DNA of 64,000 bases from Gemmatimonadaceae bacterium (GTDB lineage: Bacteria > Gemmatimonadota > Gemmatimonadetes > Gemmatimonadales > Gemmatimonadaceae). The notes beneath the pieces were generated by a model that searched no databases, had not been told where the DNA came from, and saw only the letters and a list, made by a program, of their open reading frames with translations. Positions 1 to 64,000 of this stretch are shown one piece after another (positions within the stretch are counted from its first letter, which is position 1; each line of letters starts with the position of its first letter). Both the position numbers and the translations under genes were made by a program. The DNA lies in NCBI GenBank assembly GCA_035701265.1, contig DASSNU010000015.1, positions 8,393-72,392 on the forward strand, read 5' to 3'.

Positions 1-337
1 GCGCGGAGTCCATGTTCCACGATGCGCGCTCGCAGTCCACGAACACGGGCCTGGCACCCAGATAGCGAATGGGGAATGCGCTCGCCGCGAAGGTGAGCGT
101 GCTCACCAGCACGTCGTCACCGGCACCCACGCCGGCGAGCTGGAGCGCGAGGTGCAGCGCGGCCGAGCCGGAGGAGAGCGCCACCGCGTTGTCGGCGCCC
201 ACGCGCGCGGCAAACTCCCGCTGGAACGCATCGACGTGCGGTCCCAGCGGGGCGACCCAGTTGGTGGCGAATGCCTCCGCCACGAGCGCCTGTTCCTGGC
301 CGCTCATGTGCGGACTCGAGAGATGTATCCGGTTCAC
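1..337 (-). CDS. DegT/DnrJ/EryC1/StrS-family (PglE-like) PLP-dependent sugar aminotransferase, N-terminal part; the gene runs off the left edge
   Basis: Reverse translation from GTG at 337 reads VNRIHLSSPHMSGQEQALVAEAFATNWVAPLGPHVDAFQREFAARVGADNAVALSSGSAALHLALQLAG..., the typical N-terminus of sugar aminotransferases. It is absent from the ORF track because the window edge truncates it. Confidence 0.75.
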   Translation of the reverse strand, partial: MNRIHLSSPHMSGQEQALVAEAFATNWVAPLGPHVDAFQREFAARVGADNAVALSSGSAALHLALQLAGVGAGDDVLVSTLTFAASAFPIRYLGARPVFVDCERASWNMDSA

Positions 338-344
338 GATCCCT

Positions 345-1022
345 TCATCGGGCACGTCCGGTGGAGGCGTCCATCCCCAGCAGTCGCGCGGGGTTGCCGG
401 CCACGGTGGCACCGTCCTCCACGCTCCTCAAGACGATCGTGCCCGCCCCTACCGTCACACCCGCTCCTACCGTCACCCCGGGAATCACCACCGCCCCCGC
501 GCCGATCCAGCTCTGCTCCCCCACGTGCACGCCCCCGCACAGGACCGCGCCCGGAGAGACGTGCGCGGCGTCGCCCAGCACGCAGTCGTGCTCCACCACC
601 GCGCGCGAGTTCACGATCACCGCGCACCCCACGCGCGCCGCCGCGTTCACCACCGCGCCGGGAAAGACAACCGTCCCCGCGCCCAGCAGCGCCGACGCGC
701 TCACCACCGCTGACGGATGCACGAGCGCCGGGAGCAGCTCGGCGGGAACGGCCGCCAGCGCGCCGAACCGTGCGGCGTTGTCCCCTATGCCGAGCGCCAC
801 GGCATCGGCATCGAGCGGCAGGGTGCCGGCGCGGAGCGCGTCGCGGAAGGAATCTTCGAGCAGCTCCACGCGCGCGCCGCCAGGCTCCGCCTCGGTGCCC
901 AGTCTGGCCGCGTCGCGGTCCATGTAGCCGGCCACCTCGCCGCCGGTGGCGCGCACCAGGTCGGCCACCACCTTGCCGTGGCCCCCCGCACCCCAGATGA
1001 GGAACGTCCTAGAGCGAACCAC
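345..1022 (-). CDS. NeuD/PglD-family sugar N-acetyltransferase (left-handed beta-helix, hexapeptide repeats)
   Basis: 225-aa ORF. The N-terminal Rossmann-like LIWGAGGHGKVVADL is followed by hexapeptide-repeat-rich sequence (GAGAVVIPGVTVGAGVTVGAGTIV). It lies directly upstream of the aminotransferase. Confidence 0.85.
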   Translation of the reverse strand: MVRSRTFLIWGAGGHGKVVADLVRATGGEVAGYMDRDAARLGTEAEPGGARVELLEDSFRDALRAGTLPLDADAVALGIGDNAARFGALAAVPAELLPALVHPSAVVSASALLGAGTVVFPGAVVNAAARVGCAVIVNSRAVVEHDCVLGDAAHVSPGAVLCGGVHVGEQSWIGAGAVVIPGVTVGAGVTVGAGTIVLRSVEDGATVAGNPARLLGMDASTGRAR

Positions 1023-2805
1023 GGAATCTCTCCATGGTGGCGTGCCCCTGGTGGCTGATGCCGTGCCGCACGATCACCTGTTTGAGCGTGCGGAGCAAGA
1101 TGCGGAGGTCGAGCGCCGTACCGCGGTGGTCCACGTACCACACGTCGAGGGCGAGCTTCTCCTCCCAGGTGAGCGCGTTGCGCCCGTTCACCTGCGCCCA
1201 TCCGGTGACGCCGGGGCGTACGTCGTGCCGCCGCGCCTGCTCCGGCGTGTAGAGCGGGAGGTACTCCATGAGGAGCGGGCGCGGCCCCACCAGGCTCAGG
1301 TCCCCCTTGAGGACGTTCCACATCTCCGGCAGCTCGTCCACGCTCGTGCTGCGGAGCAACCGACCCAGCGGAGTGAGCCGTTCGGCATCGGGCAGCGGGG
1401 TGCCGTCTGGCGCAGTGGCGTTCCGCATCGTGCGGAACTTGTAGAGCACGAAGGGGCGTCCGTGGAGCCCCGGTCGCGTCTGCCGGAAGAGGACGGGCTT
1501 GCCGAGTGCGATGCGCACCGCCAGCGCGGCGAGGAGCATGACCGGGGAGAGGAGCACCAGCGCGGCGAGAGCGGCGGCCAAGTCCATCGCGCGTTTGACG
1601 GCCGCGTAGACACGGCGGCGCGCGGGGCGCGCGAGCAACCGCGCGTATTCGTTGTACAGCGCGTCCCACAGCCGCTCCGGGCGGAAGTCGCGCAGCACGC
1701 GCTCGCGGCCGGCGTGCCCGTGAGCGCGGCGAAGCTCCGCGTCCCCCAGATAGGCGGCGAGCGCGTGAGCCAGCGCCGTCGCATCGCGCGCGGGGACGAG
1801 CGTGCCCGTCACACCATCCACCACCGCGTCCACGCAACCCGGAACGCGCGTGGCCACCACTGGGAGACGCATGGCCGCCGCCTCGAGCGGCACGTTCGGG
1901 AACCCCTCGCGGTAGGTGGGAAGGGTGACCAGATCCATGGCCGCGTAGAGCGGCGGTGTGTCCCAGTCCATGCCGGCCAGGTGCACGCGCGGATCGTTGC
2001 GCAGCGCGTCGAGCGTTTCCGCCGGCACCGGATCCTGCGGCTCCACGGGGCCCACCACCAAGAGGTGCGCATCGGGGAAGTCGTCGCGCAGGCGGTGCCA
2101 CGCGTCCAAGAGCTCCACCACTCCCTTGTCGCGCACCACGCGTCCAACAAATCCCACCACCAGCGCATCGACGGGGATCCCCAGCCGAGCGCGAACTTGC
2201 GTGCGCGTGTCCGGCGGCAGGCGGTCCGGGTGAAAGCGACCCTCGGCATCCACGCCGTTCCCGCTCCCTGCGCCCAGCACCACCATCTTCTCCGCCGCGC
2301 ACACTCGCTCGGCCAGGGCCACCTGGCGGAGCGAGGCGCTGTTGCAGATGACGCGGTGCGCCATCATGCAGGAGACGCGCTCGGTGGCGCGGAGGAGCGT
2401 GCGCCGCCACCCGGTAGCGGCGGTGAGCGGGAGGCCGCGCATGTGATAGATGCGAACCGGCACACCGGCAATGGCGGCTGCCGTGGTGCCCAGGAGTCCT
2501 CCCTTGGGAGTGTGCGCGTGCACCACGTGAGGGCGGATGCGCCGGAGCGTGCGCACGAGCGCGGCGAGCGCGGCGAGATCGCGGAGCGGCGTGATGCGGC
2601 GCGGCATCTCCACGGTGTGTACGTCGATGCCGAGCTGCGCGGCAAAGCGCTCGCGGTCGGGGCCGGGAGAGGAGATGGCCGACACCGAGAAGCCGCGCGC
2701 GCGCATGAAGTCCACCTGTCCCACCAGGAAGGTGAGGGACATGGGGATGGTGGTGACGTGCACCAGGCGCGTGGGAGCGGCGGCCGGCGACACGCGCGTG
2801 CTCAC
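1009..2805 (-). CDS. Fusion protein: N-terminal GT4 glycosyltransferase + C-terminal PglC/WbaP-type bacterial sugar transferase (phosphoglycosyl transferase)
   Basis: One open frame carries both domains. The GT4 part reads LVHVTTIPMSLTFLVGQVDFMRARGF...REGFPNVPLEAAAMRLPVVATRVPG. The PGT part reads KRAMDLAAALAALVLLSPV...GKPVLFRQTRPGLHGRPFVLYKFRTM...DELPEMWNVLKGDLSLVGPRP. There is no stop, and no ATG/GTG, between the domains except the M inside KRAMD. I chose the GTG at 2805, which overlaps the TGA of the upstream deacetylase (GTGA). The 744-aa track ORF extends further, but that part overlaps the deacetylase gene. Confidence 0.8.
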   Translation of the reverse strand: MSTRVSPAAAPTRLVHVTTIPMSLTFLVGQVDFMRARGFSVSAISSPGPDRERFAAQLGIDVHTVEMPRRITPLRDLAALAALVRTLRRIRPHVVHAHTPKGGLLGTTAAAIAGVPVRIYHMRGLPLTAATGWRRTLLRATERVSCMMAHRVICNSASLRQVALAERVCAAEKMVVLGAGSGNGVDAEGRFHPDRLPPDTRTQVRARLGIPVDALVVGFVGRVVRDKGVVELLDAWHRLRDDFPDAHLLVVGPVEPQDPVPAETLDALRNDPRVHLAGMDWDTPPLYAAMDLVTLPTYREGFPNVPLEAAAMRLPVVATRVPGCVDAVVDGVTGTLVPARDATALAHALAAYLGDAELRRAHGHAGRERVLRDFRPERLWDALYNEYARLLARPARRRVYAAVKRAMDLAAALAALVLLSPVMLLAALAVRIALGKPVLFRQTRPGLHGRPFVLYKFRTMRNATAPDGTPLPDAERLTPLGRLLRSTSVDELPEMWNVLKGDLSLVGPRPLLMEYLPLYTPEQARRHDVRPGVTGWAQVNGRNALTWEEKLALDVWYVDHRGTALDLRILLRTLKQVIVRHGISHQGHATMERFRGSL

Positions 2806-3824
2806 GCGGTGCTCCCGGCGAGAGAGATCGCCTCGCGCCGCGCCAGGTCCGCCGCGCCGGCCATGGTGAGGGAGAGGAGACCGCGCCGCGCGCGCTCCTC
2901 CTCCGCCACGCGCAGCACGGCGCGCAGGACGTCGAGGTTTTCCTGCTGGTGCGCGCCGAAGTTGTGCGGATGCCACCAGAGGTGACAGATGCGCCCCGTG
3001 CGCGCGGCCTCGCGAATGCGCCCGACCACGCGCTCGAAGCGCCGCCGCTCGAGAGAACGCGCGCGTGGCGCGTAGGGGCGGAGCAGCGCGGTGGCGCGCA
3101 CGTCGGCCAAACCGGAAGGTTGGGGAACCTCGTCCCACCGCTGCAGGTCGCTGCCGGGAGGGCCGGCGTAGCTGTCGAGGAGACGGGCGAGACGCTGCAC
3201 GCGTCCGTCGCTTTCGCGTGTATTTCGGAATCGCCACATCCACGAGAGCGGGTTGCCGCGATACACGTCAATGCCGTGGTCCAGCAGGATCACATCGTAC
3301 GCCGCGTCGCGTTGGTTGCGCGGAAACACGATGGAGCGCACTGGGGCGCCCCACGCCGCGGCGATCCGGCAGGCAGCGGCAAGATCCGCGCGGAACGCGT
3401 CCGCTGTCTGTCCGGGCTCGCCGCAGTAGTAGTGGGAGAACGTGTGTGTGCCCAGCTCCTGGTATGGCGTCTCGAGGATCCGGCGGACGAGGGACGGCGC
3501 GTAGTGGAGCGGATCGTCGTTCTCATCCGCGCCGAGTGGCTCGGCGTACGGATCCAGGTGCCGGTTGGCGTAGGCCGGGCGTGCGGTGGGGGAGTACGCG
3601 TGCAGCTCGTCACGAGAGCGAGCGAGGAGGAACCCCACCGTGGCCCAGGTGGCGGCGATCTGCGTTTTCTCGAAGAGCTCGAGCAGGCTCGGGATGACCT
3701 GCCTGGCGCCGAGGAGGTTCGCGTGATAGGGAGAGGTAGGGGTGTGCCGGTCGCGCACTCCCCAGTGGAGCTCGAAGTCGAGGGAGAGGACCAGGGCGCC
3801 TGGGAGGGCGAGCTGGCGGTTCAC
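2802..3824 (-). CDS. Polysaccharide deacetylase-family protein (CE4-like)
   Basis: 340-aa ORF with LSLDFELHWGVRD near the N-terminus and THTFSHYY. Its size and context match deacetylases found in EPS loci. Both ends are coupled to neighbouring genes (4-nt overlaps). Confidence 0.65.
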   Translation of the reverse strand: MNRQLALPGALVLSLDFELHWGVRDRHTPTSPYHANLLGARQVIPSLLELFEKTQIAATWATVGFLLARSRDELHAYSPTARPAYANRHLDPYAEPLGADENDDPLHYAPSLVRRILETPYQELGTHTFSHYYCGEPGQTADAFRADLAAACRIAAAWGAPVRSIVFPRNQRDAAYDVILLDHGIDVYRGNPLSWMWRFRNTRESDGRVQRLARLLDSYAGPPGSDLQRWDEVPQPSGLADVRATALLRPYAPRARSLERRRFERVVGRIREAARTGRICHLWWHPHNFGAHQQENLDVLRAVLRVAEEERARRGLLSLTMAGAADLARREAISLAGSTA

Positions 3825-5086
3825 GTGGAGGCCGGGGCGGGATCAAGGAGCGTAGCGACGTCCCCTTCCTTCGATTCCTGCTGTGCCAACTCCTTCGGCA
3901 ATTGCGGCATTGCTTCGAGTATCGCAAACAAGAAGGGGAAAAGGAATACACGCTGGCGAGCGATGATGCCGAGGTTGGTGATGAGGAAGCCGATGCTCAG
4001 CGAGTACGCAAGTACGAAGGGAATACTCACGCGAAGCAGCCTGTTGGATCTCCACTGCCGTAGAGAAATGGCCAGCCGGCGACGCTGATGGATGACGAGC
4101 CCCCAGAAGAACAGCATTTCCAGGCACGAGAACGCGACCATCGGGTTGTCGACTTCCCAGGGGAACGGTCGGAACAACACGTTGAAGAGAGCTTGTGGCG
4201 CGCCCAGAGGGCTGAGAGGCACTGCGTCTATCGCGCTGCCGCCACCAACCCGGCGAGCTGGCTCTGTCTCGATGTAGCTCTGGACTCCCTCAACATCGAA
4301 GCCACCTGCACCGATGGTGCGAAGGGAGTACCAGATCGCGCCGAGCCCCAAGGCGAGAATGAGCACGCCCTGCACCATCCTTGCGGGCGTCCACTTCCCA
4401 CCGAACGAGAGCCAGTGACCGACGATAAAGCACAGAACGAGCACGGCGGCAAACTGCGGGCGGACGGCATACACGAGTACGGTTCCACTGCCGATCGCGA
4501 ACCAATTGATGCGCCCGCGCCGCCCGATGTAACCCAACACGGCCAGCCCGATGCCGAGCATGATAACGGCCTCTTTCCCTACGCTCGACGGCCAGAACCA
4601 GAGTGAAGGAAAGAGCCAGATCCATCGGGCGTACCGTGAAAGCGGCACCGTCGGAAACGCGCGGCGAAAGGCCCGGGCGAAACCGAGCAACCCAACGAAG
4701 GCGAATAGCGAGAAGACGACGAACTCGCCTACGAGCGTAGGGCCGATGACCGCGAGCACCAGTCCGGAGGGCAAGTACATGAACTGTGTGCCCGTCCACG
4801 TGCCCTCGCGCCAGATGAGAGGATCAAGAACCTGAGAGAAATCCCAGTGACGGAATGACCGCGCATACCCGAGACCGACGTCGAAGTAGCCAATAGCGTC
4901 ACCCACACCGTGGTAGTACTGCGTGAGCACCAGATATCTCGTGACGGCCCCCACGACCCGCAGCGCAAGCCCTGCGAGCACGAGTAGCTTGAGCGCTCGC
5001 GGAAGCCGGGACATCAGAATGAGGCCGGCCATCGCAACAAGGAGCGCTGGTACGAGCGCCGCAGCAATCCAATCGGTGGGAGTCAT
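3821..5086 (-). CDS. Polytopic integral membrane protein, possibly a Wzy/EpsG-like polymerase; function not established
   Basis: 421-aa ORF with roughly 10 hydrophobic segments (for example ALVPALLVAMAGLILM, VFSLFAFVGLLGFA, VLILALGLGAIWY). It sits inside a polysaccharide locus. I recognised no catalytic motif. Confidence 0.55.
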   Translation of the reverse strand: MTPTDWIAAALVPALLVAMAGLILMSRLPRALKLLVLAGLALRVVGAVTRYLVLTQYYHGVGDAIGYFDVGLGYARSFRHWDFSQVLDPLIWREGTWTGTQFMYLPSGLVLAVIGPTLVGEFVVFSLFAFVGLLGFARAFRRAFPTVPLSRYARWIWLFPSLWFWPSSVGKEAVIMLGIGLAVLGYIGRRGRINWFAIGSGTVLVYAVRPQFAAVLVLCFIVGHWLSFGGKWTPARMVQGVLILALGLGAIWYSLRTIGAGGFDVEGVQSYIETEPARRVGGGSAIDAVPLSPLGAPQALFNVLFRPFPWEVDNPMVAFSCLEMLFFWGLVIHQRRRLAISLRQWRSNRLLRVSIPFVLAYSLSIGFLITNLGIIARQRVFLFPFLFAILEAMPQLPKELAQQESKEGDVATLLDPAPAST

Positions 5087-6139
5087 TCAGAAGAGCTCGA
5101 GATCGCCGACGCTCAGGTGCCACGACGAGAGGCGCAGTGGGTCCGGTGCAACGTCATCGCGCAGCGCCCGAACCGTGAGTGTGGGGCCTACCCGGGGAAT
5201 GGGAAGGAAACCGACTGGTCTCAGCACATCGCGGTGCGTTGAGCCGGAGGGCGCCATGGCCGCAGCATAGTCCACATCGCGCGTGCTGCACAACTCCCGC
5301 ACGAGCTGCTGCGCTACGCGCACGGAGAGCCGGTCAGGCCCTACCACCAGTTCGCAAATCCGGAGCTCGCGCAGCGCCCCGCGTGTAACGATCCGGAAAA
5401 TCACGGCCGCTCCTGCATCTCCTTCCAGCCGCCAGGCAGCTCGGTATCCCTCGACGGGGGTTCGGGCGTACCGCCAGGAGAGATACTCGATTGACCGCCG
5501 GGTTCGCAGCCGCACGTCCGGTGTGACGTCGGCGTGCTCCAGCAGTGGGCCGAGACGCGGGTCTGCCACGAGTTCCGCTACAGGACCGCCGACCACCGGG
5601 GCGGGCTCGCCCATCGAGGACTGATGCCTAGCGCGGCTCCGAACGAGTCCGGCGACGAAGCGGAGTGGGCGTAGTGGGCGGACGAGTATCGTCACGCGCC
5701 CTACACGCTCCCACCCCATCTTGAGGTACCCTGGCCGGCTGGAGCTATTGGGCGTGTTGAAGACCATGGCAACGCCTGCGTCGCGCACTCGTTCAACGAG
5801 GGCCAGGGTCAGTCGAGAGAAAATTCCTTTCCCGCGCCAGTCGGGATGCGTCACGGTGTCTACCGCTCGGACGGCCGTCACGTCTCGATTGCCCGTCCTC
5901 CAGAGCCATCGCATGAACACTCGCAATCCCACGAGGCGGTCCTCGTCCAGCGCGAGCAAACACGGCGACGGGCCGAAGGGATTCTCCTCATGCTTCCAAC
6001 GCCAGAAGCGTTCGCCCCACGCCGGATTCGAGGAGCCGAGGGATGTGGCGATGAGATGAAGGATGGCCGGGACATCGTCCGCGGTGGCAGCTCGAACTGC
6101 GAGGTCAGCGCCGCGTGCCACGGCCATTGCCGGCGACAT
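5087..6139 (-). CDS. GNAT-family N-acetyltransferase with a C-terminal extension
   Basis: 350-aa ORF. Motif A region reads VDTVTHPDWRGKGIFSRLTLALVERVRDAG...VFNTPN. Alternative starts are ATG 6127 and GTG 6121. It overlaps the end of the upstream GT4 gene. Confidence 0.7.
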   Translation of the reverse strand: MSPAMAVARGADLAVRAATADDVPAILHLIATSLGSSNPAWGERFWRWKHEENPFGPSPCLLALDEDRLVGLRVFMRWLWRTGNRDVTAVRAVDTVTHPDWRGKGIFSRLTLALVERVRDAGVAMVFNTPNSSSRPGYLKMGWERVGRVTILVRPLRPLRFVAGLVRSRARHQSSMGEPAPVVGGPVAELVADPRLGPLLEHADVTPDVRLRTRRSIEYLSWRYARTPVEGYRAAWRLEGDAGAAVIFRIVTRGALRELRICELVVGPDRLSVRVAQQLVRELCSTRDVDYAAAMAPSGSTHRDVLRPVGFLPIPRVGPTLTVRALRDDVAPDPLRLSSWHLSVGDLELF

Positions 6140-7244
6140 CCAAGTAGACCTCCTCCAACTCGGCCATCATGCGGCGCATACCGAACCGCGCATGCACCAG
6201 CATGCGCGCGGCACGTGCAAGGCGTGCACGCTCGTCCGGAGCGTTGAGGAGCCGGATACAGGCATCCGCCAATGAGCGTGCATCCCGTTGCGAGACGAGT
6301 ACTCCCGTCTCACCGTCTCGCACTACCTCTGGCACGCCACCGACGACGGTCGAGACCACCGGACACTCCATGGCCATTGCTTCCAGCAGCGCAACCGGGA
6401 GACCCTCAAAATCGGAGGACATGAGAAGGAGGTCAAAGTTGGCGAGGTAGCTCCTCACGTCTTCCTGCAGGCCGGCGAAGCGCACATACCCGTCCATGCC
6501 ATACTGCACAGCCAGTGTATGTAAGGCGGGAGCGAGCGGGCCGTCGCCCACCAGGACGAAGTGTGCGTTGGGGATATACTCACGGACGATGCGCGCTGCC
6601 TCCAGCCACCGATCGAGTCGTTTCTGTGCGCGAAAGACCGCGACCGTGCCGATGATCGGTGCATCGGCGGGAATATGGAGCGTCGCTCGCAACCCGCTGG
6701 CCTCTACTGCTCGCCGGGAAAACGTCGTCGTGTCGACACCGTTCAGGATGGTGCGCACCGGTACCGGCCCTTGTACGTGAGCCCGGATGGAAGCCTCGAC
6801 GTCCGCCGACACGGCGATCACCTGCGCCTGCCACCGCCACGTGGCCAGATTGAGCCAGCGGGTGGCTGGGTGGTATCGCTCCATGCGATTGTGTTCGGTG
6901 TACACGACAGGTACGCCTGCCAGCCGACCGGCGACACGGCCCACCGCGCCTGCTAATGGCAGATGGCAGTGCAGAATGTCCGCATTCCACGCGCGCAACG
7001 CCGATGCGACGCGCCATGCGGACAGAAGGATCCGCATGTTCGATGGCGCCGCGAAGCACGTGACAGGGGCACCCTGCTCCTCGAGAGCGCTCACCATCGC
7101 GGTTTTCCCCGGGAGGAAGTAGCCGTACGCGAATGTGAAGCGCTCTCGGTCGGAATGCCTCAGCCCCTCCGGAAGCAACATCTCCGCGCCACCACGGCCC
7201 AACGATTTGATCAGATGAAAGACACGCACGTGACGGGAGTGCAC
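6105..7244 (-). CDS. GT4-family glycosyltransferase
   Basis: VRVFHLIKSLGRGGAEMLL at the N-terminus. The C-terminal half contains SSDFEGLPVALLEAMAMECPVVSTVVGGVPEVV (the E-x7-E region). I trimmed the start to GTG 7244 (alternative GTG 7229) because the track ORF overlaps the upstream gene, which ends at 7256. Confidence 0.8.
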   Translation of the reverse strand: MHSRHVRVFHLIKSLGRGGAEMLLPEGLRHSDRERFTFAYGYFLPGKTAMVSALEEQGAPVTCFAAPSNMRILLSAWRVASALRAWNADILHCHLPLAGAVGRVAGRLAGVPVVYTEHNRMERYHPATRWLNLATWRWQAQVIAVSADVEASIRAHVQGPVPVRTILNGVDTTTFSRRAVEASGLRATLHIPADAPIIGTVAVFRAQKRLDRWLEAARIVREYIPNAHFVLVGDGPLAPALHTLAVQYGMDGYVRFAGLQEDVRSYLANFDLLLMSSDFEGLPVALLEAMAMECPVVSTVVGGVPEVVRDGETGVLVSQRDARSLADACIRLLNAPDERARLARAARMLVHARFGMRRMMAELEEVYLDVAGNGRGTRR

Positions 7245-7255
7245 GAGATGCCTAG

Positions 7256-8440
7256 CTATGCGGCGGCAACGGGATTCTCGCCCCGAAACAAACGCCCAAT
7301 TGCCTCGCGAAGCCTGCGTTCCGCCGCTGACTGATCGGGGACGAACCGCCGGCACGTTTCCGTCCAAGAGTGGGGCATCCCCGATTCCCGCAGCGCGAAC
7401 AGTCTTTCGATGAGGGCCTGTTCCTGGGTGAGCGGCGGGACGGTTCGGATCAGTGCCTCAAAGAACGTTCCTTCCCCGATCTGTTCTGGCACGACGTGAA
7501 CCGGCAGAAGCGGCCGACCGGTGGCCGCGAAGCTGGCCGATAGCGACGTATGATCCGTAATCGCGATATTGCAGCGGGCGAAGTGTACGGTCCAATCGTC
7601 TTCAGGCGAGAGCACTCTGACTCGGTCGGCGGCGCCGAAGCTGTGTAACACATCGGTCCAGTTCCGCGTGGCCCGGCGCCCTGCCCAGATGTTCGGATGA
7701 GCGCTGAGAACCACTTCGATACGGCCTTGCTGCGCGAGATCGGCAAGAGCGGGCAGGAGCCAGGTGGCATGCTGCTCTAATAGCCCGAATGGCCCCCACG
7801 TGGACATGATGGCGACAACCGGATGACACTCAGCAGGAGCGCGTTGAGCATTGGTGACCAACCTGGCCGTGCGCAAGTCGCCCGCTGCCACGATGCGACC
7901 CCGATACGAGGGGATGCGGGCAAGTGCCTCTGCAACGGCCTCGTCGCCGATATCCACCATCAAATCGTACACGGGGCGCCCGTCCGCCCAGAAGATACGC
8001 CGCTCGTCATAATAGTAGCTCCACCCCCGAACCGGCCTCGAGCGAACAGGGCCATGTGGCACGATGATGCGGCGCGCGTACGGATCGAAGCGAGCTGGAG
8101 CGTGATCCGCGAGCAGGATGTAATCGAAGGCTGCCACGCGCGCGCGCACGTCACTCAGAACTCTGAGTCCAAGAGCTCGGCAGCTCTGTCGAAGCTCGGC
8201 CGGCGCCGTGGCGAAGCCGTCCACGTGTGCGACATCCCGTACGAGCTCCCAGAGGAGCGCGACATAGTCGTACATCAGCCTGTTCTGAGCGACCACCAGC
8301 ACCCGCGCCGCCCGCTGTGTAGCGCTTCTTCTCCCCCGCCGCCCGATGAACGCGAGTGTGTTCGCCGCTTCGTACAACCTGCGCTTTAGCAGCAACCGCG
8401 CCGGCGCCACAGGCTCTAGATGAGTGCCCATCTTCGACAT
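7256..8440 (-). CDS. Hypothetical protein, weakly TagB/TagF-like (CDP-glycerol glycerophosphotransferase / capsule biosynthesis fold)
   Basis: The ORF has good codon bias. VVLSAHPNIW and CNIAITDHTSLSASFAATGRPLL resemble the TagF-family HP and ITDYSS...KP motifs. The start is taken at MSKMGTH (8440), just after the upstream stop at 8466. Confidence 0.4.
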   Translation of the reverse strand: MSKMGTHLEPVAPARLLLKRRLYEAANTLAFIGRRGRRSATQRAARVLVVAQNRLMYDYVALLWELVRDVAHVDGFATAPAELRQSCRALGLRVLSDVRARVAAFDYILLADHAPARFDPYARRIIVPHGPVRSRPVRGWSYYYDERRIFWADGRPVYDLMVDIGDEAVAEALARIPSYRGRIVAAGDLRTARLVTNAQRAPAECHPVVAIMSTWGPFGLLEQHATWLLPALADLAQQGRIEVVLSAHPNIWAGRRATRNWTDVLHSFGAADRVRVLSPEDDWTVHFARCNIAITDHTSLSASFAATGRPLLPVHVVPEQIGEGTFFEALIRTVPPLTQEQALIERLFALRESGMPHSWTETCRRFVPDQSAAERRLREAIGRLFRGENPVAAA

Positions 8441-8465
8441 CCTGGAGGTGCCCAACGGCCACGGG

Positions 8466-9341
8466 TCACTGTTCGTAGCCCCACGTGCGTGCTTGCTGAG
8501 CCACCATCGTCCAGAGTCGTTGTTGTGTAGCACGCGGCATCTTGTGTCGCCAATCCTCCGCGCGCGCTGAGGTGACGAACCGTGCGGCGATCTCGCCTAC
8601 GAACGACGGCCGATCGGACGACGCGAACTCCGCCACCTGCGCACCCACGGAGCGCGGATCCTTCACCACGTCTTCGTATCGCACCGTAAGCGCAGTGTAA
8701 CCGTTGGCGATGGCGCCCTCGATGCACTGCATTTCCCGACACCACAATTCCGCTGCCAAGGTTAGATGATCTTCGTCGGAGGCGGCCAAGGCATTCGGTG
8801 TTTCACCGCCGCGGAACCACAGTGGCGTGTGCGGCCACCATTGCACCCGAGTCAAGGAGCGTGCAACCGCAAGTGGGTGCCTGACGACGTGGAGAAAACG
8901 GACATCTACGTCCGGCAGACTCGCGAGGACGCGGATCCGTCGGCCGTTCCGCGTGTTCTTGTTGAGGAACACGCGATTCCCTCGGGCGAGCTTCCGAATT
9001 GCGCGAGAGACACGCTCCACTTCCGCGCTGGAAATGTCATTCGGAGCCAATTCACCCGTCGTCGCGCCCGCAAACCTCGGTAGCTGCCGATCCCACCATA
9101 CGTATGCCTCCGATGGTGATAGCCAGCGGGAGCGCCTCTTCCCGTGCGCCATGCGCGTCGCATGATCATGAACCGCGATGCGGTTGATGAGTCGACTCAC
9201 ACCGACATCAGCCTCCACACGACTGATCCAACGGAGATTCGGCGATACGGCGAGCATGTCGTACACCATCGTCGTGCCGGACCGGCCGACTCCGATGACG
9301 AAAACTGCGCGCGCGATTCCTCGGTGTCGCGACACTCTCAA
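8466..9341 (-). CDS. Sulfotransferase-family protein
   Basis: 291-aa ORF. VFVIGVGRSGTTMVYDML matches the 5'-PSB P-loop of PAPS-dependent sulfotransferases. A downstream RxxxS-like region reads VRHPLAVARSL. Confidence 0.7.
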   Translation of the reverse strand: MRVSRHRGIARAVFVIGVGRSGTTMVYDMLAVSPNLRWISRVEADVGVSRLINRIAVHDHATRMAHGKRRSRWLSPSEAYVWWDRQLPRFAGATTGELAPNDISSAEVERVSRAIRKLARGNRVFLNKNTRNGRRIRVLASLPDVDVRFLHVVRHPLAVARSLTRVQWWPHTPLWFRGGETPNALAASDEDHLTLAAELWCREMQCIEGAIANGYTALTVRYEDVVKDPRSVGAQVAEFASSDRPSFVGEIAARFVTSARAEDWRHKMPRATQQRLWTMVAQQARTWGYEQ

Positions 9342-10345
9342 TGACCCTTCAGTCGAAACGCCGTACGGAAGACGGTGGATACCGATGGGGCAGCGCCGGG
9401 CGCGCCAAGGAATCTATGACGCCGGGCGAGTCCATCCACCACCGCCAAAGTCCCATACGCCAGTGCTTTCCATGCTGCACGCGGCCGGATCGGAATAGAG
9501 AGCAGCGGTTTGGCAATTCCGCGAAGGGCTCCCTGGAGTACCGCGATCCGGGATGAACCGAAGCGCGTCTGCAGGGAAATCAAGTTGCGGAGCCCGTAGT
9601 AACGCCTCAGCGTCGGCAGGGATTCGACCAGTAGGCGGGGGTGCTGGTGAAGACGAACGGACTTCTCAGGTCCCAACACACGATCATCTTCCAGGGACAA
9701 GAGAGTCCACCCTTGCGCCCTCAAGTGCATGCCGAGACCAAGCTCCTCGAACCCCCAAAACATGGTCTGCACCCAATCCGGTAGGTCCAGCAGAGCTGCG
9801 AGACGATAGACGGGGCAGTATCCACCATGGAGCGAGCTGACCTCTACCACGGCCTCTGTTGGTAGCTTCTCTGGGCGCTTCGTCAGCATTCTCCTCGTGT
9901 CAAAGACCGACCCACGATGGCCAACCCCTGCAATCCGCCGCCCGCCCAGTTTTGCCTCGGCGTCCAACAATGCCCGCACAGCGCGCTCGACGCACTGTCT
10001 ATCCCGGAACGGGTCGTCGTCGTCCAATAGAACGACAAGCTGATTCTGAATATCGGATGTCGTCGCGAGGTATTCCGCGGCCAGGGGGATCGCGCCAGCG
10101 GGTCCAAGATTCTTCTGGGTCCTGATCACGTGGATTCTGCTTGCAAGCGGCAGCGCAGTTGGATCGAATGGATCAGTTCCGACATCCACCACGACAAACG
10201 TGTTTGGCGTCAGAGTTTGGTCGACGCAACTCTGTACAACCTCGCACGCGAGATGCGGGCGATTGTGCGTTACCAACACGCCGGTGAGGATGAGCTGTTG
10301 CACGTTCCTCGCTGCGATGGCACCCGTTCCGTTGCTCTGGAGCAC
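9338..10345 (-). CDS. GT2-family glycosyltransferase
   Basis: 335-aa ORF with LTGVLVTHNRPHLACEVVQSCVDQT, VVVDVGTD and VLLDDDDPF (a DxD region). It starts at a GTG. A 4-nt overlap couples it to the sulfotransferase gene. Confidence 0.7.
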   Translation of the reverse strand: MLQSNGTGAIAARNVQQLILTGVLVTHNRPHLACEVVQSCVDQTLTPNTFVVVDVGTDPFDPTALPLASRIHVIRTQKNLGPAGAIPLAAEYLATTSDIQNQLVVLLDDDDPFRDRQCVERAVRALLDAEAKLGGRRIAGVGHRGSVFDTRRMLTKRPEKLPTEAVVEVSSLHGGYCPVYRLAALLDLPDWVQTMFWGFEELGLGMHLRAQGWTLLSLEDDRVLGPEKSVRLHQHPRLLVESLPTLRRYYGLRNLISLQTRFGSSRIAVLQGALRGIAKPLLSIPIRPRAAWKALAYGTLAVVDGLARRHRFLGAPGAAPSVSTVFRTAFRLKGH

Positions 10346-10628
10346 CCGTTATTGCTGATTACGCAACCGCTGCACGCAGCACCGCCTGTGGCGTCATGTC
10401 CTCGGGCATCCGTAGATTGCCCAGCCATACGGGTGCCTGCGTAAGTACCATCGCACATTGGGACGGTGCAAACGTTTTCGGAAGCCGCACCGAACATGAG
10501 CCGCAGCACCGGCTGGTGGGATATTCCGCAACTGGTGCAAAGTTGACGTTCCGGAGGGCGGAGGCCCACCGACACTTCGACCAGCAGCCTTTTTCTGCGC
10601 CATCTTAGAGACGACTCAAGGAGTGAGC

Positions 10629-11333
10629 ATGCGTTTCGTCGTTACCGGCACCGGGCGATCTGGTACGGGATACGCCGCGAAGCTTTTCAACGCAGCCGGA
10701 CTCAGGTGCGGCCACGAAGATGTCTTTACAGACAAACCTGGCCTATGGGATTCGGCGGCCCCGCGCCAAGGGCTCGTCGCACGGGCAAAGGAGCCACTTG
10801 GGCGTGCCAAGGAGGAGCTGCGCCGACGGCGCACGCACTTCGAAGGAGATGCGTCTTGGATGGCCGTGCCGCGTCTGGCAAGATTCAAGGGCGTGTCCTT
10901 CCTGCAGCTCCGCCATCCTATCCCCGTCATTAGGAGCTTTATGGGGACGAAGTTCTTCTCGAATCCACTTGAACATCGCGCGCAACGCCGATTTGCGAGT
11001 GCACATTTTGAAATTACCGGCGACGATATTCGCGACGCCATGCGGTGGTGGACCTTCTGGAACGGCCTCGCAGCTGCTCATGCCACCATGGTTTATCGCC
11101 TCGAAGATATGGGCGAGCCGCTGTTCACTGAAATCTTGCGTAAGCTGGGCGTCGAGACGCCGGCCGACCGCGCGCGCGTTGCGCTAAGTACGGTCGCCGG
11201 CGGCGTGAACTCCTCACGAGAGCGAGGGATTACTCCAGGTGCGATCACGTTCGAAGATCTACCAGATGGTGAAGACAAGGCTGAGCTATTCCGAGCGGCC
11301 GTCGCGTGGGGATACGACCCGGAGGACAGCTAG
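10629..11333 (+). CDS. P-loop protein, possibly a second sulfotransferase-like enzyme
   Basis: MRFVVTGTGRSGTGYAAKLF resembles the sulfotransferase PSB loop. ATG 10629 is preceded by AAGGAG with a 5-nt spacer; the track start at GTG 10623 is less likely. It is the only plus-strand gene in the left arm. Confidence 0.45.
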   Translation: MRFVVTGTGRSGTGYAAKLFNAAGLRCGHEDVFTDKPGLWDSAAPRQGLVARAKEPLGRAKEELRRRRTHFEGDASWMAVPRLARFKGVSFLQLRHPIPVIRSFMGTKFFSNPLEHRAQRRFASAHFEITGDDIRDAMRWWTFWNGLAAAHATMVYRLEDMGEPLFTEILRKLGVETPADRARVALSTVAGGVNSSRERGITPGAITFEDLPDGEDKAELFRAAVAWGYDPEDS

Positions 11334-11475
11334 GTTCTGCGCGTGGTGGCCGGAACTTCAACAGATGTCGCGGCGGTAGCCTGTAGTTGGTGGCCAACGC
11401 GGTGGGCCGCTTGAGCACGCGGTTCTGAGGCGGCCAAGTCCCGAGCGCTTCCAGACCACCGGCGTTGCGGCACGT

Positions 11476-13332
11476 CTACGCCGCCCCTCCTGCCATTGCA
11501 CGGAATACCGAGCTCGAGCCTATCAATTCGTCGTACGTTCCCGACTGCACGATGCGTCCCTTGTCCAGCATATAGATCGCGTCGCAGTCCCGGACGGAAC
11601 TGAGCCGGTGCGCGATCATGACGAGCGTCTTGGCACGTGCGATGTTGTGAATCGCCTCCATGACAGCAGCCTCGGTGATCCCGTCCAGCGCACTCGTTGC
11701 CTCATCGAAGATGATGAGCTCCGGATCGTTGTAGAGTGCACGGGCGATTCCGATGCGCTGCCGCTGTCCACCACTCAAGCGGACGCCCCGCTCCCCCACC
11801 ACCGTATGATACCCGTCGGCAAGCGAGCCGACCGCCTCATGCAGGTTGGCGATCTTCGCGGCACGCTCCACAGCGGCCATGTCGATTTCATCGTCCGGCA
11901 TTCCGAACGCGATGTTTCTCGCGAGCGTGTCGTCACACAAAAAAATGTGTTGCGGGACGTAGCCGACGAGCCGTTTCCATCCCGGAAGCATCGCGGCGTT
12001 CACGGGCGCCCCATCCACCAGGACCTGCCCCTCCTGTGGCACAAGCAACCCGAGGAGGACATCCACGAGCGTGGTTTTGCCAGACCCGGTCGCGCCGACG
12101 AGCGCAATCTGGCCGTTCTTCGGCACCACAAGGTCAATACCTTCGAGTGCGGGCGTGCTGCATTCGGGATACCGAAAGGTCACCTTGCGCAGCTCGATCG
12201 CTCGCGTGAACGCGAGCGCTGACGCTCCCTTCTGCGGTAATGCGATTCTCTCCGGCACAGAGGCGACCGGTGGGTGCCGGTTCGGCTCCAGCAGGTCAGC
12301 GTGCAACACATGCAACGCCGCTCGATTGAAGCGCAACGACGTCACGCCGAGGAACACCTGCTGCAGCGCAGGCATCATCCTGTATCCAGCGAACGCGAAG
12401 AGGCTCACGATCGGCAGTATGTGCGTCACGTTCCGCCCAGCCATCAGGGACAGCAGGATAATGACCAGCGCGCCCCCGAACGCCACGGGCTCCATAACGT
12501 AGCGAGGAACCGCCGACACAATCTGATTGTTCGCCATGTGCCGGGAGAACAGCGCTGATGGTCCGGTGAACCGCCGGAGGAAATGATCCTCGCGCCCCGT
12601 CACTTTGAGTTCTTTGATGCCACCGAATGCTTCCGCGGCCGTCTTGAACCGGAGTGTGTTTGCGTGCAGGCGCTCGCGGCCAATGCGCCCCTGACGCCGA
12701 CGTACCCCGAGATAGATCACACCGTACGCGCCGCCGAACCCGAGACCGATGGTAACCGCCAATCGCACATCCACGACAACAAGCAATGCGATAAGAGCGG
12801 TCACCATTACTGCTCTTGCCAACGCATTCAACACCGGGATCAGAATGCCGGTGATAACGGAGTTTACCTCACCCAGAATGTTCTTCGAGAGATCCGACGT
12901 GTTGCAGTTGAGGAAGTAGACGTATGGCTGCGACAAGTACTTGCGGAGTAGGCGTACGGAGAGCGAATGGTTCTTGTTCCAGACCAAGCGAAGCGTCAGC
13001 CACGTCGTGAGCGCTGACAGTACGTTGTTCACCAGAATGAGGATGAGGACGCCGAAGCCAACCGCGATCACGAAATGCTGCATGTTCGTGAAATGGAACA
13101 TGGCATAGACGCGACTGAGCACGCGATGACGTGTCACGACGGTCGGGTCCGCGACCAGCGCCATGAACGGCATGATCGACGCCACCCCGGCCATCTGAGC
13201 GAGCGCGGTGACGACGATGACGCACAAGAGCGCCAATAACCCAAGGCGCTCTCGACCCTCGAAAAGGTCCAGGATCTTGCGGAGGTCGGCTAGCATGCCG
13301 GCCCCGGATTTGGTCGTCGCATGCCGGACCAT
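11476..13332 (-). CDS. ABC exporter, fused permease + ATPase (MsbA/type I exporter-like)
   Basis: The N-terminal half has six hydrophobic segments. The C-terminal NBD carries Walker A (GATGSGKTT), the signature motif (LSGGQRQRIGIARAL) and Walker B (LIIFDEATSALD). An alternative start is ATG 13296 (MLADLRKIL). Confidence 0.9.
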   Translation of the reverse strand: MVRHATTKSGAGMLADLRKILDLFEGRERLGLLALLCVIVVTALAQMAGVASIMPFMALVADPTVVTRHRVLSRVYAMFHFTNMQHFVIAVGFGVLILILVNNVLSALTTWLTLRLVWNKNHSLSVRLLRKYLSQPYVYFLNCNTSDLSKNILGEVNSVITGILIPVLNALARAVMVTALIALLVVVDVRLAVTIGLGFGGAYGVIYLGVRRRQGRIGRERLHANTLRFKTAAEAFGGIKELKVTGREDHFLRRFTGPSALFSRHMANNQIVSAVPRYVMEPVAFGGALVIILLSLMAGRNVTHILPIVSLFAFAGYRMMPALQQVFLGVTSLRFNRAALHVLHADLLEPNRHPPVASVPERIALPQKGASALAFTRAIELRKVTFRYPECSTPALEGIDLVVPKNGQIALVGATGSGKTTLVDVLLGLLVPQEGQVLVDGAPVNAAMLPGWKRLVGYVPQHIFLCDDTLARNIAFGMPDDEIDMAAVERAAKIANLHEAVGSLADGYHTVVGERGVRLSGGQRQRIGIARALYNDPELIIFDEATSALDGITEAAVMEAIHNIARAKTLVMIAHRLSSVRDCDAIYMLDKGRIVQSGTYDELIGSSSVFRAMAGGAA

Positions 13333-13653
13333 CCCAGCGGCCGCGGAACAGCGACTGCGATCGCGGAACGGTACGTGTGAGCTCGCATGGGTGGCGGCGG
13401 TGCTGGATGCTCCGTACGCGCGGACGTGGAATGGGCTCTGAGAGGGGACGGCTCGCCGCAGAGAGGCCCCGCATCAAGCGGATGTCCACGATGGACGGGG
13501 AGACGCACTGTGGAGCAGACTGGCCCACGCATTTTGCTCTTGAATCCGAGATGTGACCGAGTGGCAGCGCGACACAGATGTGGCGGCGGGAGTGTCGGCG
13601 CACCGCGCCGCATGCTCAGCAACGATCTGGCCGCACGTGCGAACCTGTTCCCG

Positions 13654-14751
13654 TCATGCCATCGTCCGAGCTTCGAGCGTGATTTCCCCTAGCTTTGTAA
13701 TATACCACCCGATCGACTCGCGCATGCCGTCGGCAAAGCGGTGGGTGGGCTCGTAGCCGAGCTTCGCCCGGATCCGCCCGATGTCCGCCTGCGAGTGCCG
13801 CACGTCCCCAGGACGCTCGGCTTCATAGAGCGGCGTGGGGTGCGCGATGCACACGCCCTCGTCGCGCAGCGCCTGCACCAGCACGGAGAAAAGCGTGTTG
13901 AGCGTGGTGCGCTCGCCGCACGCCACGTTGTACACGGTGTCCGTGGCGTCGCTGGTCGCGGTGCCGGCCAGGATGTTGGACTGGATGACGTTGTCGATGT
14001 AGCAGAAGTCGCGGCTGGTCTCGCCGTCGCCGAAGATCGTGCAGGAGCGGCCGGTGAGGAGCCGCCCGATCCACGCGGGGATCACCGCGGCGTAGGCGCC
14101 CTCCGGGTCCTGCCGCCGGCCGAAGACGTTGAAGTAGCGGAGCCCGATGCACTCCAGGCCATAGGTCCGCTGGAAGACGCCGGCGTAGAGCTCGTTCACC
14201 ACCTTGGTGACCGCGTACGGCGAGAGCGGGCGGCCGATCTCGTCCTCCACCTTGGGGAGCCCGGGATGGTCGCCGTACGCGGCGCTCGATGCGGCGTACA
14301 CGAAGCGGCGCACGTGCATGTCGCGCGCGGCGACGAGCATGTTGAGGAAGCCGCCCACGTTCGACCGGTCGGTCGCGATGGGATCCTCGATGGAGCGCGG
14401 CACCGAGCCGAGCGCGGCCTGGTGCAGCACCACATCCACGCCCTCGCAGGCGCGACGGCAGGTGCTCAGGCTCCGGATGTCCCCTTCCATGAACTGGAAG
14501 CGCTCCGCCGCTTCGGGGCAGAGTCCGGAGAGGACGTCATCCAGGTTGTGCTGGTAGCCGGTGGAGAAGTTGTCCAGCCCCACCACCGTCTGGCCGAGCT
14601 GCAGGAGCTGCTCCACCAGGTTGGAGCCGATGAAGCCGGCCGCGCCGGTCACCAGCCAGCGGCGCGGCGACTCGCGCAGCTCTTCCAGAACGTGTTCGTA
14701 TCGCGTCACGCGCTCAGCTCCGTCGTCTCCCGAGTCGTCTCCGGGCTCCAT
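13654..14751 (-). CDS. NAD-dependent nucleotide-sugar epimerase (WbpP/TviC-like UDP-GlcNAc/UDP-hexose 4-epimerase family)
   Basis: [19 protein letters not shown] (GxxGxxG), then SSAAYG and the YAVTK (YxxxK) catalytic motif. The start is placed at MEPGDD (ATG 14751). The upstream part of the track ORF has poor coding character. Confidence 0.88.
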
Positions 14752-14878
14752 GCGGGCACGGGAAGGCAATCCACGTGCTTGTTGGAAGACGAGCGGGAAG
14801 GCATCCGCGCAATCTGAGCGGGTGCGGGGGTGGATGGAAGCGGGGGGCGTGCTCGGCAGACAAGCCTCTCTCCCCACG

Positions 14879-15712
14879 CTACCCCTTTGCAAGCTCGCTG
14901 AGCAATTCGTCCGCCAGAACGACGAACGATGCGGCCAGCGTGTCGCCATTCTCGAGCGGAGCCGCGGCACGCACGGCCATCCGAACGCCCTGCGCAGAGC
15001 GTGACCCGAACAACTGTGGAATCTGACGCAGGGCGCTCGCCGTCACCCCAAGCGAGACGTCGTCCAGCTCAAGGAGATGAAATCGTCGGACGAGCTCCGC
15101 AGTCGGAATGGCGCGCAGGAGCCGGTAGACGTCCAGGGAATCCTTGTCCCGCAGCCGCTCACCCGTGTCGGTCCGGTCCAGTATCTTGTGGATCTTCGCA
15201 ACAATGAGCGCAGCAGGTCCGGCCACAGCGACGTCGAACCGGCGCTGGTCGCCGGATTCCAGTCCCGCGATCGCTTTGAAATCCTTGTCGACCACTGCGG
15301 CTTCCAACCCCTCGGCCTTGCGGGCAGCACGCCGTGCATGGGGTGGAATTCTCGCGCTGCGCCGTCCACCTCCACCCAGCGATTCCGGCACAAGGAGATC
15401 TACCGCGACCACGCGCGGTGCCCCGTCCACAACGATCGAACGCTCCCACTGTCCTACAGCAGCTCCCGGGCGAAAGCCTCGCTGCCCGAGCGCTTGCTCC
15501 AGAAGAGGCTCTCCACCCAGGTGCCGCGGGTCGATCGCAAGGTCACCGTCAGTCGTGAACGGCGCCACATTGAGGTCGGATTCCCCCGTGTGGAGATACA
15601 CTGCCTGCGCACCCACGAGCACGATGGAGCCCAGGTGGGCGCTCAGGCACTCCAGCGCATCGAGCAGGACGCGCCGCGCTGCGACGTACAGCGGATCAGG
15701 AGCGCCAGGCAC
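14879..15712 (-). CDS. AbiEii-like nucleotidyltransferase-fold protein (putative type IV TA toxin)
   Basis: [10 protein letters not shown]...TTDGDLAI is consistent with the pol-beta NTase G[GS]...DxD signature. AKIHKILDR...[12 protein letters not shown] resembles the AbiEii K..A...R / RD.yD motif pair. It overlaps the upstream partner gene by 17 nt. Confidence 0.6.
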
Positions 15713-16808
15713 TTTCGTTCGATTGCATCCAGGTGAGGAGCGCCTCGCCCTCGGACGGCTCGCGTCCCGTTCCTGTCAACAGGTCTGCGGCACACTGCGA
15801 TACGGCCACGCACGTCAGCTCTGCTTCGCTCCTCGTGCGCTCCCAGATGACGCCGTCGAACGGCTCGAGGAGAAGCACGTTCGCTCCCACGTCCACACGC
15901 GTGAGACCCAGATCGGCGGCCGCCTGCTCGGGCTCCTCCACGTAACACGACAGCAGGCGCGCCGTTGCGGTGGCCGCTGCGCGTGGTACGGCGCGAGACC
16001 CCGTCAGCGCCCACAACGGCTTGTACACTCGCAGGCGCTCCACGAGTCGTTCGACGCCTCGCGGCTCGAGAACTGCCAGCGCGCGGTTGCTCCGCGTCAC
16101 GGCGTAGTCCTGCGTCCAGCGTCGGATCAGCGCCCGCCAGTCCACCGAGCCGACCCCACCGCTCTCATTGCGCGTGATGACCGCTTCTCCTTCCAGCAGC
16201 GCCAGCACTCGGGTGACGTAACCGGGGTTCACCATCGCTCGGCGCGCCAGCTCGCGCACGCCCACCGGCGGGATCCAGTCGCAGAGGGCGCGTACCACGC
16301 GCGCGGCGGATCCGCCCTTGAGCGAGCGCACCTGCCTTTCCTGCGGGGCCGGATCACGCTCAGCACCCTGTGACGTGATGAAAATCGCAGGGCGGTCGAC
16401 CACGATGCTCGCATTCCCCGTCATGTCGAGGTAGGACACCCCTTCCGCCGCCAGAAGTTCTCGAGCACGAGGGCTGAGGTACCCCGCTACGAGCAGCACT
16501 GCCGAAGCGCCGCGACTGCGCGCACCCTCGTGCAGACGCGACGCGAGAGCCGCCGCTTCGACGGCGCGCACGCGTGGCTTGGCCTCGAGGATGATCCTCC
16601 CCACGGAGCCATCCGGGGCGGACACGCGAAGCATCGCGTCCGGCCGGTCGCGCGAGCGTCGGGATCGTGGCTCGCGGTCCGCCACGATGGTCCATCCCGT
16701 AGGAAGCTGCGTGCGCAGAAGCTCGATGGCACGCTGTACGAGTGTGTTGCCGCTATACATAGTGTTGCGCATGGTGTGCAACATAGCATGTTTGCGCAAC
16801 ACAAGCAA
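15696..16808 (-). CDS. AbiEi-like regulator/antitoxin with an N-terminal PD-(D/E)xK-like module and a central wHTH
   Basis: RPDAMLRVSAPDGSVGRIILEAK gives PD-x17-EAK. A wHTH-like segment reads VRELARRAMVNPGYVTRVLALLEGEAVITR. A C-terminal domain follows. The start is uncertain: TTG 16808, or ATG at 16784, 16772 or 16760. Confidence 0.55.
   Translation of the reverse strand: MLVLRKHAMLHTMRNTMYSGNTLVQRAIELLRTQLPTGWTIVADREPRSRRSRDRPDAMLRVSAPDGSVGRIILEAKPRVRAVEAAALASRLHEGARSRGASAVLLVAGYLSPRARELLAAEGVSYLDMTGNASIVVDRPAIFITSQGAERDPAPQERQVRSLKGGSAARVVRALCDWIPPVGVRELARRAMVNPGYVTRVLALLEGEAVITRNESGGVGSVDWRALIRRWTQDYAVTRSNRALAVLEPRGVERLVERLRVYKPLWALTGSRAVPRAAATATARLLSCYVEEPEQAAADLGLTRVDVGANVLLLEPFDGVIWERTRSEAELTCVAVSQCAADLLTGTGREPSEGEALLTWMQSNESAWRS
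16762..16802. promoter_or_regulatory. 9-bp perfect inverted repeat GTGTTGCGC-N23-GCGCAACAC at the 5' end of the AbiEi-like gene (candidate autoregulatory operator)
   Basis: gtgttgcgc at 16762-16770 and gcgcaacac at 16794-16802. A related half-site, gtgtgttgcc, lies at 16743-16752. The region is unusually AT-rich for this genome. Confidence 0.45.
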
Positions 16809-16911
16809 CCGCGTCCCAGCCGTTCTCCCTCGCGAGACTTACTCCGCCGAGCGCGCTATGCGGACGGCGTATTGGACGTGTCGACCGGGAACCGCCCCCA
16901 CCCCCGCCCCC

Positions 16912-17976
16912 CTACCCCTCCACCAGCGCGCGCGCGATCCGCTCCCCCGCGCGACCGTCCCACCCGTCCGGCCGCCGCGCGGTGCGGTCTCCGTGCTCCA
17001 ACGCCGCGATGGCCGGCGCGATCTTCGCCGGATCGGGGACGAGCTGGTTGGTCCCCTCGGTGATGGTGATGGGACGCTCGGTGTTCTCGCGCACCGTGAT
17101 GCACGGGATGCCGAGCGCGGTGGTCTCCTCCTGCAAACCCCCGGAATCCGTCACCACCACCGCGGCGCCCTCCACCAGGTCCACCATCTCGGGGTAGCTC
17201 ACCGGATCGAGGAGCCGCACGGCGCCGAGGGAGATCCCGCTGTCGCGGAGCCGCTGCTGCGTGCGCGGATGCGCGGGGAACACCACCGGCCGTCGCTCGG
17301 CCACCTGGCGCAGCGCGGCGGCGATCGCGGCGAGCCGCGACGGCTCGTCCACGTTCGACGGGCGGTGCAGCGTGACGACCACCGCATTGGAGTCGAGCGC
17401 GAGCGATGCGCGAAAGCCGGTGGCGCGCGCGGTGGGGAGCACGTGGAAGAGCGAGTCGATCATCACGTTCCCCACAAAGACGATCTCCTGTTCCGATTCT
17501 CCTTCGCGGCGGAGCGTCTCGCTCGCATCGCGCGAAGGCGTGAGCAGGAGACTGGCCAGCCGGTCGGTGACGATCCGGTTGATCTCCTCGGGCATGCTCC
17601 AGTCGTTGCTGCGGAGCCCCGCCTCCACGTGCGCCACGCGGAGCCCGAGCTTCACCGCCACGATCGCCGCCGCCATGGTGGAGTTCACGTCCCCGTAGAC
17701 CACCACCCAATCGGGACGCCGCTCGGCGAGCACCGGCTCGATGCGCTCCATGATGCGCGCGGTCTGCACCGCGTGCGACGCCGAGCCCACCTCCAGGTTG
17801 TGATCGGGCGCGGGGATGCCGAGATCGCGCAGGAATCCGCCCGACATCTCGTCGTCGTAGTGCTGCCCGGTGTGCACGATGATCTGCCGCGCGCCGAGCT
17901 CGCGCGCCGCGCGGTGCACGGGGGCGAGCTTGGGAAAGTTGGGGCGCGCGCCGACGACGTGAAGGAGTGTGGGCAT
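16912..17976 (-). CDS. wecB: UDP-N-acetylglucosamine 2-epimerase (non-hydrolysing)
   Basis: 354 aa. VVGARPNFPKLAPV, HTGQHYDDEMS, VVVYGDVNSTMAAAIVA, VAHVEAGLRS and PEEINR are hallmark WecB/MnaA motifs. Confidence 0.92.
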   Translation of the reverse strand: MPTLLHVVGARPNFPKLAPVHRAARELGARQIIVHTGQHYDDEMSGGFLRDLGIPAPDHNLEVGSASHAVQTARIMERIEPVLAERRPDWVVVYGDVNSTMAAAIVAVKLGLRVAHVEAGLRSNDWSMPEEINRIVTDRLASLLLTPSRDASETLRREGESEQEIVFVGNVMIDSLFHVLPTARATGFRASLALDSNAVVVTLHRPSNVDEPSRLAAIAAALRQVAERRPVVFPAHPRTQQRLRDSGISLGAVRLLDPVSYPEMVDLVEGAAVVVTDSGGLQEETTALGIPCITVRENTERPITITEGTNQLVPDPAKIAPAIAALEHGDRTARRPDGWDGRAGERIARALVEG

Positions 17977-18194
17977 CGTGTGAGAGATAAGCTAACGGAG
18001 GGGAGATCTCGCTTCATCGAGACGCGGCGGGACGACGGGAGGCAACGGGGACGTGCGCGCTCCCCTCCCCCGCCAACGCGACATCGGTGCGAGGGAAGGA
18101 TGCCGGCCTCCCCGATCCGATGCCATTCCCCGCCGTTGTAGCCGCCAGCCTGAGGTACGGTCACCGGCACCCGCGCCGTGGCCCACCCTCCCAC

Positions 18195-18223
18195 ATTGAC
18201 GACTATGGTACAGCGTACTATAT
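18195..18223 (+). promoter_or_regulatory. Near-consensus sigma70-type promoter: TTGACG - 17 nt - TATATT
   Basis: TTGACG at 18195-18200, a 17-nt spacer, and TATATT at 18218-18223. It sits in an AT-rich patch just upstream of the conserved part of the toxin gene. The spacer contains ATGGTAC-agc-GTACTAT, an imperfect inverted repeat. Confidence 0.5.
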
Positions 18224-18231
18224 TCTACGGC

Positions 18232-18573
18232 GTGCCCGACTGGCACGGGATCGAGTTCATCCATCTGCCCAGCTATCGCCGGTCTGCCGAAGTGCTGATC
18301 GATGATGAGGAGCAGCGGACGCTCGAGGAGCGGCTGGTGCACGATCCGGAGACCGGGCCGGTAATGCCCGGCACGGGCGGCGTGCGCAAGCTTCGCGTCG
18401 CGATGCCCGGGCGCGGGAGACGCGGCGGCGCGAGAGTGATCTACTACTATCGCAGAAGCGCGCAGCGGATCTACCTGATCGTCGCGTACGCCAAGGGTCG
18501 GAAAGACGATCTGACCCCTGCGGAATGCGCGACGATGCGGAGGCTCACTACGCTACTCGAAGGGGAGACATGA
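18232..18573 (+). CDS. RelE/HigB-superfamily toxin (the GGxRKxR...RGGxRvIYYY type)
   Basis: GTGGVRKLRVAMPGRGRRGGARVIYYYRRSAQRIYLIVAYAKGRKDDLTPAE matches the conserved core of this toxin family. The track start (18178) lies upstream of the predicted promoter. GTG 18232 gives the family-typical length of about 113 aa. Confidence 0.75.
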   Translation: MPDWHGIEFIHLPSYRRSAEVLIDDEEQRTLEERLVHDPETGPVMPGTGGVRKLRVAMPGRGRRGGARVIYYYRRSAQRIYLIVAYAKGRKDDLTPAECATMRRLTTLLEGET

Positions 18574-18962
18574 CCACGCGCACGGTGGGAGAGGAGATCA
18601 TCGCGGGGCTGGAGGAAGCGCTCGCCTACGAGCGCGGCGAGCTGAAGGGGGTGAAGGTGACGCGCGCCACGCTCGCCACGCAACGCGCGGGCGTCGCGCC
18701 CGCGCCGAGCGTGGGCGCGCAGGGAATCATGGCGCTGCGCGAGCGGCTGCGGCTGTCGCAGCCCGTGTTCGCGGCGGCGCTCAACGTGAGCCCGGAGACG
18801 GTGAAGAAGTGGGAGCAGGGGACGCGCGATCCGGACGGCGCCGCGCTCCGTCTGCTCGAGCTGGCCGACGCTCACCCCGAGTGGATCATCGAGCGGATCA
18901 CCGCCGCGCCAGCGCGTACGCGATCACCGCGCGGGACAGCCCGACATTCTCGCCGTCGATGA
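18570..18962 (+). CDS. XRE-type HTH antitoxin (HigA-like) partner of the upstream toxin
   Basis: ATG 18570 overlaps the toxin stop (ATGA). The HTH reads LRERLRLSQPVFAAALNVSPETVKKWEQGTRDPDGAALRLL. The toxin-first gene order is typical of HigBA modules. The C-terminal tail extends into the duplicated segment described in the findings. Confidence 0.78.
   Translation: MTTRTVGEEIIAGLEEALAYERGELKGVKVTRATLATQRAGVAPAPSVGAQGIMALRERLRLSQPVFAAALNVSPETVKKWEQGTRDPDGAALRLLELADAHPEWIIERITAAPARTRSPRGTARHSRRR
18897..18933. repeat. Left copy of a 37-bp perfect direct repeat (atcaccgccgcgccagcgcgtacgcgatcaccgcgcg)
   Basis: Identical to 20029-20065. Weaker similarity extends upstream (18841-18896 versus 19939-20028). 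The minus strand of this copy encodes ...SRAVIAYALARR*, a duplicate of the C-terminus of the gene ending at 20030. Confidence 0.85.
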
Positions 18963-19019
18963 GCTCGTCCAGAAGCTCGCATCCGGATCGGCGAATCGCG
19001 TGCGAACGCGAGAACGTCC

Positions 19020-19271
19020 TTACGGATCGCACGTCTCGTCCCGTTCCCACCATCTGTCGGGCAAGTCGCGTTGTGCTATCTCGCACGGCACGAAGTCAAT
19101 GCGCACGACCGCATCCAGCGCCCGGGCGAGCTCGGCGAGAGTGGACAACCGTGGGTTGGCCGTGCCGGATTCGAGGCGCGCGATGGCGGGCTGCCTTGTG
19201 CCGAGTTGCTCCGCCAGCGCCTCCTGACTGAGACCGCGGCGCTGCCGGAGCCGCAGGACCGCTTCTGCCAC
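19020..19271 (-). CDS. XRE-type HTH antitoxin (second HigA-like protein)
   Basis: VAEAVLRLRQRRGLSQEALAEQLGTRQPAIARLESGTANPRLSTLAELARALD is a canonical Cro/C1 HTH. The start is taken at GTG 19271. The longer track ORF (155 aa) overlaps the toxin gene and has a low-complexity, basic N-terminus. Confidence 0.7.
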   Translation of the reverse strand: MAEAVLRLRQRRGLSQEALAEQLGTRQPAIARLESGTANPRLSTLAELARALDAVVRIDFVPCEIAQRDLPDRWWERDETCDP

Positions 19272-19326
19272 ATCGAACGAGGGCTGGCGCAGCCACTCCT
19301 TCAGGAAGGAAGCGCTACCGAGCCGC

Positions 19327-19764
19327 TCAGACAGGCGGGATCTCGACCTCTTGGAGCGAGTACGCGCCGCGCTCGAGGGCACCGATGAGCGTCGAGCAGC
19401 GGACGAGGTCTTGCGCGTCGCGTTTGTCACGTTTTTTCGAGACGGAATGGAGGAAGACGATACGCCGGTGTTCCCGGTCGGGTACAAAGAAGTACAATCG
19501 CCAGGGGCTGGGCTTGGCTTTCAGGACGTAGACGCCAACCGATCGCCCCTCGAACGTGCACTGGCCTAGCTTCTCGTAGCGCGGGCGCCCCTTCCCGCGT
19601 TCCGGAGGACATCCAGCCAGCCGCAGCAGGCGAAGCTGCCGCAGGATGGTGGCGAGCTCCCGATCGTTCGCGTCGCAGTAGGCGTCGCTGGATGGACGCC
19701 TGGTCCCCCGCACCACTTCGAGCAGTTGCCAACCGCCCGCCCGATCGGGAGGGGTATAACACAT
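19327..19764 (-). CDS. Gp49/HigB-like RelE-superfamily toxin
   Basis: GVYVLKAKPSPWRLYFFVPDREHRRIVFLHSVSKKRDKRDAQDLVRCSTL matches the y-R-l-y-F...iv-llh-f-KK pattern of phage Gp49-like toxins. It is followed by an HTH gene. Confidence 0.65.
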   Translation of the reverse strand: MCYTPPDRAGGWQLLEVVRGTRRPSSDAYCDANDRELATILRQLRLLRLAGCPPERGKGRPRYEKLGQCTFEGRSVGVYVLKAKPSPWRLYFFVPDREHRRIVFLHSVSKKRDKRDAQDLVRCSTLIGALERGAYSLQEVEIPPV

Positions 19765-19776
19765 ATGTTATACCCC
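19751..19776. promoter_or_regulatory. Perfect 9-bp palindrome GGGGTATAA-N8-TTATACCCC overlapping the toxin start codon (candidate operator)
   Basis: Left arm 19751-19759 and right arm 19768-19776; the ATG (minus strand, 19764) lies in the spacer. A possible promoter sits just upstream on the minus strand: TTGCGA, 17 nt, CATATT. Confidence 0.5.
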
Positions 19777-20028
19777 CGGAATATGACGAGGCTCGGCTGT
19801 GATCGCAACCGGAGCGCCTGCGGGCAGTAGTTGCGCGGCCATGACTGCGCACACTGGGGGCAGTCGAGGCACACCGCACCATCATTCGATTGGCGGGAAG
19901 AGCAGAAGTCGGCGGAAGTGATCCGCGCCGGCAGGGCCCCGCGCTCAAGCCTACTCGCGCTGGCCGACGCTCACCAGGACCGAACGGGTCGAGCGCGTTA
20001 GCGAGCGAATGATCGCGCCATCGAGCGC

Positions 20029-20065
20029 ATCACCGCCGCGCCAGCGCGTACGCGATCACCGCGCG
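20029..20065. repeat. Right copy of the 37-bp perfect direct repeat
   Basis: Identical to 18897-18933. It overlaps the true 3' end of the nucleotidyltransferase gene. The flanking 19939-20028 is a degenerate copy of the 3' end of the HigA-like gene (LLALADAH... versus LLELADAH...). Confidence 0.85.
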
Positions 20066-21043
20066 CGGCGAGCCCTCGGCCAGCGCGCCGCCCGCGGCGA
20101 TGAGCCGGCGCGCGGCGTGGCGCCCCTGCACGCGGACGGCGATCTCCGCGCGGAGCCGCCCCACGCGCCGCACCGCGCGCCATGACGCCTCCGGCACGCG
20201 CGCAGCGGGCACGCGCGCGTCGAGCACGTGCGCCGCGCCCAGGAGCGTCTCCATGGCGCGGCGCTCCACGCTCGCGTGCACGAACGCCGAGACGCGCGCG
20301 AGGTCCACCTGCGGATCGCTCACCACTGCGGCCACGTCGATCACGTCGCGCAGCGTGTAGCGGAGCATCCGGCTGGCGGTCGCGTGCGCGAGCGTGTGCT
20401 CGGCCAGCGCGGCCGGCGAGGGGAGCCACACCGGCGCGCCGCCAACCTCCACCTCACGCGCGTCCTGCCAGATGTCGACGCGCGCTCCGTCGGCGCCGTG
20501 CCGCCGCGCGAGGCGCGTGTGAATCTCCACCGGCAGCCAGCCAGGGAGCGCGATGGCGTCCAGGTGGTGATGCCCGGGGATGTGTTCCACCACGGCGTAT
20601 CCCATCTCGCACTGCAGCGCGCGGTGCAGCAGCTCGGCGCCCGCGCGATCGTCGACCAGGAGGTCGATGTCATCCATGGTGCGCGAGGCCGCGGTGTGCG
20701 CGCCGGCCAGGAGACGCGCGGCGCCCTTGAGCGCCATCACGCGCACGCCGCATCGCGCAGCCAGCATGGCGATGCGCGCGAGCTGCGGCGCCACGCGGAG
20801 CGACTGGCCGAGCGCGAGCTGCGCGTCGTCCTTGAGCAGGGCGCGCACGTGCGCGGGAAGATCCAGCGCGTGTCCCGCGTCGAGCATCCACCCCCACACC
20901 GCGGGTCCGCACCGCTCGTAGCGCAGCACGCGGCGCCACCACGACGCGTCGGCGTCCGATGCGCGGCGCAGCACGGTGGCACCCGGCTGCTCGCGGCGCA
21001 CGGCGCTCGAGAGGAGATCGTGAATGGCGGAGGCGATGGACAT
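20030..21043 (-). CDS. Uncharacterised nucleotidyltransferase (NTP_transf_5 / PF14907-like)
   Basis: VRVMALKGAARLLAGAHTAASRTMDDIDLLVDDRAGAELLHRAL matches the KG...R..DiDlLV core of this family. The start is at ATG 21043 (MSIASAIH). The upstream part of the track ORF is Arg/Ser-rich junk. Confidence 0.7.
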   Translation of the reverse strand: MSIASAIHDLLSSAVRREQPGATVLRRASDADASWWRRVLRYERCGPAVWGWMLDAGHALDLPAHVRALLKDDAQLALGQSLRVAPQLARIAMLAARCGVRVMALKGAARLLAGAHTAASRTMDDIDLLVDDRAGAELLHRALQCEMGYAVVEHIPGHHHLDAIALPGWLPVEIHTRLARRHGADGARVDIWQDAREVEVGGAPVWLPSPAALAEHTLAHATASRMLRYTLRDVIDVAAVVSDPQVDLARVSAFVHASVERRAMETLLGAAHVLDARVPAARVPEASWRAVRRVGRLRAEIAVRVQGRHAARRLIAAGGALAEGSPRAVIAYALARR

Positions 21044-21074
21044 CGTGCGCGCGGAGTGCGGCGGTGCGCGAGCG

Positions 21075-21938
21075 CTACGGAACGAGGAACGCCGGCTGGC
21101 GATCGTCCTGCGAGCGCGCGAGCAGCACGCGGCGGCGGTGATCGGACACCGTGTAGGCCACCAGATCGGCGGCGCCGCTCGTGGGGACGAGCGCGCCCAC
21201 GCAGTACGACGCATCGCACGCGGGCTCTCCCATGTCCTGCGACTCGATCGGGAAAGCGTCCGTGGCACCGGTGCCCAGCGTCACCACGTGCAGCGCGTTC
21301 CCCACGCCGGGCGTGTAGACGATGCGCGTGCCGTCGGCGGTCCATGCCGGCTCGAAAGCGCCGCTCGCTTCGTGCGTCACCTGCTCGGCCGTTCCTCCGG
21401 CGGCGGCGACGACGAACACCTGCGACGTCCCCGTGCTCACCGAGGCGAAGGCGATCATCGAGCCATCGGGGCTCCACGCCGGCGACTGCTCCGGCACCGA
21501 CGCCGCGGATCCGGTGGCAAGGGCAGCCACGTTGGCGCCGCTCGCGTCCATCACGTACACGCGAACGATCCCGCTCCGATCGCTGGCGAACGCAACGCGT
21601 GAGCCGTCGGGTGAGAGGGCGGGAGCGAAGTCCGCCGCGGCGTTGGTGGTGAGACGCTGCACGTTCGCGCCGTCGTTCGCGGCAGTGTAGATCTCGCTGT
21701 TGCCATCACGATCGGAGGTGAAGACGAGCTTTCCGGCGGCGCTGTGCGGCTCGCTCTCGTTGCTCGTGGTCTCCGTGATGGGTGTGACGACGCCGCTCTC
21801 CGCATCGAGCGAGTAGAGCTGCGAGTGGCCGGCATCGTCGGTGGAGACGAAGACGATGGGCGCGAACGGCGGGAATGGCGGATCGCCGCCCGGACCGGCG
21901 CCGTCGCTGCACGCCAGGAGCACGGCGGCGGCGAACAT
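21075..21938 (-). CDS. TolB-like (PD40/WD40-like) beta-propeller lipoprotein, paralog 1
   Basis: MFAAAVLLAC is a lipobox-type signal. Repeated motifs follow: SPDGSRVAFASDRSG, VYVMDASGANV, SPDGSMIAFASV. Confidence 0.78.
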   Translation of the reverse strand: MFAAAVLLACSDGAGPGGDPPFPPFAPIVFVSTDDAGHSQLYSLDAESGVVTPITETTSNESEPHSAAGKLVFTSDRDGNSEIYTAANDGANVQRLTTNAAADFAPALSPDGSRVAFASDRSGIVRVYVMDASGANVAALATGSAASVPEQSPAWSPDGSMIAFASVSTGTSQVFVVAAAGGTAEQVTHEASGAFEPAWTADGTRIVYTPGVGNALHVVTLGTGATDAFPIESQDMGEPACDASYCVGALVPTSGAADLVAYTVSDHRRRVLLARSQDDRQPAFLVP

Positions 21939-22015
21939 CGCGATTCCCGCGCGCGAGCGTGCGACGCGCCATCCAGCGCCGCGTCCGCGACGCTCGTGCA
22001 ACGGTGCGCGATGCG

Positions 22016-22855
22016 TTACGCGAGACACGGTTCCTCCGCCACCGCTTCGGCGAGCGTGTGGGCCACGCGGTGTAGTTGCGCCGGCGAGTGCTCGAGCAGG
22101 CGCACCGGCACCGACTGCACCATGTGCGCGAGCAGGCGCAGGTGCGCGGCGGCGTGCCGGTCGTTCACCATCACCCAGCGCGACTGCCGCACGAGCGCGG
22201 CGAGTGCGTCGAGGGGGCGGAGGTGGTGCACGGCGTCGTGCGCGGCGAAGCGGACGAAGATGATCGCGGCGAGCGAAGCGGAGCGCGCGGTGTGCGCCGT
22301 CACCGGCATGCGGCGGCGCGGGTCGGCGACGTCGGCGGCGTGCGCCCAGCGTGCCAGCTCGGGAAAGTGATCGATGAGGGCGTCGCTCACGTGCAGCGGC
22401 TCGCGCCACGCGTGACAGCGTACCGCGTCCCCGTCCCGCTCCACCACCACGCCGTCATCGCCCAGCACGCCCCATCCCGCGCGCGCGAGCGCGTAGGTGA
22501 GCGTGGATTTTCCGCTGCAGCTGTCGCCGGCGAGGAGCCAGGCACGTCCGGTGGGATCCACCACGCCGGCGGCGTGCACGTGGTAGCGTCCGCGAGAGCG
22601 CAGCCGCTGGATGGCACCCGCGCGCGCGAGCACCTGTCGCGCTGCGCGCGATGCGCTCTCGAAGCCGGTTCCCCTCTCGAGCCGTCCGCCGCGAACGTGC
22701 AGCTCGGCGCCTTCCGTATCGTGACGGAGGTGCACCGTGTCGCCGCGCACGAGCCCGGTGACGGGGCCGAACTTCCAGGGGAGATCGGCGCCGCGTGGAG
22801 TGATGCTCTGTGCGGTGCGGGTGCGGCGAGCGGCTGCGCGCGACTGAGCGCGCAC
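22016..22855 (-). CDS. HPr kinase/phosphorylase C-terminal-domain-like P-loop protein (HprK-related kinase)
   Basis: HAAGVVDPTGRAWLLAGDSCSGKSTLTYALARAGWGVLGDDGVVV matches the HprK catalytic-domain P-loop region. GTG 22855 overlaps the TAG of the upstream small ORF (TAGTG). Upstream of that point, G/C-ending codons in this frame fall to 23/42. Confidence 0.72.
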   Translation of the reverse strand: MRAQSRAAARRTRTAQSITPRGADLPWKFGPVTGLVRGDTVHLRHDTEGAELHVRGGRLERGTGFESASRAARQVLARAGAIQRLRSRGRYHVHAAGVVDPTGRAWLLAGDSCSGKSTLTYALARAGWGVLGDDGVVVERDGDAVRCHAWREPLHVSDALIDHFPELARWAHAADVADPRRRMPVTAHTARSASLAAIIFVRFAAHDAVHHLRPLDALAALVRQSRWVMVNDRHAAAHLRLLAHMVQSVPVRLLEHSPAQLHRVAHTLAEAVAEEPCLA

Positions 22856-23022
22856 TAGCAGGGCGGATCGGGGGGTACGCCGCTGCACGTCTGGCCGGCC
22901 TGCAGGAGATAGAGCCCGGTGAAACCGGAGACGTTGAGCGTGAGCTCGGTGAGCGATGCGTGTCGCACCAGCGCCGGGGGGCACCAGGGGCGTGGCCTCT
23001 TCTCGATTGTACTGATTGTCAT
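22855..23022 (-). CDS. 55-aa small protein, candidate modified-peptide precursor: MTISTIEKRPRPWCPPALVRHASLTELTLNVSGFTGLYLLQAGQTCSGVPPDPPC
   Basis: 45 of 55 codons end in G/C, against 23 of 42 in the overlapping kinase frame. A GGGGAAG Shine-Dalgarno-like element lies 6 nt before the ATG. The stop overlaps the kinase start. I recognised no homolog. Confidence 0.5.
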   Translation of the reverse strand: MTISTIEKRPRPWCPPALVRHASLTELTLNVSGFTGLYLLQAGQTCSGVPPDPPC

Positions 23023-23146
23023 GAGGTCTTCCCCTGTGGTGGGCGCCGCGCCCCGAGCAAGAACTGCTCCGATCACGTATCTGACGATCCAGGGCCCCTT
23101 TGGAGTAACAGTCTGGGTGTCACACCAGGGGGTGAGATGTGAAGGC

Positions 23147-23181
23147 GCCTGGCAGGGGCCGGTACTGCGCCCCCACCAGGC
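23147..23181 (-). terminator. GC-rich stem-loop between TolB-like paralog 2 and the small ORF (possible terminator or attenuator; no U-tract)
   Basis: Arms gcctggcaggggc (23147-23159) and gcccccaccaggc (23169-23181) pair 6+5 bp around a 2-nt mismatch, with a 9-nt loop. Confidence 0.25.
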
Positions 23182-23208
23182 GGTCCCCCCATTCGAGTCG
23201 AGCTATGA

Positions 23209-24234
23209 CTAGCGGTGCAGGATCGCGGGCTGGCGGGCGGTGCCGAAGGCCGGTACGACGTCGGCCGGTGTGCCAGCGGCTGCCGCGTAGAAGTCCACGT
23301 CGGAGCCCGCTGCGGTGGTGACCGCGGCCACGCACCCATCCGCCGAGCACGACGGCTCGCTCACGCCGAGCGTCGCGGTGGCGTATTCGGCCACGGCTTG
23401 CGTGGAAACGTTCACGGAGCGAAGGCGCAGCCCACCCGCGTCGGCCACGTAGACGATCGAGCTGCCGTCGGCGCTCCACGTGGGGAGGAAGGCGCCGTTG
23501 AACTCGTGCGTCACCTGCACGGCGGATCCGCCGGCGGCGGGGACGACGAACACCTGCGACGTGCCGGTGCGGACGGAGGTGAAGGCGATCATCGAGCCGT
23601 CGGGGCTCCAGGCGGGCGCGTCTTCCGGCGTCCAGCTCTGCGAGCCGGTGGCGAGCTCCACCTGGTTGGCGCCGGTGCTGTCCATCACGTAGAGGCGTGC
23701 GGTGCCGCTCCGGTTGCTCACGAAGGCCACGTGCGCGCCGTCGGGGGAGAGCGCCGCCTGGTCGTTGGTGCCGGCGGTGGTGAGCTGCGCGACCGACTGG
23801 CCGGCGACATCGGTGATGAAGATCTGCGCAACGCCGTTCCGATCGGAGGTGAAGACGATCCGTCCCGCTGCGCTACTCGGCGCGAAGTCGTTCGCGTTGC
23901 TCGTCATGAGCCGCGAGACGGTGCCGCCGCTGTAGATGTAGAGCTGGTCGCTCCCGCTGGCGTTGGAGACGAAGGCGAACTCGAGCGATGCAGGCGCCAC
24001 GGTGGAGTCCTGCTTCGGCTTCTTGCTGCCCTTTTCACCGCCGTTGGACGGCGAGTTGCCGCCCTTGGCGAGCTCGCCCGTCTGGGTGAGTCCGGTGCCG
24101 AGCTGGTTGGAGCAGGCGCTTGCGCTGGCGATCAGTGTGACGATTGCAATCGCGAGCACCTGGCGGCGCGCGCGTGAGCCGTTGGTGCGCGCCGAGCGAT
24201 TGTCCGTCGCTGCACTCTGGCGGGAGTTCGACAT
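23209..24234 (-). CDS. TolB-like (PD40) beta-propeller lipoprotein, paralog 2
   Basis: The signal plus lipobox reads RRQVLAIAIVTLIASASAC. Repeats include SPDGAHVAFVSNRSG, LYVMDSTGANQ and SPDGSMIAFTSVRTGTSQVFVV. It is collinear with paralog 1, including the C-terminal C-x4-C and RQPA motifs. The start is at ATG 24234. Confidence 0.78.
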   Translation of the reverse strand: MSNSRQSAATDNRSARTNGSRARRQVLAIAIVTLIASASACSNQLGTGLTQTGELAKGGNSPSNGGEKGSKKPKQDSTVAPASLEFAFVSNASGSDQLYIYSGGTVSRLMTSNANDFAPSSAAGRIVFTSDRNGVAQIFITDVAGQSVAQLTTAGTNDQAALSPDGAHVAFVSNRSGTARLYVMDSTGANQVELATGSQSWTPEDAPAWSPDGSMIAFTSVRTGTSQVFVVPAAGGSAVQVTHEFNGAFLPTWSADGSSIVYVADAGGLRLRSVNVSTQAVAEYATATLGVSEPSCSADGCVAAVTTAAGSDVDFYAAAAGTPADVVPAFGTARQPAILHR

Positions 24235-24768
24235 GGGGGGGTCTCCTGGAGTGGTTCGTCGTGCTGCTGTTTGGATCGAGCGTGGCCCGATCGCGCCTTT
24301 CTGACCCAAAAGACTGGCCCAGTTTCCAAACTGTCACATTATTTGTCACTCATGAGGTCTAGCTGATATTGGAAAGGAATTTGTGGGCATAGTGACTGAA
24401 AACGTGCGGTTTGGCGGGGTGTCGGCGCGTTTTGAGACGGGATGGGCGAGCGCCCGCGATTCCGGGGGTGATCTATCGGAGCGATCGGACTGGCGGCGGT
24501 GATACGATCGTCTTCCAGACTTCACCGCCCTGTCCATTTCCACAGGGCCGCCAAGTACCACGGGGCCGCCAAGCGCGCACGGCGGCACATGCCGCCATCC
24601 GATCGACCGTCTCCTCATCCACTCTCGACACCTCCCACTTTGAATGCCGCGTTCGGCAGGCTTCGACGCCGGGCGATGCAGATTTCAACGCCGCGTTCGG
24701 CAGGCGGCTGGTGGTGCCATTCCGTCCTCCACTCGACCCTCCTCTCCTGCAGCACCATGTAATCAAGT

Positions 24769-24919
24769 GATATCGCCCGCGATACCATGCGAACAGGATC
24801 CCAGGTGATGAGCTGTGATCAGATGGTATCGCCCGCGATACCATACGATGACGATGCCATGTGATGAGGTGGTATCGCCCGCGATATCACTTGGATGAGG
24901 TGGTATCACCCGCGATATC
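24769..24919. repeat. Four copies of an 18-bp palindromic element G(G/A)TATC(G/A)CCCGCGATA(C/T)C
   Basis: Copies lie at 24769-24786, 24825-24842, 24871-24888 and 24902-24919. The arms GGTATCGC and GCGATACC are exact complements. The last two copies sit in a 31-bp tandem unit (gatgaggtggtatc.cccgcgatatcacttg). Confidence 0.85.
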
Positions 24920-24960
24920 ACTTGATCGCAGGGCGCGGGAGACGGAGGGGTGCAGGGTGG

Positions 24961-25205
24961 TCCGAAGCGGAGAGCGGGGTCCGAAGCGGAGAGCGGGGTC
25001 CGGAGAGGAGAGCGGGGTCCGGGGCGCCGCCAGGCCTCTGGGGCGCCGAGAAGCCTCTGGGGCGCCGAGAAGCCTCCGGGGCGCCGAGAGGCCTCCGGAG
25101 CGGAGAGAGGGGTTGTGAGAAGAGAGGGCGAACCGGGGAGGAGCGGCTGCCCGGACAGGAGAGGGTAGCCCGGACAGGTGAGGGTAGCCCGGACAGGAGA
25201 GGGTG
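24961..25205. repeat. Three adjacent families of 19-bp tandem repeats (3-4 copies each)
   Basis: Family A (tccgaagcggagagcgggg) starts at 24961, 24980 and 24999. Family B (gggcgccgagaagcctctg) starts at 25022, 25041, 25060 and 25079. Family C (gcccggacaggagagggta) starts at 25149, 25168 and 25187. A 19-nt period is not a multiple of 3. Confidence 0.9.
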
Positions 25206-25561
25206 GTTGTGACAGGGTGGACTGGTGACGAGGCGGGCGCAGACGGGCGCCAGGTAGGCGATCGCCGCCCCTTCCGCCATGTCTTCCGCGCCTCACGCCG
25301 GGAGTCGGGTGCATGCCGCCACCAGATGCGTGACCGGAGGGATATGCAAAGGGTCAGTGTCGCGCCCCGCAGGGGAGCCGCCCCTCCCGCTCACGCACTC
25401 GGCACACCCCTCACAACTCCCCTCGAACTCGAGCACCGAGAGTGGCGCCACGCGGGAGAGCTCCTCACACAGTCCCGCCCCAACGATCGAGCGGCCGTCC
25501 CATCTCGATCGAGATGGGACGGCCGCCGGTTGGGCTCCCCCAAGGGAGCGTGGGTTCCGTG

Positions 25562-25738
25562 GAGTGGAGGCCTGGGGTTCCGGGCCGTGCTGCTGTACAG
25601 TGCGCCTATCCCTTCCTGCTTGCTCTTCCTGTGCCGCGTTCCAGTCCTACTTGCCTGTCCTTTACCGCGTTCCCGAAAAGACCGGTGAAAGGTTGACTGA
25701 TGAGTGGAGGCCTGAGGTTCCGGGCCGTGCTGCGTACA
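25562..25738. repeat. About 38-bp direct repeat, two copies 140 bp apart (gagtggaggcctg(g/a)ggttccgggccgtgctgc(t)gtaca)
   Basis: Copy 1 is 25562-25599 and copy 2 is 25702-25738. They differ by one substitution and one 1-nt indel. Both lie just downstream of the lipoprotein gene stop at 25773. Confidence 0.8.
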
Positions 25739-25772
25739 TCCATGGTACCTGCTGGCGCGTCACCGCCGAGTG

Positions 25773-27113
25773 TTACGGCTGCGTCACGCCGATCTCGTAC
25801 GTCACGTTCGACCAGAGCGTGCTCATGGTCTTCCGCGACCCGTTGTTGAAGAACCCGAACATGAAGCTCCGCGAGTGGCTCACGTCTCCCTGCGACGTCC
25901 AGGGGTCGTTCGGCAGCGCGCTGTAGCTCACCGTGAGCGCGGGGGTGGTGGAGAAGCCGATGAAGAGCTGCACCGACGTGTTCCCGTTCTTCACGATGCG
26001 CAGCTGATCGTTGCTCGTGAACGACGACGTGCTGATCTGGCCGCCCACCTGGTTCAGATTCCCGTCAATGAAGTACGTGTTCTTCTGTCCGATGGCCAGG
26101 AGGATCAGCTTGTTCTGGTCCGTCATCCCGATGAGCCCGACCTGTTGATCGCTGTTGGCGCCGTACGAGCCACTGTATGAGAAGGCGATGTACGCGTTCT
26201 GGCTGGTGCCCAGCGAATCGCTGCGGTAGTAGAGCAGCTCCGCCTGGTCGCTGCTGCGGTTCGTGTCCTCCACCTTGAGGCAGCGCGAGGCGAAGAGCGG
26301 GCAGCCGGAGGTGACGATGCTCCCCCTGGTGGTGCCGACGTCCACCGTCTTCCAGAACGGCTCGGTGCCGTTGTCGGGGAGCGAATCGGGGCGGTAGTCC
26401 ACCTTCCAGCGCGACTCCTGCGGCGCCTGCCATGCGGCGCTCAGCGCGATGCCGAACGAGTACCGCTTGATCGCCGTGTCCACCACGAAGGTGATGTTCT
26501 GCGCTCGCGAGAGGTCGGTGCCGGAGTTGGCCACGCCGTCGCTCTTTGCCAGGACGTCGTTGAAGAACCAGTACGGCTGCGCGGTGGGCGTGGTGAACGA
26601 CGCCGACCCGTGCTGCTGCGAGACGGTGATCCGGCAGCCGGCCGTGTTGGCCACGCAGCCGGAGGTTGCCACCGGCATGGTGGTGAGGAACGCGAACTCG
26701 CCGAGCGTGTCGCGCGCCGTCGCGGCATTCCCCGCCTGCGAGGTGCCGACGGCGAAGCTCAGCAGGTTCTCCACGCGCATGGTCATCGGCAGCTTCCACT
26801 GCCCCTGCGCGTTGATCGTCGCCGGCGACGCCATGGCGAAGCGGAAGGCAGCCTGCTGCTTGGTGCCGTAGATCTGCCGGTTGCTGCCGGCGCTCGCCGA
26901 CATGTTGTCGATCGGCGTGGTGGTCACCGTGCCGCTGGCGACGTCCACGTCTACGCGATACATGCCGGTGATCTCCTGCTCGGCCGCAGGGGTGCCGGGA
27001 AGATCGGGCTGCGTGAGCGGCGCGACGATGGAGTCGCTGCTGCAAGCGGTGCTCGCCAGGAGGGCGACCATCGCTGTAACGATACCGGCACGCTTCAGAG
27101 TCAGGCTGAACAT
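25773..27113 (-). CDS. Secreted lipoprotein of unknown function
   Basis: 446 aa. MFSLTLKRAGIVTAMVALLASTAC is a signal peptide with a lipobox. The mature part is Ser/Thr/Asn/Gln-rich and Arg-poor, with beta-rich character. I recognised no catalytic motif. Confidence 0.72.
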   Translation of the reverse strand: MFSLTLKRAGIVTAMVALLASTACSSDSIVAPLTQPDLPGTPAAEQEITGMYRVDVDVASGTVTTTPIDNMSASAGSNRQIYGTKQQAAFRFAMASPATINAQGQWKLPMTMRVENLLSFAVGTSQAGNAATARDTLGEFAFLTTMPVATSGCVANTAGCRITVSQQHGSASFTTPTAQPYWFFNDVLAKSDGVANSGTDLSRAQNITFVVDTAIKRYSFGIALSAAWQAPQESRWKVDYRPDSLPDNGTEPFWKTVDVGTTRGSIVTSGCPLFASRCLKVEDTNRSSDQAELLYYRSDSLGTSQNAYIAFSYSGSYGANSDQQVGLIGMTDQNKLILLAIGQKNTYFIDGNLNQVGGQISTSSFTSNDQLRIVKNGNTSVQLFIGFSTTPALTVSYSALPNDPWTSQGDVSHSRSFMFGFFNNGSRKTMSTLWSNVTYEIGVTQP

Positions 27114-28013
27114 GGCGAGCTCTCTTTCCTTGGTGCCGCCGGCCGAGTGTGTCCGGCAGCCTCCCGTCCCGACCTGGTGCCTTGGGACGTGGCGACAAGT
27201 TAGGGGTGGTCAATCATCGTGAAAACGCCCTAACATGACTGATTTCCAATGCGCAAGTCACAACTTCCGGCGCACGACAGAGCGCCGCGGATCACTCGCG
27301 TAACTAGCTGATACAGGGTAGGTTGTGACGCAGGAGCGCGAGACGCCTCCGGGCAGACGGACCCTCGACTCGTCGTGCCGGTCAGATGGGCCGCCGCATT
27401 CCGGTTAGAGCGACTCTAATCCACCGGTGGCGTGTGGGAGGTCGTCAACAACATTTCTTTGCAACCGGCTCGATCATCACGACCGAATCCGCCCTCCGTG
27501 CCCACTCTGCCGTCGCAAAATCACGCGCGCAGAAGCGGGGCGAGTGTGGGGGGGAGGGGGCAGCGCGCGTACCGCGGAGCGGTGGCGTCCTCCGAAAAGC
27601 GATCGACGCTGGATCGCCGGTACGAAGGAAGCCGCGCGGCGGCGAGCGATCGGGTACAAACCATGCACTGGGGCGCCACACTTGGGCGCCAATAGATCAC
27701 GCCGGCGAATCTCGCTCGAGGCGTGTCGGTGCGATCCGGAGGCCCTGGCGGTGGCAGGTTGTGGGTGGTGGATCACGTGGCCGGCAGTGGCGCGCGGATG
27801 TGACGAGACGGTACCGATCTCGTCCCATTCTGAGCGCGCACGGCGTGTGGCGGCCGCCGAGTCTCACGGCGTGTGACGCTTGTGTCGCACGGACTGAGCA
27901 GTTCTTATTCACTGCGTTCGCGGCGCCGCCCGATCCGGGCGATGTGACGCATCGGCGAACGCTCCGCGGGGACACTCTGTCCTTTCTCGAGTCTTCACAG
28001 CGAGCGACGTAGC

Positions 28014-30050
28014 TTGGGCCGCCTTCGAAATCGGCATCTCCTTCTCCTCGACGCCGCGCTGATCGCCGCCACGGCGATCGTGGCGTACGCGCTGCGTTTC
28101 GAGGGATTCAACTGGTCGCGCTTCGAGACGTCCGCGGCCCTCCTTTATACCGCGCTCTCCGTCGTGGTATGGATCGGCGTGCTGCTGGCGGCCGGGCTGT
28201 ACCGCCGGCTCTGGCGGCACGCAAGCGTGGTGGAGCTCGAGCACATCCTGCTCGCCGGCCTCTCCGCCGGCGCGGTGTGCTTCGCGCTCGGCGCGATCGT
28301 GATCCCGGGGCTGGGGATCTCCCAGGCGCGCGTCCCCCTGTCGGTGCTCTCGCTGCACGTCTTCTTCGCGCTCACCGTCGTGGCGGCGCCGCGGATGGCG
28401 CTCCGCGTGCTGGGCGCGCGCAGCCAGCGGCGGCGGAGGAGCGACGACCGCCGGGCGCTGGTGGTCGGCGCCGGCGCGGCGGGACAGTTGATCGCGCGCG
28501 AGCTGCTGGCACACCCGCAGCTCGGGCTCAATCCGATCGGCTTCGTGGACGACGATCCGCGCACGCACAACCTGCGGCTGCACGACCGTCCCGTGTTCGG
28601 CCCGCTGTCGGACATCCCCGAGGTAGTACACCGCCACGACGTGGGGGAGATCGTCATCGCGATGCCGAGCGCGCCGGGACACGTGGTGCGCGAGGTGCTG
28701 CGTCTGGCCCAGCTCGCGCGCGTGCCGACGCGCACGGTGCCCGGGCTGTACGAGATTCTGAGCGGGCGCGTGGGGGTCTCGAGTCTGCGCCAGGTGCAGA
28801 TCGAGGATCTCTTGCGGCGCGAGCCGGTGCGCACCGATCTCGCGTCGGTGCGCGCGCTGGTTGTGGGGCGCACGGTGCTGGTGACCGGCGCGGGCGGATC
28901 CATAGGGAGTGAGCTGTGCCGTCAGCTGGCGCAGCTCGATCCGGGGACGCTCGTGGTGCTGGGACACGGGGAGAACTCGATCTTCACCATCCTGCACGAG
29001 CTGCGCGAGCAGTTCCCCGGGTTGGCGGTGGTGCCGGTGATCGCCGACGTGCGCGACCGGATGCGTATACGCCGCGTGTTCGAGCAGCACGCGCCGCAGG
29101 TGGTGTTCCACGCCGCGGCGCACAAGCACGTGCCGCTCATGGAGCACAACGTGGTGGAGGCGATCACGAACAACGTGCAGGGGACGCGGAACGTGGCGGA
29201 CGCGGCAGCCGCGGTCGGCACGGAGCACTTCGTCCTCATCTCCACCGACAAGGCGGTGCGTCCCACCAGCGTGATGGGGGCGAGCAAGCGCGCCGCCGAG
29301 CTGGTGGTGCAGAGCGCGGCGGCCGCGTCGGGGCGGAACTTCGTGTCGGTGCGCTTCGGGAACGTGCTGGGGAGCCGCGGGAGCGTGGTCCCCACCTTCC
29401 TGCGGCAGATCCGCGCGGGCGGCCCGGTGACCGTCACGCACCCGGAGATGCGCCGCTACTTCATGACGATCCCGGAGTCGGTGCAGCTCGTGTTGCAGGC
29501 CGCGGCGCTGGGGCGCGGCGGGGAGGTGTTCGTGCTGGACATGGGCGATCCGGTGCGGATCATCGACCTGGCCACCGATCTCGTGCGCCTGTCCGGACTG
29601 GAGGTCGGTACGGACATCGAGATCCGCTGCACCGGCGTGCGTCCCGGGGAGAAGCTGTACGAGGAGATGTTCTTCTCCGAGGAGAACGCCACGCCCACGG
29701 AGCATCCCAAGGTGCTCCGCGCGCGGAACGCCGTGGCGTCACCCGATGTGGCGTCGCTCATCGACGACCTGATCGACGCCACCGAGACCGGCGCCAAGGC
29801 GGACCGGTCGCTCCGCCAGATGCTGGCCTCGATCGTCCCCGACTACGTGCCCGACGGATCGCCGGCGGCGGTGCCGGACGCGCCAGCGGATGAGGACGGG
29901 GACGAGGACGAACGCGCCGCGCAGGCGCCTGCGGCCGGCATGTCGACCGGGGCGGTGGTCGCGCCGGGCAACGGGCAGATTTCGGCGGAGTCGAGTCGAA
30001 CCGCAGTGAGCGCGCCAGGGTTGGTGGTACCCGCCCCCGCGCCGGACTGA
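28014..30050 (+). CDS. Membrane-anchored UDP-sugar 4,6-dehydratase (CapD/WbpM/PglF family)
   Basis: Four N-terminal TM segments are followed by a pseudo-Rossmann region (RALVVGAGAAGQLIAREL). The SDR domain has VLVTGAGGSIGSELCRQL, STDKAV and MGASKR. TTG start. The C-terminal tail is acidic and low-complexity. Confidence 0.9.
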   Translation: MGRLRNRHLLLLDAALIAATAIVAYALRFEGFNWSRFETSAALLYTALSVVVWIGVLLAAGLYRRLWRHASVVELEHILLAGLSAGAVCFALGAIVIPGLGISQARVPLSVLSLHVFFALTVVAAPRMALRVLGARSQRRRRSDDRRALVVGAGAAGQLIARELLAHPQLGLNPIGFVDDDPRTHNLRLHDRPVFGPLSDIPEVVHRHDVGEIVIAMPSAPGHVVREVLRLAQLARVPTRTVPGLYEILSGRVGVSSLRQVQIEDLLRREPVRTDLASVRALVVGRTVLVTGAGGSIGSELCRQLAQLDPGTLVVLGHGENSIFTILHELREQFPGLAVVPVIADVRDRMRIRRVFEQHAPQVVFHAAAHKHVPLMEHNVVEAITNNVQGTRNVADAAAAVGTEHFVLISTDKAVRPTSVMGASKRAAELVVQSAAAASGRNFVSVRFGNVLGSRGSVVPTFLRQIRAGGPVTVTHPEMRRYFMTIPESVQLVLQAAALGRGGEVFVLDMGDPVRIIDLATDLVRLSGLEVGTDIEIRCTGVRPGEKLYEEMFFSEENATPTEHPKVLRARNAVASPDVASLIDDLIDATETGAKADRSLRQMLASIVPDYVPDGSPAAVPDAPADEDGDEDERAAQAPAAGMSTGAVVAPGNGQISAESSRTAVSAPGLVVPAPAPD

Positions 30051-30211
30051 GCGTCACTCTCCTCGCTACCGGAGCGGGCTGGGCTTCACGTCCGGAGCCA
30101 GGCTGGGCGACGGTTGCGTGGCGGGCCTTGAGCGTCGAGTCAGCGCAGGACCGCGCGTGGATCGAGCGGCCGTAGGCGCGGCGGGCGCGCGACATGTATA
30201 CTTGAGGCTCC

Positions 30212-31735
30212 ATGCGCCGACCCTCCCTGGGCGCCGAAGCCGAAGCAGGCGCCATCCATCTGCGAAAGTCCCTCCCCCTGGCCGCCGCCATCCGCTGGAC
30301 TCCGGATGACGGGCACGGCGACCCGGCGTGGGACCGCTACGATGTGTTCATCACGCAGGATGCCCTGCGCGGGGTGGACCGGCACGTGTGGACCGCCCCC
30401 GACCGGGAGCTGCTCGGCTTTCTGCTGGGCGACCTGTACGAGTGTCCGGAGAGTGGGGAGGTCTACGTCATCGTGCACGCCGTGGTGCGCACGGAGCACG
30501 AGATCGACGAGGAGGCGGTGGAGCAGATTCCGGAGCAGGTGTGGCGGGACACGATGACGGCAGTGCGGACGCGGCGGGCGCGGGTGGTCGGTTGGTATCG
30601 CAGTGCGCCGTACGTCGGCCAGGCGCCCACCGCGGCGGACGTGGCCACGCACCGGTCGCGCTTTCCCGAGCCGTGGCAGGTGGGGCTGGTGGTGGCCACC
30701 TCCGGTCCGCCGGCGGGCGCGGTCTTTCGCGTGGTCGAGGGAGCGGCCGGTGGGGGAAGCGCGGCTCGTGGGGTCGCAGCCGCCGGCGCGGGCACCGGCG
30801 CCGGTGCCGGCGCGGCGGGTGGCGAGGGGAGCGACTCTCTGGGCGCTGCGGCTTCGCTGGGTGTGCTGGGCGGTTCGCGCGGGATCTTCTCTCCTTTCCT
30901 GGAGCTGCTGCACAAGGATGCGCTCCCTGAGGGAGACGGTCCCAAGTCGAGCGTGATCGACTGGGAGAACTACGTGGCCGGGGAGCCGGTGCGCGTGGTG
31001 GAGAGCGTGCAGAAGGTGCGGACCGCTGCCGCCGGGCGGAGCGCGACGGGCGCCACAGGTGCCGCGGGTGCGGGCGGCGCCGTTCCGGCCGCGGTGGCGC
31101 GCGGGACGATCACCGGTTCGCCGGGGATTCTGATCCCGACCGGTGCCGATCATCCTGTCGTTCCGCCGAGTGCTCCCCAGCGGCGTCGTCCGATCTTTCC
31201 GGTCATCGGATACGTGCTGGCGACGATCGCCGTGCTGGTGGGTGCGGTGATGCTGGCGAGGCGCGTGGTGCCCGCGCTCGAACCCGACGGGGGTGGGGCG
31301 CGGCGCGTGACTGCGGCGCACGAGAGCGGCGCGGGCGCGGTACCGGGCGCGCCGGCTGGCACGGGCGCACAGCCGGGAGCACCGGGGCTCGGCGCGACGC
31401 CGGGAGTGGCAGGTGGCACCCCCGGTGCGGCGCTCCAGCCGTCCGGCGCGAGCGCGGCGGCCATTCGTCGTTTCTCGCTGGCGGCCGACTCGCTGTCGCG
31501 CGCGGTGACGAACTACCAGGCGCGCGCGGAGGATTTTCGTCTGCACCGGATCGCGTGCTCGCAGCTCGCCACCGGCTACCGGTTGGCGGACGAGCAGTTT
31601 CAGACCGTAGCGAGTGTGTATGGCGAGGTGCGCGATTCTCTCCTGGCGCCGCAGCACGGGCGATACCAGCAGATCGTGGACAGCGTGGCGGTGCTGAACC
31701 AGCAGTTCGACGCCTCGGGCTGTCCGCGACCGTAG
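30212..31735 (+). CDS. Hypothetical protein: N-terminal degenerate MPN/JAB-like domain, low-complexity linker, one TM segment, C-terminal domain of unknown function
   Basis: RELLGFLLGDLYE...VVGWYRSAPYVG aligns to the MPN E...GWYHSHP pattern but lacks both His residues. The TM segment is IFPVIGYVLATIAVLVGAVMLA. GAGG lies 4 nt before the ATG, and TATACT lies upstream. Confidence 0.5.
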   Translation: MRRPSLGAEAEAGAIHLRKSLPLAAAIRWTPDDGHGDPAWDRYDVFITQDALRGVDRHVWTAPDRELLGFLLGDLYECPESGEVYVIVHAVVRTEHEIDEEAVEQIPEQVWRDTMTAVRTRRARVVGWYRSAPYVGQAPTAADVATHRSRFPEPWQVGLVVATSGPPAGAVFRVVEGAAGGGSAARGVAAAGAGTGAGAGAAGGEGSDSLGAAASLGVLGGSRGIFSPFLELLHKDALPEGDGPKSSVIDWENYVAGEPVRVVESVQKVRTAAAGRSATGATGAAGAGGAVPAAVARGTITGSPGILIPTGADHPVVPPSAPQRRRPIFPVIGYVLATIAVLVGAVMLARRVVPALEPDGGGARRVTAAHESGAGAVPGAPAGTGAQPGAPGLGATPGVAGGTPGAALQPSGASAAAIRRFSLAADSLSRAVTNYQARAEDFRLHRIACSQLATGYRLADEQFQTVASVYGEVRDSLLAPQHGRYQQIVDSVAVLNQQFDASGCPRP

Positions 31736-31898
31736 CGCGGAGCGTCGCGCCGGCGCGTGGTGGCGTGCGGAGCCGGCGTCGCGGCGGCATTCTGCGATTG
31801 CGTCGCGGCGGCATTCTGCGATTGCGTCGCGACGGCATTCTGCGGCGGAGCCGTGGCGGTAGCGCGGCGGTAGTCGCTTCCTGCACAGTGGGCTTGCG

Positions 31899-33287
31899 AT
31901 GAGCGGCACACTCGTACTCTTGCTGGCCGTGGCGGTCGCCTACCTGGCGGCGCGTATTGCCTTCGATTGGCTTGCGCGGCGCTTTCTCATTGTCTCCGGC
32001 GCGGAGTACCTGCTGCTTGGCATCCTGCTGGGGCCGCAGGTGTCCGGCGTGCTGTCGGCCGGGGTGCTGGAAGGGTTCTCGCCACTCATCATTCTCGCGC
32101 TCGGATGGATCGGCGCGATCGTGGGGACGCAGTTCTATCTGCGCGGGCTGGTGCGGATTCCCGGCATCGCGTATCGGCTCGCGTTCGTGGAGGGGGTGGC
32201 CACGTTCGTGTTCGTGAGCGGGCTGGAGTGGTTCCTGCTCGCGCGCGCGTTCGAGCTCACGTCGCGCGATGCCATCGTGCCCGCTGTCGGGCTCGGCGCG
32301 ATCGCGGTGGTGTCGGCGCCGGCCGGGATCGAGGTGGTGAGCCGCCAGTTGGGGCGGCGCGTTCCGGTGGTGCGGCAGCTACAGGTGACGACGGCGATCG
32401 ATGCGCTGGTCGGAATCTGCGCGCTCGGGCTGCTCTACTGCGTGTACCATGCGACGCCGCCGGCGGCATCGCGCGTCGTGACGCCCACCGAGTGGGCGGT
32501 GATCACGCTCGGGATCGGGCTGGTGGGCGGGATGCTCTTCCATCTCTTCCTGGGATCCGAGCGCGGGAGCGACCGGCTGTTCATCTCGCTGGCGGGCGCG
32601 GTGGTGCTCATCAGCGGCGCGGCGGCCTCGCTCCATCTCTCGCCACTGCTCGCGGCGATGGTGCTGGGAGCGACGCTCATCAACACCTCGGCGAACCGGA
32701 CCGAGATCGCGACCACACTGTCGAACGCGGAGCGTCCGTTCTATTTCGTGCTGCTCGTGTTCGCCGGGGCGATGTGGCAACCGCGGTGGAGTGGGTGGTG
32801 GATCGTCCCCGTGCTGCTCTTTCTCGTGGCGCGCGCGCTGGGGAAGGTGGCGAGCGCGCGGCTGTCGTCGCGGTTGAACGGCGCGCTGGCCATGACCGGG
32901 AGCTACTGGGGGCGGGCATTGCTCGGCCAGGGAGGATTGGCGGTGGCGCTCGCGCTGGACTATCACGGCTTTCAGGGGGGACGCGGTGACGTGGTGTTCG
33001 GTGCGGCGATCGCGTCGGTGTTGCTGACGGACATCGCGTCCGCGCGCTTCGTGAAGTCGGTCGTGGCGCCGATGGTGCGCGAGCCTGCGCGCGGGGACCG
33101 GCGGCGGGGGCGGCCCGGGCTTGGCGAAGGGGCGTGGGAGGACGTGGATGGTTCCGACGGCGCCGCCGGCGCGGGCCGCGCGAGCGGTGCGGTGGCTGGG
33201 GCGGGGGATGGTGCCGGCGATGGTGTGCCGGGCGCGGCGGACGGGATGGCGTCTCCACGCCCGGGTGCGAGGGAGTCCGAGCGATGA
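31899..33287 (+). CDS. Cation:proton antiporter (CPA/Na+-H+ exchanger family)
   Basis: 462 aa and polytopic. The N-terminus, GAEYLLLGILLGPQVSG, is typical of Kef/NhaP-type exchangers. The C-terminal tail is Gly/Ala/Asp-rich. Confidence 0.75.
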   Translation: MSGTLVLLLAVAVAYLAARIAFDWLARRFLIVSGAEYLLLGILLGPQVSGVLSAGVLEGFSPLIILALGWIGAIVGTQFYLRGLVRIPGIAYRLAFVEGVATFVFVSGLEWFLLARAFELTSRDAIVPAVGLGAIAVVSAPAGIEVVSRQLGRRVPVVRQLQVTTAIDALVGICALGLLYCVYHATPPAASRVVTPTEWAVITLGIGLVGGMLFHLFLGSERGSDRLFISLAGAVVLISGAAASLHLSPLLAAMVLGATLINTSANRTEIATTLSNAERPFYFVLLVFAGAMWQPRWSGWWIVPVLLFLVARALGKVASARLSSRLNGALAMTGSYWGRALLGQGGLAVALALDYHGFQGGRGDVVFGAAIASVLLTDIASARFVKSVVAPMVREPARGDRRRGRPGLGEGAWEDVDGSDGAAGAGRASGAVAGAGDGAGDGVPGAADGMASPRPGARESER

Positions 33288-34903
33288 GGCGCGTGGCGAT
33301 CCTGCTGCTTCTGTATGTGGGGGTACAGCTCATCGAGCCGCTCCGGACCGTGGCGCGTGCGGTGGGGGACGGCGGTCTGCTCGCGCCGGCGGGCGTAGCG
33401 GGGCGCGTGGCGGTGGACGCCGGGAGCGCGAGCGTGGCACTACTTGCCTTCGGCTTCCTGATTCTGGCGGCGTATACCGTCGGCGAGCTGGCGGGGATGG
33501 CGAATCTCCCCAAGATCACCGGTTATCTCTTTGCCGGGCTGATCTTCGGTCCGTCGTTGCTGGGTGTGGTGCCTGCGGCCGCGGTGGATGCGCTGGCGCC
33601 CGTGAACCGGCTCGCGATCGCGCTCATCGCCTTCCTGGCCGGCGCCGAGCTGCAGTGGCGGGAGCTGGCGCAGCGGTGGCGAACCGTGCTGGGGATGCTC
33701 ACCGCGGAGCTCGCACTGGCGTTCGTGCTGATCGTGGCGACGCTGGTCGCGCTGCAGCAGTACGTGAGCTTCCTGCGCGGCGGCAATCTCACCGAGGTCG
33801 TGGCGTTGAGCGCGTTGTTCGGGGCGGTGGCGATCGTGCACTCCCCCGCGGTGACGATGGCGCTCCTGTCCGAGACAGGCGCGCGTGGGCCGGTGGCGCG
33901 CACCACGTTGAGCATCGTGCTCGTGGCGGACGTGGTGGTGGTGCTGCTCTTCAGCAGTGCGCTGGCGCTCACGCGGGCGCTCGTGCCGGGGCACGAGACG
34001 AGCGCCGGCCTGTCGGCCGGGGTGGTGGCGTGGGGGATCGGCGGCTCCGTGCTCGTTGGGGCGGCGCTGGGGGCGGGCGTTGCGCTGTACATGCGATTCG
34101 TACAGCGGGAGCTCTTGCTCTTCGCGATCGTGGTGGCGTTCCTCGGTGCGGAGATCGCGCGGATCGCGCACGTGGAGGAATTGCTGACGTTGCTCGTGGC
34201 CGGTTTCGTGACCGAGAACGTGACGCGATACGGGGGACGGGAGCTGCTGGCGGCGATGGAGCGGTCGGCGGCGCCGGTGTTCGTGGTGTTCTTCGCCCTG
34301 GCGGGCGCGTACATCCGGCTCGATCTGCTCGTTGCGCTGTGGCCCATTGCACTCGCGGTGGTCCTGGCGCGCGCGCTCGGAATCTGGGGCGGGAGCCGGG
34401 CGGGCGCGGCGTGGGCGATGGGGCGGGCCGCGGCGCGGAGCGGTCGGGATCCGCGCGACGCTCGACGCGAGGAACGCGGTGAGCCCGGGCACGAGGTCGT
34501 GCCGCACGACGCGGCGGACGTTGCGGCGGACGTTGCGGCGCGCGATGCGGCGCGCGATGCGGGGGCGGCCAGTGGAGCGAACTCCGCGGTTGCACCCGAC
34601 GGTCGGCTCGTACGTGACAACGTCTGGCTCGGGCTTATCTCGCAGGCGGGGGTGGCGATCGGGCTTACGACCATCATCGCGAGCAGCTACCCGGAGCGTG
34701 GTGAGCAGATGCGCACACTGCTCCTCTCTGTGATCGCCATCAACACCGTGGTTGGCCAGATCCTGTTCCGATTCGCGCTCGTGCGGAGCGGCGAGGTGCG
34801 AGACGGGCGCGAAGATGCAGCAGCCACCACGCGCGCCGGCGTGGCCCGCGGGGCAGGTGTCGGTGGCGCGGTGAGCGGCGGAGAGGCGAGGCACACGAAC
34901 TGA
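33284..34903 (+). CDS. Cation:proton antiporter (second, paralogous CPA-family protein)
   Basis: ATG 33284 overlaps the upstream stop (ATGA). PKITGYLFAGLIFGPSLLGVV is a typical exchanger N-terminal motif. The protein is polytopic throughout. Confidence 0.75.
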   Translation: MRRVAILLLLYVGVQLIEPLRTVARAVGDGGLLAPAGVAGRVAVDAGSASVALLAFGFLILAAYTVGELAGMANLPKITGYLFAGLIFGPSLLGVVPAAAVDALAPVNRLAIALIAFLAGAELQWRELAQRWRTVLGMLTAELALAFVLIVATLVALQQYVSFLRGGNLTEVVALSALFGAVAIVHSPAVTMALLSETGARGPVARTTLSIVLVADVVVVLLFSSALALTRALVPGHETSAGLSAGVVAWGIGGSVLVGAALGAGVALYMRFVQRELLLFAIVVAFLGAEIARIAHVEELLTLLVAGFVTENVTRYGGRELLAAMERSAAPVFVVFFALAGAYIRLDLLVALWPIALAVVLARALGIWGGSRAGAAWAMGRAAARSGRDPRDARREERGEPGHEVVPHDAADVAADVAARDAARDAGAASGANSAVAPDGRLVRDNVWLGLISQAGVAIGLTTIIASSYPERGEQMRTLLLSVIAINTVVGQILFRFALVRSGEVRDGREDAAATTRAGVARGAGVGGAVSGGEARHTN

Positions 34904-35129
34904 GGCGGCGACCAACCTCCGAGATCACGGAATCGACTATTGCCGGCGCCGCTTGGGCGGGCGCGGGCGCATGTGTGGTGGGCGGCCACGAGCTCCGGAC
35001 GCCGCCGGAGGCAGGCTCATTCCGCACACCATCATGAGATGTTCGCGTTCGGTGTTGGTGACCTGCCTGGGTCGACGCATTGCCGCTGCCACCGCGCCGG
35101 CGCTCGCACGACCGCCGGCATGCAACGCG

Positions 35130-36230
35130 TCACATTCCGAGAGCGGGAAGCGACCAATGTGGGGATGCCGCCACGGCTCCTGCCAGAAGTCGTTCTGCAG
35201 CCGTCTCCGAAATCACGTCGCGGTGACGCTCGAGGAAGCCGTGCAGCGCGAGATAGTGCGGCAGGTAGCGTGACGCGACGCTGTGGAATCGCGCCATCCA
35301 GGTCCGAAGTTCACGTGCGATCGCCCAGACGGCGGCACCACTCACGGCTGGCGGGGTTCTGTCACCTCCCGCGGGCAGCGGAGAGCCTGTCATCTCGTAC
35401 CGATTCCGCCACGACACGCCGAGTTTGCGGCTGAGCGCGGGGCCGAGGCGTGGATGTGTCACCCAGAGAACTGCCGGCATGCGGAGCGATTGCGCGAGGA
35501 GCTCGGCCACGCTGGCCGGTGTGAGGCTGACTGGCACCGCAGGTGTGTACGAGAGCAGGTGTGCACGCGTATCGGCGGCGAACAGTACGGGCACCTGGCC
35601 TTCTGCGTGGACTCGTCTTGTGGGCGGAAGCACGCGACGTCGTGGCGGGCGATTCAGTCGGCGTGCGCCCTTGAGCGAGTGGGGGACATGCACAAGGAGG
35701 ACGCCCGCTTGTCCCACGAGTTCAACTGGCGAAGCTCGCCGCGCCGCCGCCCACGACGACAGGAGGCGATGTCGCCACCGGAATACCGTCGACGTGGCGA
35801 CACCTAGCCTTCGAGCGGTGTAGCGGATCGAACGTCCTGCCAGCAGGCAGCTCGCGTGCGGCCCCCAGCGCTCGGGACGGCGCGTGCGCCACATCGGCGT
35901 GCGGGTGAGATCGTTAAACGTTCGCCCGCATCCGCCGACGCATCTGAAGCGCTGATGCCGTGCCGCGCCGTATCGACCCCAACGCGCCACGCGGGCCGAC
36001 CCACAATGCGGGCAACGGACGCCCACGGGCCAGCGGACGGCGCGCAGCGTCGGGCGGGACGGTGTGGATACGAACCTCAGCCGGAATAGGTCGCCGACGT
36101 CGGTCAGGAACTGGGCTGTCGAGAAGTCGAGCGCGGGCTGCCGGCTATCGAACGAGGCACAGCACGGAGGGCGGAAGGATGCGGCAGCGCGGATGAGGTC
36201 CGGATCATCGATCCTGAATGCGGCGCACAC
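35130..36230 (-). mobile_element. IS1595-family transposase-like gene (possibly inactive relic)
   Basis: The N-terminal zinc ribbon reads VRWPVGVRCPHCGSARVARWGRYGAARHQRFRCVGGCGRTFNDLTRTPMW, as in IS1595/ISXO2-type transposases. I did not identify terminal inverted repeats. The positions where I expect the DDE aspartates read VHVPHS and VTHP. Confidence 0.55.
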
Positions 36231-37016
36231 GGGTAGCTCCGGTGGGTGGGATCGACATGGTAAGGCTGGCGCCGCACCACACCGGCATCAGTACAAGGCG
36301 ACGGGTATCACCACCGCCCACACTCAACGCGAACATCTCGCGATGTAGCCACCGGCAGCCCCCCTCGGACGGTGGGAGGAGCGCGGCTCGCGCCACCGCT
36401 CGGGATCCCGCGACCAAGCGGTAGCACCACCTGCTCGGTCGCTCGGCACTCGTCGGGAGACGCCGTAGATTGCCCCGCTCGGGTTCTCGCGACCGCCAAT
36501 CTGTGGCGCGCTACCCACACCGGAGCGCCGCTCCGCGACAACCGAGTGTCCACTTCGGCCACCCACACCACGGCGACAGACAGACAGTCGGATCTCTCCG
36601 CCGCCATACGTGCCGCAACGTGTTCTCGCGATGGGGATTACGCGCCCACACTCATTGTCACACCTTTATGCCATCATCGTCACTCGGATGCACGTTAATT
36701 GCACGAAGACCGCGTCCGCCTTGCGGGAAAGGGTCGCGTCCCTGACGCCGCAGAGCTTGCTGGGAACACGGAAACGTGCGGGATGCGTCATCCTGTAGCC
36801 GATGCCGATCCGCTGAAGGCCGGCACGACCACGAGGTAACCGTGCGCGCGGCGGCGCCTGGTAGTGCCTGGCACGCCAACGTCGTCAGCAACCCCGCAGG
36901 TGCCAGTCACCGTTGCTCTCTCTAACCAGGTCATGCGCGACGACCGCCAGCACACGAGCACCTTGCACGAGCGGCCACCGCACGCGCGGACCTCCACGTC
37001 GCCCACACCGTCGCCC

Positions 37017-38255
37017 ATGGTGGGCGCGCCCGGCCCCATCCCACCCTTCCCGGCCTTCCGCGGCGCCACGCGCCGGATCGCCCTCGTCGCCCCGCAGCCG
37101 TTCTATCAGGACCGCGGAACGCCGATCGCCGTGCGCCAGCTTCTCGCAGCGCTCGCGCAACTCGGTCACGAGGTGGACGTGATCACCTATCCGATAGGAC
37201 GGTCGGTCGACTTCCCAGGGGTTCGATACATCCGGTGCGCCAACCCGCTCGGCTTCGGCGGCGTGCCCGTGGGATTCTCCTTCCGCAAGCTCGTGCTCGA
37301 CGTCCCGATCGCCACGACGCTTCGGCGCCAGCTCGCCACGCAGCCGTACGACCTGATTCACGCCGTGGAGGAGGCGGCGTTTCCCGCCGTCGTCCTCGGT
37401 CGCCGCCACAAGGTGCCGGTCATCTACGACATGCAGTCGAGCCTCCCGGAGCAGCTCGTCAAACATGCGGCTCTCCGAAACGGCCCCGCCCAGGCGATGC
37501 TGCACGCGTGCGAGCGGTGGCTCCTGCGTCGGGCAGACGCGGTGGTGAGCAGCAAGGGGCTCGCGTCGCGCGTGCGTCGGATGGTCCCGGAGGCACGCGT
37601 GCACGAGTGGCGCTACGCCAGCGAGATCACCGACGTCGCACCGCGCGTGATCCAGGCGGAACGGCGCGCGCTCGGCATCCCGGATGGCGCATCGATCGTG
37701 CTCTACTCCGGCACATTCGAGCCGTACCAGGGGCTCCCCGATCTACTGCGTGCCGTACCCGGGGTCCTCGCGGCATGTCCCTCGGCGCGCGTGGTGCTGG
37801 TGGGCGCGGAGGGTGAGGCGGGGACGACGGTGCGCGAGCTCGCCCGCACGCTCGGCGTGAGCGACCAGGTGCTCATCCTCTCCCGCCAGCCGCGCGAGCG
37901 CATGCCGATCTTCCACACGATGGCGGACGTGCTCGTCTCCGCACGACGCTACGGCGGCAACCTCCCACTCAAGATCTTCGATTATCTCGCAGCGGGACGC
38001 CCGATCGTCGCGACGGACATCCCGACGCACCGCACGCTGCTGGACGAGAGTCGCGCGCTCCTCGTATCCCCCAACTCGGAGGAGCTGTGCCGCGCCATCG
38101 TCCGCCTCCTCACCGACCGGGATGAGGCCGCGCGCCTGGCGGCCGCGGCGCGCTCCTACGCACAGGAGCACCTCGGCTGGCGTGCATTCGTGCAGTCGGT
38201 GGACGAGCTGGTCGCCACCGTCTGCGACTCCGCCCCGCCGCGCGCACGGCGGTGA
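37017..38255 (+). CDS. GT4-family glycosyltransferase
   Basis: RIALVAPQPFYQDRGTPIAVRQLL is followed by a C-terminal ...GNLPLKIFDYLAAGRPIVATDIPTH (E-x7-E-like region). The start is at ATG 37017. The upstream track extension is low-complexity. Confidence 0.82.
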   Translation: MVGAPGPIPPFPAFRGATRRIALVAPQPFYQDRGTPIAVRQLLAALAQLGHEVDVITYPIGRSVDFPGVRYIRCANPLGFGGVPVGFSFRKLVLDVPIATTLRRQLATQPYDLIHAVEEAAFPAVVLGRRHKVPVIYDMQSSLPEQLVKHAALRNGPAQAMLHACERWLLRRADAVVSSKGLASRVRRMVPEARVHEWRYASEITDVAPRVIQAERRALGIPDGASIVLYSGTFEPYQGLPDLLRAVPGVLAACPSARVVLVGAEGEAGTTVRELARTLGVSDQVLILSRQPRERMPIFHTMADVLVSARRYGGNLPLKIFDYLAAGRPIVATDIPTHRTLLDESRALLVSPNSEELCRAIVRLLTDRDEAARLAAAARSYAQEHLGWRAFVQSVDELVATVCDSAPPRARR

Positions 38256-39526
38256 GCACGCGCATGTCCGCTCCCACGCGAGGGGCGCTCGCATCACGCG
38301 AGAACTCCGAACCGCGCGACAAACCCGAGTCGCGCGACAACTCCGAGTCGCACAACAACTCCGAGTCGCGCGCCAGCCACGAGTCGCAGGACGCACTCCA
38401 GTCGCCCGGCGCCGCCGCCACGATGATCGTCTCGGTCATCATCCCCGCGCGCAACGAAGCGGCAGCGATCGCCGGCGTGGTACACGCGGTCCGCGCGCAG
38501 CAGCTCGGCGCGCACACGGAGATCGAGGTGATCGTGGTGGACGACGGCTCCTCCGACGACACCGCCGAGCGCGCGGCCGCCGCAGGGGCACGCGTCGTTC
38601 GTCGCGGCGAGAGCGAAGGCAATCCCGCAGCGGCACGCAACGCAGGCGCGCGCGCGGCACGCGGCGACCCGCTGGTCTTCCTGGATGCCGACTGCACTCC
38701 CGCACCGGGCTGGCTCGACGCGCTGTTGTCCGGACACGCGCGCGGCGCGGCGGTGGTGGGCGGCGCGCTCGAGATGGCGCCCGGACTGCCGATCACCGCG
38801 CGCTGCGACTACTACGCCACCAGCACGCAGCAGCACGCACGGCGGCCGGCGGGGAGGGTCGTGAGCCAGTCGCCCGCCAGCCTGAGCGTCCGGCGCGACG
38901 CGTTCTTCGCCACGTGCGGCTTCATCGAACGGCACCCGGTCGCCGACGGCCACGAAGAGTTGGCGTGGCAGGGTGCGCTCACCCGCGCCGGCGAGCAGAT
39001 CATCTTCGAGCCGCGCGCGGTCGCCTATCACCGGAACCGCGCCGGCCTCGCGCACCTGCTCCGCCGGAGCTATCGCTGGGGATACAGCAGCATCGAGGCG
39101 AAAGCGCTCTCGGGCGCGGCGCGCGTGGCGACACTCTACCGCCACCCGCGGCTCCTCGTCGCCGCCGCGCTGCCGCTCAGTGCCGCACACACGCTCCACG
39201 CGCTCACGAGCTGGATGCGCGCGGGACGCGTGGAGCCGCTCGTTCTCGCGCCAGGGATCCTCGCCGCGCGCATCGCGTACGCGTGCGGCATGATGATCGG
39301 CGGCATCCGCTGGCTTCGCCGCACCGAACGCAGCAGCGCCGAACGCAGCAGCGCCGAACGCACCAGCCCCGAACGCACCAGCGCCAGGCGCACCGGCGCC
39401 GAACACGCGTCCACCGGGCTCGCGCGCGCCGAGTACACGCGCGCCGAGTACACGAGCACCGACGGCACACGCGCGGAACAGTCGGGCGCCGATGCGTCGG
39501 GCGACGACCGCCCACGCTGGCGATGA
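38252..39526 (+). CDS. GT2-family glycosyltransferase with repeat-encoded N- and C-terminal extensions
   Basis: The core reads MIVSVIIPARNEAAAIAGVV...IVVDDGSSDDT...LVFLDADC. GTG 38252 overlaps the upstream stop (GTGA). An alternative start is ATG 38423, immediately before the catalytic core. Confidence 0.78.
   Translation: MSTRMSAPTRGALASRENSEPRDKPESRDNSESHNNSESRASHESQDALQSPGAAATMIVSVIIPARNEAAAIAGVVHAVRAQQLGAHTEIEVIVVDDGSSDDTAERAAAAGARVVRRGESEGNPAAARNAGARAARGDPLVFLDADCTPAPGWLDALLSGHARGAAVVGGALEMAPGLPITARCDYYATSTQQHARRPAGRVVSQSPASLSVRRDAFFATCGFIERHPVADGHEELAWQGALTRAGEQIIFEPRAVAYHRNRAGLAHLLRRSYRWGYSSIEAKALSGAARVATLYRHPRLLVAAALPLSAAHTLHALTSWMRAGRVEPLVLAPGILAARIAYACGMMIGGIRWLRRTERSSAERSSAERTSPERTSARRTGAEHASTGLARAEYTRAEYTSTDGTRAEQSGADASGDDRPRWR
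38303..38410. repeat. Six 18-bp tandem units (aactccgagtcgcgcgac-like), in phase with the GT2 frame
   Basis: Units start at 38303, 38321, 38339, 38357, 38375 and 38393. If translated they encode NSEPRD/KPESRD/NSESHN/NSESRA/SHESQD/ALQSPG. Confidence 0.85.
39326..39453. repeat. 15-bp tandem repeats (about six units of gaacgcagcagcgcc, then two of gcgcgccgagtacac) at the 3' end of the GT2 gene
   Basis: Units start at 39326, 39341, 39356, 39371, 39386 and 39401, then at 39424 and 39439. They encode an ERSSA/ERTSP-type pentapeptide tail. Confidence 0.85.
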
Positions 39527-40596
39527 CGTCGACGAGCAGTCACACACCTCCCCTCCCCACCGTCACGGCCGTCGTGTGCACGCACGACCGCCCCGCGCTG
39601 CTCCGGCGCGCGCTGTCGTCACTCCTGTCGCAGCGTCTGCCCGCGACGGAGATTCTCGTGGTGGACAACGCGCCCAGCTCCGACGCGACGCGCAACCTGG
39701 TGCACGGGGAATTTCCCGCCGTACGCTACGAGCACGAGCCGGTTCCCGGGCTGGACTTCGCGCGCAACCGCGCGCTCCACGCCGCCACGAGCGACGTGGT
39801 GGCCTTTCTGGACGACGATGCCGCAGCGGACGCGGGGTGGGTGGAGGCGCTCGCGCACGTGATGCGCGATCCGCACGTCGGGATGTGCACGGGGCGGGTG
39901 GAAGCGCTCGCGACCGACACCGAAGCGCAGCGGCTGTTCGAGGAGAACGGCGGTTTCTCGCGCGGGATGGAGCGGCGCCGTCTCCCCGCACAGGCGGGAC
40001 TCGCGCTCGCCACGTGGCGCGCCGCCGGCCGCGGTGCGAGCTCCGGCGCCACGTCGCGGGCGGCGCGCCTGCTGCCGGTGCCGCTCATCGCGTGCGCGTT
40101 CGACGTGGGCGCGGGGTGCAGCATGGCGGTCCGTCGCACGGTCGCGGTCGCGCTCGGCGGGTTCGACGAGGCGCTCGACCTGGGCGACGCGCTCCCCGGC
40201 GGCGGCGATCACGACATGCTCTGGCGCATGCTCGAGGCGGGGCACGAGGTGGTCTACGAGCCGGCAGCGCTGGCGTGGCACGAGCATCGGCGCGAGATGG
40301 AAGGCGTGGCGGCGCAGATCGCCGGACAGCAGCGCGCGATGGTCGCGTTGCTCACCAAGTGTCTCGTCACCGCGCGCGGGAGGCGCCGCGCCAGCGTGGC
40401 GGCGTATCTTGGGTGGCGGCTGGTGAAACCGGGGGCGCGGCTCATCCGTCGCGCGGCGGGACGCGACCCGCTTCCCGCGTGGCTGTTGGCGCGCACCTGG
40501 CGTGCGTGCTGGCGCGGCATTCTGGAGTACCCGCGAGCGCGGCGGATCGCGATGGAGCGCACGACGCGAGCATGGAACCAGACAGCCTCTCAGTGA
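39523..40596 (+). CDS. GT2-family glycosyltransferase (paralog family A)
   Basis: ATG 39523 overlaps the upstream stop (ATGA). Motifs: VTAVVCTHDRPALLRRAL, VVDNAPSSDAT, VAFLDDDAAADAGW, GGGDHDMLWR and WHEHRRE. Confidence 0.82.
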   Translation: MTSTSSHTPPLPTVTAVVCTHDRPALLRRALSSLLSQRLPATEILVVDNAPSSDATRNLVHGEFPAVRYEHEPVPGLDFARNRALHAATSDVVAFLDDDAAADAGWVEALAHVMRDPHVGMCTGRVEALATDTEAQRLFEENGGFSRGMERRRLPAQAGLALATWRAAGRGASSGATSRAARLLPVPLIACAFDVGAGCSMAVRRTVAVALGGFDEALDLGDALPGGGDHDMLWRMLEAGHEVVYEPAALAWHEHRREMEGVAAQIAGQQRAMVALLTKCLVTARGRRRASVAAYLGWRLVKPGARLIRRAAGRDPLPAWLLARTWRACWRGILEYPRARRIAMERTTRAWNQTASQ

Positions 40597-41540
40597 TCAT
40601 CTGCACGCACGAGCGTGCGGACGACCTCGCGCGCTGTCTCGACGCGCTGGCACGACAGACCGTGCCGCCGCTCGAGATCGTGGTCGTCGACAACGCGCCA
40701 CGCACCGGTGAGACGCGTGCGGTGGTGGAGCGCGCCGCGTCGAGCCAGAGCGCGGTGCGTTACGTCGTGGAGCCGCGCGCGGGGCTCAACCGCGCGCGGA
40801 ACGCGGGCGTCGCCGCGACTGCGGGCGCGCTGGTGGCGTTCACCGACGACGATGCCGTACCCGCGCCCGACTGGGGGGCGGTCCTCCAGGAACGATTGCG
40901 TGACCCCGCGCTGGCGGGCGTCGCCGGCCCCATGCTCCCGCTCGAATTGGAGACGGAGGCACAGCAGATGTTCGAGCGGTATCTGGGCGGTCCGGCCGGC
41001 CGGCGCGAGCAGGAGCGAGCGCGCGCCTTCGGCGGGGACTTCGCCCCCGCGTGGGCGGGGAAGGTGGGCGCGGGCGCGAACATGGCGTTCCGGCGCGCGG
41101 CGCTCGAGCGCGTGGGCGCGTTCGACGAGGCGTTCGATGCGGGCACGCTCACGCGGAGCGGCGGGGACACGGAGATGTTCGGGCGCCTCCTCACCGCCGG
41201 CTTCACGCTCGCCTACGAGCCGCGCGCGCGCGTGTGGCACCGGCATCGCCGCACGATGGCCGAGCTGCGCTCGCAGCTCTTCGGCTATGGCGTGGGGGTG
41301 TTCGCCTACTGGACGCTGCGCGTGGTGGAGTACGACGAGCGCGAGGCGCTGCGGTCGGCGCTGGCCACGCTGCGCGCGCACGTGGCGCGGCGCCTGGTCC
41401 GTGCGCTCCAGGGACACGACGGCGATGTGCCGCCGGAGCTGGTGCTGGCCGAACTGGCCGGATGCTTCTATGGTCCGGTGGCGTACTTCCGCGAGCGGCG
41501 ACGCGCGGGTGCGCACCCCGGGCCGGACGCGCGACGATGA
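40572..41540 (+). CDS. GT2-family glycosyltransferase (paralog family A)
   Basis: Motifs: LSVIICTHERADDLARCL, VVDNAPRTGET, VAFTDDDAVPAPDW, PLELETEAQQMFE, GGDTEMFGR and WHRHRRTMAELRSQLFGYGVG. Confidence 0.82.
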   Translation: MEPDSLSVIICTHERADDLARCLDALARQTVPPLEIVVVDNAPRTGETRAVVERAASSQSAVRYVVEPRAGLNRARNAGVAATAGALVAFTDDDAVPAPDWGAVLQERLRDPALAGVAGPMLPLELETEAQQMFERYLGGPAGRREQERARAFGGDFAPAWAGKVGAGANMAFRRAALERVGAFDEAFDAGTLTRSGGDTEMFGRLLTAGFTLAYEPRARVWHRHRRTMAELRSQLFGYGVGVFAYWTLRVVEYDEREALRSALATLRAHVARRLVRALQGHDGDVPPELVLAELAGCFYGPVAYFRERRRAGAHPGPDARR

Positions 41541-42664
41541 GCGAGCTCGACATCAGCATCGTGATCCCCACCCGCGCGCGCGCGGAGATCCTGCGCGACA
41601 CGCTCGGCGCGCTCGCGCGCCAGCACTGCGATCCCGCGCGGATGGAGGTGATCGTCGTGATGGATGGCGCCTGCGCCGACACGCGCGCCATGGTGGAGAC
41701 GCTCCGCGCGCGCTTTCCGTCGTCGCTCACCCTGCTGGAGCAGCCGCGCGCCGGGCAGGGCGCGGCACGTAACCGCGGGATGACGGCGGCACGCGCGGAC
41801 ATCGTGCTGCTCCTGGACGATGACATCCTGGCGGAGCCGCAGCTCGTGCGCGAGCACACGCGCCATCACGTCGCCGGAAAGGACATGATCGTGACCGGCA
41901 ACCTGCCGGTGGAGGACGTCGCCGGGGCGGGGGCACATCACCGCGCCACGCGCGACTGGTGGGCCGGAGAGCTGCGCGCGCGCGCCCTGCCGGATCATCG
42001 CTTCACCCTTCGTGACTTCGTCACCGGCAACGTGTCCTTTCCTCGGGCGCGGCTGCTGGCGCTGGGCGGGTTCGATCCCATGTTTTCCGGCTACGGACGC
42101 GAAGACTACGAGGCGGGCTACCGCCTGCTGCGCGCCGGGCTGCCCATGGTGCACGAGCCACGCGCCGCGGGGTTGCACCGCTATCGCAAGGCGCCGCTGG
42201 AATGGCTGCGGCAGACCTACAGTCAGGGACGGGCCGACGTGCTGTTCGCGCGCAAGCATCCGGAGATCGTGCAGGACGTGATGGGGCTCTCTCCCTTTCC
42301 CGCCGTGTCGTGGATCGCACGGTCCATCGCCGCGCAGGAGCGTCGCGTGCTCGCGCTCAACGCGGAGGGCGGCCCGCAGTGGCAGCGCGCAGCGGGGATC
42401 GTGCAGGCGGCGCACTACTGGCGCGGCGTGCGCTCCGAAGCGCACGGGCGGCGCGAGCTGTCGTGGCTCATTCGTGCGCAGCACGCCGCCCTGCGCGCGG
42501 CGGGGCGCGACCTGGGTGCGCGCCGGCGCTTCCTGGCCGCGCTCCTCCTCGTGACCGCGCGAAAGCGCGCATCCGTCTCCGAAAGGCACGCCGCCGCAAA
42601 CACGGACCGCGCGGCACCCGCCGCGGCTGGCGGAGCCGCGGCTACTACGGAGCCCCGGCCATGA
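41537..42664 (+). CDS. GT2-family glycosyltransferase (paralog family B)
   Basis: ATG 41537 overlaps the upstream stop (ATGA). Motifs: ISIVIPTRARAEILRDTL, QGAARNRGM, VLLLDDDIL and GREDYEAGYRLL. Confidence 0.82.
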   Translation: MSELDISIVIPTRARAEILRDTLGALARQHCDPARMEVIVVMDGACADTRAMVETLRARFPSSLTLLEQPRAGQGAARNRGMTAARADIVLLLDDDILAEPQLVREHTRHHVAGKDMIVTGNLPVEDVAGAGAHHRATRDWWAGELRARALPDHRFTLRDFVTGNVSFPRARLLALGGFDPMFSGYGREDYEAGYRLLRAGLPMVHEPRAAGLHRYRKAPLEWLRQTYSQGRADVLFARKHPEIVQDVMGLSPFPAVSWIARSIAAQERRVLALNAEGGPQWQRAAGIVQAAHYWRGVRSEAHGRRELSWLIRAQHAALRAAGRDLGARRRFLAALLLVTARKRASVSERHAAANTDRAAPAAAGGAAATTEPRP

Positions 42665-43485
42665 CCGCGCCCGCCGCCGTCCGCACCTCCGACGCGCACC
42701 GTGCGCGGCTCCCATCGCTCCGCGAGCTGTGGCGCTATCGCGAGCTGCTCCGCTCGCTCGCCGCGCGTGATCTCAAGGTCAAGTATCAACGCTCCGCGCT
42801 GGGGTTCGTGTGGACGCTGCTCAATCCGATCCTCACCGTGGGCGTGCTCGTGGTGGTGTTTCACTACATCGTGAAGATCCACGTCGAGCAGTACTGGGCG
42901 TTCGTGCTCAGCGGCTACTTCGCGTGGAACTTCGTGATGCAGATGCTCAATACGTCCACCTACGTGGTGGCGGAGCACGGCGCGCTGCGACGGAGCGTGG
43001 CGTTCCCCAGCGAGGTGCTCGTCTTCGGAGCAGCGGCCGCGCGGCTGGTGGAGTTCGCGGTGGAGCTGGGGCTCATCATCGTGGCGCTCGTGCTCTGGCG
43101 GCACCACGGATTGCCGGCCAGCTACCTGCTGCTCCCCGTGCTGATCGTCATCCAGCTGCTGCTCACGATCGGGCTCGTGATGCCGATCGCGACGTTGTCC
43201 GTGTTCTACACGGACGTGCAGCACGCGCTGCCGATCGCGCTCATGTCGCTCTTCTACGTGTCCCCCGTCTTCTATCCGGCATCGCTCGTCCCCGCCGCGG
43301 TGCGCGACCTGTACATGCTGAACCCGATCGCCGACCTGCTCACGCTCTATCACACGGTGCTCTACGACGGGCGCTTCCCCTCGGCCGCGCTCCTCGGCGC
43401 GACGGCCGCCGTGTCGCTGGTGCTGTACCTGGCGGGGAGCGCGATCTTCAATCGATATCAAGCGCTGTTCGCGGAGGTCGTCTGA
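42661..43485 (+). CDS. ABC-2-type polysaccharide export permease (Wzm/TagG-like)
   Basis: ATG 42661 overlaps the upstream stop. LAARDLKVKYQRSALGFVWTLLNPIL is the family signature. There are six hydrophobic segments. Confidence 0.88.
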   Translation: MTAPAAVRTSDAHRARLPSLRELWRYRELLRSLAARDLKVKYQRSALGFVWTLLNPILTVGVLVVVFHYIVKIHVEQYWAFVLSGYFAWNFVMQMLNTSTYVVAEHGALRRSVAFPSEVLVFGAAAARLVEFAVELGLIIVALVLWRHHGLPASYLLLPVLIVIQLLLTIGLVMPIATLSVFYTDVQHALPIALMSLFYVSPVFYPASLVPAAVRDLYMLNPIADLLTLYHTVLYDGRFPSAALLGATAAVSLVLYLAGSAIFNRYQALFAEVV

Positions 43486-43486
43486 G

Positions 43487-44530
43487 GTGACCGCAGACGA
43501 TCGCGGCGCGCCCACGCCGCAGGACGCGACGCGCGGCGCGCCCGGACGGATGTCCCCCGACGCGCAGGACGCGACGCCACGCACGGCGCCCGACCCGGCG
43601 GCGCTCGCCGCTTGGGATGCCACCACGGCGGTCAGCTGCCGCGGCGTGGTGAAGCGATTCTATCGATACGAGCACCGCACGCGCTCGCTCCGCGAGCTAT
43701 TCATCCGCGCCGTGCTGCGCCGCCCCATTCACGTCCGGCGCGCCGAGTTCACGCTGCGCGGGCTGGACCTCGCCGTGCATCGCGGGGAGGCGGTGGCGCT
43801 CATCGGACGGAACGGCTCCGGGAAGAGCACCGCGCTCCGGCTCATCGCCGGCATCTACGCGCCGTCGGAAGGGGTGATCGCCACACAGGGACGGTTGGCG
43901 GCGGTGATCGAGCTGGGGGTGGGATTCCACCCCGACCTCACGGGTCGCGAGAACGTGGTGATGTATGCCGCCGTCATGGGGTTCACCCGCGCCGAGATCG
44001 CCGCCCGCTACGACGACATCGTGGAATTCGCCGGGATCGGGAACTTCATCGACGAGCCGGTGAAGTACTATTCCTCGGGAATGCAGGCGCGGCTGGCGTT
44101 CGCGGTGGCCGCGTGCGTGCGCCCGGACATCCTGCTGCTGGACGAGGTGCTGGCGGTGGGGGACCAGTCGTTCCGCGAACGGTGCCTCACCCGCTTGCGC
44201 GAGTTCCTGGCGTCAGAGGGGACGCTTATCGTGGTGTCGCATGACCTGGACTCCATCCGGTCGCTGTGCACCCGTGCGGTGTGGCTGGACGCGGGGCAGG
44301 TGCTGATGGACGGCGGGGTGGAGGAGGTGCTCTCGGCGTACGAGCGAGAGATGGGGGGGGACGGCGCGGGAGGCGGAGGGGGCGAGAGCTCCGGCGCCCC
44401 TGGCGACGCTGCTGCGCCGGTGGGCGAAGGGGCGCACGCAGGGGGTGGGGGTGAGGACGAGACACGATTGTCCACAGACGTGACGGCTTCCGCACCCACT
44501 TCGACGGAGATCGAGCTACCACCTACATAG
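43487..44530 (+). CDS. ABC-2-type polysaccharide export ATPase (Wzt/TagH-like) with low-complexity termini
   Basis: Walker A is GRNGSGKST, the signature is YSSGMQARLAFAVA, and Walker B is ILLLDEVLAVGD. GTG start. The Gly/Ala/Glu-rich C-terminal tail has no recognisable carbohydrate-binding module. Confidence 0.88.
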   Translation: MTADDRGAPTPQDATRGAPGRMSPDAQDATPRTAPDPAALAAWDATTAVSCRGVVKRFYRYEHRTRSLRELFIRAVLRRPIHVRRAEFTLRGLDLAVHRGEAVALIGRNGSGKSTALRLIAGIYAPSEGVIATQGRLAAVIELGVGFHPDLTGRENVVMYAAVMGFTRAEIAARYDDIVEFAGIGNFIDEPVKYYSSGMQARLAFAVAACVRPDILLLDEVLAVGDQSFRERCLTRLREFLASEGTLIVVSHDLDSIRSLCTRAVWLDAGQVLMDGGVEEVLSAYEREMGGDGAGGGGGESSGAPGDAAAPVGEGAHAGGGGEDETRLSTDVTASAPTSTEIELPPT

Positions 44531-45026
44531 TACGAACCCGCCGGCCGGTACGTCCCTGCCGCTCCCCGCGGCGGTGTCATGGCCAGCTGCTAACTTCTCT
44601 TCGTTCTTCAAGTTCCACCCGCAGCCCGAGCTCAGCCGGCACCGCCAGATGTGCTCACACGGCGGGGCGCCCGCCTCTCCCGTTTCGGGTCCTCCGACGC
44701 CCGTTTTCCTCTCCGCACGAGGGAGCGATTCTTGCCCAACCGCATGTCCCGGTACTCCCGACGGGGAATGGATCCCGCTGCGGGGCGCGTGGCTCCGCTC
44801 GCGGTGGGCTCCCCGGAACCGACGCTGATGGGCCGTGGAGGCAGGGGCTGCTTCCGGTGGAGGAATGCAGAGGAATCCGCTCGTGGAACCTGGCGTGACG
44901 CAGCGCTACCCTTGGCTGTCTTTGTTGCGTGTATCCCGCGACAGTAAAAGGACTTCGCGGGCCGGCACGTCGCCCATCCCCACCTCGCCGGTGCGTCTGT
45001 CGCTCTCGGCGGACCACCTACCCTCG

Positions 45027-46265
45027 ATGCCGACCGCCATCGTCGACGTAGACGTCGAGCGCATTCCCGCCGAGCTCGTCGGGCTGGAGCGCTACGAGCG
45101 CGCGCTGGTACTGTTGCGCGTGCGCGGCCATCCCGTAGGACAGATGACACTGCCGGTGACGCATGGGCGCATCGACGGTGCCGCGATCCGGGACTACGCC
45201 CTGGACCGCGAGCGGTGGCCGCTGTGGGAGCGCTGGCTGCTGGAGCACATCGGCTGGGACCCCGTGAACGCGGCGAGCAACGCGCCGCGCGTGGCGACGG
45301 TAGTGATCATCACGCACGACCGCCCGGACGATCTGCAGCGCGCGCTGGAGGCGGTGCTGCGTCTGGAGCCCGACGGCGAGGCGCACGAGATCCTGGTGGT
45401 GGACAACTGTCCGTCCAGCGATGATACGCGCGCGCTGGTGGCCGGCTACCGCGGGGTGCGCTACGTGCGCGAGGACCGCCGGGGGGCGAGCGCGGCGCGC
45501 AACCGTGCGCTCAGCGAGGCGCGGCACGACATCGTGGCGTTCACCGATGATGATGCCGCCCCCGATCCCGGCTGGCTGCGTGCGCTCCTGCGCAACTTCG
45601 ACGACCCGCTGGTCTACTGTGCCACCGGGCTCACGATGCCGCTGGAGCTGGAGACGGACGCGCAGGAGGCCAGCGAGCGGTACACGCCGCACGGGCGCGG
45701 CTACTCGCGCATCGTCTTCTCCGGCTCGCGCTGCAATCCGTTGTCGGTGGGACAGGTGGGCGTCTCGCTCAACATGGCGCTGCGGCGCAGCGTGCTCGAG
45801 CACGTGGGCGCGTTCGACGAGCTGCTGGGTCCGGGGACGCCGTGCCGCTGCGGCGAGGACTACGATCTCTTCTCGCGCATCCTCGCCGCGGGTTACCGGA
45901 TCGTCTACGATCCCGCAGCGCTGAGCTGGCACCGCCATCGCCGGACGTGGGAGGAGTTGCACGACACCGTGTTCGGCTACGGGGTGGGCGTGTACGCGTG
46001 GTGGACGCGCAGCGTGCTGGTGGAGCGCGAGTGGAGCGCGATGCAGCACGCACTGCGCTGGTTCGTGCGCAAGCAGATGCCGACGCTCGCCCGCGCACTG
46101 CGCGCGCGCCGCCGCAGTCCGGTACCGGCCAGCCTGGTGTGGGCCGAGCTGCGAGGGTGCATGGCCGGTCCGTGGGCGTATCTCGCGTCGCGGCATCGGG
46201 CGCGTCGTGCGTCGCGCGCCGCGCGGGCGAATGCGCCCGCACCGGCAACGGAGCGTGCGGCATGA
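45027..46265 (+). CDS. GT2-family glycosyltransferase (paralog family A) with an extra N-terminal domain of about 90 aa
   Basis: Motifs: VATVVIITHDRPDDLQRAL, VVDNCPSSDDT, VAFTDDDAAPDPGW, PLELETDAQEASE and WHRHRRTWEEL. The N-terminal region IVDVDVERIPAELVGLERYERALVLLRVRGHPVGQMTLP resembles the linker region of the next gene. Confidence 0.8.
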   Translation: MPTAIVDVDVERIPAELVGLERYERALVLLRVRGHPVGQMTLPVTHGRIDGAAIRDYALDRERWPLWERWLLEHIGWDPVNAASNAPRVATVVIITHDRPDDLQRALEAVLRLEPDGEAHEILVVDNCPSSDDTRALVAGYRGVRYVREDRRGASAARNRALSEARHDIVAFTDDDAAPDPGWLRALLRNFDDPLVYCATGLTMPLELETDAQEASERYTPHGRGYSRIVFSGSRCNPLSVGQVGVSLNMALRRSVLEHVGAFDELLGPGTPCRCGEDYDLFSRILAAGYRIVYDPAALSWHRHRRTWEELHDTVFGYGVGVYAWWTRSVLVEREWSAMQHALRWFVRKQMPTLARALRARRRSPVPASLVWAELRGCMAGPWAYLASRHRARRASRAARANAPAPATERAA

Positions 46266-48901
46266 GCGAGCACGCCGCATTCGCGCCGCGCGTCTCGGTC
46301 ATCATCCCCACGCATGACCGGCGCGACACGCTGAGGCAGACGCTCCAGGCGCTCGCGAAGCAGGAGTTCCCGTTCGAGCGGATGGAGGTCGTGGTCGTGT
46401 GCGACGCGTGCAGCGATGGCACCGACCAGATGGTGCGCGAGTTTCAGGCGCCCTTCTCGCTCCGTCTGGTGCGCCAGCGCGCAGCCGGCGCGGGGGCGTC
46501 GCGCAACGCGGGAGTCGCAGCCAGCACGGGGGAGCTGCTGCTCTTTCTGGACGACGACGTGGAGCCTACGCCGGGGCTGGTGGCGGCGCACGTCCGCGCG
46601 CATGGTGCCGGGCGCGACCGCGTGGTGGTGGGACCGTACCCGCCGGTGGCGCCGGGACGGCTGTCGCTCTATCGCATCCAGATGCGCGAGTGGTGGGAGC
46701 GTCAGTTCCACACCATGCGCCAGCCGGGACATCGCTTCACCTACCGCGACGTGGTGAGCGGTAACCTGTCGCTCTCGCGGGAGCTGTTCACGCGCGTGGA
46801 AGGGTTCGACCCGGCCATCACGGGCGCGGGAGGGGAAGACTGGGAGCTGGGCGTTCGGCTGCTCGCCGCCGGCGCGGAGCTCACCTTCGCGCCCGACGCG
46901 CTGGCCGCGCACCACGAGCACTCCGACCTGGCGCGCTCCTTCGCGCGCACGCGGCAGGAGGGGCGCTCCGACGTGCGCATCGGGATGCGCCATCCGGCGC
47001 TGCGTCCGTCGCTCCCCCTCGGTGCGGTGCACGCGAACGAGCGCGCGGACGCGTTGCTGCGCTTCTTCGCCTTCGACGTCCCCCTCCTGGGCGGCATGAT
47101 CGCCACACTCCTGCGTCATGCGCTCACGCTGCTCGAGCGCGCGCGGTTGCGGCAGCTCTGGCGCGCGCTGAGCGGGGCGCTGCGCCGCTACTGGTACTGG
47201 CGCGGCGTGGCGGAGCGGATTCGCAGCGCCCGCGCGCTGCGTGCGTTCGTGGCGGAAGGAGCGGCCGCGCGCGTGGAAGAGCCGTTGCTGGAGCTGGACC
47301 TGCGCCACGGCGTTGAGGAAGCGGAGCGCGCGCTCGATGCGCAGCGCCCCGCGGGTGCCCGGCTCCGCTGCGGCGCGGTGGAGATCGGCGTCATTCCCGC
47401 GCTCCCCGCGGCGGAGCGTCTGCGCGGCGCGCACCTCCGCCCCGCGCTCGCCGCCATGGCACCGGCAACGCTCATCGCGCTGGCGGCCGACCGCGTGCTT
47501 CCTCCGGTACAGATCGCCGACGCGAGCAGCCCGCGCCCCGCCGCGGCGGTCGCCGGGGACGTGCTCCGGCCGGCGAAGGTGATCTCGGTGGAGATCACGC
47601 AGCCCATGCGCTCCGTACAGGATCTCACGCACTATCGCGCGTTGCGCGTGCTCGTGCGCCGCCACGGGATGCCGGTGGGGTGGGTGGAGCTTCCCGGAGA
47701 GCGCGCGATGGTCTCGGCCACCGAACTGCTGCAGGCGATCGTGCGCAGCTACGGATGGTATCTCGTGCCCGCATTGCTCGACCGTGCGCTCCCCGCGCCG
47801 GCGCGCGCGGGTGCCGCGGGGGGCGGGGAGCGCGGCGACGCGGTCCACGCCAGTGCGGTGCGCCACGAGGCTGGGGGAGCGCGGATCACGCCGACGGACA
47901 GCGCGGTCGTGCCGCGCATCACGGTGGCCGTATGTACGCGCGACCGCGCGGCGATGCTCCGGCGGTGCCTGCAAGCGCTCTCGACGCTCGACTATCCGTC
48001 GTACGAGCTGCTGGTGGTGGACAACGCCTCGCGCGATCCGGAGACGCGCGAGGTGGCACTCCAGTTCGGCGCGCGCTACGTTCGCGAGCATCGACCGGGG
48101 CTCGACTGGGCGCGCGCACGCGCCGTGCGCGAGGCGCGGACGCCGATCATCGCGTTCACCGATGACGACACGGTGGCCGACGCGGGGTGGCTCCGCGCCA
48201 TCGCGCGCGCGTTCGCCGACCCGTCGGTGGCGGCGGTGACGGGCCTCATCGCGCCGCTCGAGATGGAGACGCACGCGCAATGGCTGTTCGAGACCATCTA
48301 TGGCGGGATGACGCAACGGCTCACCCCCTGGCGCGTGCAGCGCCAGACGGTCACGCGCTGGCAGATGCTCTGGGCGAGCGCGTACGGCGTGGGCGCGAAC
48401 ATGTCCTTCCGCCGCGAGGTGTTCGACGCGGTGGGGACGTTCGATCCGGCGCTCGACGTGGGGACGCCGAGCGGTGGCGCGGGAGACATCGAGTTGCTGC
48501 ATCGCATCGTGGCCAGCGGGCGCGTGTTGCGGTACGAGCCGTCGGCGGTGGTGTGGCATCATCACCGCGCCACGATGGACGCGCTGCGGCGCCAACTGTT
48601 CGACAACGGCCGCAGCTTCCCGATCTATCTCATGACCTGCGCGCGTAACCGCACGCTTCCGGTGCACACGATCGCCTCGTTCGCGCTCCGCGAATGGATG
48701 GGGCGCTGGTTGCTGCGACGCATGGTGCGCCCGCGCGGGATGCCGCGTCGCATGGTGTGGGCCGAGCTGTGGGGGACGATGCTCAGCCCGGTGCTGTACG
48801 TCCGGACGCGCGCGCATGCCCGGCGCATCGCGCAGCTTCCCGACGAGGAGCCGGTCGTGGCGCGCGAGCCGGACGCGGCGGCGTCGCTCGCCGCGCGGTG
48901 A
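46262..48901 (+). CDS. Dual-domain GT2-GT2 glycosyltransferase (family B domain + N-terminal-domain/family A domain)
   Basis: Domain 1: VSVIIPTHDRRDTL...LLFLDDDVE...GGEDWELGVRLL. The linker contains VISVEITQPMRSVQDLTHYRALRVLVRRHGMPVGWVELP. Domain 2: ITVAVCTRDRAAML...VVDNASRDPET...IAFTDDDTVADAGW...PLEMETHAQ...WHHHRATMDAL. ATG 46262 overlaps the upstream stop. Confidence 0.82.
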   Translation: MSEHAAFAPRVSVIIPTHDRRDTLRQTLQALAKQEFPFERMEVVVVCDACSDGTDQMVREFQAPFSLRLVRQRAAGAGASRNAGVAASTGELLLFLDDDVEPTPGLVAAHVRAHGAGRDRVVVGPYPPVAPGRLSLYRIQMREWWERQFHTMRQPGHRFTYRDVVSGNLSLSRELFTRVEGFDPAITGAGGEDWELGVRLLAAGAELTFAPDALAAHHEHSDLARSFARTRQEGRSDVRIGMRHPALRPSLPLGAVHANERADALLRFFAFDVPLLGGMIATLLRHALTLLERARLRQLWRALSGALRRYWYWRGVAERIRSARALRAFVAEGAAARVEEPLLELDLRHGVEEAERALDAQRPAGARLRCGAVEIGVIPALPAAERLRGAHLRPALAAMAPATLIALAADRVLPPVQIADASSPRPAAAVAGDVLRPAKVISVEITQPMRSVQDLTHYRALRVLVRRHGMPVGWVELPGERAMVSATELLQAIVRSYGWYLVPALLDRALPAPARAGAAGGGERGDAVHASAVRHEAGGARITPTDSAVVPRITVAVCTRDRAAMLRRCLQALSTLDYPSYELLVVDNASRDPETREVALQFGARYVREHRPGLDWARARAVREARTPIIAFTDDDTVADAGWLRAIARAFADPSVAAVTGLIAPLEMETHAQWLFETIYGGMTQRLTPWRVQRQTVTRWQMLWASAYGVGANMSFRREVFDAVGTFDPALDVGTPSGGAGDIELLHRIVASGRVLRYEPSAVVWHHHRATMDALRRQLFDNGRSFPIYLMTCARNRTLPVHTIASFALREWMGRWLLRRMVRPRGMPRRMVWAELWGTMLSPVLYVRTRAHARRIAQLPDEEPVVAREPDAAASLAAR

Positions 48902-50307
48902 CCGCGCGCGCCGAGTCGGAGCCCGGCCGGCACCGCGCGGCCATCCTGCTCACGGCGGTCGCGCTCACCGCGCTCGCGCTCCGGCTGCTCGCCGCCTGGC
49001 ACGCCAACGCGCACCTGCCCGACGATCCGTCGCGGCTCACCGGCGACGAGACCAACTACGACGGGCTGGCCTACGCGCTCCTGCAGGGCGCGTTCTTCAC
49101 GTGGCCGGGACGCGCGCCGCTCTACCCTGCCCTCCTCGCTGGCGGATATCTCGCCTGGGACTACTCGTTCGCCGCCGTGCTGTATGCGCAGGCGGTGCTG
49201 GCAACCGCCGTCGTGCCGCTCACGTACCTGCTGGCGCGACGGTGCACGCTACGGCGCGCCGTGGCGCTCGGCGCGGCGGCCATCGTTGCCGTCCACCCCG
49301 CGCTCATCCGCCAGGTGACGCGCATCGACGCGGCGGTGCTCTTCACGCCGCTCCTGCTCTTCACCGTGCTGCTGCTCGAGCGCGCGCTCCGGCGGGAGCG
49401 CGCTGAACGCGCGCACGTTGCCGCCGGCGCGGCGCTGGGGCTCGCCGCGCTCTGCCAACCCACCGTGTTGTTCCTTCCCCTCGCGCTCCCCTTCGCCCTG
49501 CCGCGCACGCGAACGCGCCGAGCGCGATGGCGCGCGTGGGGTGCGATCACGGGCGTCATGCTGCTCACGATCGCGCCGTGGAGCTGGCACAACTGGCGGA
49601 CGTACCACCGCGTGCTGCCGGTGTCGGTCTCGATCGCCGCGCTCTGGCGCGGCAGCCCGGAGTTCGATGCGCTCACGCGGAAGGGGGAGACGATCGTGGA
49701 CGTCTTCGCCACCGCGCTCAACCCCGCGCGCAACGGCGGCCACGATCCGTTCACGGTGGATGGCGACCGATGGTTCACCGCGCGCGGCTGGCACTCCATT
49801 CGCGCGCACCCGCTGGCGTATGCCGGCTACGTGGCACGGAAGCCGGTGTATTTCTGGATGGGAAACCGTGCCGGCGATTGGCCGGGGAATCGCGTGTTCG
49901 ACGTGGCCGCGCTCTGGCGCGCGGAGGGGGCGTGGAAGGCGGTCGTGGACCTCGCCATCAGGATCCTTCCGTTGGCGGCGGTCGCCGCGCTCCTGGTGCT
50001 GCGCCGCCGCCTCGGTGAGCTCCGGCTGCTGCTCGTGGTGCTCGGCTACGCCACGGTGTATCATGCTCTGCTGTACGCCGAGGTGCGCGCGAGCGAGCCG
50101 TGGCATCCGTTGCTGGCGATCCTCGTCGCTGCGGCGATCGGCGAGCTGGCGGCACGGTACGCGCCGTCTCCGGCGCCGGCGCCGCGGCGGATCACCACGT
50201 ACGCCATGCGCCGGCTCGTCATCTCCGACGGCCACGACACGGTGGGCACATCGCACACGCTGCCGGCACAGGATCCGGATCGACCACCGAGCGCGGCACG
50301 GAGCTGA
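48898..50307 (+). CDS. GT-C fold membrane glycosyltransferase (ArnT/PMT_2-like, GT39/GT83 type)
   Basis: GTG 48898 overlaps the upstream stop (GTGA). The DE motif (GDETNYDGLAYALL) lies in the first loop. About 10 TM segments follow. Confidence 0.72.
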   Translation: MTARAESEPGRHRAAILLTAVALTALALRLLAAWHANAHLPDDPSRLTGDETNYDGLAYALLQGAFFTWPGRAPLYPALLAGGYLAWDYSFAAVLYAQAVLATAVVPLTYLLARRCTLRRAVALGAAAIVAVHPALIRQVTRIDAAVLFTPLLLFTVLLLERALRRERAERAHVAAGAALGLAALCQPTVLFLPLALPFALPRTRTRRARWRAWGAITGVMLLTIAPWSWHNWRTYHRVLPVSVSIAALWRGSPEFDALTRKGETIVDVFATALNPARNGGHDPFTVDGDRWFTARGWHSIRAHPLAYAGYVARKPVYFWMGNRAGDWPGNRVFDVAALWRAEGAWKAVVDLAIRILPLAAVAALLVLRRRLGELRLLLVVLGYATVYHALLYAEVRASEPWHPLLAILVAAAIGELAARYAPSPAPAPRRITTYAMRRLVISDGHDTVGTSHTLPAQDPDRPPSAARS

Positions 50308-50330
50308 CCGCGCGCGCCGCGCGACATCGC

Positions 50331-53300
50331 ATGCTCGTCTCGGTCATCATCCCCGTCCACGACACGGTGGACACGCTCCCCGACACGCTCGCGTCGCTCA
50401 TCGCGCAGCGGCATGCGTTGTGGGAGGCGATCGTGGTGGACGACGGCTCCACGCGCGACGTGGCAGCCGCGGTGGCACGCGCCGCTCCCGGTCCGGGCGA
50501 CGCGCGCATTCGCGTGGTGCGGCAGGAGCGCGCCGGGGTGAGCGCCGCGCGCAATCGCGGGATCGCCGACGCGCGCGGCGAATGGCTGCTCTTCCTCGAT
50601 GCCGACGATTGGATCGCCCCCGACGCGCTCGCGCACCTCGTCGCGGCCGTGGAAGGGGATCCCTCGCTGGATGCGGTGCACGCGGGGTGGGCGCGTGTGC
50701 TCCCCGATGGGACGCACACCGGCGTGCGCCACGCCGCGCTCGAGGGAGATCTCTTCCCTGAGCTGGCGCGCTACTGCGTGTTCGTCATTCATGCGTGTCT
50801 GGTGCGGCGCGCGGTGGTACAGCGTGTGGGCGGGTTCGACCCCGCGCTCCGCACCAACGAGGATTGGGACCTCTGGCAGCGCATCGCGCGCACGGGTGCG
50901 CGCTTCGGCGCGGTCCCGGAGGTGCTCGCGCTCTACCGCACGCGCGCCGGCTCCGCGTCGGCGGACAGAGCACGACTCCTTGCCGACGCGCTCACGGTGA
51001 TCGCGCGCGGACATGCGCCCGATCCGCGCGTCGCGGAGCCGGCGCCGGCGCACCGCGCCGGAGCGCCGCGCGGTGAGTGTTCCGACGCACAGCTCACCTA
51101 CGCCTGCTGGCCGCTCGCGCTCGCCATCGGGAGCGGCGCCGACGTGGCGCCCCTCCTCGCGCTCCTCCGCGACGTTGGCGCCACACCGGGGATCGATCCC
51201 GATCCGATGGTGCGCGTGTTCGTGGAAGCGGTGCCGCTCGCACGCGGTGCGCCGCCCTCGGCGTGGCCGGACATCTGGACGGACGTCGAGAGCGCGCTCG
51301 GCACCTGTCTCGACGCGCTGGAAGAGCGTACCGGCGCGCCGGAGCTCGCGCGCCGTCTGCACCGCGGCATCGAGACGGCAGTGCTGGATGACCGGCTGTG
51401 CGCGGTCGAGCGAGTACAGGCGCCGGACGACGCGGGAAAGCAGCGCGCGCCAGCATCCGCTCACGACGGCGAACGACCAGATGCAACAGCGCGCGGCGCG
51501 GCGTCGCTCGCGGCGTGGACGGCGGTGGGGCGGAGCGCGGGGGGGGTGCTGCAACTCGAGCATGGCGTGCCCGACGTCGTCGCGCCGCCGCGTGTGGAGC
51601 ATCTGCGCGTGCACGCGCGGCTGGGTGCGGACGCGGTGGGCACGATCTCGCTTCCGGTGTGTGACGGTGTGGTCCCCGCGCGCGTGCTGGGCGACGCGGT
51701 GGCCGCCGCGCACGCGTGGGAGCTGCTGCGTCTGCTGCGCTCGCGCTGGCGCGGAGAGCCCATCGCGGCCGCGGATCACGACACCGAGGGATGGGGCGAG
51801 CTGCTGCGCGACATCTGGGGGCTGCCGGCGCTCGCCATGGACGCGTTCTACGACGCGAGCGCCGCGGTGGACGCCGATACCACCGCGCCGGAATGCCCGG
51901 CGCCGGATGGCATCGCCACCGTGGAGGTGAGCGAGCCGGTCCCGGCGGTGGTGACCGATCGCGACATGCTGGTGGTGCGCGTCACGGTGGGCGGCGTGTC
52001 GACGGGTATGGTGGCGGTGCAACCCGCGGACGGACGCATCGCCCCGCACGCGCTGCGCGTAGCGATCACGATGGCCATGGGATACGAGCTGTGCATTGCC
52101 GCCGTGCGCGAAGTGTTGCTCGCGATGGGAACGGCGGGGGATGATACGGCGGGCAGCGAGACAGCGCATACACTGCGCGGCGCGCTGTCGCGCTCGGCCG
52201 CACGGTGCGAGGGCTCCGGCATGCGGGCGGGGCAGAGCGCTACGGTGCCTGGCCTGAGTGGGGAGCCGGACGCGCGCGGGCTCGTGCAGCCGCATGCGCG
52301 TGGGCTCCTGCTCGAGCGGCGCGACGCGATGGTCTTCGGCACGAGCGCGTCGCGCTGGGCGGCGCTCCCGGCGCGGAGCGCGGACGCGTTGCGCGAGAGC
52401 GCACGGGCGGCGGGAGAGCGCGTGGCAGCGGTGGACGCCGAGGGGCAGACAGGCGACGCACCCACCGCACCGGCGTGGGCGGTCTATCGCCCGGACGTGC
52501 TGCCCGACGCGCCCTCCATCACGACGGCGCAGAGCGCGGCGGCGGATGCGGCGGCGGGCGTCCTGTCGCCCGCGTCCGCCGCGGGCGCTCGCTCGAGCGA
52601 CATCGCACCGCGCGAGCACGCAGCGCAGGAGGCCGCGCGCGCGCCGTGGGGGCGTGCGTACTTCGAGCGCCTGTTCGCCACCAGCGAGGATCCGTGGAGC
52701 TACATCTCGCCGTACGAGCAGCGCAAGTACGAGCAGACGCTCTCGCTCCTTCCGCGCGGGCGGATCGCGCGCGCCCTCGAGCTGGCGTGCGCCGAAGGGC
52801 ACTTCACGGTGCAGCTCGCGCCGAGAGTGGCTCAGCTCGTGGCGGCGGACATCTCGAGCGTGGCACTCGAGCGCGCGAAGCTCGCATCCGAGCGCGCCGG
52901 GCTGGACAACGTGCGCTTCGAGCGCCTGGACTTCATGCGGGATCCGATCCCGGGACAGTGGGATCTCATCATCTGCAGCGAGGTGCTGTACTTCGCCGAC
53001 GATCCGGCGCAGTTGCAGCGCGTGGCGGATGCGCTCGCCCGTGCGCTCGCGCCGGGCGGAGTGCTCCTTGCGGCACACGCGAACCTGCGCGTGGATCAGC
53101 CGACCGACACCGGATTCGACTGGTCGCTTCCCTGCGGGGGGGAGACGATCGCGCGTACGCTCGCGAGCACTCCCGGGCTGGTGCTGGAGCGCGTGGTGCG
53201 CACGGATCTCTACCGCGTGCTCCGTCTGCGCCGCGTCCCGAGCGCCTTCACCTCACTCGGCCGTTCGCTCGTGCGCCTCGCGCCGGGGCGCATCGTGCAG

Positions 53301-54176
53301 GCCGACGTCGCGATGCCCGAACCGCACGTGGCGCGACACATCATCTACGCCACGCGGCAGGACGGACATGCCGCGGCGGGCGAGGCTGCACCGGACGCCA
53401 CGCACACAGAAACGGCCGCGGTGGCGCGCGTCGCTCCGGACGCATCGCCGCAGCCGCCCGTGCTCACGCACGCGCTCCCGATCCTCCTCTATCATCGCGT
53501 GGCCGACGACGGCGCGCCGGCAACGGCCGGGTGGCGCATCACCCCCGCCGCGTTCGAGGAGCAGCTCGCATACCTGCGCGATTCAGGCTACCAGAGCGCG
53601 ACGATCGAGGAATGGCACGAGGCGGTGCGAACGCGGCGCGCGCTCCCCGGGCGCCGCGTGCTCATCACCTTCGACGACGGCCCGCGCGACTTCCTCACAC
53701 ACGCGTGGCCGCTGCTCCGCCGCTACGGATTCGGCGCGACGCTCTTTCTGGTGACGGACCTGGTGGGCGGATGGAACGAGTGGGATGCGCGCTACGGCGA
53801 GCGCGTGCCGCTCCTGTCGTGGGACGAGGTGCGGCAGCTCGCCGATGACGGCGTGGCGCTCGGCTCGCACTCGGCGCGTCACCGTGCACTGGCGGCGCTG
53901 GAGCCGCACGAGGTGGTGACGGAAGCCGCACGATCGCGCGCCGCGATCGCGCGCCACACGAGTGGCGGAGCTCCGCCGCGCGCGTTCGCCTTTCCTTACG
54001 GCGTGGAGGACGCACCCGCACGGCATCTGGTGGGCGCGGCGGGGTACGCGTACGCCTTCACGGTGCGCATGCGCCGCGCGCGTCTCACCGATCCGCTGCT
54101 GGCGCTCCCCCGCATCCTCATTGCGGGCGCGGACGACCTCGGGCGCTTCGTGACGAAGGTGGAATCGCCGGCGTGA
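50331..54176 (+). CDS. Trifunctional fusion: GT2 glycosyltransferase + long middle region + NodS-like SAM methyltransferase + NodB-type (CE4) polysaccharide deacetylase
   Basis: GT2: LVSVIIPVHDTVDTL...IVVDDGS...LLFLDADDW...NEDWDLWQR. NodS-like: EDPWSYISPYEQRKYEQTLSLLPRGRIARALELACAEGHFTVQLAP...AADIS. CE4: VLITFDDGPRDF...HSARH. The start is at ATG 50331. Confidence 0.82.
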   Translation: MLVSVIIPVHDTVDTLPDTLASLIAQRHALWEAIVVDDGSTRDVAAAVARAAPGPGDARIRVVRQERAGVSAARNRGIADARGEWLLFLDADDWIAPDALAHLVAAVEGDPSLDAVHAGWARVLPDGTHTGVRHAALEGDLFPELARYCVFVIHACLVRRAVVQRVGGFDPALRTNEDWDLWQRIARTGARFGAVPEVLALYRTRAGSASADRARLLADALTVIARGHAPDPRVAEPAPAHRAGAPRGECSDAQLTYACWPLALAIGSGADVAPLLALLRDVGATPGIDPDPMVRVFVEAVPLARGAPPSAWPDIWTDVESALGTCLDALEERTGAPELARRLHRGIETAVLDDRLCAVERVQAPDDAGKQRAPASAHDGERPDATARGAASLAAWTAVGRSAGGVLQLEHGVPDVVAPPRVEHLRVHARLGADAVGTISLPVCDGVVPARVLGDAVAAAHAWELLRLLRSRWRGEPIAAADHDTEGWGELLRDIWGLPALAMDAFYDASAAVDADTTAPECPAPDGIATVEVSEPVPAVVTDRDMLVVRVTVGGVSTGMVAVQPADGRIAPHALRVAITMAMGYELCIAAVREVLLAMGTAGDDTAGSETAHTLRGALSRSAARCEGSGMRAGQSATVPGLSGEPDARGLVQPHARGLLLERRDAMVFGTSASRWAALPARSADALRESARAAGERVAAVDAEGQTGDAPTAPAWAVYRPDVLPDAPSITTAQSAAADAAAGVLSPASAAGARSSDIAPREHAAQEAARAPWGRAYFERLFATSEDPWSYISPYEQRKYEQTLSLLPRGRIARALELACAEGHFTVQLAPRVAQLVAADISSVALERAKLASERAGLDNVRFERLDFMRDPIPGQWDLIICSEVLYFADDPAQLQRVADALARALAPGGVLLAAHANLRVDQPTDTGFDWSLPCGGETIARTLASTPGLVLERVVRTDLYRVLRLRRVPSAFTSLGRSLVRLAPGRIVQADVAMPEPHVARHIIYATRQDGHAAAGEAAPDATHTETAAVARVAPDASPQPPVLTHALPILLYHRVADDGAPATAGWRITPAAFEEQLAYLRDSGYQSATIEEWHEAVRTRRALPGRRVLITFDDGPRDFLTHAWPLLRRYGFGATLFLVTDLVGGWNEWDARYGERVPLLSWDEVRQLADDGVALGSHSARHRALAALEPHEVVTEAARSRAAIARHTSGGAPPRAFAFPYGVEDAPARHLVGAAGYAYAFTVRMRRARLTDPLLALPRILIAGADDLGRFVTKVESPA

Positions 54177-56322
54177 CGCGCGCGTCGGTCGAACGATCGA
54201 GCGCGGCCACGCGACGCGTGCTCTGCGGCGCGGCGCTCTCGCACGCGCCGGACACGCCTCCCGCGTGCCACGCCACGCTCGGCGCCGGCGAGGGTGGGAT
54301 GATTCCGGTGATGCGCGTGCCGGTCACGCGCGTGCCCGCGCCGGGGCGCAGGTCGAGCATCCCCATTCCGGCGAGGATCACGAGGTAGAGCACCGCCGCG
54401 GCGGTGACGACCATGGAGTGCGCACGGAGGAAGCGCGGCCAACGCACGCGCGGCCGCCAGGCGCGTGCGCCGAGCACGAGCAGCGCGCCGGTGAGGAGCG
54501 CGGAGAGCGGCGGCACGTAGAGCAGCACGATCATGTACGGGCGCAGCCCGAAGCCGATCTCCTGCGCCGCCGGCCAGAGAAAGGCGGGGATCATGCCGGC
54601 CACGAACACGATGTCCAGCGCCGCGATCACCGCGGCCAGTGCGATCATGGCGCGCGCGACGCGGTCGGCCGCCGGCGGCGCGCGCCGCCGCGCGACGAGC
54701 TCCACGCCTCCCCACGCCACCACCGCCGTCACGAAGAGGATCAGCAGCACGACACCGATGGCGCGAATGATGGAGCCGCGCGCGAGCTCGGGCTCCTTGT
54801 AGTAGCTGTCCACGCCGAAGATGACGCGCTGCACGTGGCCGCCGGCGTCGCGCACGAAGGCCACGCGCCCAAATCCGTCGGCGCGCTCGAACAGGTCCGG
54901 TCCGATCTCGATCAGCTCGAGCGTCCCCTCGGGGCGGCCGTACACGGTGAGCATGCCGTCGAAGTGATCCACCACATCGAGTTGCGGAGAGAGGAGCAGC
55001 GTGCCCGCGTGCTCCATGCCGCGCATAGCGTACTCGGTGCCGCGATACAGTCCGGTGTAGCGGCGCGCGCGGCGGGCGAAGTCCTTGGGGGGCGTGTGAC
55101 GCGGCGCCCACGCGGCGGGGGGATGATATCGCTCGCGGAGGGCCGTATAGAGCCGGTACTTGAGGACGTCCACCCACTCCGAGTTCGCGGCGAGAACGAC
55201 TCCCACGCCGCGGTCGGGGAGCAGGTACACGGAGCTCCCCTGCCCGGGGAGCCAGCCGTCGTGTCGCAGCCCGCGCTCCCCGCGGTAGAACTCCTCGTAG
55301 AACCCGTACGCGGCGCCGGGGAGACCGGGATACCCGGCGTGCCAGGCCTGCATCTCGCGCATGGCGGAGTCGCTCAGGATGCGCGCGGCACCGTAGCGTC
55401 CCCCCTGCAACTGCGCGATGAGAAAGTGCGAGAAGTCGGTGGCGGTGGTGAACAGTCCGCCCGCGGGAACGAGATTGAGATACGGATCGAGCGTGGGCTC
55501 CTGCCGGCCATCGCGATACAGATAGCCGCGCGCGAGCGTGCGCGTGCCCGGCGGCGGATGCGCGAACGCGCTGTGACACATGCCGAGCGGCTGCAGGATG
55601 TGTCGCGCGGCATAGTCGGCGAACGGCTCGCCGGAGACACGCTCCACGATGTAGCCAGCCAGCGCCATCCCGTGATTGGAGTAGACGTACATCTGCCCGG
55701 GCGGGCGCACGATGGGAGGGAGACTGTGCGCGAGGTACGTGCCCAGCGGCTGCACGGCGGAATCCGCGCGCGCGGCCGCGCCGATGTAGCGCGGGTCGAA
55801 GCCGGCCGTGTGCGTGAGCAGCTCGGCCATCGTCACCGGCGTGGCGAACGGATCGCGCAGGGTGAAGCCCTGCAGGTAGCGATCCACGTCCGCGTGCAGG
55901 TCCAGCGTGCCGTGCTCGGCGAGCTGCATGGCCGCGGTGGTGGTGACGAGCTTGGAGATGGATCCCACGCTGAAGAGCGTGCTGTCCGGATCCACCGGCG
56001 TGCGCGAATCGAGGTTGGCGATGCCGTAGCCGCGCGAGAGCTCGATGCGCCCGTCGCGCACAATGACGATCGCTACGCCGAGGATGTGATACGTGCTCAT
56101 CTGCGCGGTGACGAGCGAATCCACGAACGCGCGCAGGGCGGCGGTATCGGCGAGATCACCCTCGGTGGGGCGCGCCTCCCTCACGCGCGCGGGCGCGAGC
56201 ACCGTCGCGCGCGCGTCGCTGCCGGGCGCTCCGGCGCGCGAGGCCTGTTGCCGCGGAGCGGGTGACGTCCCGCTCCACGCCGCGGCGGCGAGCAGAGCGC
56301 TCAGCAGCGCGGCGCGCGCCAT
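54118..56322 (-). CDS. Serine hydrolase of the beta-lactamase/PBP (class C-like) fold with a C-terminal multi-TM region
   Basis: Signal peptide MARAALLSALLAAAAWS. The SxxK motif appears as FSVGSISKLVT, and YSNHG is a YxN-type motif. The C-terminal roughly 200 aa contain about 5 hydrophobic segments. The start abuts the glgP stop. Confidence 0.78.
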   Translation of the reverse strand: MARAALLSALLAAAAWSGTSPAPRQQASRAGAPGSDARATVLAPARVREARPTEGDLADTAALRAFVDSLVTAQMSTYHILGVAIVIVRDGRIELSRGYGIANLDSRTPVDPDSTLFSVGSISKLVTTTAAMQLAEHGTLDLHADVDRYLQGFTLRDPFATPVTMAELLTHTAGFDPRYIGAAARADSAVQPLGTYLAHSLPPIVRPPGQMYVYSNHGMALAGYIVERVSGEPFADYAARHILQPLGMCHSAFAHPPPGTRTLARGYLYRDGRQEPTLDPYLNLVPAGGLFTTATDFSHFLIAQLQGGRYGAARILSDSAMREMQAWHAGYPGLPGAAYGFYEEFYRGERGLRHDGWLPGQGSSVYLLPDRGVGVVLAANSEWVDVLKYRLYTALRERYHPPAAWAPRHTPPKDFARRARRYTGLYRGTEYAMRGMEHAGTLLLSPQLDVVDHFDGMLTVYGRPEGTLELIEIGPDLFERADGFGRVAFVRDAGGHVQRVIFGVDSYYKEPELARGSIIRAIGVVLLILFVTAVVAWGGVELVARRRAPPAADRVARAMIALAAVIAALDIVFVAGMIPAFLWPAAQEIGFGLRPYMIVLLYVPPLSALLTGALLVLGARAWRPRVRWPRFLRAHSMVVTAAAVLYLVILAGMGMLDLRPGAGTRVTGTRITGIIPPSPAPSVAWHAGGVSGACESAAPQSTRRVAALDRSTDARVTPAIPPSSRSARGRPRPQ

Positions 56323-58206
56323 TCACTCCCGCGTGCGCGAGGTGGTGCTGAGCACACCGCCGTCTTCCGCGCGCGCGGTGTCGCGCTCCGCGGGCGTGGC
56401 GGCGTTCGGCGCGGCGCCGTTGCCGCTCGCACCGTTGCCGCCGGCGCTGCCCGCCGCGTGCCCCACGCGCAGCGCCTCCTCCGCGGCCGCGCGGTGCCCC
56501 ATGTCCGACGGGAAGTACGCGTTGTGCACGTACTGCATCACCATCCGCTGCGTGTTGAAGAACGACCCGTTGAGCGCGATGGCGTAGCGCATCACCTCGG
56601 CGTACGCGAACGGCAGCCCGTAGAAGAGCGGCAGGATCACGTGCTCGAGCTTGACGTAGAGGTCGAGCGCATCCGACGACGGATCGGCGGTCGGCTGCGC
56701 GCCGCCGATCGACCATCCCGTCACTCCTTCCACGTGCCCCTCCACCCACCAGCCATCCAGCACGCTCAGACTCGGCACGCCGTTGAGCGCGGCCTTCATG
56801 CCGCTCGTGCCCGATGCCTCGAGCGGCTTCATCGGGTTGTTCAGCCAGAGATCGACGCCCGGGATGAGCGTCTGTGCGAGCGCGATGTCGTAGTTCTCCA
56901 GGTAGACCACGCGCACCCGATCGGACGTGAGCGCGTCGCGCGCTTCGAAGATCTTCCGGATGAGCGCCTTGCCTCCGGCGTCGGCGGGATGCGCCTTGCC
57001 GGAGAACACGATCTGGAGCGGCCCGGCCGCGGTCGCCTGCTGCAGCCGCTCGAGATCGCTGAAGATGAGATCGGCGCGCTTGTACGGCGTGGCGCGCCGC
57101 GCGAAGCCGATGGTCATCACCGCCGGATCGAAGCGCACGCCGGTTCGCCGCTCCACCTCCTGCACCAGCGCCTGCTTGGCCTGCACGTGCGCGGCGCGAA
57201 TCTCGTTGAGCGGGATCCCCACCGCGTAGCGGAGATACAGGTTGTCCCGCCGCCACTGCGGCATGTGCCGATCGTAGAGCGCGGCGAAGGGCGCCGACGT
57301 CCACGTGTTGGCGTGCACGCCGTTGGTGACGGAGTTCACCGGGTGCGCGGGGAACATCTCCTGCGACACCTCGCGGTGCCGCATGGCGACGCCGTTCACG
57401 TAGCGCGCGAAGCGGAGGGCGAGGTAGGTCATGTTCAGCGTGTCGCCCTCGAGCGCGCGCGACGCCTCGAGCAGCCGCGCACGGTCGTCCCCCAGCACCT
57501 GATGCACCAGCGTGGACGGGAACTTGTCGTGCCCCGCGGGGACCGGCGTGTGCGTGGTGAACACGCAGCGGTGGCGCACTGCCTCCACGTCGTGCTCGGT
57601 CACGTCACCGTGCGCGTGGCCGGCCAGCTCGCGCTCGAGCAACGTGAGCGTGAGCAGCGCGGCGTGTCCCTCGTTGATGTGATAGATGAGATTGCCGTCG
57701 TGGCCGAGCTCCTGGAGCACCGCCGCACCGCCCATGCCGAGCACGGTCTCCTGGCAGAGGCGGTAGTAGCTGTCGCCGCCGTAGAGCACATCGGTGAGCG
57801 CGCGATCCCACTCGCTGTTTTCCGGGAGCATGGTGTCGAGCAGATAGACGGGCACGGTGTGCCCGTTCAGTCCGCGCACGGTGTACCGCCACGCGCGCAC
57901 GTGCACCGTGCGTCCGGCGATCTCGATCGGCACGCGGACATCCAGCGGCTCGAGCAGCTCCTCCGGGCGCCACGCGACGGGCGATTCCGTCTGCTGACCG
58001 GCGGCATCAAGGTGCTGCTCGAAGTATCCCTTCCGGTGCAGGAGGGAGACGGCGACCATGGGGACGCCGAGGTCAGCGGCCGAGCGCAGCGTGTCGCCGG
58101 CGAGCACCCCCAGTCCGCCGCTGTAGGTGGGAAGTCGCTCCTCGAGGCAGATCTCCATCGAGAAGTAGGCAACGGTCGTACGATTGTCGTCCGGGAGGTT
58201 CAACAT
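56323..58206 (-). CDS. glgP: Alpha-glucan phosphorylase (GT35, short GlgP-type)
   Basis: VAYFSMEICLEERLPTYSGGLGVLAGDTLRSAADLGVPMVAVSLLHRKGYF, plus C-terminal EASGTSGMKAALNGVPSLSVLDGWW (the PLP-Lys region). The start is at ATG 58206. Confidence 0.9.
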   Translation of the reverse strand: MLNLPDDNRTTVAYFSMEICLEERLPTYSGGLGVLAGDTLRSAADLGVPMVAVSLLHRKGYFEQHLDAAGQQTESPVAWRPEELLEPLDVRVPIEIAGRTVHVRAWRYTVRGLNGHTVPVYLLDTMLPENSEWDRALTDVLYGGDSYYRLCQETVLGMGGAAVLQELGHDGNLIYHINEGHAALLTLTLLERELAGHAHGDVTEHDVEAVRHRCVFTTHTPVPAGHDKFPSTLVHQVLGDDRARLLEASRALEGDTLNMTYLALRFARYVNGVAMRHREVSQEMFPAHPVNSVTNGVHANTWTSAPFAALYDRHMPQWRRDNLYLRYAVGIPLNEIRAAHVQAKQALVQEVERRTGVRFDPAVMTIGFARRATPYKRADLIFSDLERLQQATAAGPLQIVFSGKAHPADAGGKALIRKIFEARDALTSDRVRVVYLENYDIALAQTLIPGVDLWLNNPMKPLEASGTSGMKAALNGVPSLSVLDGWWVEGHVEGVTGWSIGGAQPTADPSSDALDLYVKLEHVILPLFYGLPFAYAEVMRYAIALNGSFFNTQRMVMQYVHNAYFPSDMGHRAAAEEALRVGHAAGSAGGNGASGNGAAPNAATPAERDTARAEDGGVLSTTSRTRE

Positions 58207-58578
58207 GGAGGCATCCGGCGCGCGGGGAGCGCGCTGTGCGGTGCGGTGGCGACGAGACGTGGCGCGCGCATCCGCCCGCGATGGAGGCGTTCGGCAGGTG
58301 CCGGCCGGCGATCGTGGTGACACACCCGATTCGCACGTCCGGCCCGTCTACATGCATGGGTGGCGCCCCGGTGGCAGGGCGCCTGGCACTGCGATGAAGG
58401 TCGAAAGATCGTGAGCACGTGATCCCGGCGCCAGTGCCAGAGAGGAGGCCGGCGACGGCGTTACCGGCCGAAATATAGTGGGGACGCCGTGGCCCCCCGC
58501 GAGTCCGCTGCGCCTCGCCGTCCCGTACCCGCACCCTGATCGACGAGCGGACGACGGCCATGGTTGCATTGTGCGTGC

Positions 58579-61416
58579 TCAGGGGACGGGGAAAAGGAGT
58601 GCCGCCGGAAGGTGACCGAACAGGGCGTCCGCCGGGAGCGCGCCGCCGGCCGCCGTCACCGTACGCCCGCTCAGCTCGCATCGCCACGTGTCTCCCCACC
58701 CGTCAGGAAGCGGAATCGCGGTTCGGGAGAATGCCGCGGACAGGGGATCGGGGACGTGCGCGGTGAGTCGCGGGACGGCCGTGATGGCGGTGGCGCCCTC
58801 CAGGCGGCGGGCGAAGGCCAGCACGCTGGCGGCCGCTCCCCCCGCTGCGGCGAGGGGGACGTACTCCCCGCGCGCGAACAGCTCCGCGTGCGCGCGCCGC
58901 GCCTGGAGCGATCGCCAGGTGATCCACAGCTTCACGCGGCCGTCCTCCGGATGCGCGACCAGCTCGCCGACCAGCGCGCGCACGGCGTCGTCGCTCCCCT
59001 CCGCGGCCGATGCGCGTGCCTCCAGCTCGGCGAGCAGCCGCTGCCGGAGTGCGAAGTCCACCGGGCGCCGGTTGTCCGGATCCACGAGGGTGAAGCTCCA
59101 CAGCTCGTCCCCCTGGTAGAGATCGGGGACGCCGGGGGTGGTCGCATGCACGACCACGCGCGCGAGCGCGTTGCGCATGCCGGCGGGGGCGAGCTCGGAC
59201 ACCAGCGTGCTCACCTGTCGCGCGAAGGGGGTGTCGGGACGCTCGAGGAGCGCGCAGATGAAGCGGTCCACCGCGCCCTCCCACCCTTCGTTCGGGCGCC
59301 CCCAGCTCGTGTGCACCTTCGCTTCGCGCCCCGCCTTGCGCAGGTAGTCTCGCGTGCGCTGCAGGATGTCCGCGTGCTCGTGGCTGGGCAACGACGCGCC
59401 CGGCACGAGCGGCGGCCAGATGCCGATCACCGTCTGGTAGATGAGATACTCGGTGGCCGCGTCGGGGACCGTGCGGCCGGCAACGCGCGTGCGGAACGGG
59501 CGGTGCGCGCGGCGCCACGCGCTCACCTGGCGCAGCCATCGATCGGGGATCTCGCTCAACACGTCCAGCCGCGCGCGCGTGTCGGCGCTGTGCTTGGTGT
59601 CGTGCGTGGTACCGGCCAGGAGCGTGTCCGGCCAGTGGCGCGCGCGCTCATCGCACGCGGCGTGAAAGTCCGCCACCGCGTGGTGAAGGTCGCGTGCCGG
59701 GTCGCCGCCCACTTCGTTGAGCGACGCGAGCGGCACATAGCGGTAGAGCGCGGTGTCCTCGATGCCCTTGGCCGCCGCGGGGCCGCTCGTCTGCTGCACG
59801 CGCGTGACGAAGCGCAGCCGCGCATCATCGTGCGCGCGTGCCGCCTCCGCATCCGCGCGCTCGCCGTGACTCCACGATGCGCGCGGCGACTCGACGATGA
59901 GCGCGGCGAGCCACGAGATCACGCCGGGATCGATGCCGCGGCGCGCCTCCGCCTGGCGCGCGGCGTCGTGCACCACCTCCCGGTCCGCCTTGCGTGGCGC
60001 ATCGCGCGCATCGATGTACGTGCGGTAGACGGGGAGACAGGCGATGAGCGTCTCCACCGCGCGCGTGAGCGCCGCGCCGCGCGCGGCGGGTGCGCCCTGT
60101 TCGGCGGCGAGCGGCCCGAGCAGCCGGCGCAACCGGCGCACGTCAGCAAGGAGCGAGTGGGAGAGCACGAGCAGCTTGGCGCGGATGCCGATCTCGCGGA
60201 ACGACACGCGCGTGCGCGTGACGCGGCGGTACGCGCTCTCGATGCGCGCGGCACCAGCGGGGTCCACGAACACCGACTCCAGCTCGTTCAGGAACTCGTA
60301 GCCCGTGGTCCCCTGCACCGGCCATTCGCGCGGCAGCCGCTCGCGCGCGGCGAGGATCTTCTCCACCACGATCGGCATCTCCGCCGGCGCGCCCGCGCTG
60401 CGCGTGGCCGCGCGCAGCCGCTCCAGGTAGCCGCGCGGATCGGCCAGACCGTCCACGTGATCCACGCGCAACCCATCCAGCGCGCCCTCGCTCACGAAGT
60501 GGAGCACGAGCGCGTGCGTGTCGGCGAAGACGGCGGGATCTTCCATGCGCAGCGCGACGAGCTCGTTGATGTTGAAGAAGCGCCGGTAGTTCAGCTCGCG
60601 CTCCGCGCGCCGCCAGTACGCCAGGCGATATGCCTGCCGCCTGAGCAGCGCACGCAGCCGGTCCCGACCCTCGCTCCCTTCCGTGAATGTCCGCGCCGCG
60701 GCGCGTGCATCGCCCGGCACGGCGGCGCGCACCTTGTCCTCCGATTCCGGGCTCAACGGGAAGCGCCGGTCGGCGTAGGCGAGCAGCAATTCCCCGTCCT
60801 CCTCCACGATCGACAGCTCGCCGCGCGCGAGCACGCGCTCCAGCGAGTCGCCCAGCAGGGGGAGCAGGACGCGCCCGCGCAGCGGACGGCGAATGGGATC
60901 CCAGTCGATGTCGAACCACCCGGCGTACGCGGAGTGCCGGCCGCGCCGCAGCACGTCCATCCAGAACGGATTGTCGCGTCCCACCCCCATGTGGTTGGGG
61001 ACGATGTCGAGCAGCCATCCCATCCCGCGGTCGTGCAGCGCCTGGACGGCGGCGCGGAATTCGTCGCGCGCGCCGAGCGCCGGATCGAGCCGCGTGGGAT
61101 CGGCCACGTCGTAGCCGTGCGTACTGCCGCGGCGCGCCATCAAGATGGGCGAGCTGTACAGGTGCGAGATGCCGAGCCGCTCCAGATACGGCACGAGCTC
61201 GCGCACGCGCGCGAAGGGCATCTCGGCGCTCATCTGGATCCGGCAGGTGGCGCGGAGCGGGCGCGGCGGGCGTAGTGCCGGCGCGTCCGAGCTCGGCGCA
61301 TCGGAGCGCGGTGCGGCCGAACGCGGCGTGTCCGAACGCGGCGTGTCCGAACGCGGCGCGCCGGGTCGTGTATTGGGCGACGCGGCGGACGCTGCGGCGA
61401 ACGGCAGCGCGCTCAC
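58579..61416 (-). CDS. treY: Malto-oligosyltrehalose synthase
   Basis: ATCRIQMSAEMPFARVRELVPYLERLGISHLYSSPILMARRGSTHGYDVADP...LLDIVPNHMGV matches the TreY N-terminus. The only start upstream of the conserved ATxRxQ strand is GTG 61416, which overlaps the malQ stop (GTGA). That start adds a repeat-encoded extension. Confidence 0.85.
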   Translation of the reverse strand: MSALPFAAASAASPNTRPGAPRSDTPRSDTPRSAAPRSDAPSSDAPALRPPRPLRATCRIQMSAEMPFARVRELVPYLERLGISHLYSSPILMARRGSTHGYDVADPTRLDPALGARDEFRAAVQALHDRGMGWLLDIVPNHMGVGRDNPFWMDVLRRGRHSAYAGWFDIDWDPIRRPLRGRVLLPLLGDSLERVLARGELSIVEEDGELLLAYADRRFPLSPESEDKVRAAVPGDARAAARTFTEGSEGRDRLRALLRRQAYRLAYWRRAERELNYRRFFNINELVALRMEDPAVFADTHALVLHFVSEGALDGLRVDHVDGLADPRGYLERLRAATRSAGAPAEMPIVVEKILAARERLPREWPVQGTTGYEFLNELESVFVDPAGAARIESAYRRVTRTRVSFREIGIRAKLLVLSHSLLADVRRLRRLLGPLAAEQGAPAARGAALTRAVETLIACLPVYRTYIDARDAPRKADREVVHDAARQAEARRGIDPGVISWLAALIVESPRASWSHGERADAEAARAHDDARLRFVTRVQQTSGPAAAKGIEDTALYRYVPLASLNEVGGDPARDLHHAVADFHAACDERARHWPDTLLAGTTHDTKHSADTRARLDVLSEIPDRWLRQVSAWRRAHRPFRTRVAGRTVPDAATEYLIYQTVIGIWPPLVPGASLPSHEHADILQRTRDYLRKAGREAKVHTSWGRPNEGWEGAVDRFICALLERPDTPFARQVSTLVSELAPAGMRNALARVVVHATTPGVPDLYQGDELWSFTLVDPDNRRPVDFALRQRLLAELEARASAAEGSDDAVRALVGELVAHPEDGRVKLWITWRSLQARRAHAELFARGEYVPLAAAGGAAASVLAFARRLEGATAITAVPRLTAHVPDPLSAAFSRTAIPLPDGWGDTWRCELSGRTVTAAGGALPADALFGHLPAALLFPVP
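61276..61365. repeat. 15-bp tandem repeats (acgcggcgtgtccga-like, 5-6 units) at the malQ-treY junction
   Basis: Units start at 61276, 61291, 61306, 61321, 61336 and, degenerate, 61351. On the minus strand they encode PRSDT/PRSDT/PRSAA/PRSDA/PSSDA. Confidence 0.85.
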
Positions 61417-63533
61417 CGGCGGCCGCGCGCGCAGCGGAGTGCGCGTGCCACGTGCGGGTCGGACGAGAGCGCCTCCACCGGTACGGCGAGTCGCCGCGTC
61501 CAGCTCGGGAAGCGGTCGGCGCTCACGCCGGGCACGTTCACTGGGCGTTCCTCCCCCACCAGGTCGTCGAGCGAGAGCGCCACGAGCGCGGACGGCGTGC
61601 GGCAGAGGAAGGCGTGCACCGCCGCGCACAGCTCGCTCTCGTCGGGCGTGACGCCGGGCGCGAGAAGGCCTTCCGTCTGCAGACGCTCGATGAGCCGCTT
61701 GCGATCCGCGGCGCGCTCCGCCTCCGCGCGGCGCAACGCGTCGTCGTCGGGGATGAGCTCGAGCGCGCGGCGGAGCGGCAGGTCGGTGCCGCGCCAGAAT
61801 GCACGAAGCGTGGGATGATCGTGCGTGGTGGCCGACGCGAGCGCGCGCGGCTCGTAGGATGCCGCGTCACGGTAGCCGCCATCCTCGGTGCGCTCGAAGG
61901 GGAGCACGCGCGAGGAGAGGATCTGCCAGCGCGCCAGCGTGCCGTGCACCTCCGGCGGTACGGTGCCCAAGTCTTCTCCCACGATGATCGCGCCGTGACG
62001 GACGCTCTCGAGCGCGAGGATGCCCAGCAGATCCTCGGTGGGAAAGCGGATGTACGCGCCCTCGCGCGCGGGCGCACCGTCGGGAATCCAGAACTGGCGG
62101 AACAGCCCGAGGATGTGGTCCACGCGCAGCGCGCCGGAGTGCGCGAGCGTGGCGCGCAGCAGCAGTCGCCAGTACCGGTATCCGCTCTCGCGCAATCGCG
62201 CGGGGTGCAGTGGGGGCAACCCCCAGTTCTGTCCTTCCGCGGCGTACGCGTCGGGAGGCGCGCCCAGCGTCGCGCCGCGCACGAAGATGTCGGGGAACGA
62301 CGCGACGTCGCTCCCTCCCGGCGCGCTCCCGATCGCCAGATCCTGGTAGATCCCGATGGCGAGCCCCGCGTCGCGTCCGCGCGCGGCGGCGACGGCAAGC
62401 TGCCGGTCGAGCTCGAACTGCAGCCAGCGATGGAAATCTTCATCGTCACGTGCGTCCTCGCCGGCGCGCCGCTCGGACGGCGCGGGATCGAGCGTCGCCA
62501 TGAAACGGGCGAACTCATCCAGCGGCGCCCCCTGCGCGCGGCAGTACGCCAGGTACGCACGCTCGCGCTCGCTGTCGCGCTGGTGGTGCAGCGCGCGGAA
62601 GGTGCGATGGAGCGCGCGCAGCACCGGCATCTTGAGCGCGAACACGAGGTCGTACAGCACCGCGTCGCTCGCGCGCGCGCGGTGCAACGTCTCCTGCACG
62701 TGCGCGGTGGCGAGCAGGGCGCGCGCCTCGTCGCACGCGGGCATCTCCGGAACCGCTTCCACGTCGATGTAGATCGGGTTGCGGTAGAGCCGGCTCACGG
62801 GCGAATACGGCGAGATGTCCATCCCGCTGTTGCGCGTGGCGTGCAGAGGATTCACCCCCACGAAGTCGCCGCCGCGCGCGCCGGTCCACGCGGCCAGCGC
62901 GCCGAGGGTGGTGCAGTCGCCCACTCCCCAGTCGCGCTCGCGGCGCACCGAGAACAGACTGGCGGTCACGCCGAACGCGGTGCGCGCGCCGAGCACCTCG
63001 GCGGGGGACACGCATCGCTCGGGAACGACGATGAGCGCCTGCTCCGCGCGCTGCTCCGCACCGTCCAGCCGCGCGACGATCTCCAGCCGGTGATAGCCGA
63101 GCGGTGGGACCGCCGGCAGCGGTGCACGGACCACGCTGCCGTCCACGCGCGCGCGACCCTCGCGATGCAGTACGTCGCCCTGCTCCGTGTGCAACGCGAG
63201 CGACCATGTCACATCGCTTCCGACCGCCTCGGGCGGCACGCGGAGCTCCAGGCGCGAGCGGGCGTGCACCGCCGCGGTGGCCACGCGCACCGGCTCGAGG
63301 AGCCGTGCCGCGGCTGCCGCGTCGAGCGCGGCGACCGTGCGTGCGGCCGCATCTTCGTCGCTCGCATCGAGACCGAGCACCGCCAGCAGCGCGACGGCCG
63401 ACGATGCGCACAGCTCGCGCGTGCGCCCTTCGGTGTCCATGTACGACGGGAGGATTCCCGCGCGGTCGCACAGCGCGCGCAGCGCGGGGCTGGCGAGCGC
63501 CGGCACGTCGCGGGGGGCGGATGCGGTGGACAC
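61413..63533 (-). CDS. malQ: 4-alpha-glucanotransferase (amylomaltase, GH77) with an N-terminal extension domain
   Basis: 706 aa. Motifs: GVGDCTTLGALAAW, GGDFVGVNPLHA, YSPVSRLYRNPIYID, QNWGLPP, LRVDHILGLFRQFWIP and IVGEDLGTVP. Confidence 0.88.
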   Translation of the reverse strand: MSTASAPRDVPALASPALRALCDRAGILPSYMDTEGRTRELCASSAVALLAVLGLDASDEDAAARTVAALDAAAAARLLEPVRVATAAVHARSRLELRVPPEAVGSDVTWSLALHTEQGDVLHREGRARVDGSVVRAPLPAVPPLGYHRLEIVARLDGAEQRAEQALIVVPERCVSPAEVLGARTAFGVTASLFSVRRERDWGVGDCTTLGALAAWTGARGGDFVGVNPLHATRNSGMDISPYSPVSRLYRNPIYIDVEAVPEMPACDEARALLATAHVQETLHRARASDAVLYDLVFALKMPVLRALHRTFRALHHQRDSERERAYLAYCRAQGAPLDEFARFMATLDPAPSERRAGEDARDDEDFHRWLQFELDRQLAVAAARGRDAGLAIGIYQDLAIGSAPGGSDVASFPDIFVRGATLGAPPDAYAAEGQNWGLPPLHPARLRESGYRYWRLLLRATLAHSGALRVDHILGLFRQFWIPDGAPAREGAYIRFPTEDLLGILALESVRHGAIIVGEDLGTVPPEVHGTLARWQILSSRVLPFERTEDGGYRDAASYEPRALASATTHDHPTLRAFWRGTDLPLRRALELIPDDDALRRAEAERAADRKRLIERLQTEGLLAPGVTPDESELCAAVHAFLCRTPSALVALSLDDLVGEERPVNVPGVSADRFPSWTRRLAVPVEALSSDPHVARALRCARGRR

Positions 63534-63565
63534 GGCGCGCCTGGTGCGAGGGAGCGGAGGCGGCG

Positions 63566-64000
63566 TCAGCCGCGCGCGCTCTCCTCCGGAGCCAGGATGA
63601 GCGCGCCCAGTGGCGGAAGAACGAGCCGCATCGACTGCGGGAATCCGTGGAAGGGCGACGGCTCGGCCGCCACCGTCGGCAGGGTGGGCAGCTCGCTGCC
63701 GCCGAAGCGCGGGTCATCCGATGAGAAGCGCTCGCGGTACGTGGCGAGCGCGGGCGCGCCGATGCGGTACTCCTCGCGCGGCACGGGAGTCATGTTCAGC
63801 ACCACCACCACGTGCTGGTCGCCGTCACGCCGCACGTACGAGAGCACCGAGTTGTCGCGATCGGCCACGTCGATCCACGAGAAGCCCTGCGGCTCGTGGT
63901 CGTGGCGCCAGAGCGCGGGCGTCTCGCGGTAGAGCGCGCCCAGGGCGCGGACGTACTCGCCGAACTCCGCGTGGCGCGCGTCGGTGGCCAGGTGCCAGTC
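63566..64000 (-). CDS. glgB: 1,4-alpha-glucan branching enzyme, C-terminal part (the gene continues beyond the right edge)
   Basis: ...SVLSYVRRDGDQHVVVVLNMTPVPREEYRIGAPALATYRERFSSDDPRFGGSE...MRLVLPPLGALILAPE is the typical GlgB C-terminal beta-sandwich sequence. Confidence 0.82.
   Translation of the reverse strand, partial: DWHLATDARHAEFGEYVRALGALYRETPALWRHDHEPQGFSWIDVADRDNSVLSYVRRDGDQHVVVVLNMTPVPREEYRIGAPALATYRERFSSDDPRFGGSELPTLPTVAAEPSPFHGFPQSMRLVLPPLGALILAPEESARG

Follow-up and report, generated by a model that had tools for sequence, protein, structure and literature searches.

In the synthesis of rhizobial Nod-factor chitooligosaccharides, NodB, a CE4 de-N-acetylase, and then NodS, a SAM-dependent methyltransferase, act in the cytoplasm on the non-reducing terminal GlcNAc of the Nod-factor precursors. 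In the Caulobacter holdfast system, a GT2 glycosyltransferase (HfsG) and a cytoplasmic CE4 enzyme (HfsH) act on a carrier-linked glycan before its export; these are separate proteins of a Wzx/Wzy pathway, which includes no methyltransferase. The CE4 enzymes PgaB, IcaB and PplD are secreted or membrane-anchored and act extracytoplasmically on finished polymers or a linkage unit. Glycosyltransferase and methyltransferase modules occur together in WbdD, WbbB and K. pneumoniae O7 ORF6, multi-module proteins of ABC-dependent O-polysaccharide assembly and termination (PMC11231755, PMC3482155); these are large cytoplasmic proteins encoded with Wzm/Wzt, often with a Wzt_C domain on Wzt, and their modules are split or fused variably between lineages.

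We analyzed a 64,000-nucleotide stretch of DNA from a Gemmatimonadaceae bacterium (the window), in which one gene encodes a glycosyltransferase, a methyltransferase and a deacetylase in a single protein. What we show for this gene is its integrity, the identities of its domains, the intactness of their catalytic motifs, the operon around it and how domains were gained and lost across its family. We lean toward the reading that the protein is a cytoplasmic add-and-tailor enzyme, which would transfer HexNAc to a lipid-linked glycan, de-N-acetylate it and N-methylate the amine.

The trifunctional gene is intact

The gene (50331-54176, + strand) is one uninterrupted reading frame of 1281 aa plus stop. 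The frame is open from 50100 and its stop ends at 54176; the start is the ATG at 50331 (MLVSVIIPVHD...), 24 nt downstream of the stop at 50307 that closes the preceding GT-C gene, a choice that agrees with the N-termini of homologs and yields 1281 aa, the length on record for the exact protein. The initial annotation had described a single ORF with four regions, and both points are borne out: we find a GT2 domain, a middle region without model matches, a methyltransferase and a CE4 domain. Codon-position GC is 0.79/0.57/0.84 along the entire ORF and thus gives no hint of a frameshift. Moreover, hundreds of homologs in many phyla are colinear over their full length, at 36-58% identity, and thus the fusion is neither an assembly artefact nor a set of separate genes. 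In alignments of 28-60 homologs, none of the catalytic or cofactor residues varies in any of the three enzymatic domains. The protein has neither a signal peptide nor a transmembrane segment; its three domains are therefore placed in the cytoplasm, as a nucleotide-sugar glycosyltransferase and a SAM enzyme require.

The GT2 domain resembles glycan-extending enzymes

The GT2 domain (aa 1-212; 50331-50966, + strand), delimited by Pfam and by invariant columns, matches Glycos_transf_2 at aa 4-113 (E 5e-30) and is extended to about aa 200 by related GT2 models. Its motifs DDGS (D38), DADD (D90/D92/D93) and EDWDLWQR (D180) are invariant in the family; together, the HMM match, the DxD, the ED-motif catalytic base and the fold, the last taken from a model of the homolog P0088, place it among the inverting GT-A enzymes. 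The structures nearest to the P0088 GT2 are WrtF, TarS/TarP and heparosan synthase, and the closest GT2 structures (WrtF, TarS, TarP and RmlT) extend or decorate O-polysaccharides and wall polymers rather than being polyprenyl-phosphate sugar synthases. In domain profiles it scores 97 bits for EpsD versus 33 for ArnC. We rejected an ArnC/DPM/GtrB-type assignment: the ArnC score compares with a cutoff of 529, the transmembrane segment is absent, and the nearest structures are glycan-decorating GT-A enzymes. The fused CE4 domain suggests HexNAc as the donor; the GT2 sequence itself does not reveal the donor.

The methyltransferase is nearest to NodS and the deacetylase to PgaB, IcaB and PplD

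The class I SAM methyltransferase (aa 776-965; 52656-53225, + strand), assigned by profiles, a PDB match and its fold, groups with NodS, as had been proposed from its N-terminal start. Indeed, DPWSYISPYEQRKYEQTLSLLP...LELACAEGHFT is present at aa 787-826, and the motifs comprise DPWxY...YEQxKYE, LELACAEGHFT (motif I), AADIS and CSEVLYF; at its N-terminus the domain shares the DPW...YE..K signature with NodS. The NodS family PF05401 matches aa 785-915 with 59.5 bits, above its gathering score of 24, and is the top methyltransferase family in Pfam. The NodS equivalog model scores 76 bits, with the next family, TehB, at 34; the best PDB sequence match is NodS (3ofj, E 1e-17), and NodS is also the best structural neighbor of this domain in the P0088 model (TM 0.85). 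Clustering with a non-NodS family, which would have spoken against the proposal, was not seen. The protein is no NodS ortholog: NF041650 (NCBIfam) gives 71.6-76.4 bits against a cutoff of 300, and the nod neighborhood (nodA, nodB, nodC) is absent, the neighbors being GT2, GT4, Wzm, Wzt and GT-C genes. The NodC model scores 32-45 bits on the neighboring GT2s, against a cutoff of 550. Given a score so far under the equivalog cutoff, and given that the label 'NodS-like' has also been applied to an O-methyltransferase (PMC8730385), methylation of a hexosamine on N rather than O is what we infer.

The CE4 domain (aa 1045-1278; 53463-54164, + strand) is assigned by profiles, invariant columns and structure, with Polysacc_deac_1 at aa 1105-1241 (E 1e-23, Pfam). 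Both of the motifs that had been reported, TFDDG (aa 1113-1117) and HSxxH (HSARH, aa 1180-1184), are present with intact catalytic residues. The invariant residues YH1055R, TFD1115D1116G and H1180SARH1184 align with the PgaB/IcaB motifs YH, TFDDG and SH(S/T). The catalytic His in the N-terminal YH(R), both Asp of TFDDG and the metal-binding H..H are all kept, which gives the domain the catalytic Asp, the Asp-His-His metal triad and the catalytic His of a CE4 enzyme. The description of the deacetylase as NodB-like did not hold, as the NodB profile scores 30 bits versus 104 for PgaB and 45 for IcaB, and PplD is the best structural neighbor of the domain in the P0088 model. Neither of two orthologies could be assigned: NodB (TIGR04243) scores 30.1 bits against a cutoff of 240, and PgaB (TIGR03938) 104 against 322, with a match to profile positions 4-144 of 621 and no signal peptide. 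Compared with its best sequence and structural neighbors PgaB, IcaB and PplD, the domain lacks an export signal and the PgaB C-terminal domain and is fused to cytoplasmic enzymes, so a cytoplasmic CE4 role departs from theirs. The Hfs models also match weakly, with HfsH at 26 bits and HfsG at 32, far under their cutoffs.

The middle region carries a module found in neighboring GT2 enzymes

Between the GT2 and methyltransferase domains lies a conserved region of ∼560 aa (aa 213-775), for which aa 205-770 have zero Pfam or NCBIfam matches, in keeping with its earlier description as unassigned. Nearly all representatives have its start at about aa 203-215. Part A (aa 213-365; 50967-51425, + strand) is a helical bundle in the AF2 model and always follows the GT2 subtype of this family. 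Two modules of beta-hairpins and helices come next: module 1 (aa 395-472; 51513-51746, + strand), which holds HLRVHARLGADAVGTISLPVCDG, and module 2 (aa 520-600; 51888-52130, + strand), a repeat of the same kind. Part C (aa 655-745; 52293-52565, + strand) is a small alpha/beta unit (GTSASRW...LP), flanked by Ala/Gly-rich linkers of low model confidence. The AF2 model of the middle region is confident (pTM 0.83), and no known structural match was found for it. The full-length model of P0088 (pLDDT 90.9, pTM 0.83) indicates one rigid multi-domain body. In both models the fold is compact, helices are at most ∼26 residues long, and a long coiled coil is absent.

A resemblance between a middle segment and GT2 paralogs of the window had been pointed out, and it is real, weak in pairwise comparison (BLASTP E 4e-4) and significant with profiles. 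The segments concerned are HLRVHARLGADAVGTISLPV, at aa 423-442 of the trifunctional protein, and LVLLRVRGHPVGQMTLPV, encoded at 45105 inside the GT2 gene at 44835-46265. When all window ORFs were searched with trifunctional-family profiles, this GT2 was found at E 6e-5 and the dual-GT2 protein at E 1e-6 and 3.5e-8. A small beta-hairpin/helix module is thus common to the middle region and the neighboring GT2 enzymes.

The gene ends an operon with an ABC glycan exporter

The trifunctional gene is the last in an operon, all on the + strand, whose translationally coupled genes encode glycosyltransferases, a Wzm/Wzt ABC exporter and a GT-C enzyme. The upstream glycosyltransferases (36864-42664) include a GT4 (36864-38255), a GT2 with a C-terminal hydrophobic segment and PpgS/ArnC/DPM-like matches (∼38420-39526) and GT2s at ∼40560-41540 and ∼41519-42664. 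The Wzm-type ABC-2 permease (42661-43485), whose ATG overlaps the preceding GT2 stop (ATGA), is followed by the Wzt-type glycan-export ATPase (43487-44530), which has no Wzt_C domain. Next are a GT2 with the shared module at its N-terminus (44835-46265; module at 45036-45236), a dual-GT2 protein of ∼881 aa with the module between its two GT2 domains (46256-48901; module at 47576-47779) and the GT-C (PMT_2) membrane glycosyltransferase of 469 aa (48898-50307), whose GTG start overlaps the dual-GT2 stop (GTGA). Start/stop overlaps join the GT4, four GT2 genes, Wzm, Wzt, the dual GT2 and the GT-C. In the closest relative the operon shows full synteny, and the GT-C gene overlaps the trifunctional gene.

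Wzm/Wzt are likewise present at about half of the homolog loci that are informative, and Wzt there often has the glycan-binding Wzt_C domain. Wzm/Wzt lie ≤10 kb from the homolog in loci L003, L004, L006, L008, L011, L012, L016, L021, L022, L031, L082, L083, L084 and L089, and Wzt bears Wzt_C in at least nine loci (L006, L011, L012, L022, L031, L082, L083, L084 and L089); the domain is absent in the window and in the closest relative (L001). Some homologs lie outside any glycan cluster (L085).

The methyltransferase accompanies the deacetylase across the family

The best 120 matches listed share the domain order and conserved middle region of the query and align to ∼100% of its length, with identities of 36-58%. 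Among the relatives listed only one exceeds 45% identity; within the family, the window protein is divergent and of high GC, and its Ala/Gly-rich linkers are long. NCBI names the family 'trifunctional glycosyltransferase/class I SAM-dependent methyltransferase/polysaccharide deacetylase' (e.g. WP_035611435.1), and this prior cataloguing of the architecture lowers its novelty. The name denotes the domain architecture rather than a tested function. We found no publication on the trifunctional family in the literature, and no N-methyl-hexosamine-containing polysaccharide tied to it.

A census of the 150 best representatives with a middle region gave 58 of the type GT2-middle-CE4, 54 of the type GT2-middle-methyltransferase-CE4 and 21 of the type GT2-middle; GT2-middle-methyltransferase occurs twice, with one case cut off within the methyltransferase and the other ending 11 residues past it. 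Judged from these sequences, GT2-middle is the family core, to which CE4 is added in most members, and the methyltransferase appears essentially only alongside CE4. A portable bifunctional NodS+CE4 protein without GT2 occurs in Hyphomicrobium. This 58/54/2 pattern and the stand-alone NodS+CE4 proteins lend comparative support to the order that the initial annotation had suggested, de-N-acetylation followed by N-methylation. Its question of whether orthologs encode the domains as separate genes has a mixed answer: the fusion is kept in hundreds of homologs, and some orthologs split or drop domains. The methyltransferase is missing from roughly half of the family and CE4 from some members, so coupling of the three activities is not obligatory. 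Larger fusions couple the trifunctional protein to further GT2 modules.

Candidate functions of the trifunctional protein

In the add-and-tailor reading, the protein would be a soluble cytoplasmic enzyme of a Wzm/Wzt ABC-dependent pathway, in which a surface polysaccharide is assembled on a polyprenyl carrier. The GT2 domain would move an N-acetyl-hexosamine from a nucleotide sugar onto the non-reducing end of the lipid-linked glycan, the PgaB/PplD-type CE4 domain would strip the N-acetyl group off the newly added residue, and the NodS-like domain would methylate the freed amine with SAM, to give a cationic N-methyl-hexosamine before export. The ∼560-aa middle region would be a rigid scaffold uniting the three catalytic domains, and its beta-hairpin/helix modules, common to the neighboring GT2s, may serve as its docking sites on the polymerase complex. 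We infer the donor sugar, N- versus O-methylation, the order of the steps and the internal or terminal position of the residue. Like NodB and NodS, the trifunctional protein pairs a CE4 domain with a NodS-family methyltransferase in the cytoplasm. It is an ortholog of neither (76 versus 300 bits for NodS; 30 versus 240 for NodB), has its CE4 in the PgaB/IcaB/PplD branch, joins the two domains and a GT2 in one chain, and is encoded in a Wzm/Wzt polysaccharide operon without nodA or nodC. In having a GT2 and a cytoplasmic CE4 work on a carrier-linked glycan ahead of export, the reading follows the logic of HfsG and HfsH. As a large cytoplasmic protein with glycosyltransferase and tailoring modules encoded beside Wzm/Wzt, the protein resembles WbdD, WbbB and K. 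pneumoniae O7 ORF6.

A special case of this reading, which we consider rather unlikely, is that the enzyme terminates the chain: the last HexNAc would be deacetylated and N-methylated, which would halt polymerization and, where Wzt has Wzt_C, license export, so that in function the protein would correspond to WbdD or WbbB. Termination in the known cases is carried out by methyltransferases or glycosyltransferases inside multi-module proteins (PMC11231755). Among characterized terminators, tailoring by CE4 plus a NodS-like domain is without precedent. Consistent with termination are the Wzt_C domains beside the nine homologs listed above and clusters L082-L084, in which the trifunctional protein has the sole methyltransferase domain of the cluster shown; moreover, it is established that NodB and NodS target the non-reducing terminal residue. 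However, the Wzt of the window and that of the closest relative lack Wzt_C, and the characterized terminators all sit on a coiled-coil ruler (PMC11231755), whereas the middle region is compact (pTM 0.83). In addition, three paralogs stand in tandem in L088, whose exporter is of another type, a GT2-middle paralog adjoins in L084, the L089 cluster has a second methyltransferase, and methyltransferase-less variants occur both with Wzt_C (L031) and without it (L021).

It is less probable still that the three domains act at different sites and are fused just for co-localization, for example with the GT2 adding a neutral sugar, the CE4 de-N- or de-O-acetylating an existing residue (the primer GlcNAc, PplD-like) and the methyltransferase O-methylating another. 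PplD, the best structural neighbor of the CE4, is a linkage-unit GlcNAc deacetylase (PMC8807736), GT2 adaptors such as WbbL act directly upon the primer GlcNAc, O-methylation is the usual tailoring step in ABC-dependent glycans, and in part of the family domains come and go independently of one another. Against this, the restriction of the methyltransferase essentially to CE4-bearing proteins and the travel of the pair without GT2 are hard to explain with unrelated substrates, and NodS is the nearest methyltransferase family by a wide margin.

ArnD deformylates Und-P-Ara4FN on its carrier. A similar route, in which the GT2 makes a polyprenyl-phosphate-HexNAc that CE4 and methyltransferase tailor on the carrier and that, after flipping, gives up its N-methyl-hexosamine to the exported glycan through the adjacent GT-C, is highly improbable. 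In its favor, a PMT_2/ArnT-type GT-C gene is co-transcribed directly upstream (and overlaps in the closest relative), a weak GT-C-like gene (ALG10) adjoins a cyanobacterial homolog and a PMT_2 gene lies near the L088 paralog array, but transmembrane and interface helices are absent from the GT2 domain, which fits glycan-extending GT-A enzymes far better than ArnC, PpgS or DPM types, the GT2 at ∼38420-39526, with its PpgS/ArnC/DPM-like matches and hydrophobic C-terminal segment, is more likely to make the donor used by the GT-C, GT-C homologs elsewhere are unlinked to trifunctional genes, and GT-C is not seen at most homolog loci.

For the family as a whole, there is a doubtful but broader prospect, in which these proteins would represent a new, ruler-less finishing of ABC-dependent glycans: a cationic N-methyl-hexosamine cap, made with Nod-factor chemistry by one rigid enzyme, would be read by Wzt_C exporters, and the ∼560-aa middle region would be a new fold whose beta-hairpin/helix modules dock onto polymerase GT2s that bear the same module.

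A single gene encodes glycosyltransferase, methyltransferase and deacetylase domains

The gene at window positions 50331-54176 (+) is one ORF, open from 50100 and closed by a stop at 54176. Translation from the ATG at 50331 (MLVSVIIPVHD), which lies 24 nt past the stop of the upstream gene and agrees with the N-termini of homologs, yields a product of 1281 aa, the same length as recorded for the identical sequence; we rejected a longer GTG start at 50100, since it would overlap the upstream GT-C gene by 208 nt and the extension has no homolog support. The initial annotation read this ORF as a true fusion. Indeed, we find that the best 120 of at least 949 relatives, obtained in a search of 5.8 billion proteins, are full-length and colinear (36-58% identity over ~100% of the query, with identical Pfam content), and that codon-position GC is uniform over the ORF (0.79/0.57/0.84). 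High GC also gives rise to long spurious antisense ORFs and over-extended N-termini, such that mechanical ORF lists inflate gene lengths in the window: a spurious antisense ORF of 1005 aa (50061-53078, -) runs across this gene, and two ORFs with GT2 genes (39492-41540 and 45842-48901, both +) carry Arg-rich false N-terminal extensions of ~140-360 aa.

The protein matches Pfam models for Glycos_transf_2 (aa 4-113, E 5e-30), NodS (PF05401; aa 785-915, 59.5 bits versus a gathering score of 24) and Polysacc_deac_1 (aa 1105-1241, E 1e-23). All motifs quoted in the initial annotation are present, and the assignments of GT2, methyltransferase and CE4 domains were right, but the label ‘NodB-like’ for the deacetylase was not, as this domain scores 104 bits with PgaB, 45 bits with IcaB and just 30 bits with NodB. 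For structural comparison, we used a full-length AlphaFold model (pLDDT 90.9, pTM 0.83) of P0088, a homolog ~43-47% identical to the window protein; the top structural neighbour of its CE4 domain is PplD (TM 0.89). The CE4 residues H1055, D1115, D1116, H1180 and H1184 are invariant in the homolog alignment and line up with the matching PgaB/IcaB motifs.

The proposed likeness of the methyltransferase to NodS holds at the level of HMM, PDB sequence and modelled fold: the domain reaches 76 bits with the NodS equivalog model (the runner-up, TehB, 34 bits), the best PDB sequence match is NodS 3ofj (E 1e-17) with the DPW...YE..K N-terminal signature inside the alignment, and NodS is the top structural neighbour of this domain in the P0088 model (TM 0.85, rmsd 2.6). 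Since the equivalog cutoff is 300 bits, the domain belongs to the NodS family, yet is not NodS. The GT2 domain, in which D38, D90/D92/D93 and D180 are invariant in the homolog alignment, resembles WrtF, TarS, TarP and RmlT, GT-A enzymes involved in extending or decorating O-polysaccharides and wall polymers, and does not resemble the ArnC/DPM-type polyprenyl-phosphate sugar synthases. The 1281-aa protein has no signal peptide and no transmembrane segment; thus, all three domains should be cytoplasmic. The high pTM of the P0088 model suggests that the full-length protein forms one rigid body.

The middle region is conserved and contains a module shared with neighbouring glycosyltransferases

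Residues 205-770 match no Pfam or NCBIfam model, although AlphaFold models aa 205-790 with confidence (pLDDT 84, pTM 0.83). The model consists of a helical bundle (aa ~213-365), two similar modules of a beta-hairpin plus helices (aa ~395-472 and 520-600) and a small alpha/beta unit (aa ~655-745). A Foldseek search with this model against the PDB returned nothing with E below 0.1, and a 10-sequence profile of the region gave only marginal bacteriophytochrome matches among PDB sequences (E about 0.1), so that no fold could be assigned. Alignments of 28 and 60 family members show conservation along the whole length of the protein, this region included. When used to search 1.84 billion representative proteins, the middle region matched 575 clusters at E ≤1e-3 and 392 at ≤1e-10. 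It starts at ~residue 203-215, immediately behind a GT2 domain, in almost every protein that looks complete.

A segment of the middle region had been noted to resemble GT2 paralogs of the operon, and profiles of the two modules bear this out, matching both the dual-GT2 protein (E 1e-6 and 3.5e-8) and the GT2 protein encoded at 44835 (E 6e-5) in their inter-domain or N-terminal regions (47576-47779 and 45036-45236, respectively). The module is also N-terminal in dual-GT2 proteins beside homologs in cyanobacterial, Brocadia, Gemmatimonadota and Bacteroidota loci. We describe a ~70-aa beta-hairpin-plus-helix module, lacking a Pfam model, that recurs across phyla in the trifunctional middle region and in GT2 or dual-GT2 enzymes of the same clusters (homolog loci L082, 3865-4068; L084, 15925-16119; L006, 7281-7463; L021, 5593-5781), and that may serve in docking.

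The methyltransferase is found together with the deacetylase in a widespread family

Family members already carry an NCBI name (trifunctional glycosyltransferase/class I SAM-dependent methyltransferase/polysaccharide deacetylase) and fall into several hundred 50%-identity clusters from cyanobacteria, Gemmatimonadota, anammox Planctomycetes, Acidobacteria, Actinomycetota and rhizobia. In a scan of genome contigs, the best matches to the window protein were from Gemmatimonadota, the top one at 41% identity. Similarly, the named relatives of the window MalQ (61413-63533, -) are Gemmatimonadota at only ~50-53% identity, and the sole close source is one metagenomic contig, bearing the homologs P0002 and P0287. 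Judged by these relatives, the host is probably a deep, poorly sampled, high-GC diderm of Gemmatimonadota-like affinity rather than an actinobacterium. Literature searches on the fusion, on NodS-like enzymes and on O-antigens with N-methyl amino sugars returned no work on the trifunctional family. The window protein is a divergent member of a catalogued, uncharacterised family.

Among the 150 best representatives bearing the middle region, 58 have the architecture GT2-middle-CE4, 54 have GT2-middle-methyltransferase-CE4 and 21 have GT2-middle. Only two have GT2-middle-methyltransferase; the sequence of one breaks off within the methyltransferase, and that of the other stops 11 residues past it. 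These counts indicate that GT2-middle is the core, that CE4 is a frequent addition and that the methyltransferase depends on CE4, which is the pattern expected if the methyltransferase acts on the amine that CE4 frees. Stand-alone NodS+CE4 proteins also occur; one example, of 511 aa, is from Hyphomicrobium (L023), where a separate GT2 is encoded close by.

Short-middle variants are found in Mesorhizobium and other Alphaproteobacteria. In five Mesorhizobium loci (L009, L013, L014, L015 and L032), a ~980-aa relative has the order GT2, ~300 aa, NodS-like domain and CE4; its middle region is not matched by the module profiles, and Wzm/Wzt was not seen within 10 kb. Larger fusions contain extra GT2 modules or a SPASM domain, the latter at the N-terminus of some homologs (P0097 and P0103), and a radical-SAM/SPASM gene lies immediately upstream of the homologs in L083 (8912-9997) and L084 (8671-9726). 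This suggests one more tailoring step in SPASM-bearing lineages; the window has neither the gene nor the domain. In L090, a Sulfotransfer_1 gene (9257-9991) directly adjoins the trifunctional gene, a pairing that recalls Nod-factor-style sulfation; GT4 and PhyH genes lie next to them.

The trifunctional gene ends an operon with an ABC-type glycan exporter

The gene is the last of a plus-strand operon comprising GT4 (36864-38255), three GT2 genes, Wzm (42661-43485), Wzt (43487-44530), GT2 (44835-46265), dual GT2 (46256-48901) and the PMT_2 GT-C (48898-50307), several of which are joined by ATGA and GTGA start/stop overlaps. The genes downstream are on the opposite strand and function in glycogen metabolism. 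The closest relative, which is 58% identical and comes from a metagenomic contig of 2.4 Mb, shows full synteny over the operon, and Wzm/Wzt lies within 10 kb of homologs in at least 14 other loci from multiple phyla. A family-wide link between the GT-C and trifunctional genes was rejected: only 24 homologs of the GT-C were retrieved, and neither of the two whose contexts were read had a trifunctional gene beside it. This link is specific to the lineage of the window.

The window holds a second glycan-biosynthesis cluster (1-30050), in which GC is 61-64% at 4-14 kb versus 70-74% elsewhere. Among its members are a Bac_transf+GT4 fusion (1009-3267, -), a weak CE4 (2802-3842, -), an ABC exporter (11476-13473, -), a UDP-GlcNAc 2-epimerase (16912-17991, -) and a PglF/CapD-like dehydratase (28014-30050, +), as well as a GNAT, an epimerase/dehydratase and an NTP_transf_5 protein. 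An ORF between the two clusters (35130-36230, -) has zinc-ribbon and HTH motifs of the IS1595/InsA type and may be a transposase remnant.

A proposed cytoplasmic enzyme that adds and tailors an amino sugar

Domain identity, context and co-occurrence best support a cytoplasmic add-and-tailor enzyme, in which the GT2 domain would add a HexNAc to a lipid-linked glycan, the CE4 domain would then de-N-acetylate this residue and the NodS-like domain would N-methylate the freed amine, ahead of export by Wzm/Wzt. The tailored residue might also be a chain-terminating cap, an attractive role given that NodB and NodS work on the terminal residue and that homolog loci are associated with Wzt_C, the glycan-binding domain found on some Wzt proteins (at least 9 of the at least 14 loci with Wzm/Wzt). 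As a general role, however, capping is at odds with the lack of Wzt_C on the Wzt of the window, which is shared by that of the closest relative; presence of the methyltransferase, compared with that of Wzt_C over few loci, has exceptions in both directions (L031, L021 and the window). Moreover, the trifunctional protein is missing the coiled-coil ruler that is present in all characterised terminators (PMC11231755), and inspection by eye of the large GT2 next to the L083 homolog revealed no obvious coiled coil. Finally, the locus L088 (10001-21009) has three tandem paralogs, two GT2-middle-methyltransferase-CE4 and one GT2-CE4, which adjoin a different exporter, a fused ABC protein of the MsbA/PglK type, and have a PMT_2 gene in their vicinity; this arrangement argues that the tailored residue need not end a chain.

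It is unlikely that the residue follows an Arn-like route by way of the adjacent GT-C, since the GT2 domain does not belong to the polyprenyl-phosphate type, the operon encodes another GT2 that suits that role better and the GT-C linkage is not conserved. We also consider it improbable that the GT2, CE4 and methyltransferase domains each act independently on different sites.

Nod-type tailoring chemistry fused to a GT2 and to a middle region of unassigned fold, within ABC-dependent glycan operons, is a combination without characterised precedent. N-methylated or free-amine hexosamines alter the charge and antigenicity of surface glycans, and to our knowledge have rarely been documented in bacterial polysaccharides beyond Nod factors. 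If the domains act as suggested, such residues would be widespread and predictable straight from genomes. The family would also offer a natural, rigid three-enzyme assembly in which to study how sequential glycan tailoring is organised, including a conserved 560-aa region with no known structural relative, and its cultured, genetically tractable carriers (Nostoc, Tolypothrix and Mesorhizobium) make the hypothesis open to direct testing.
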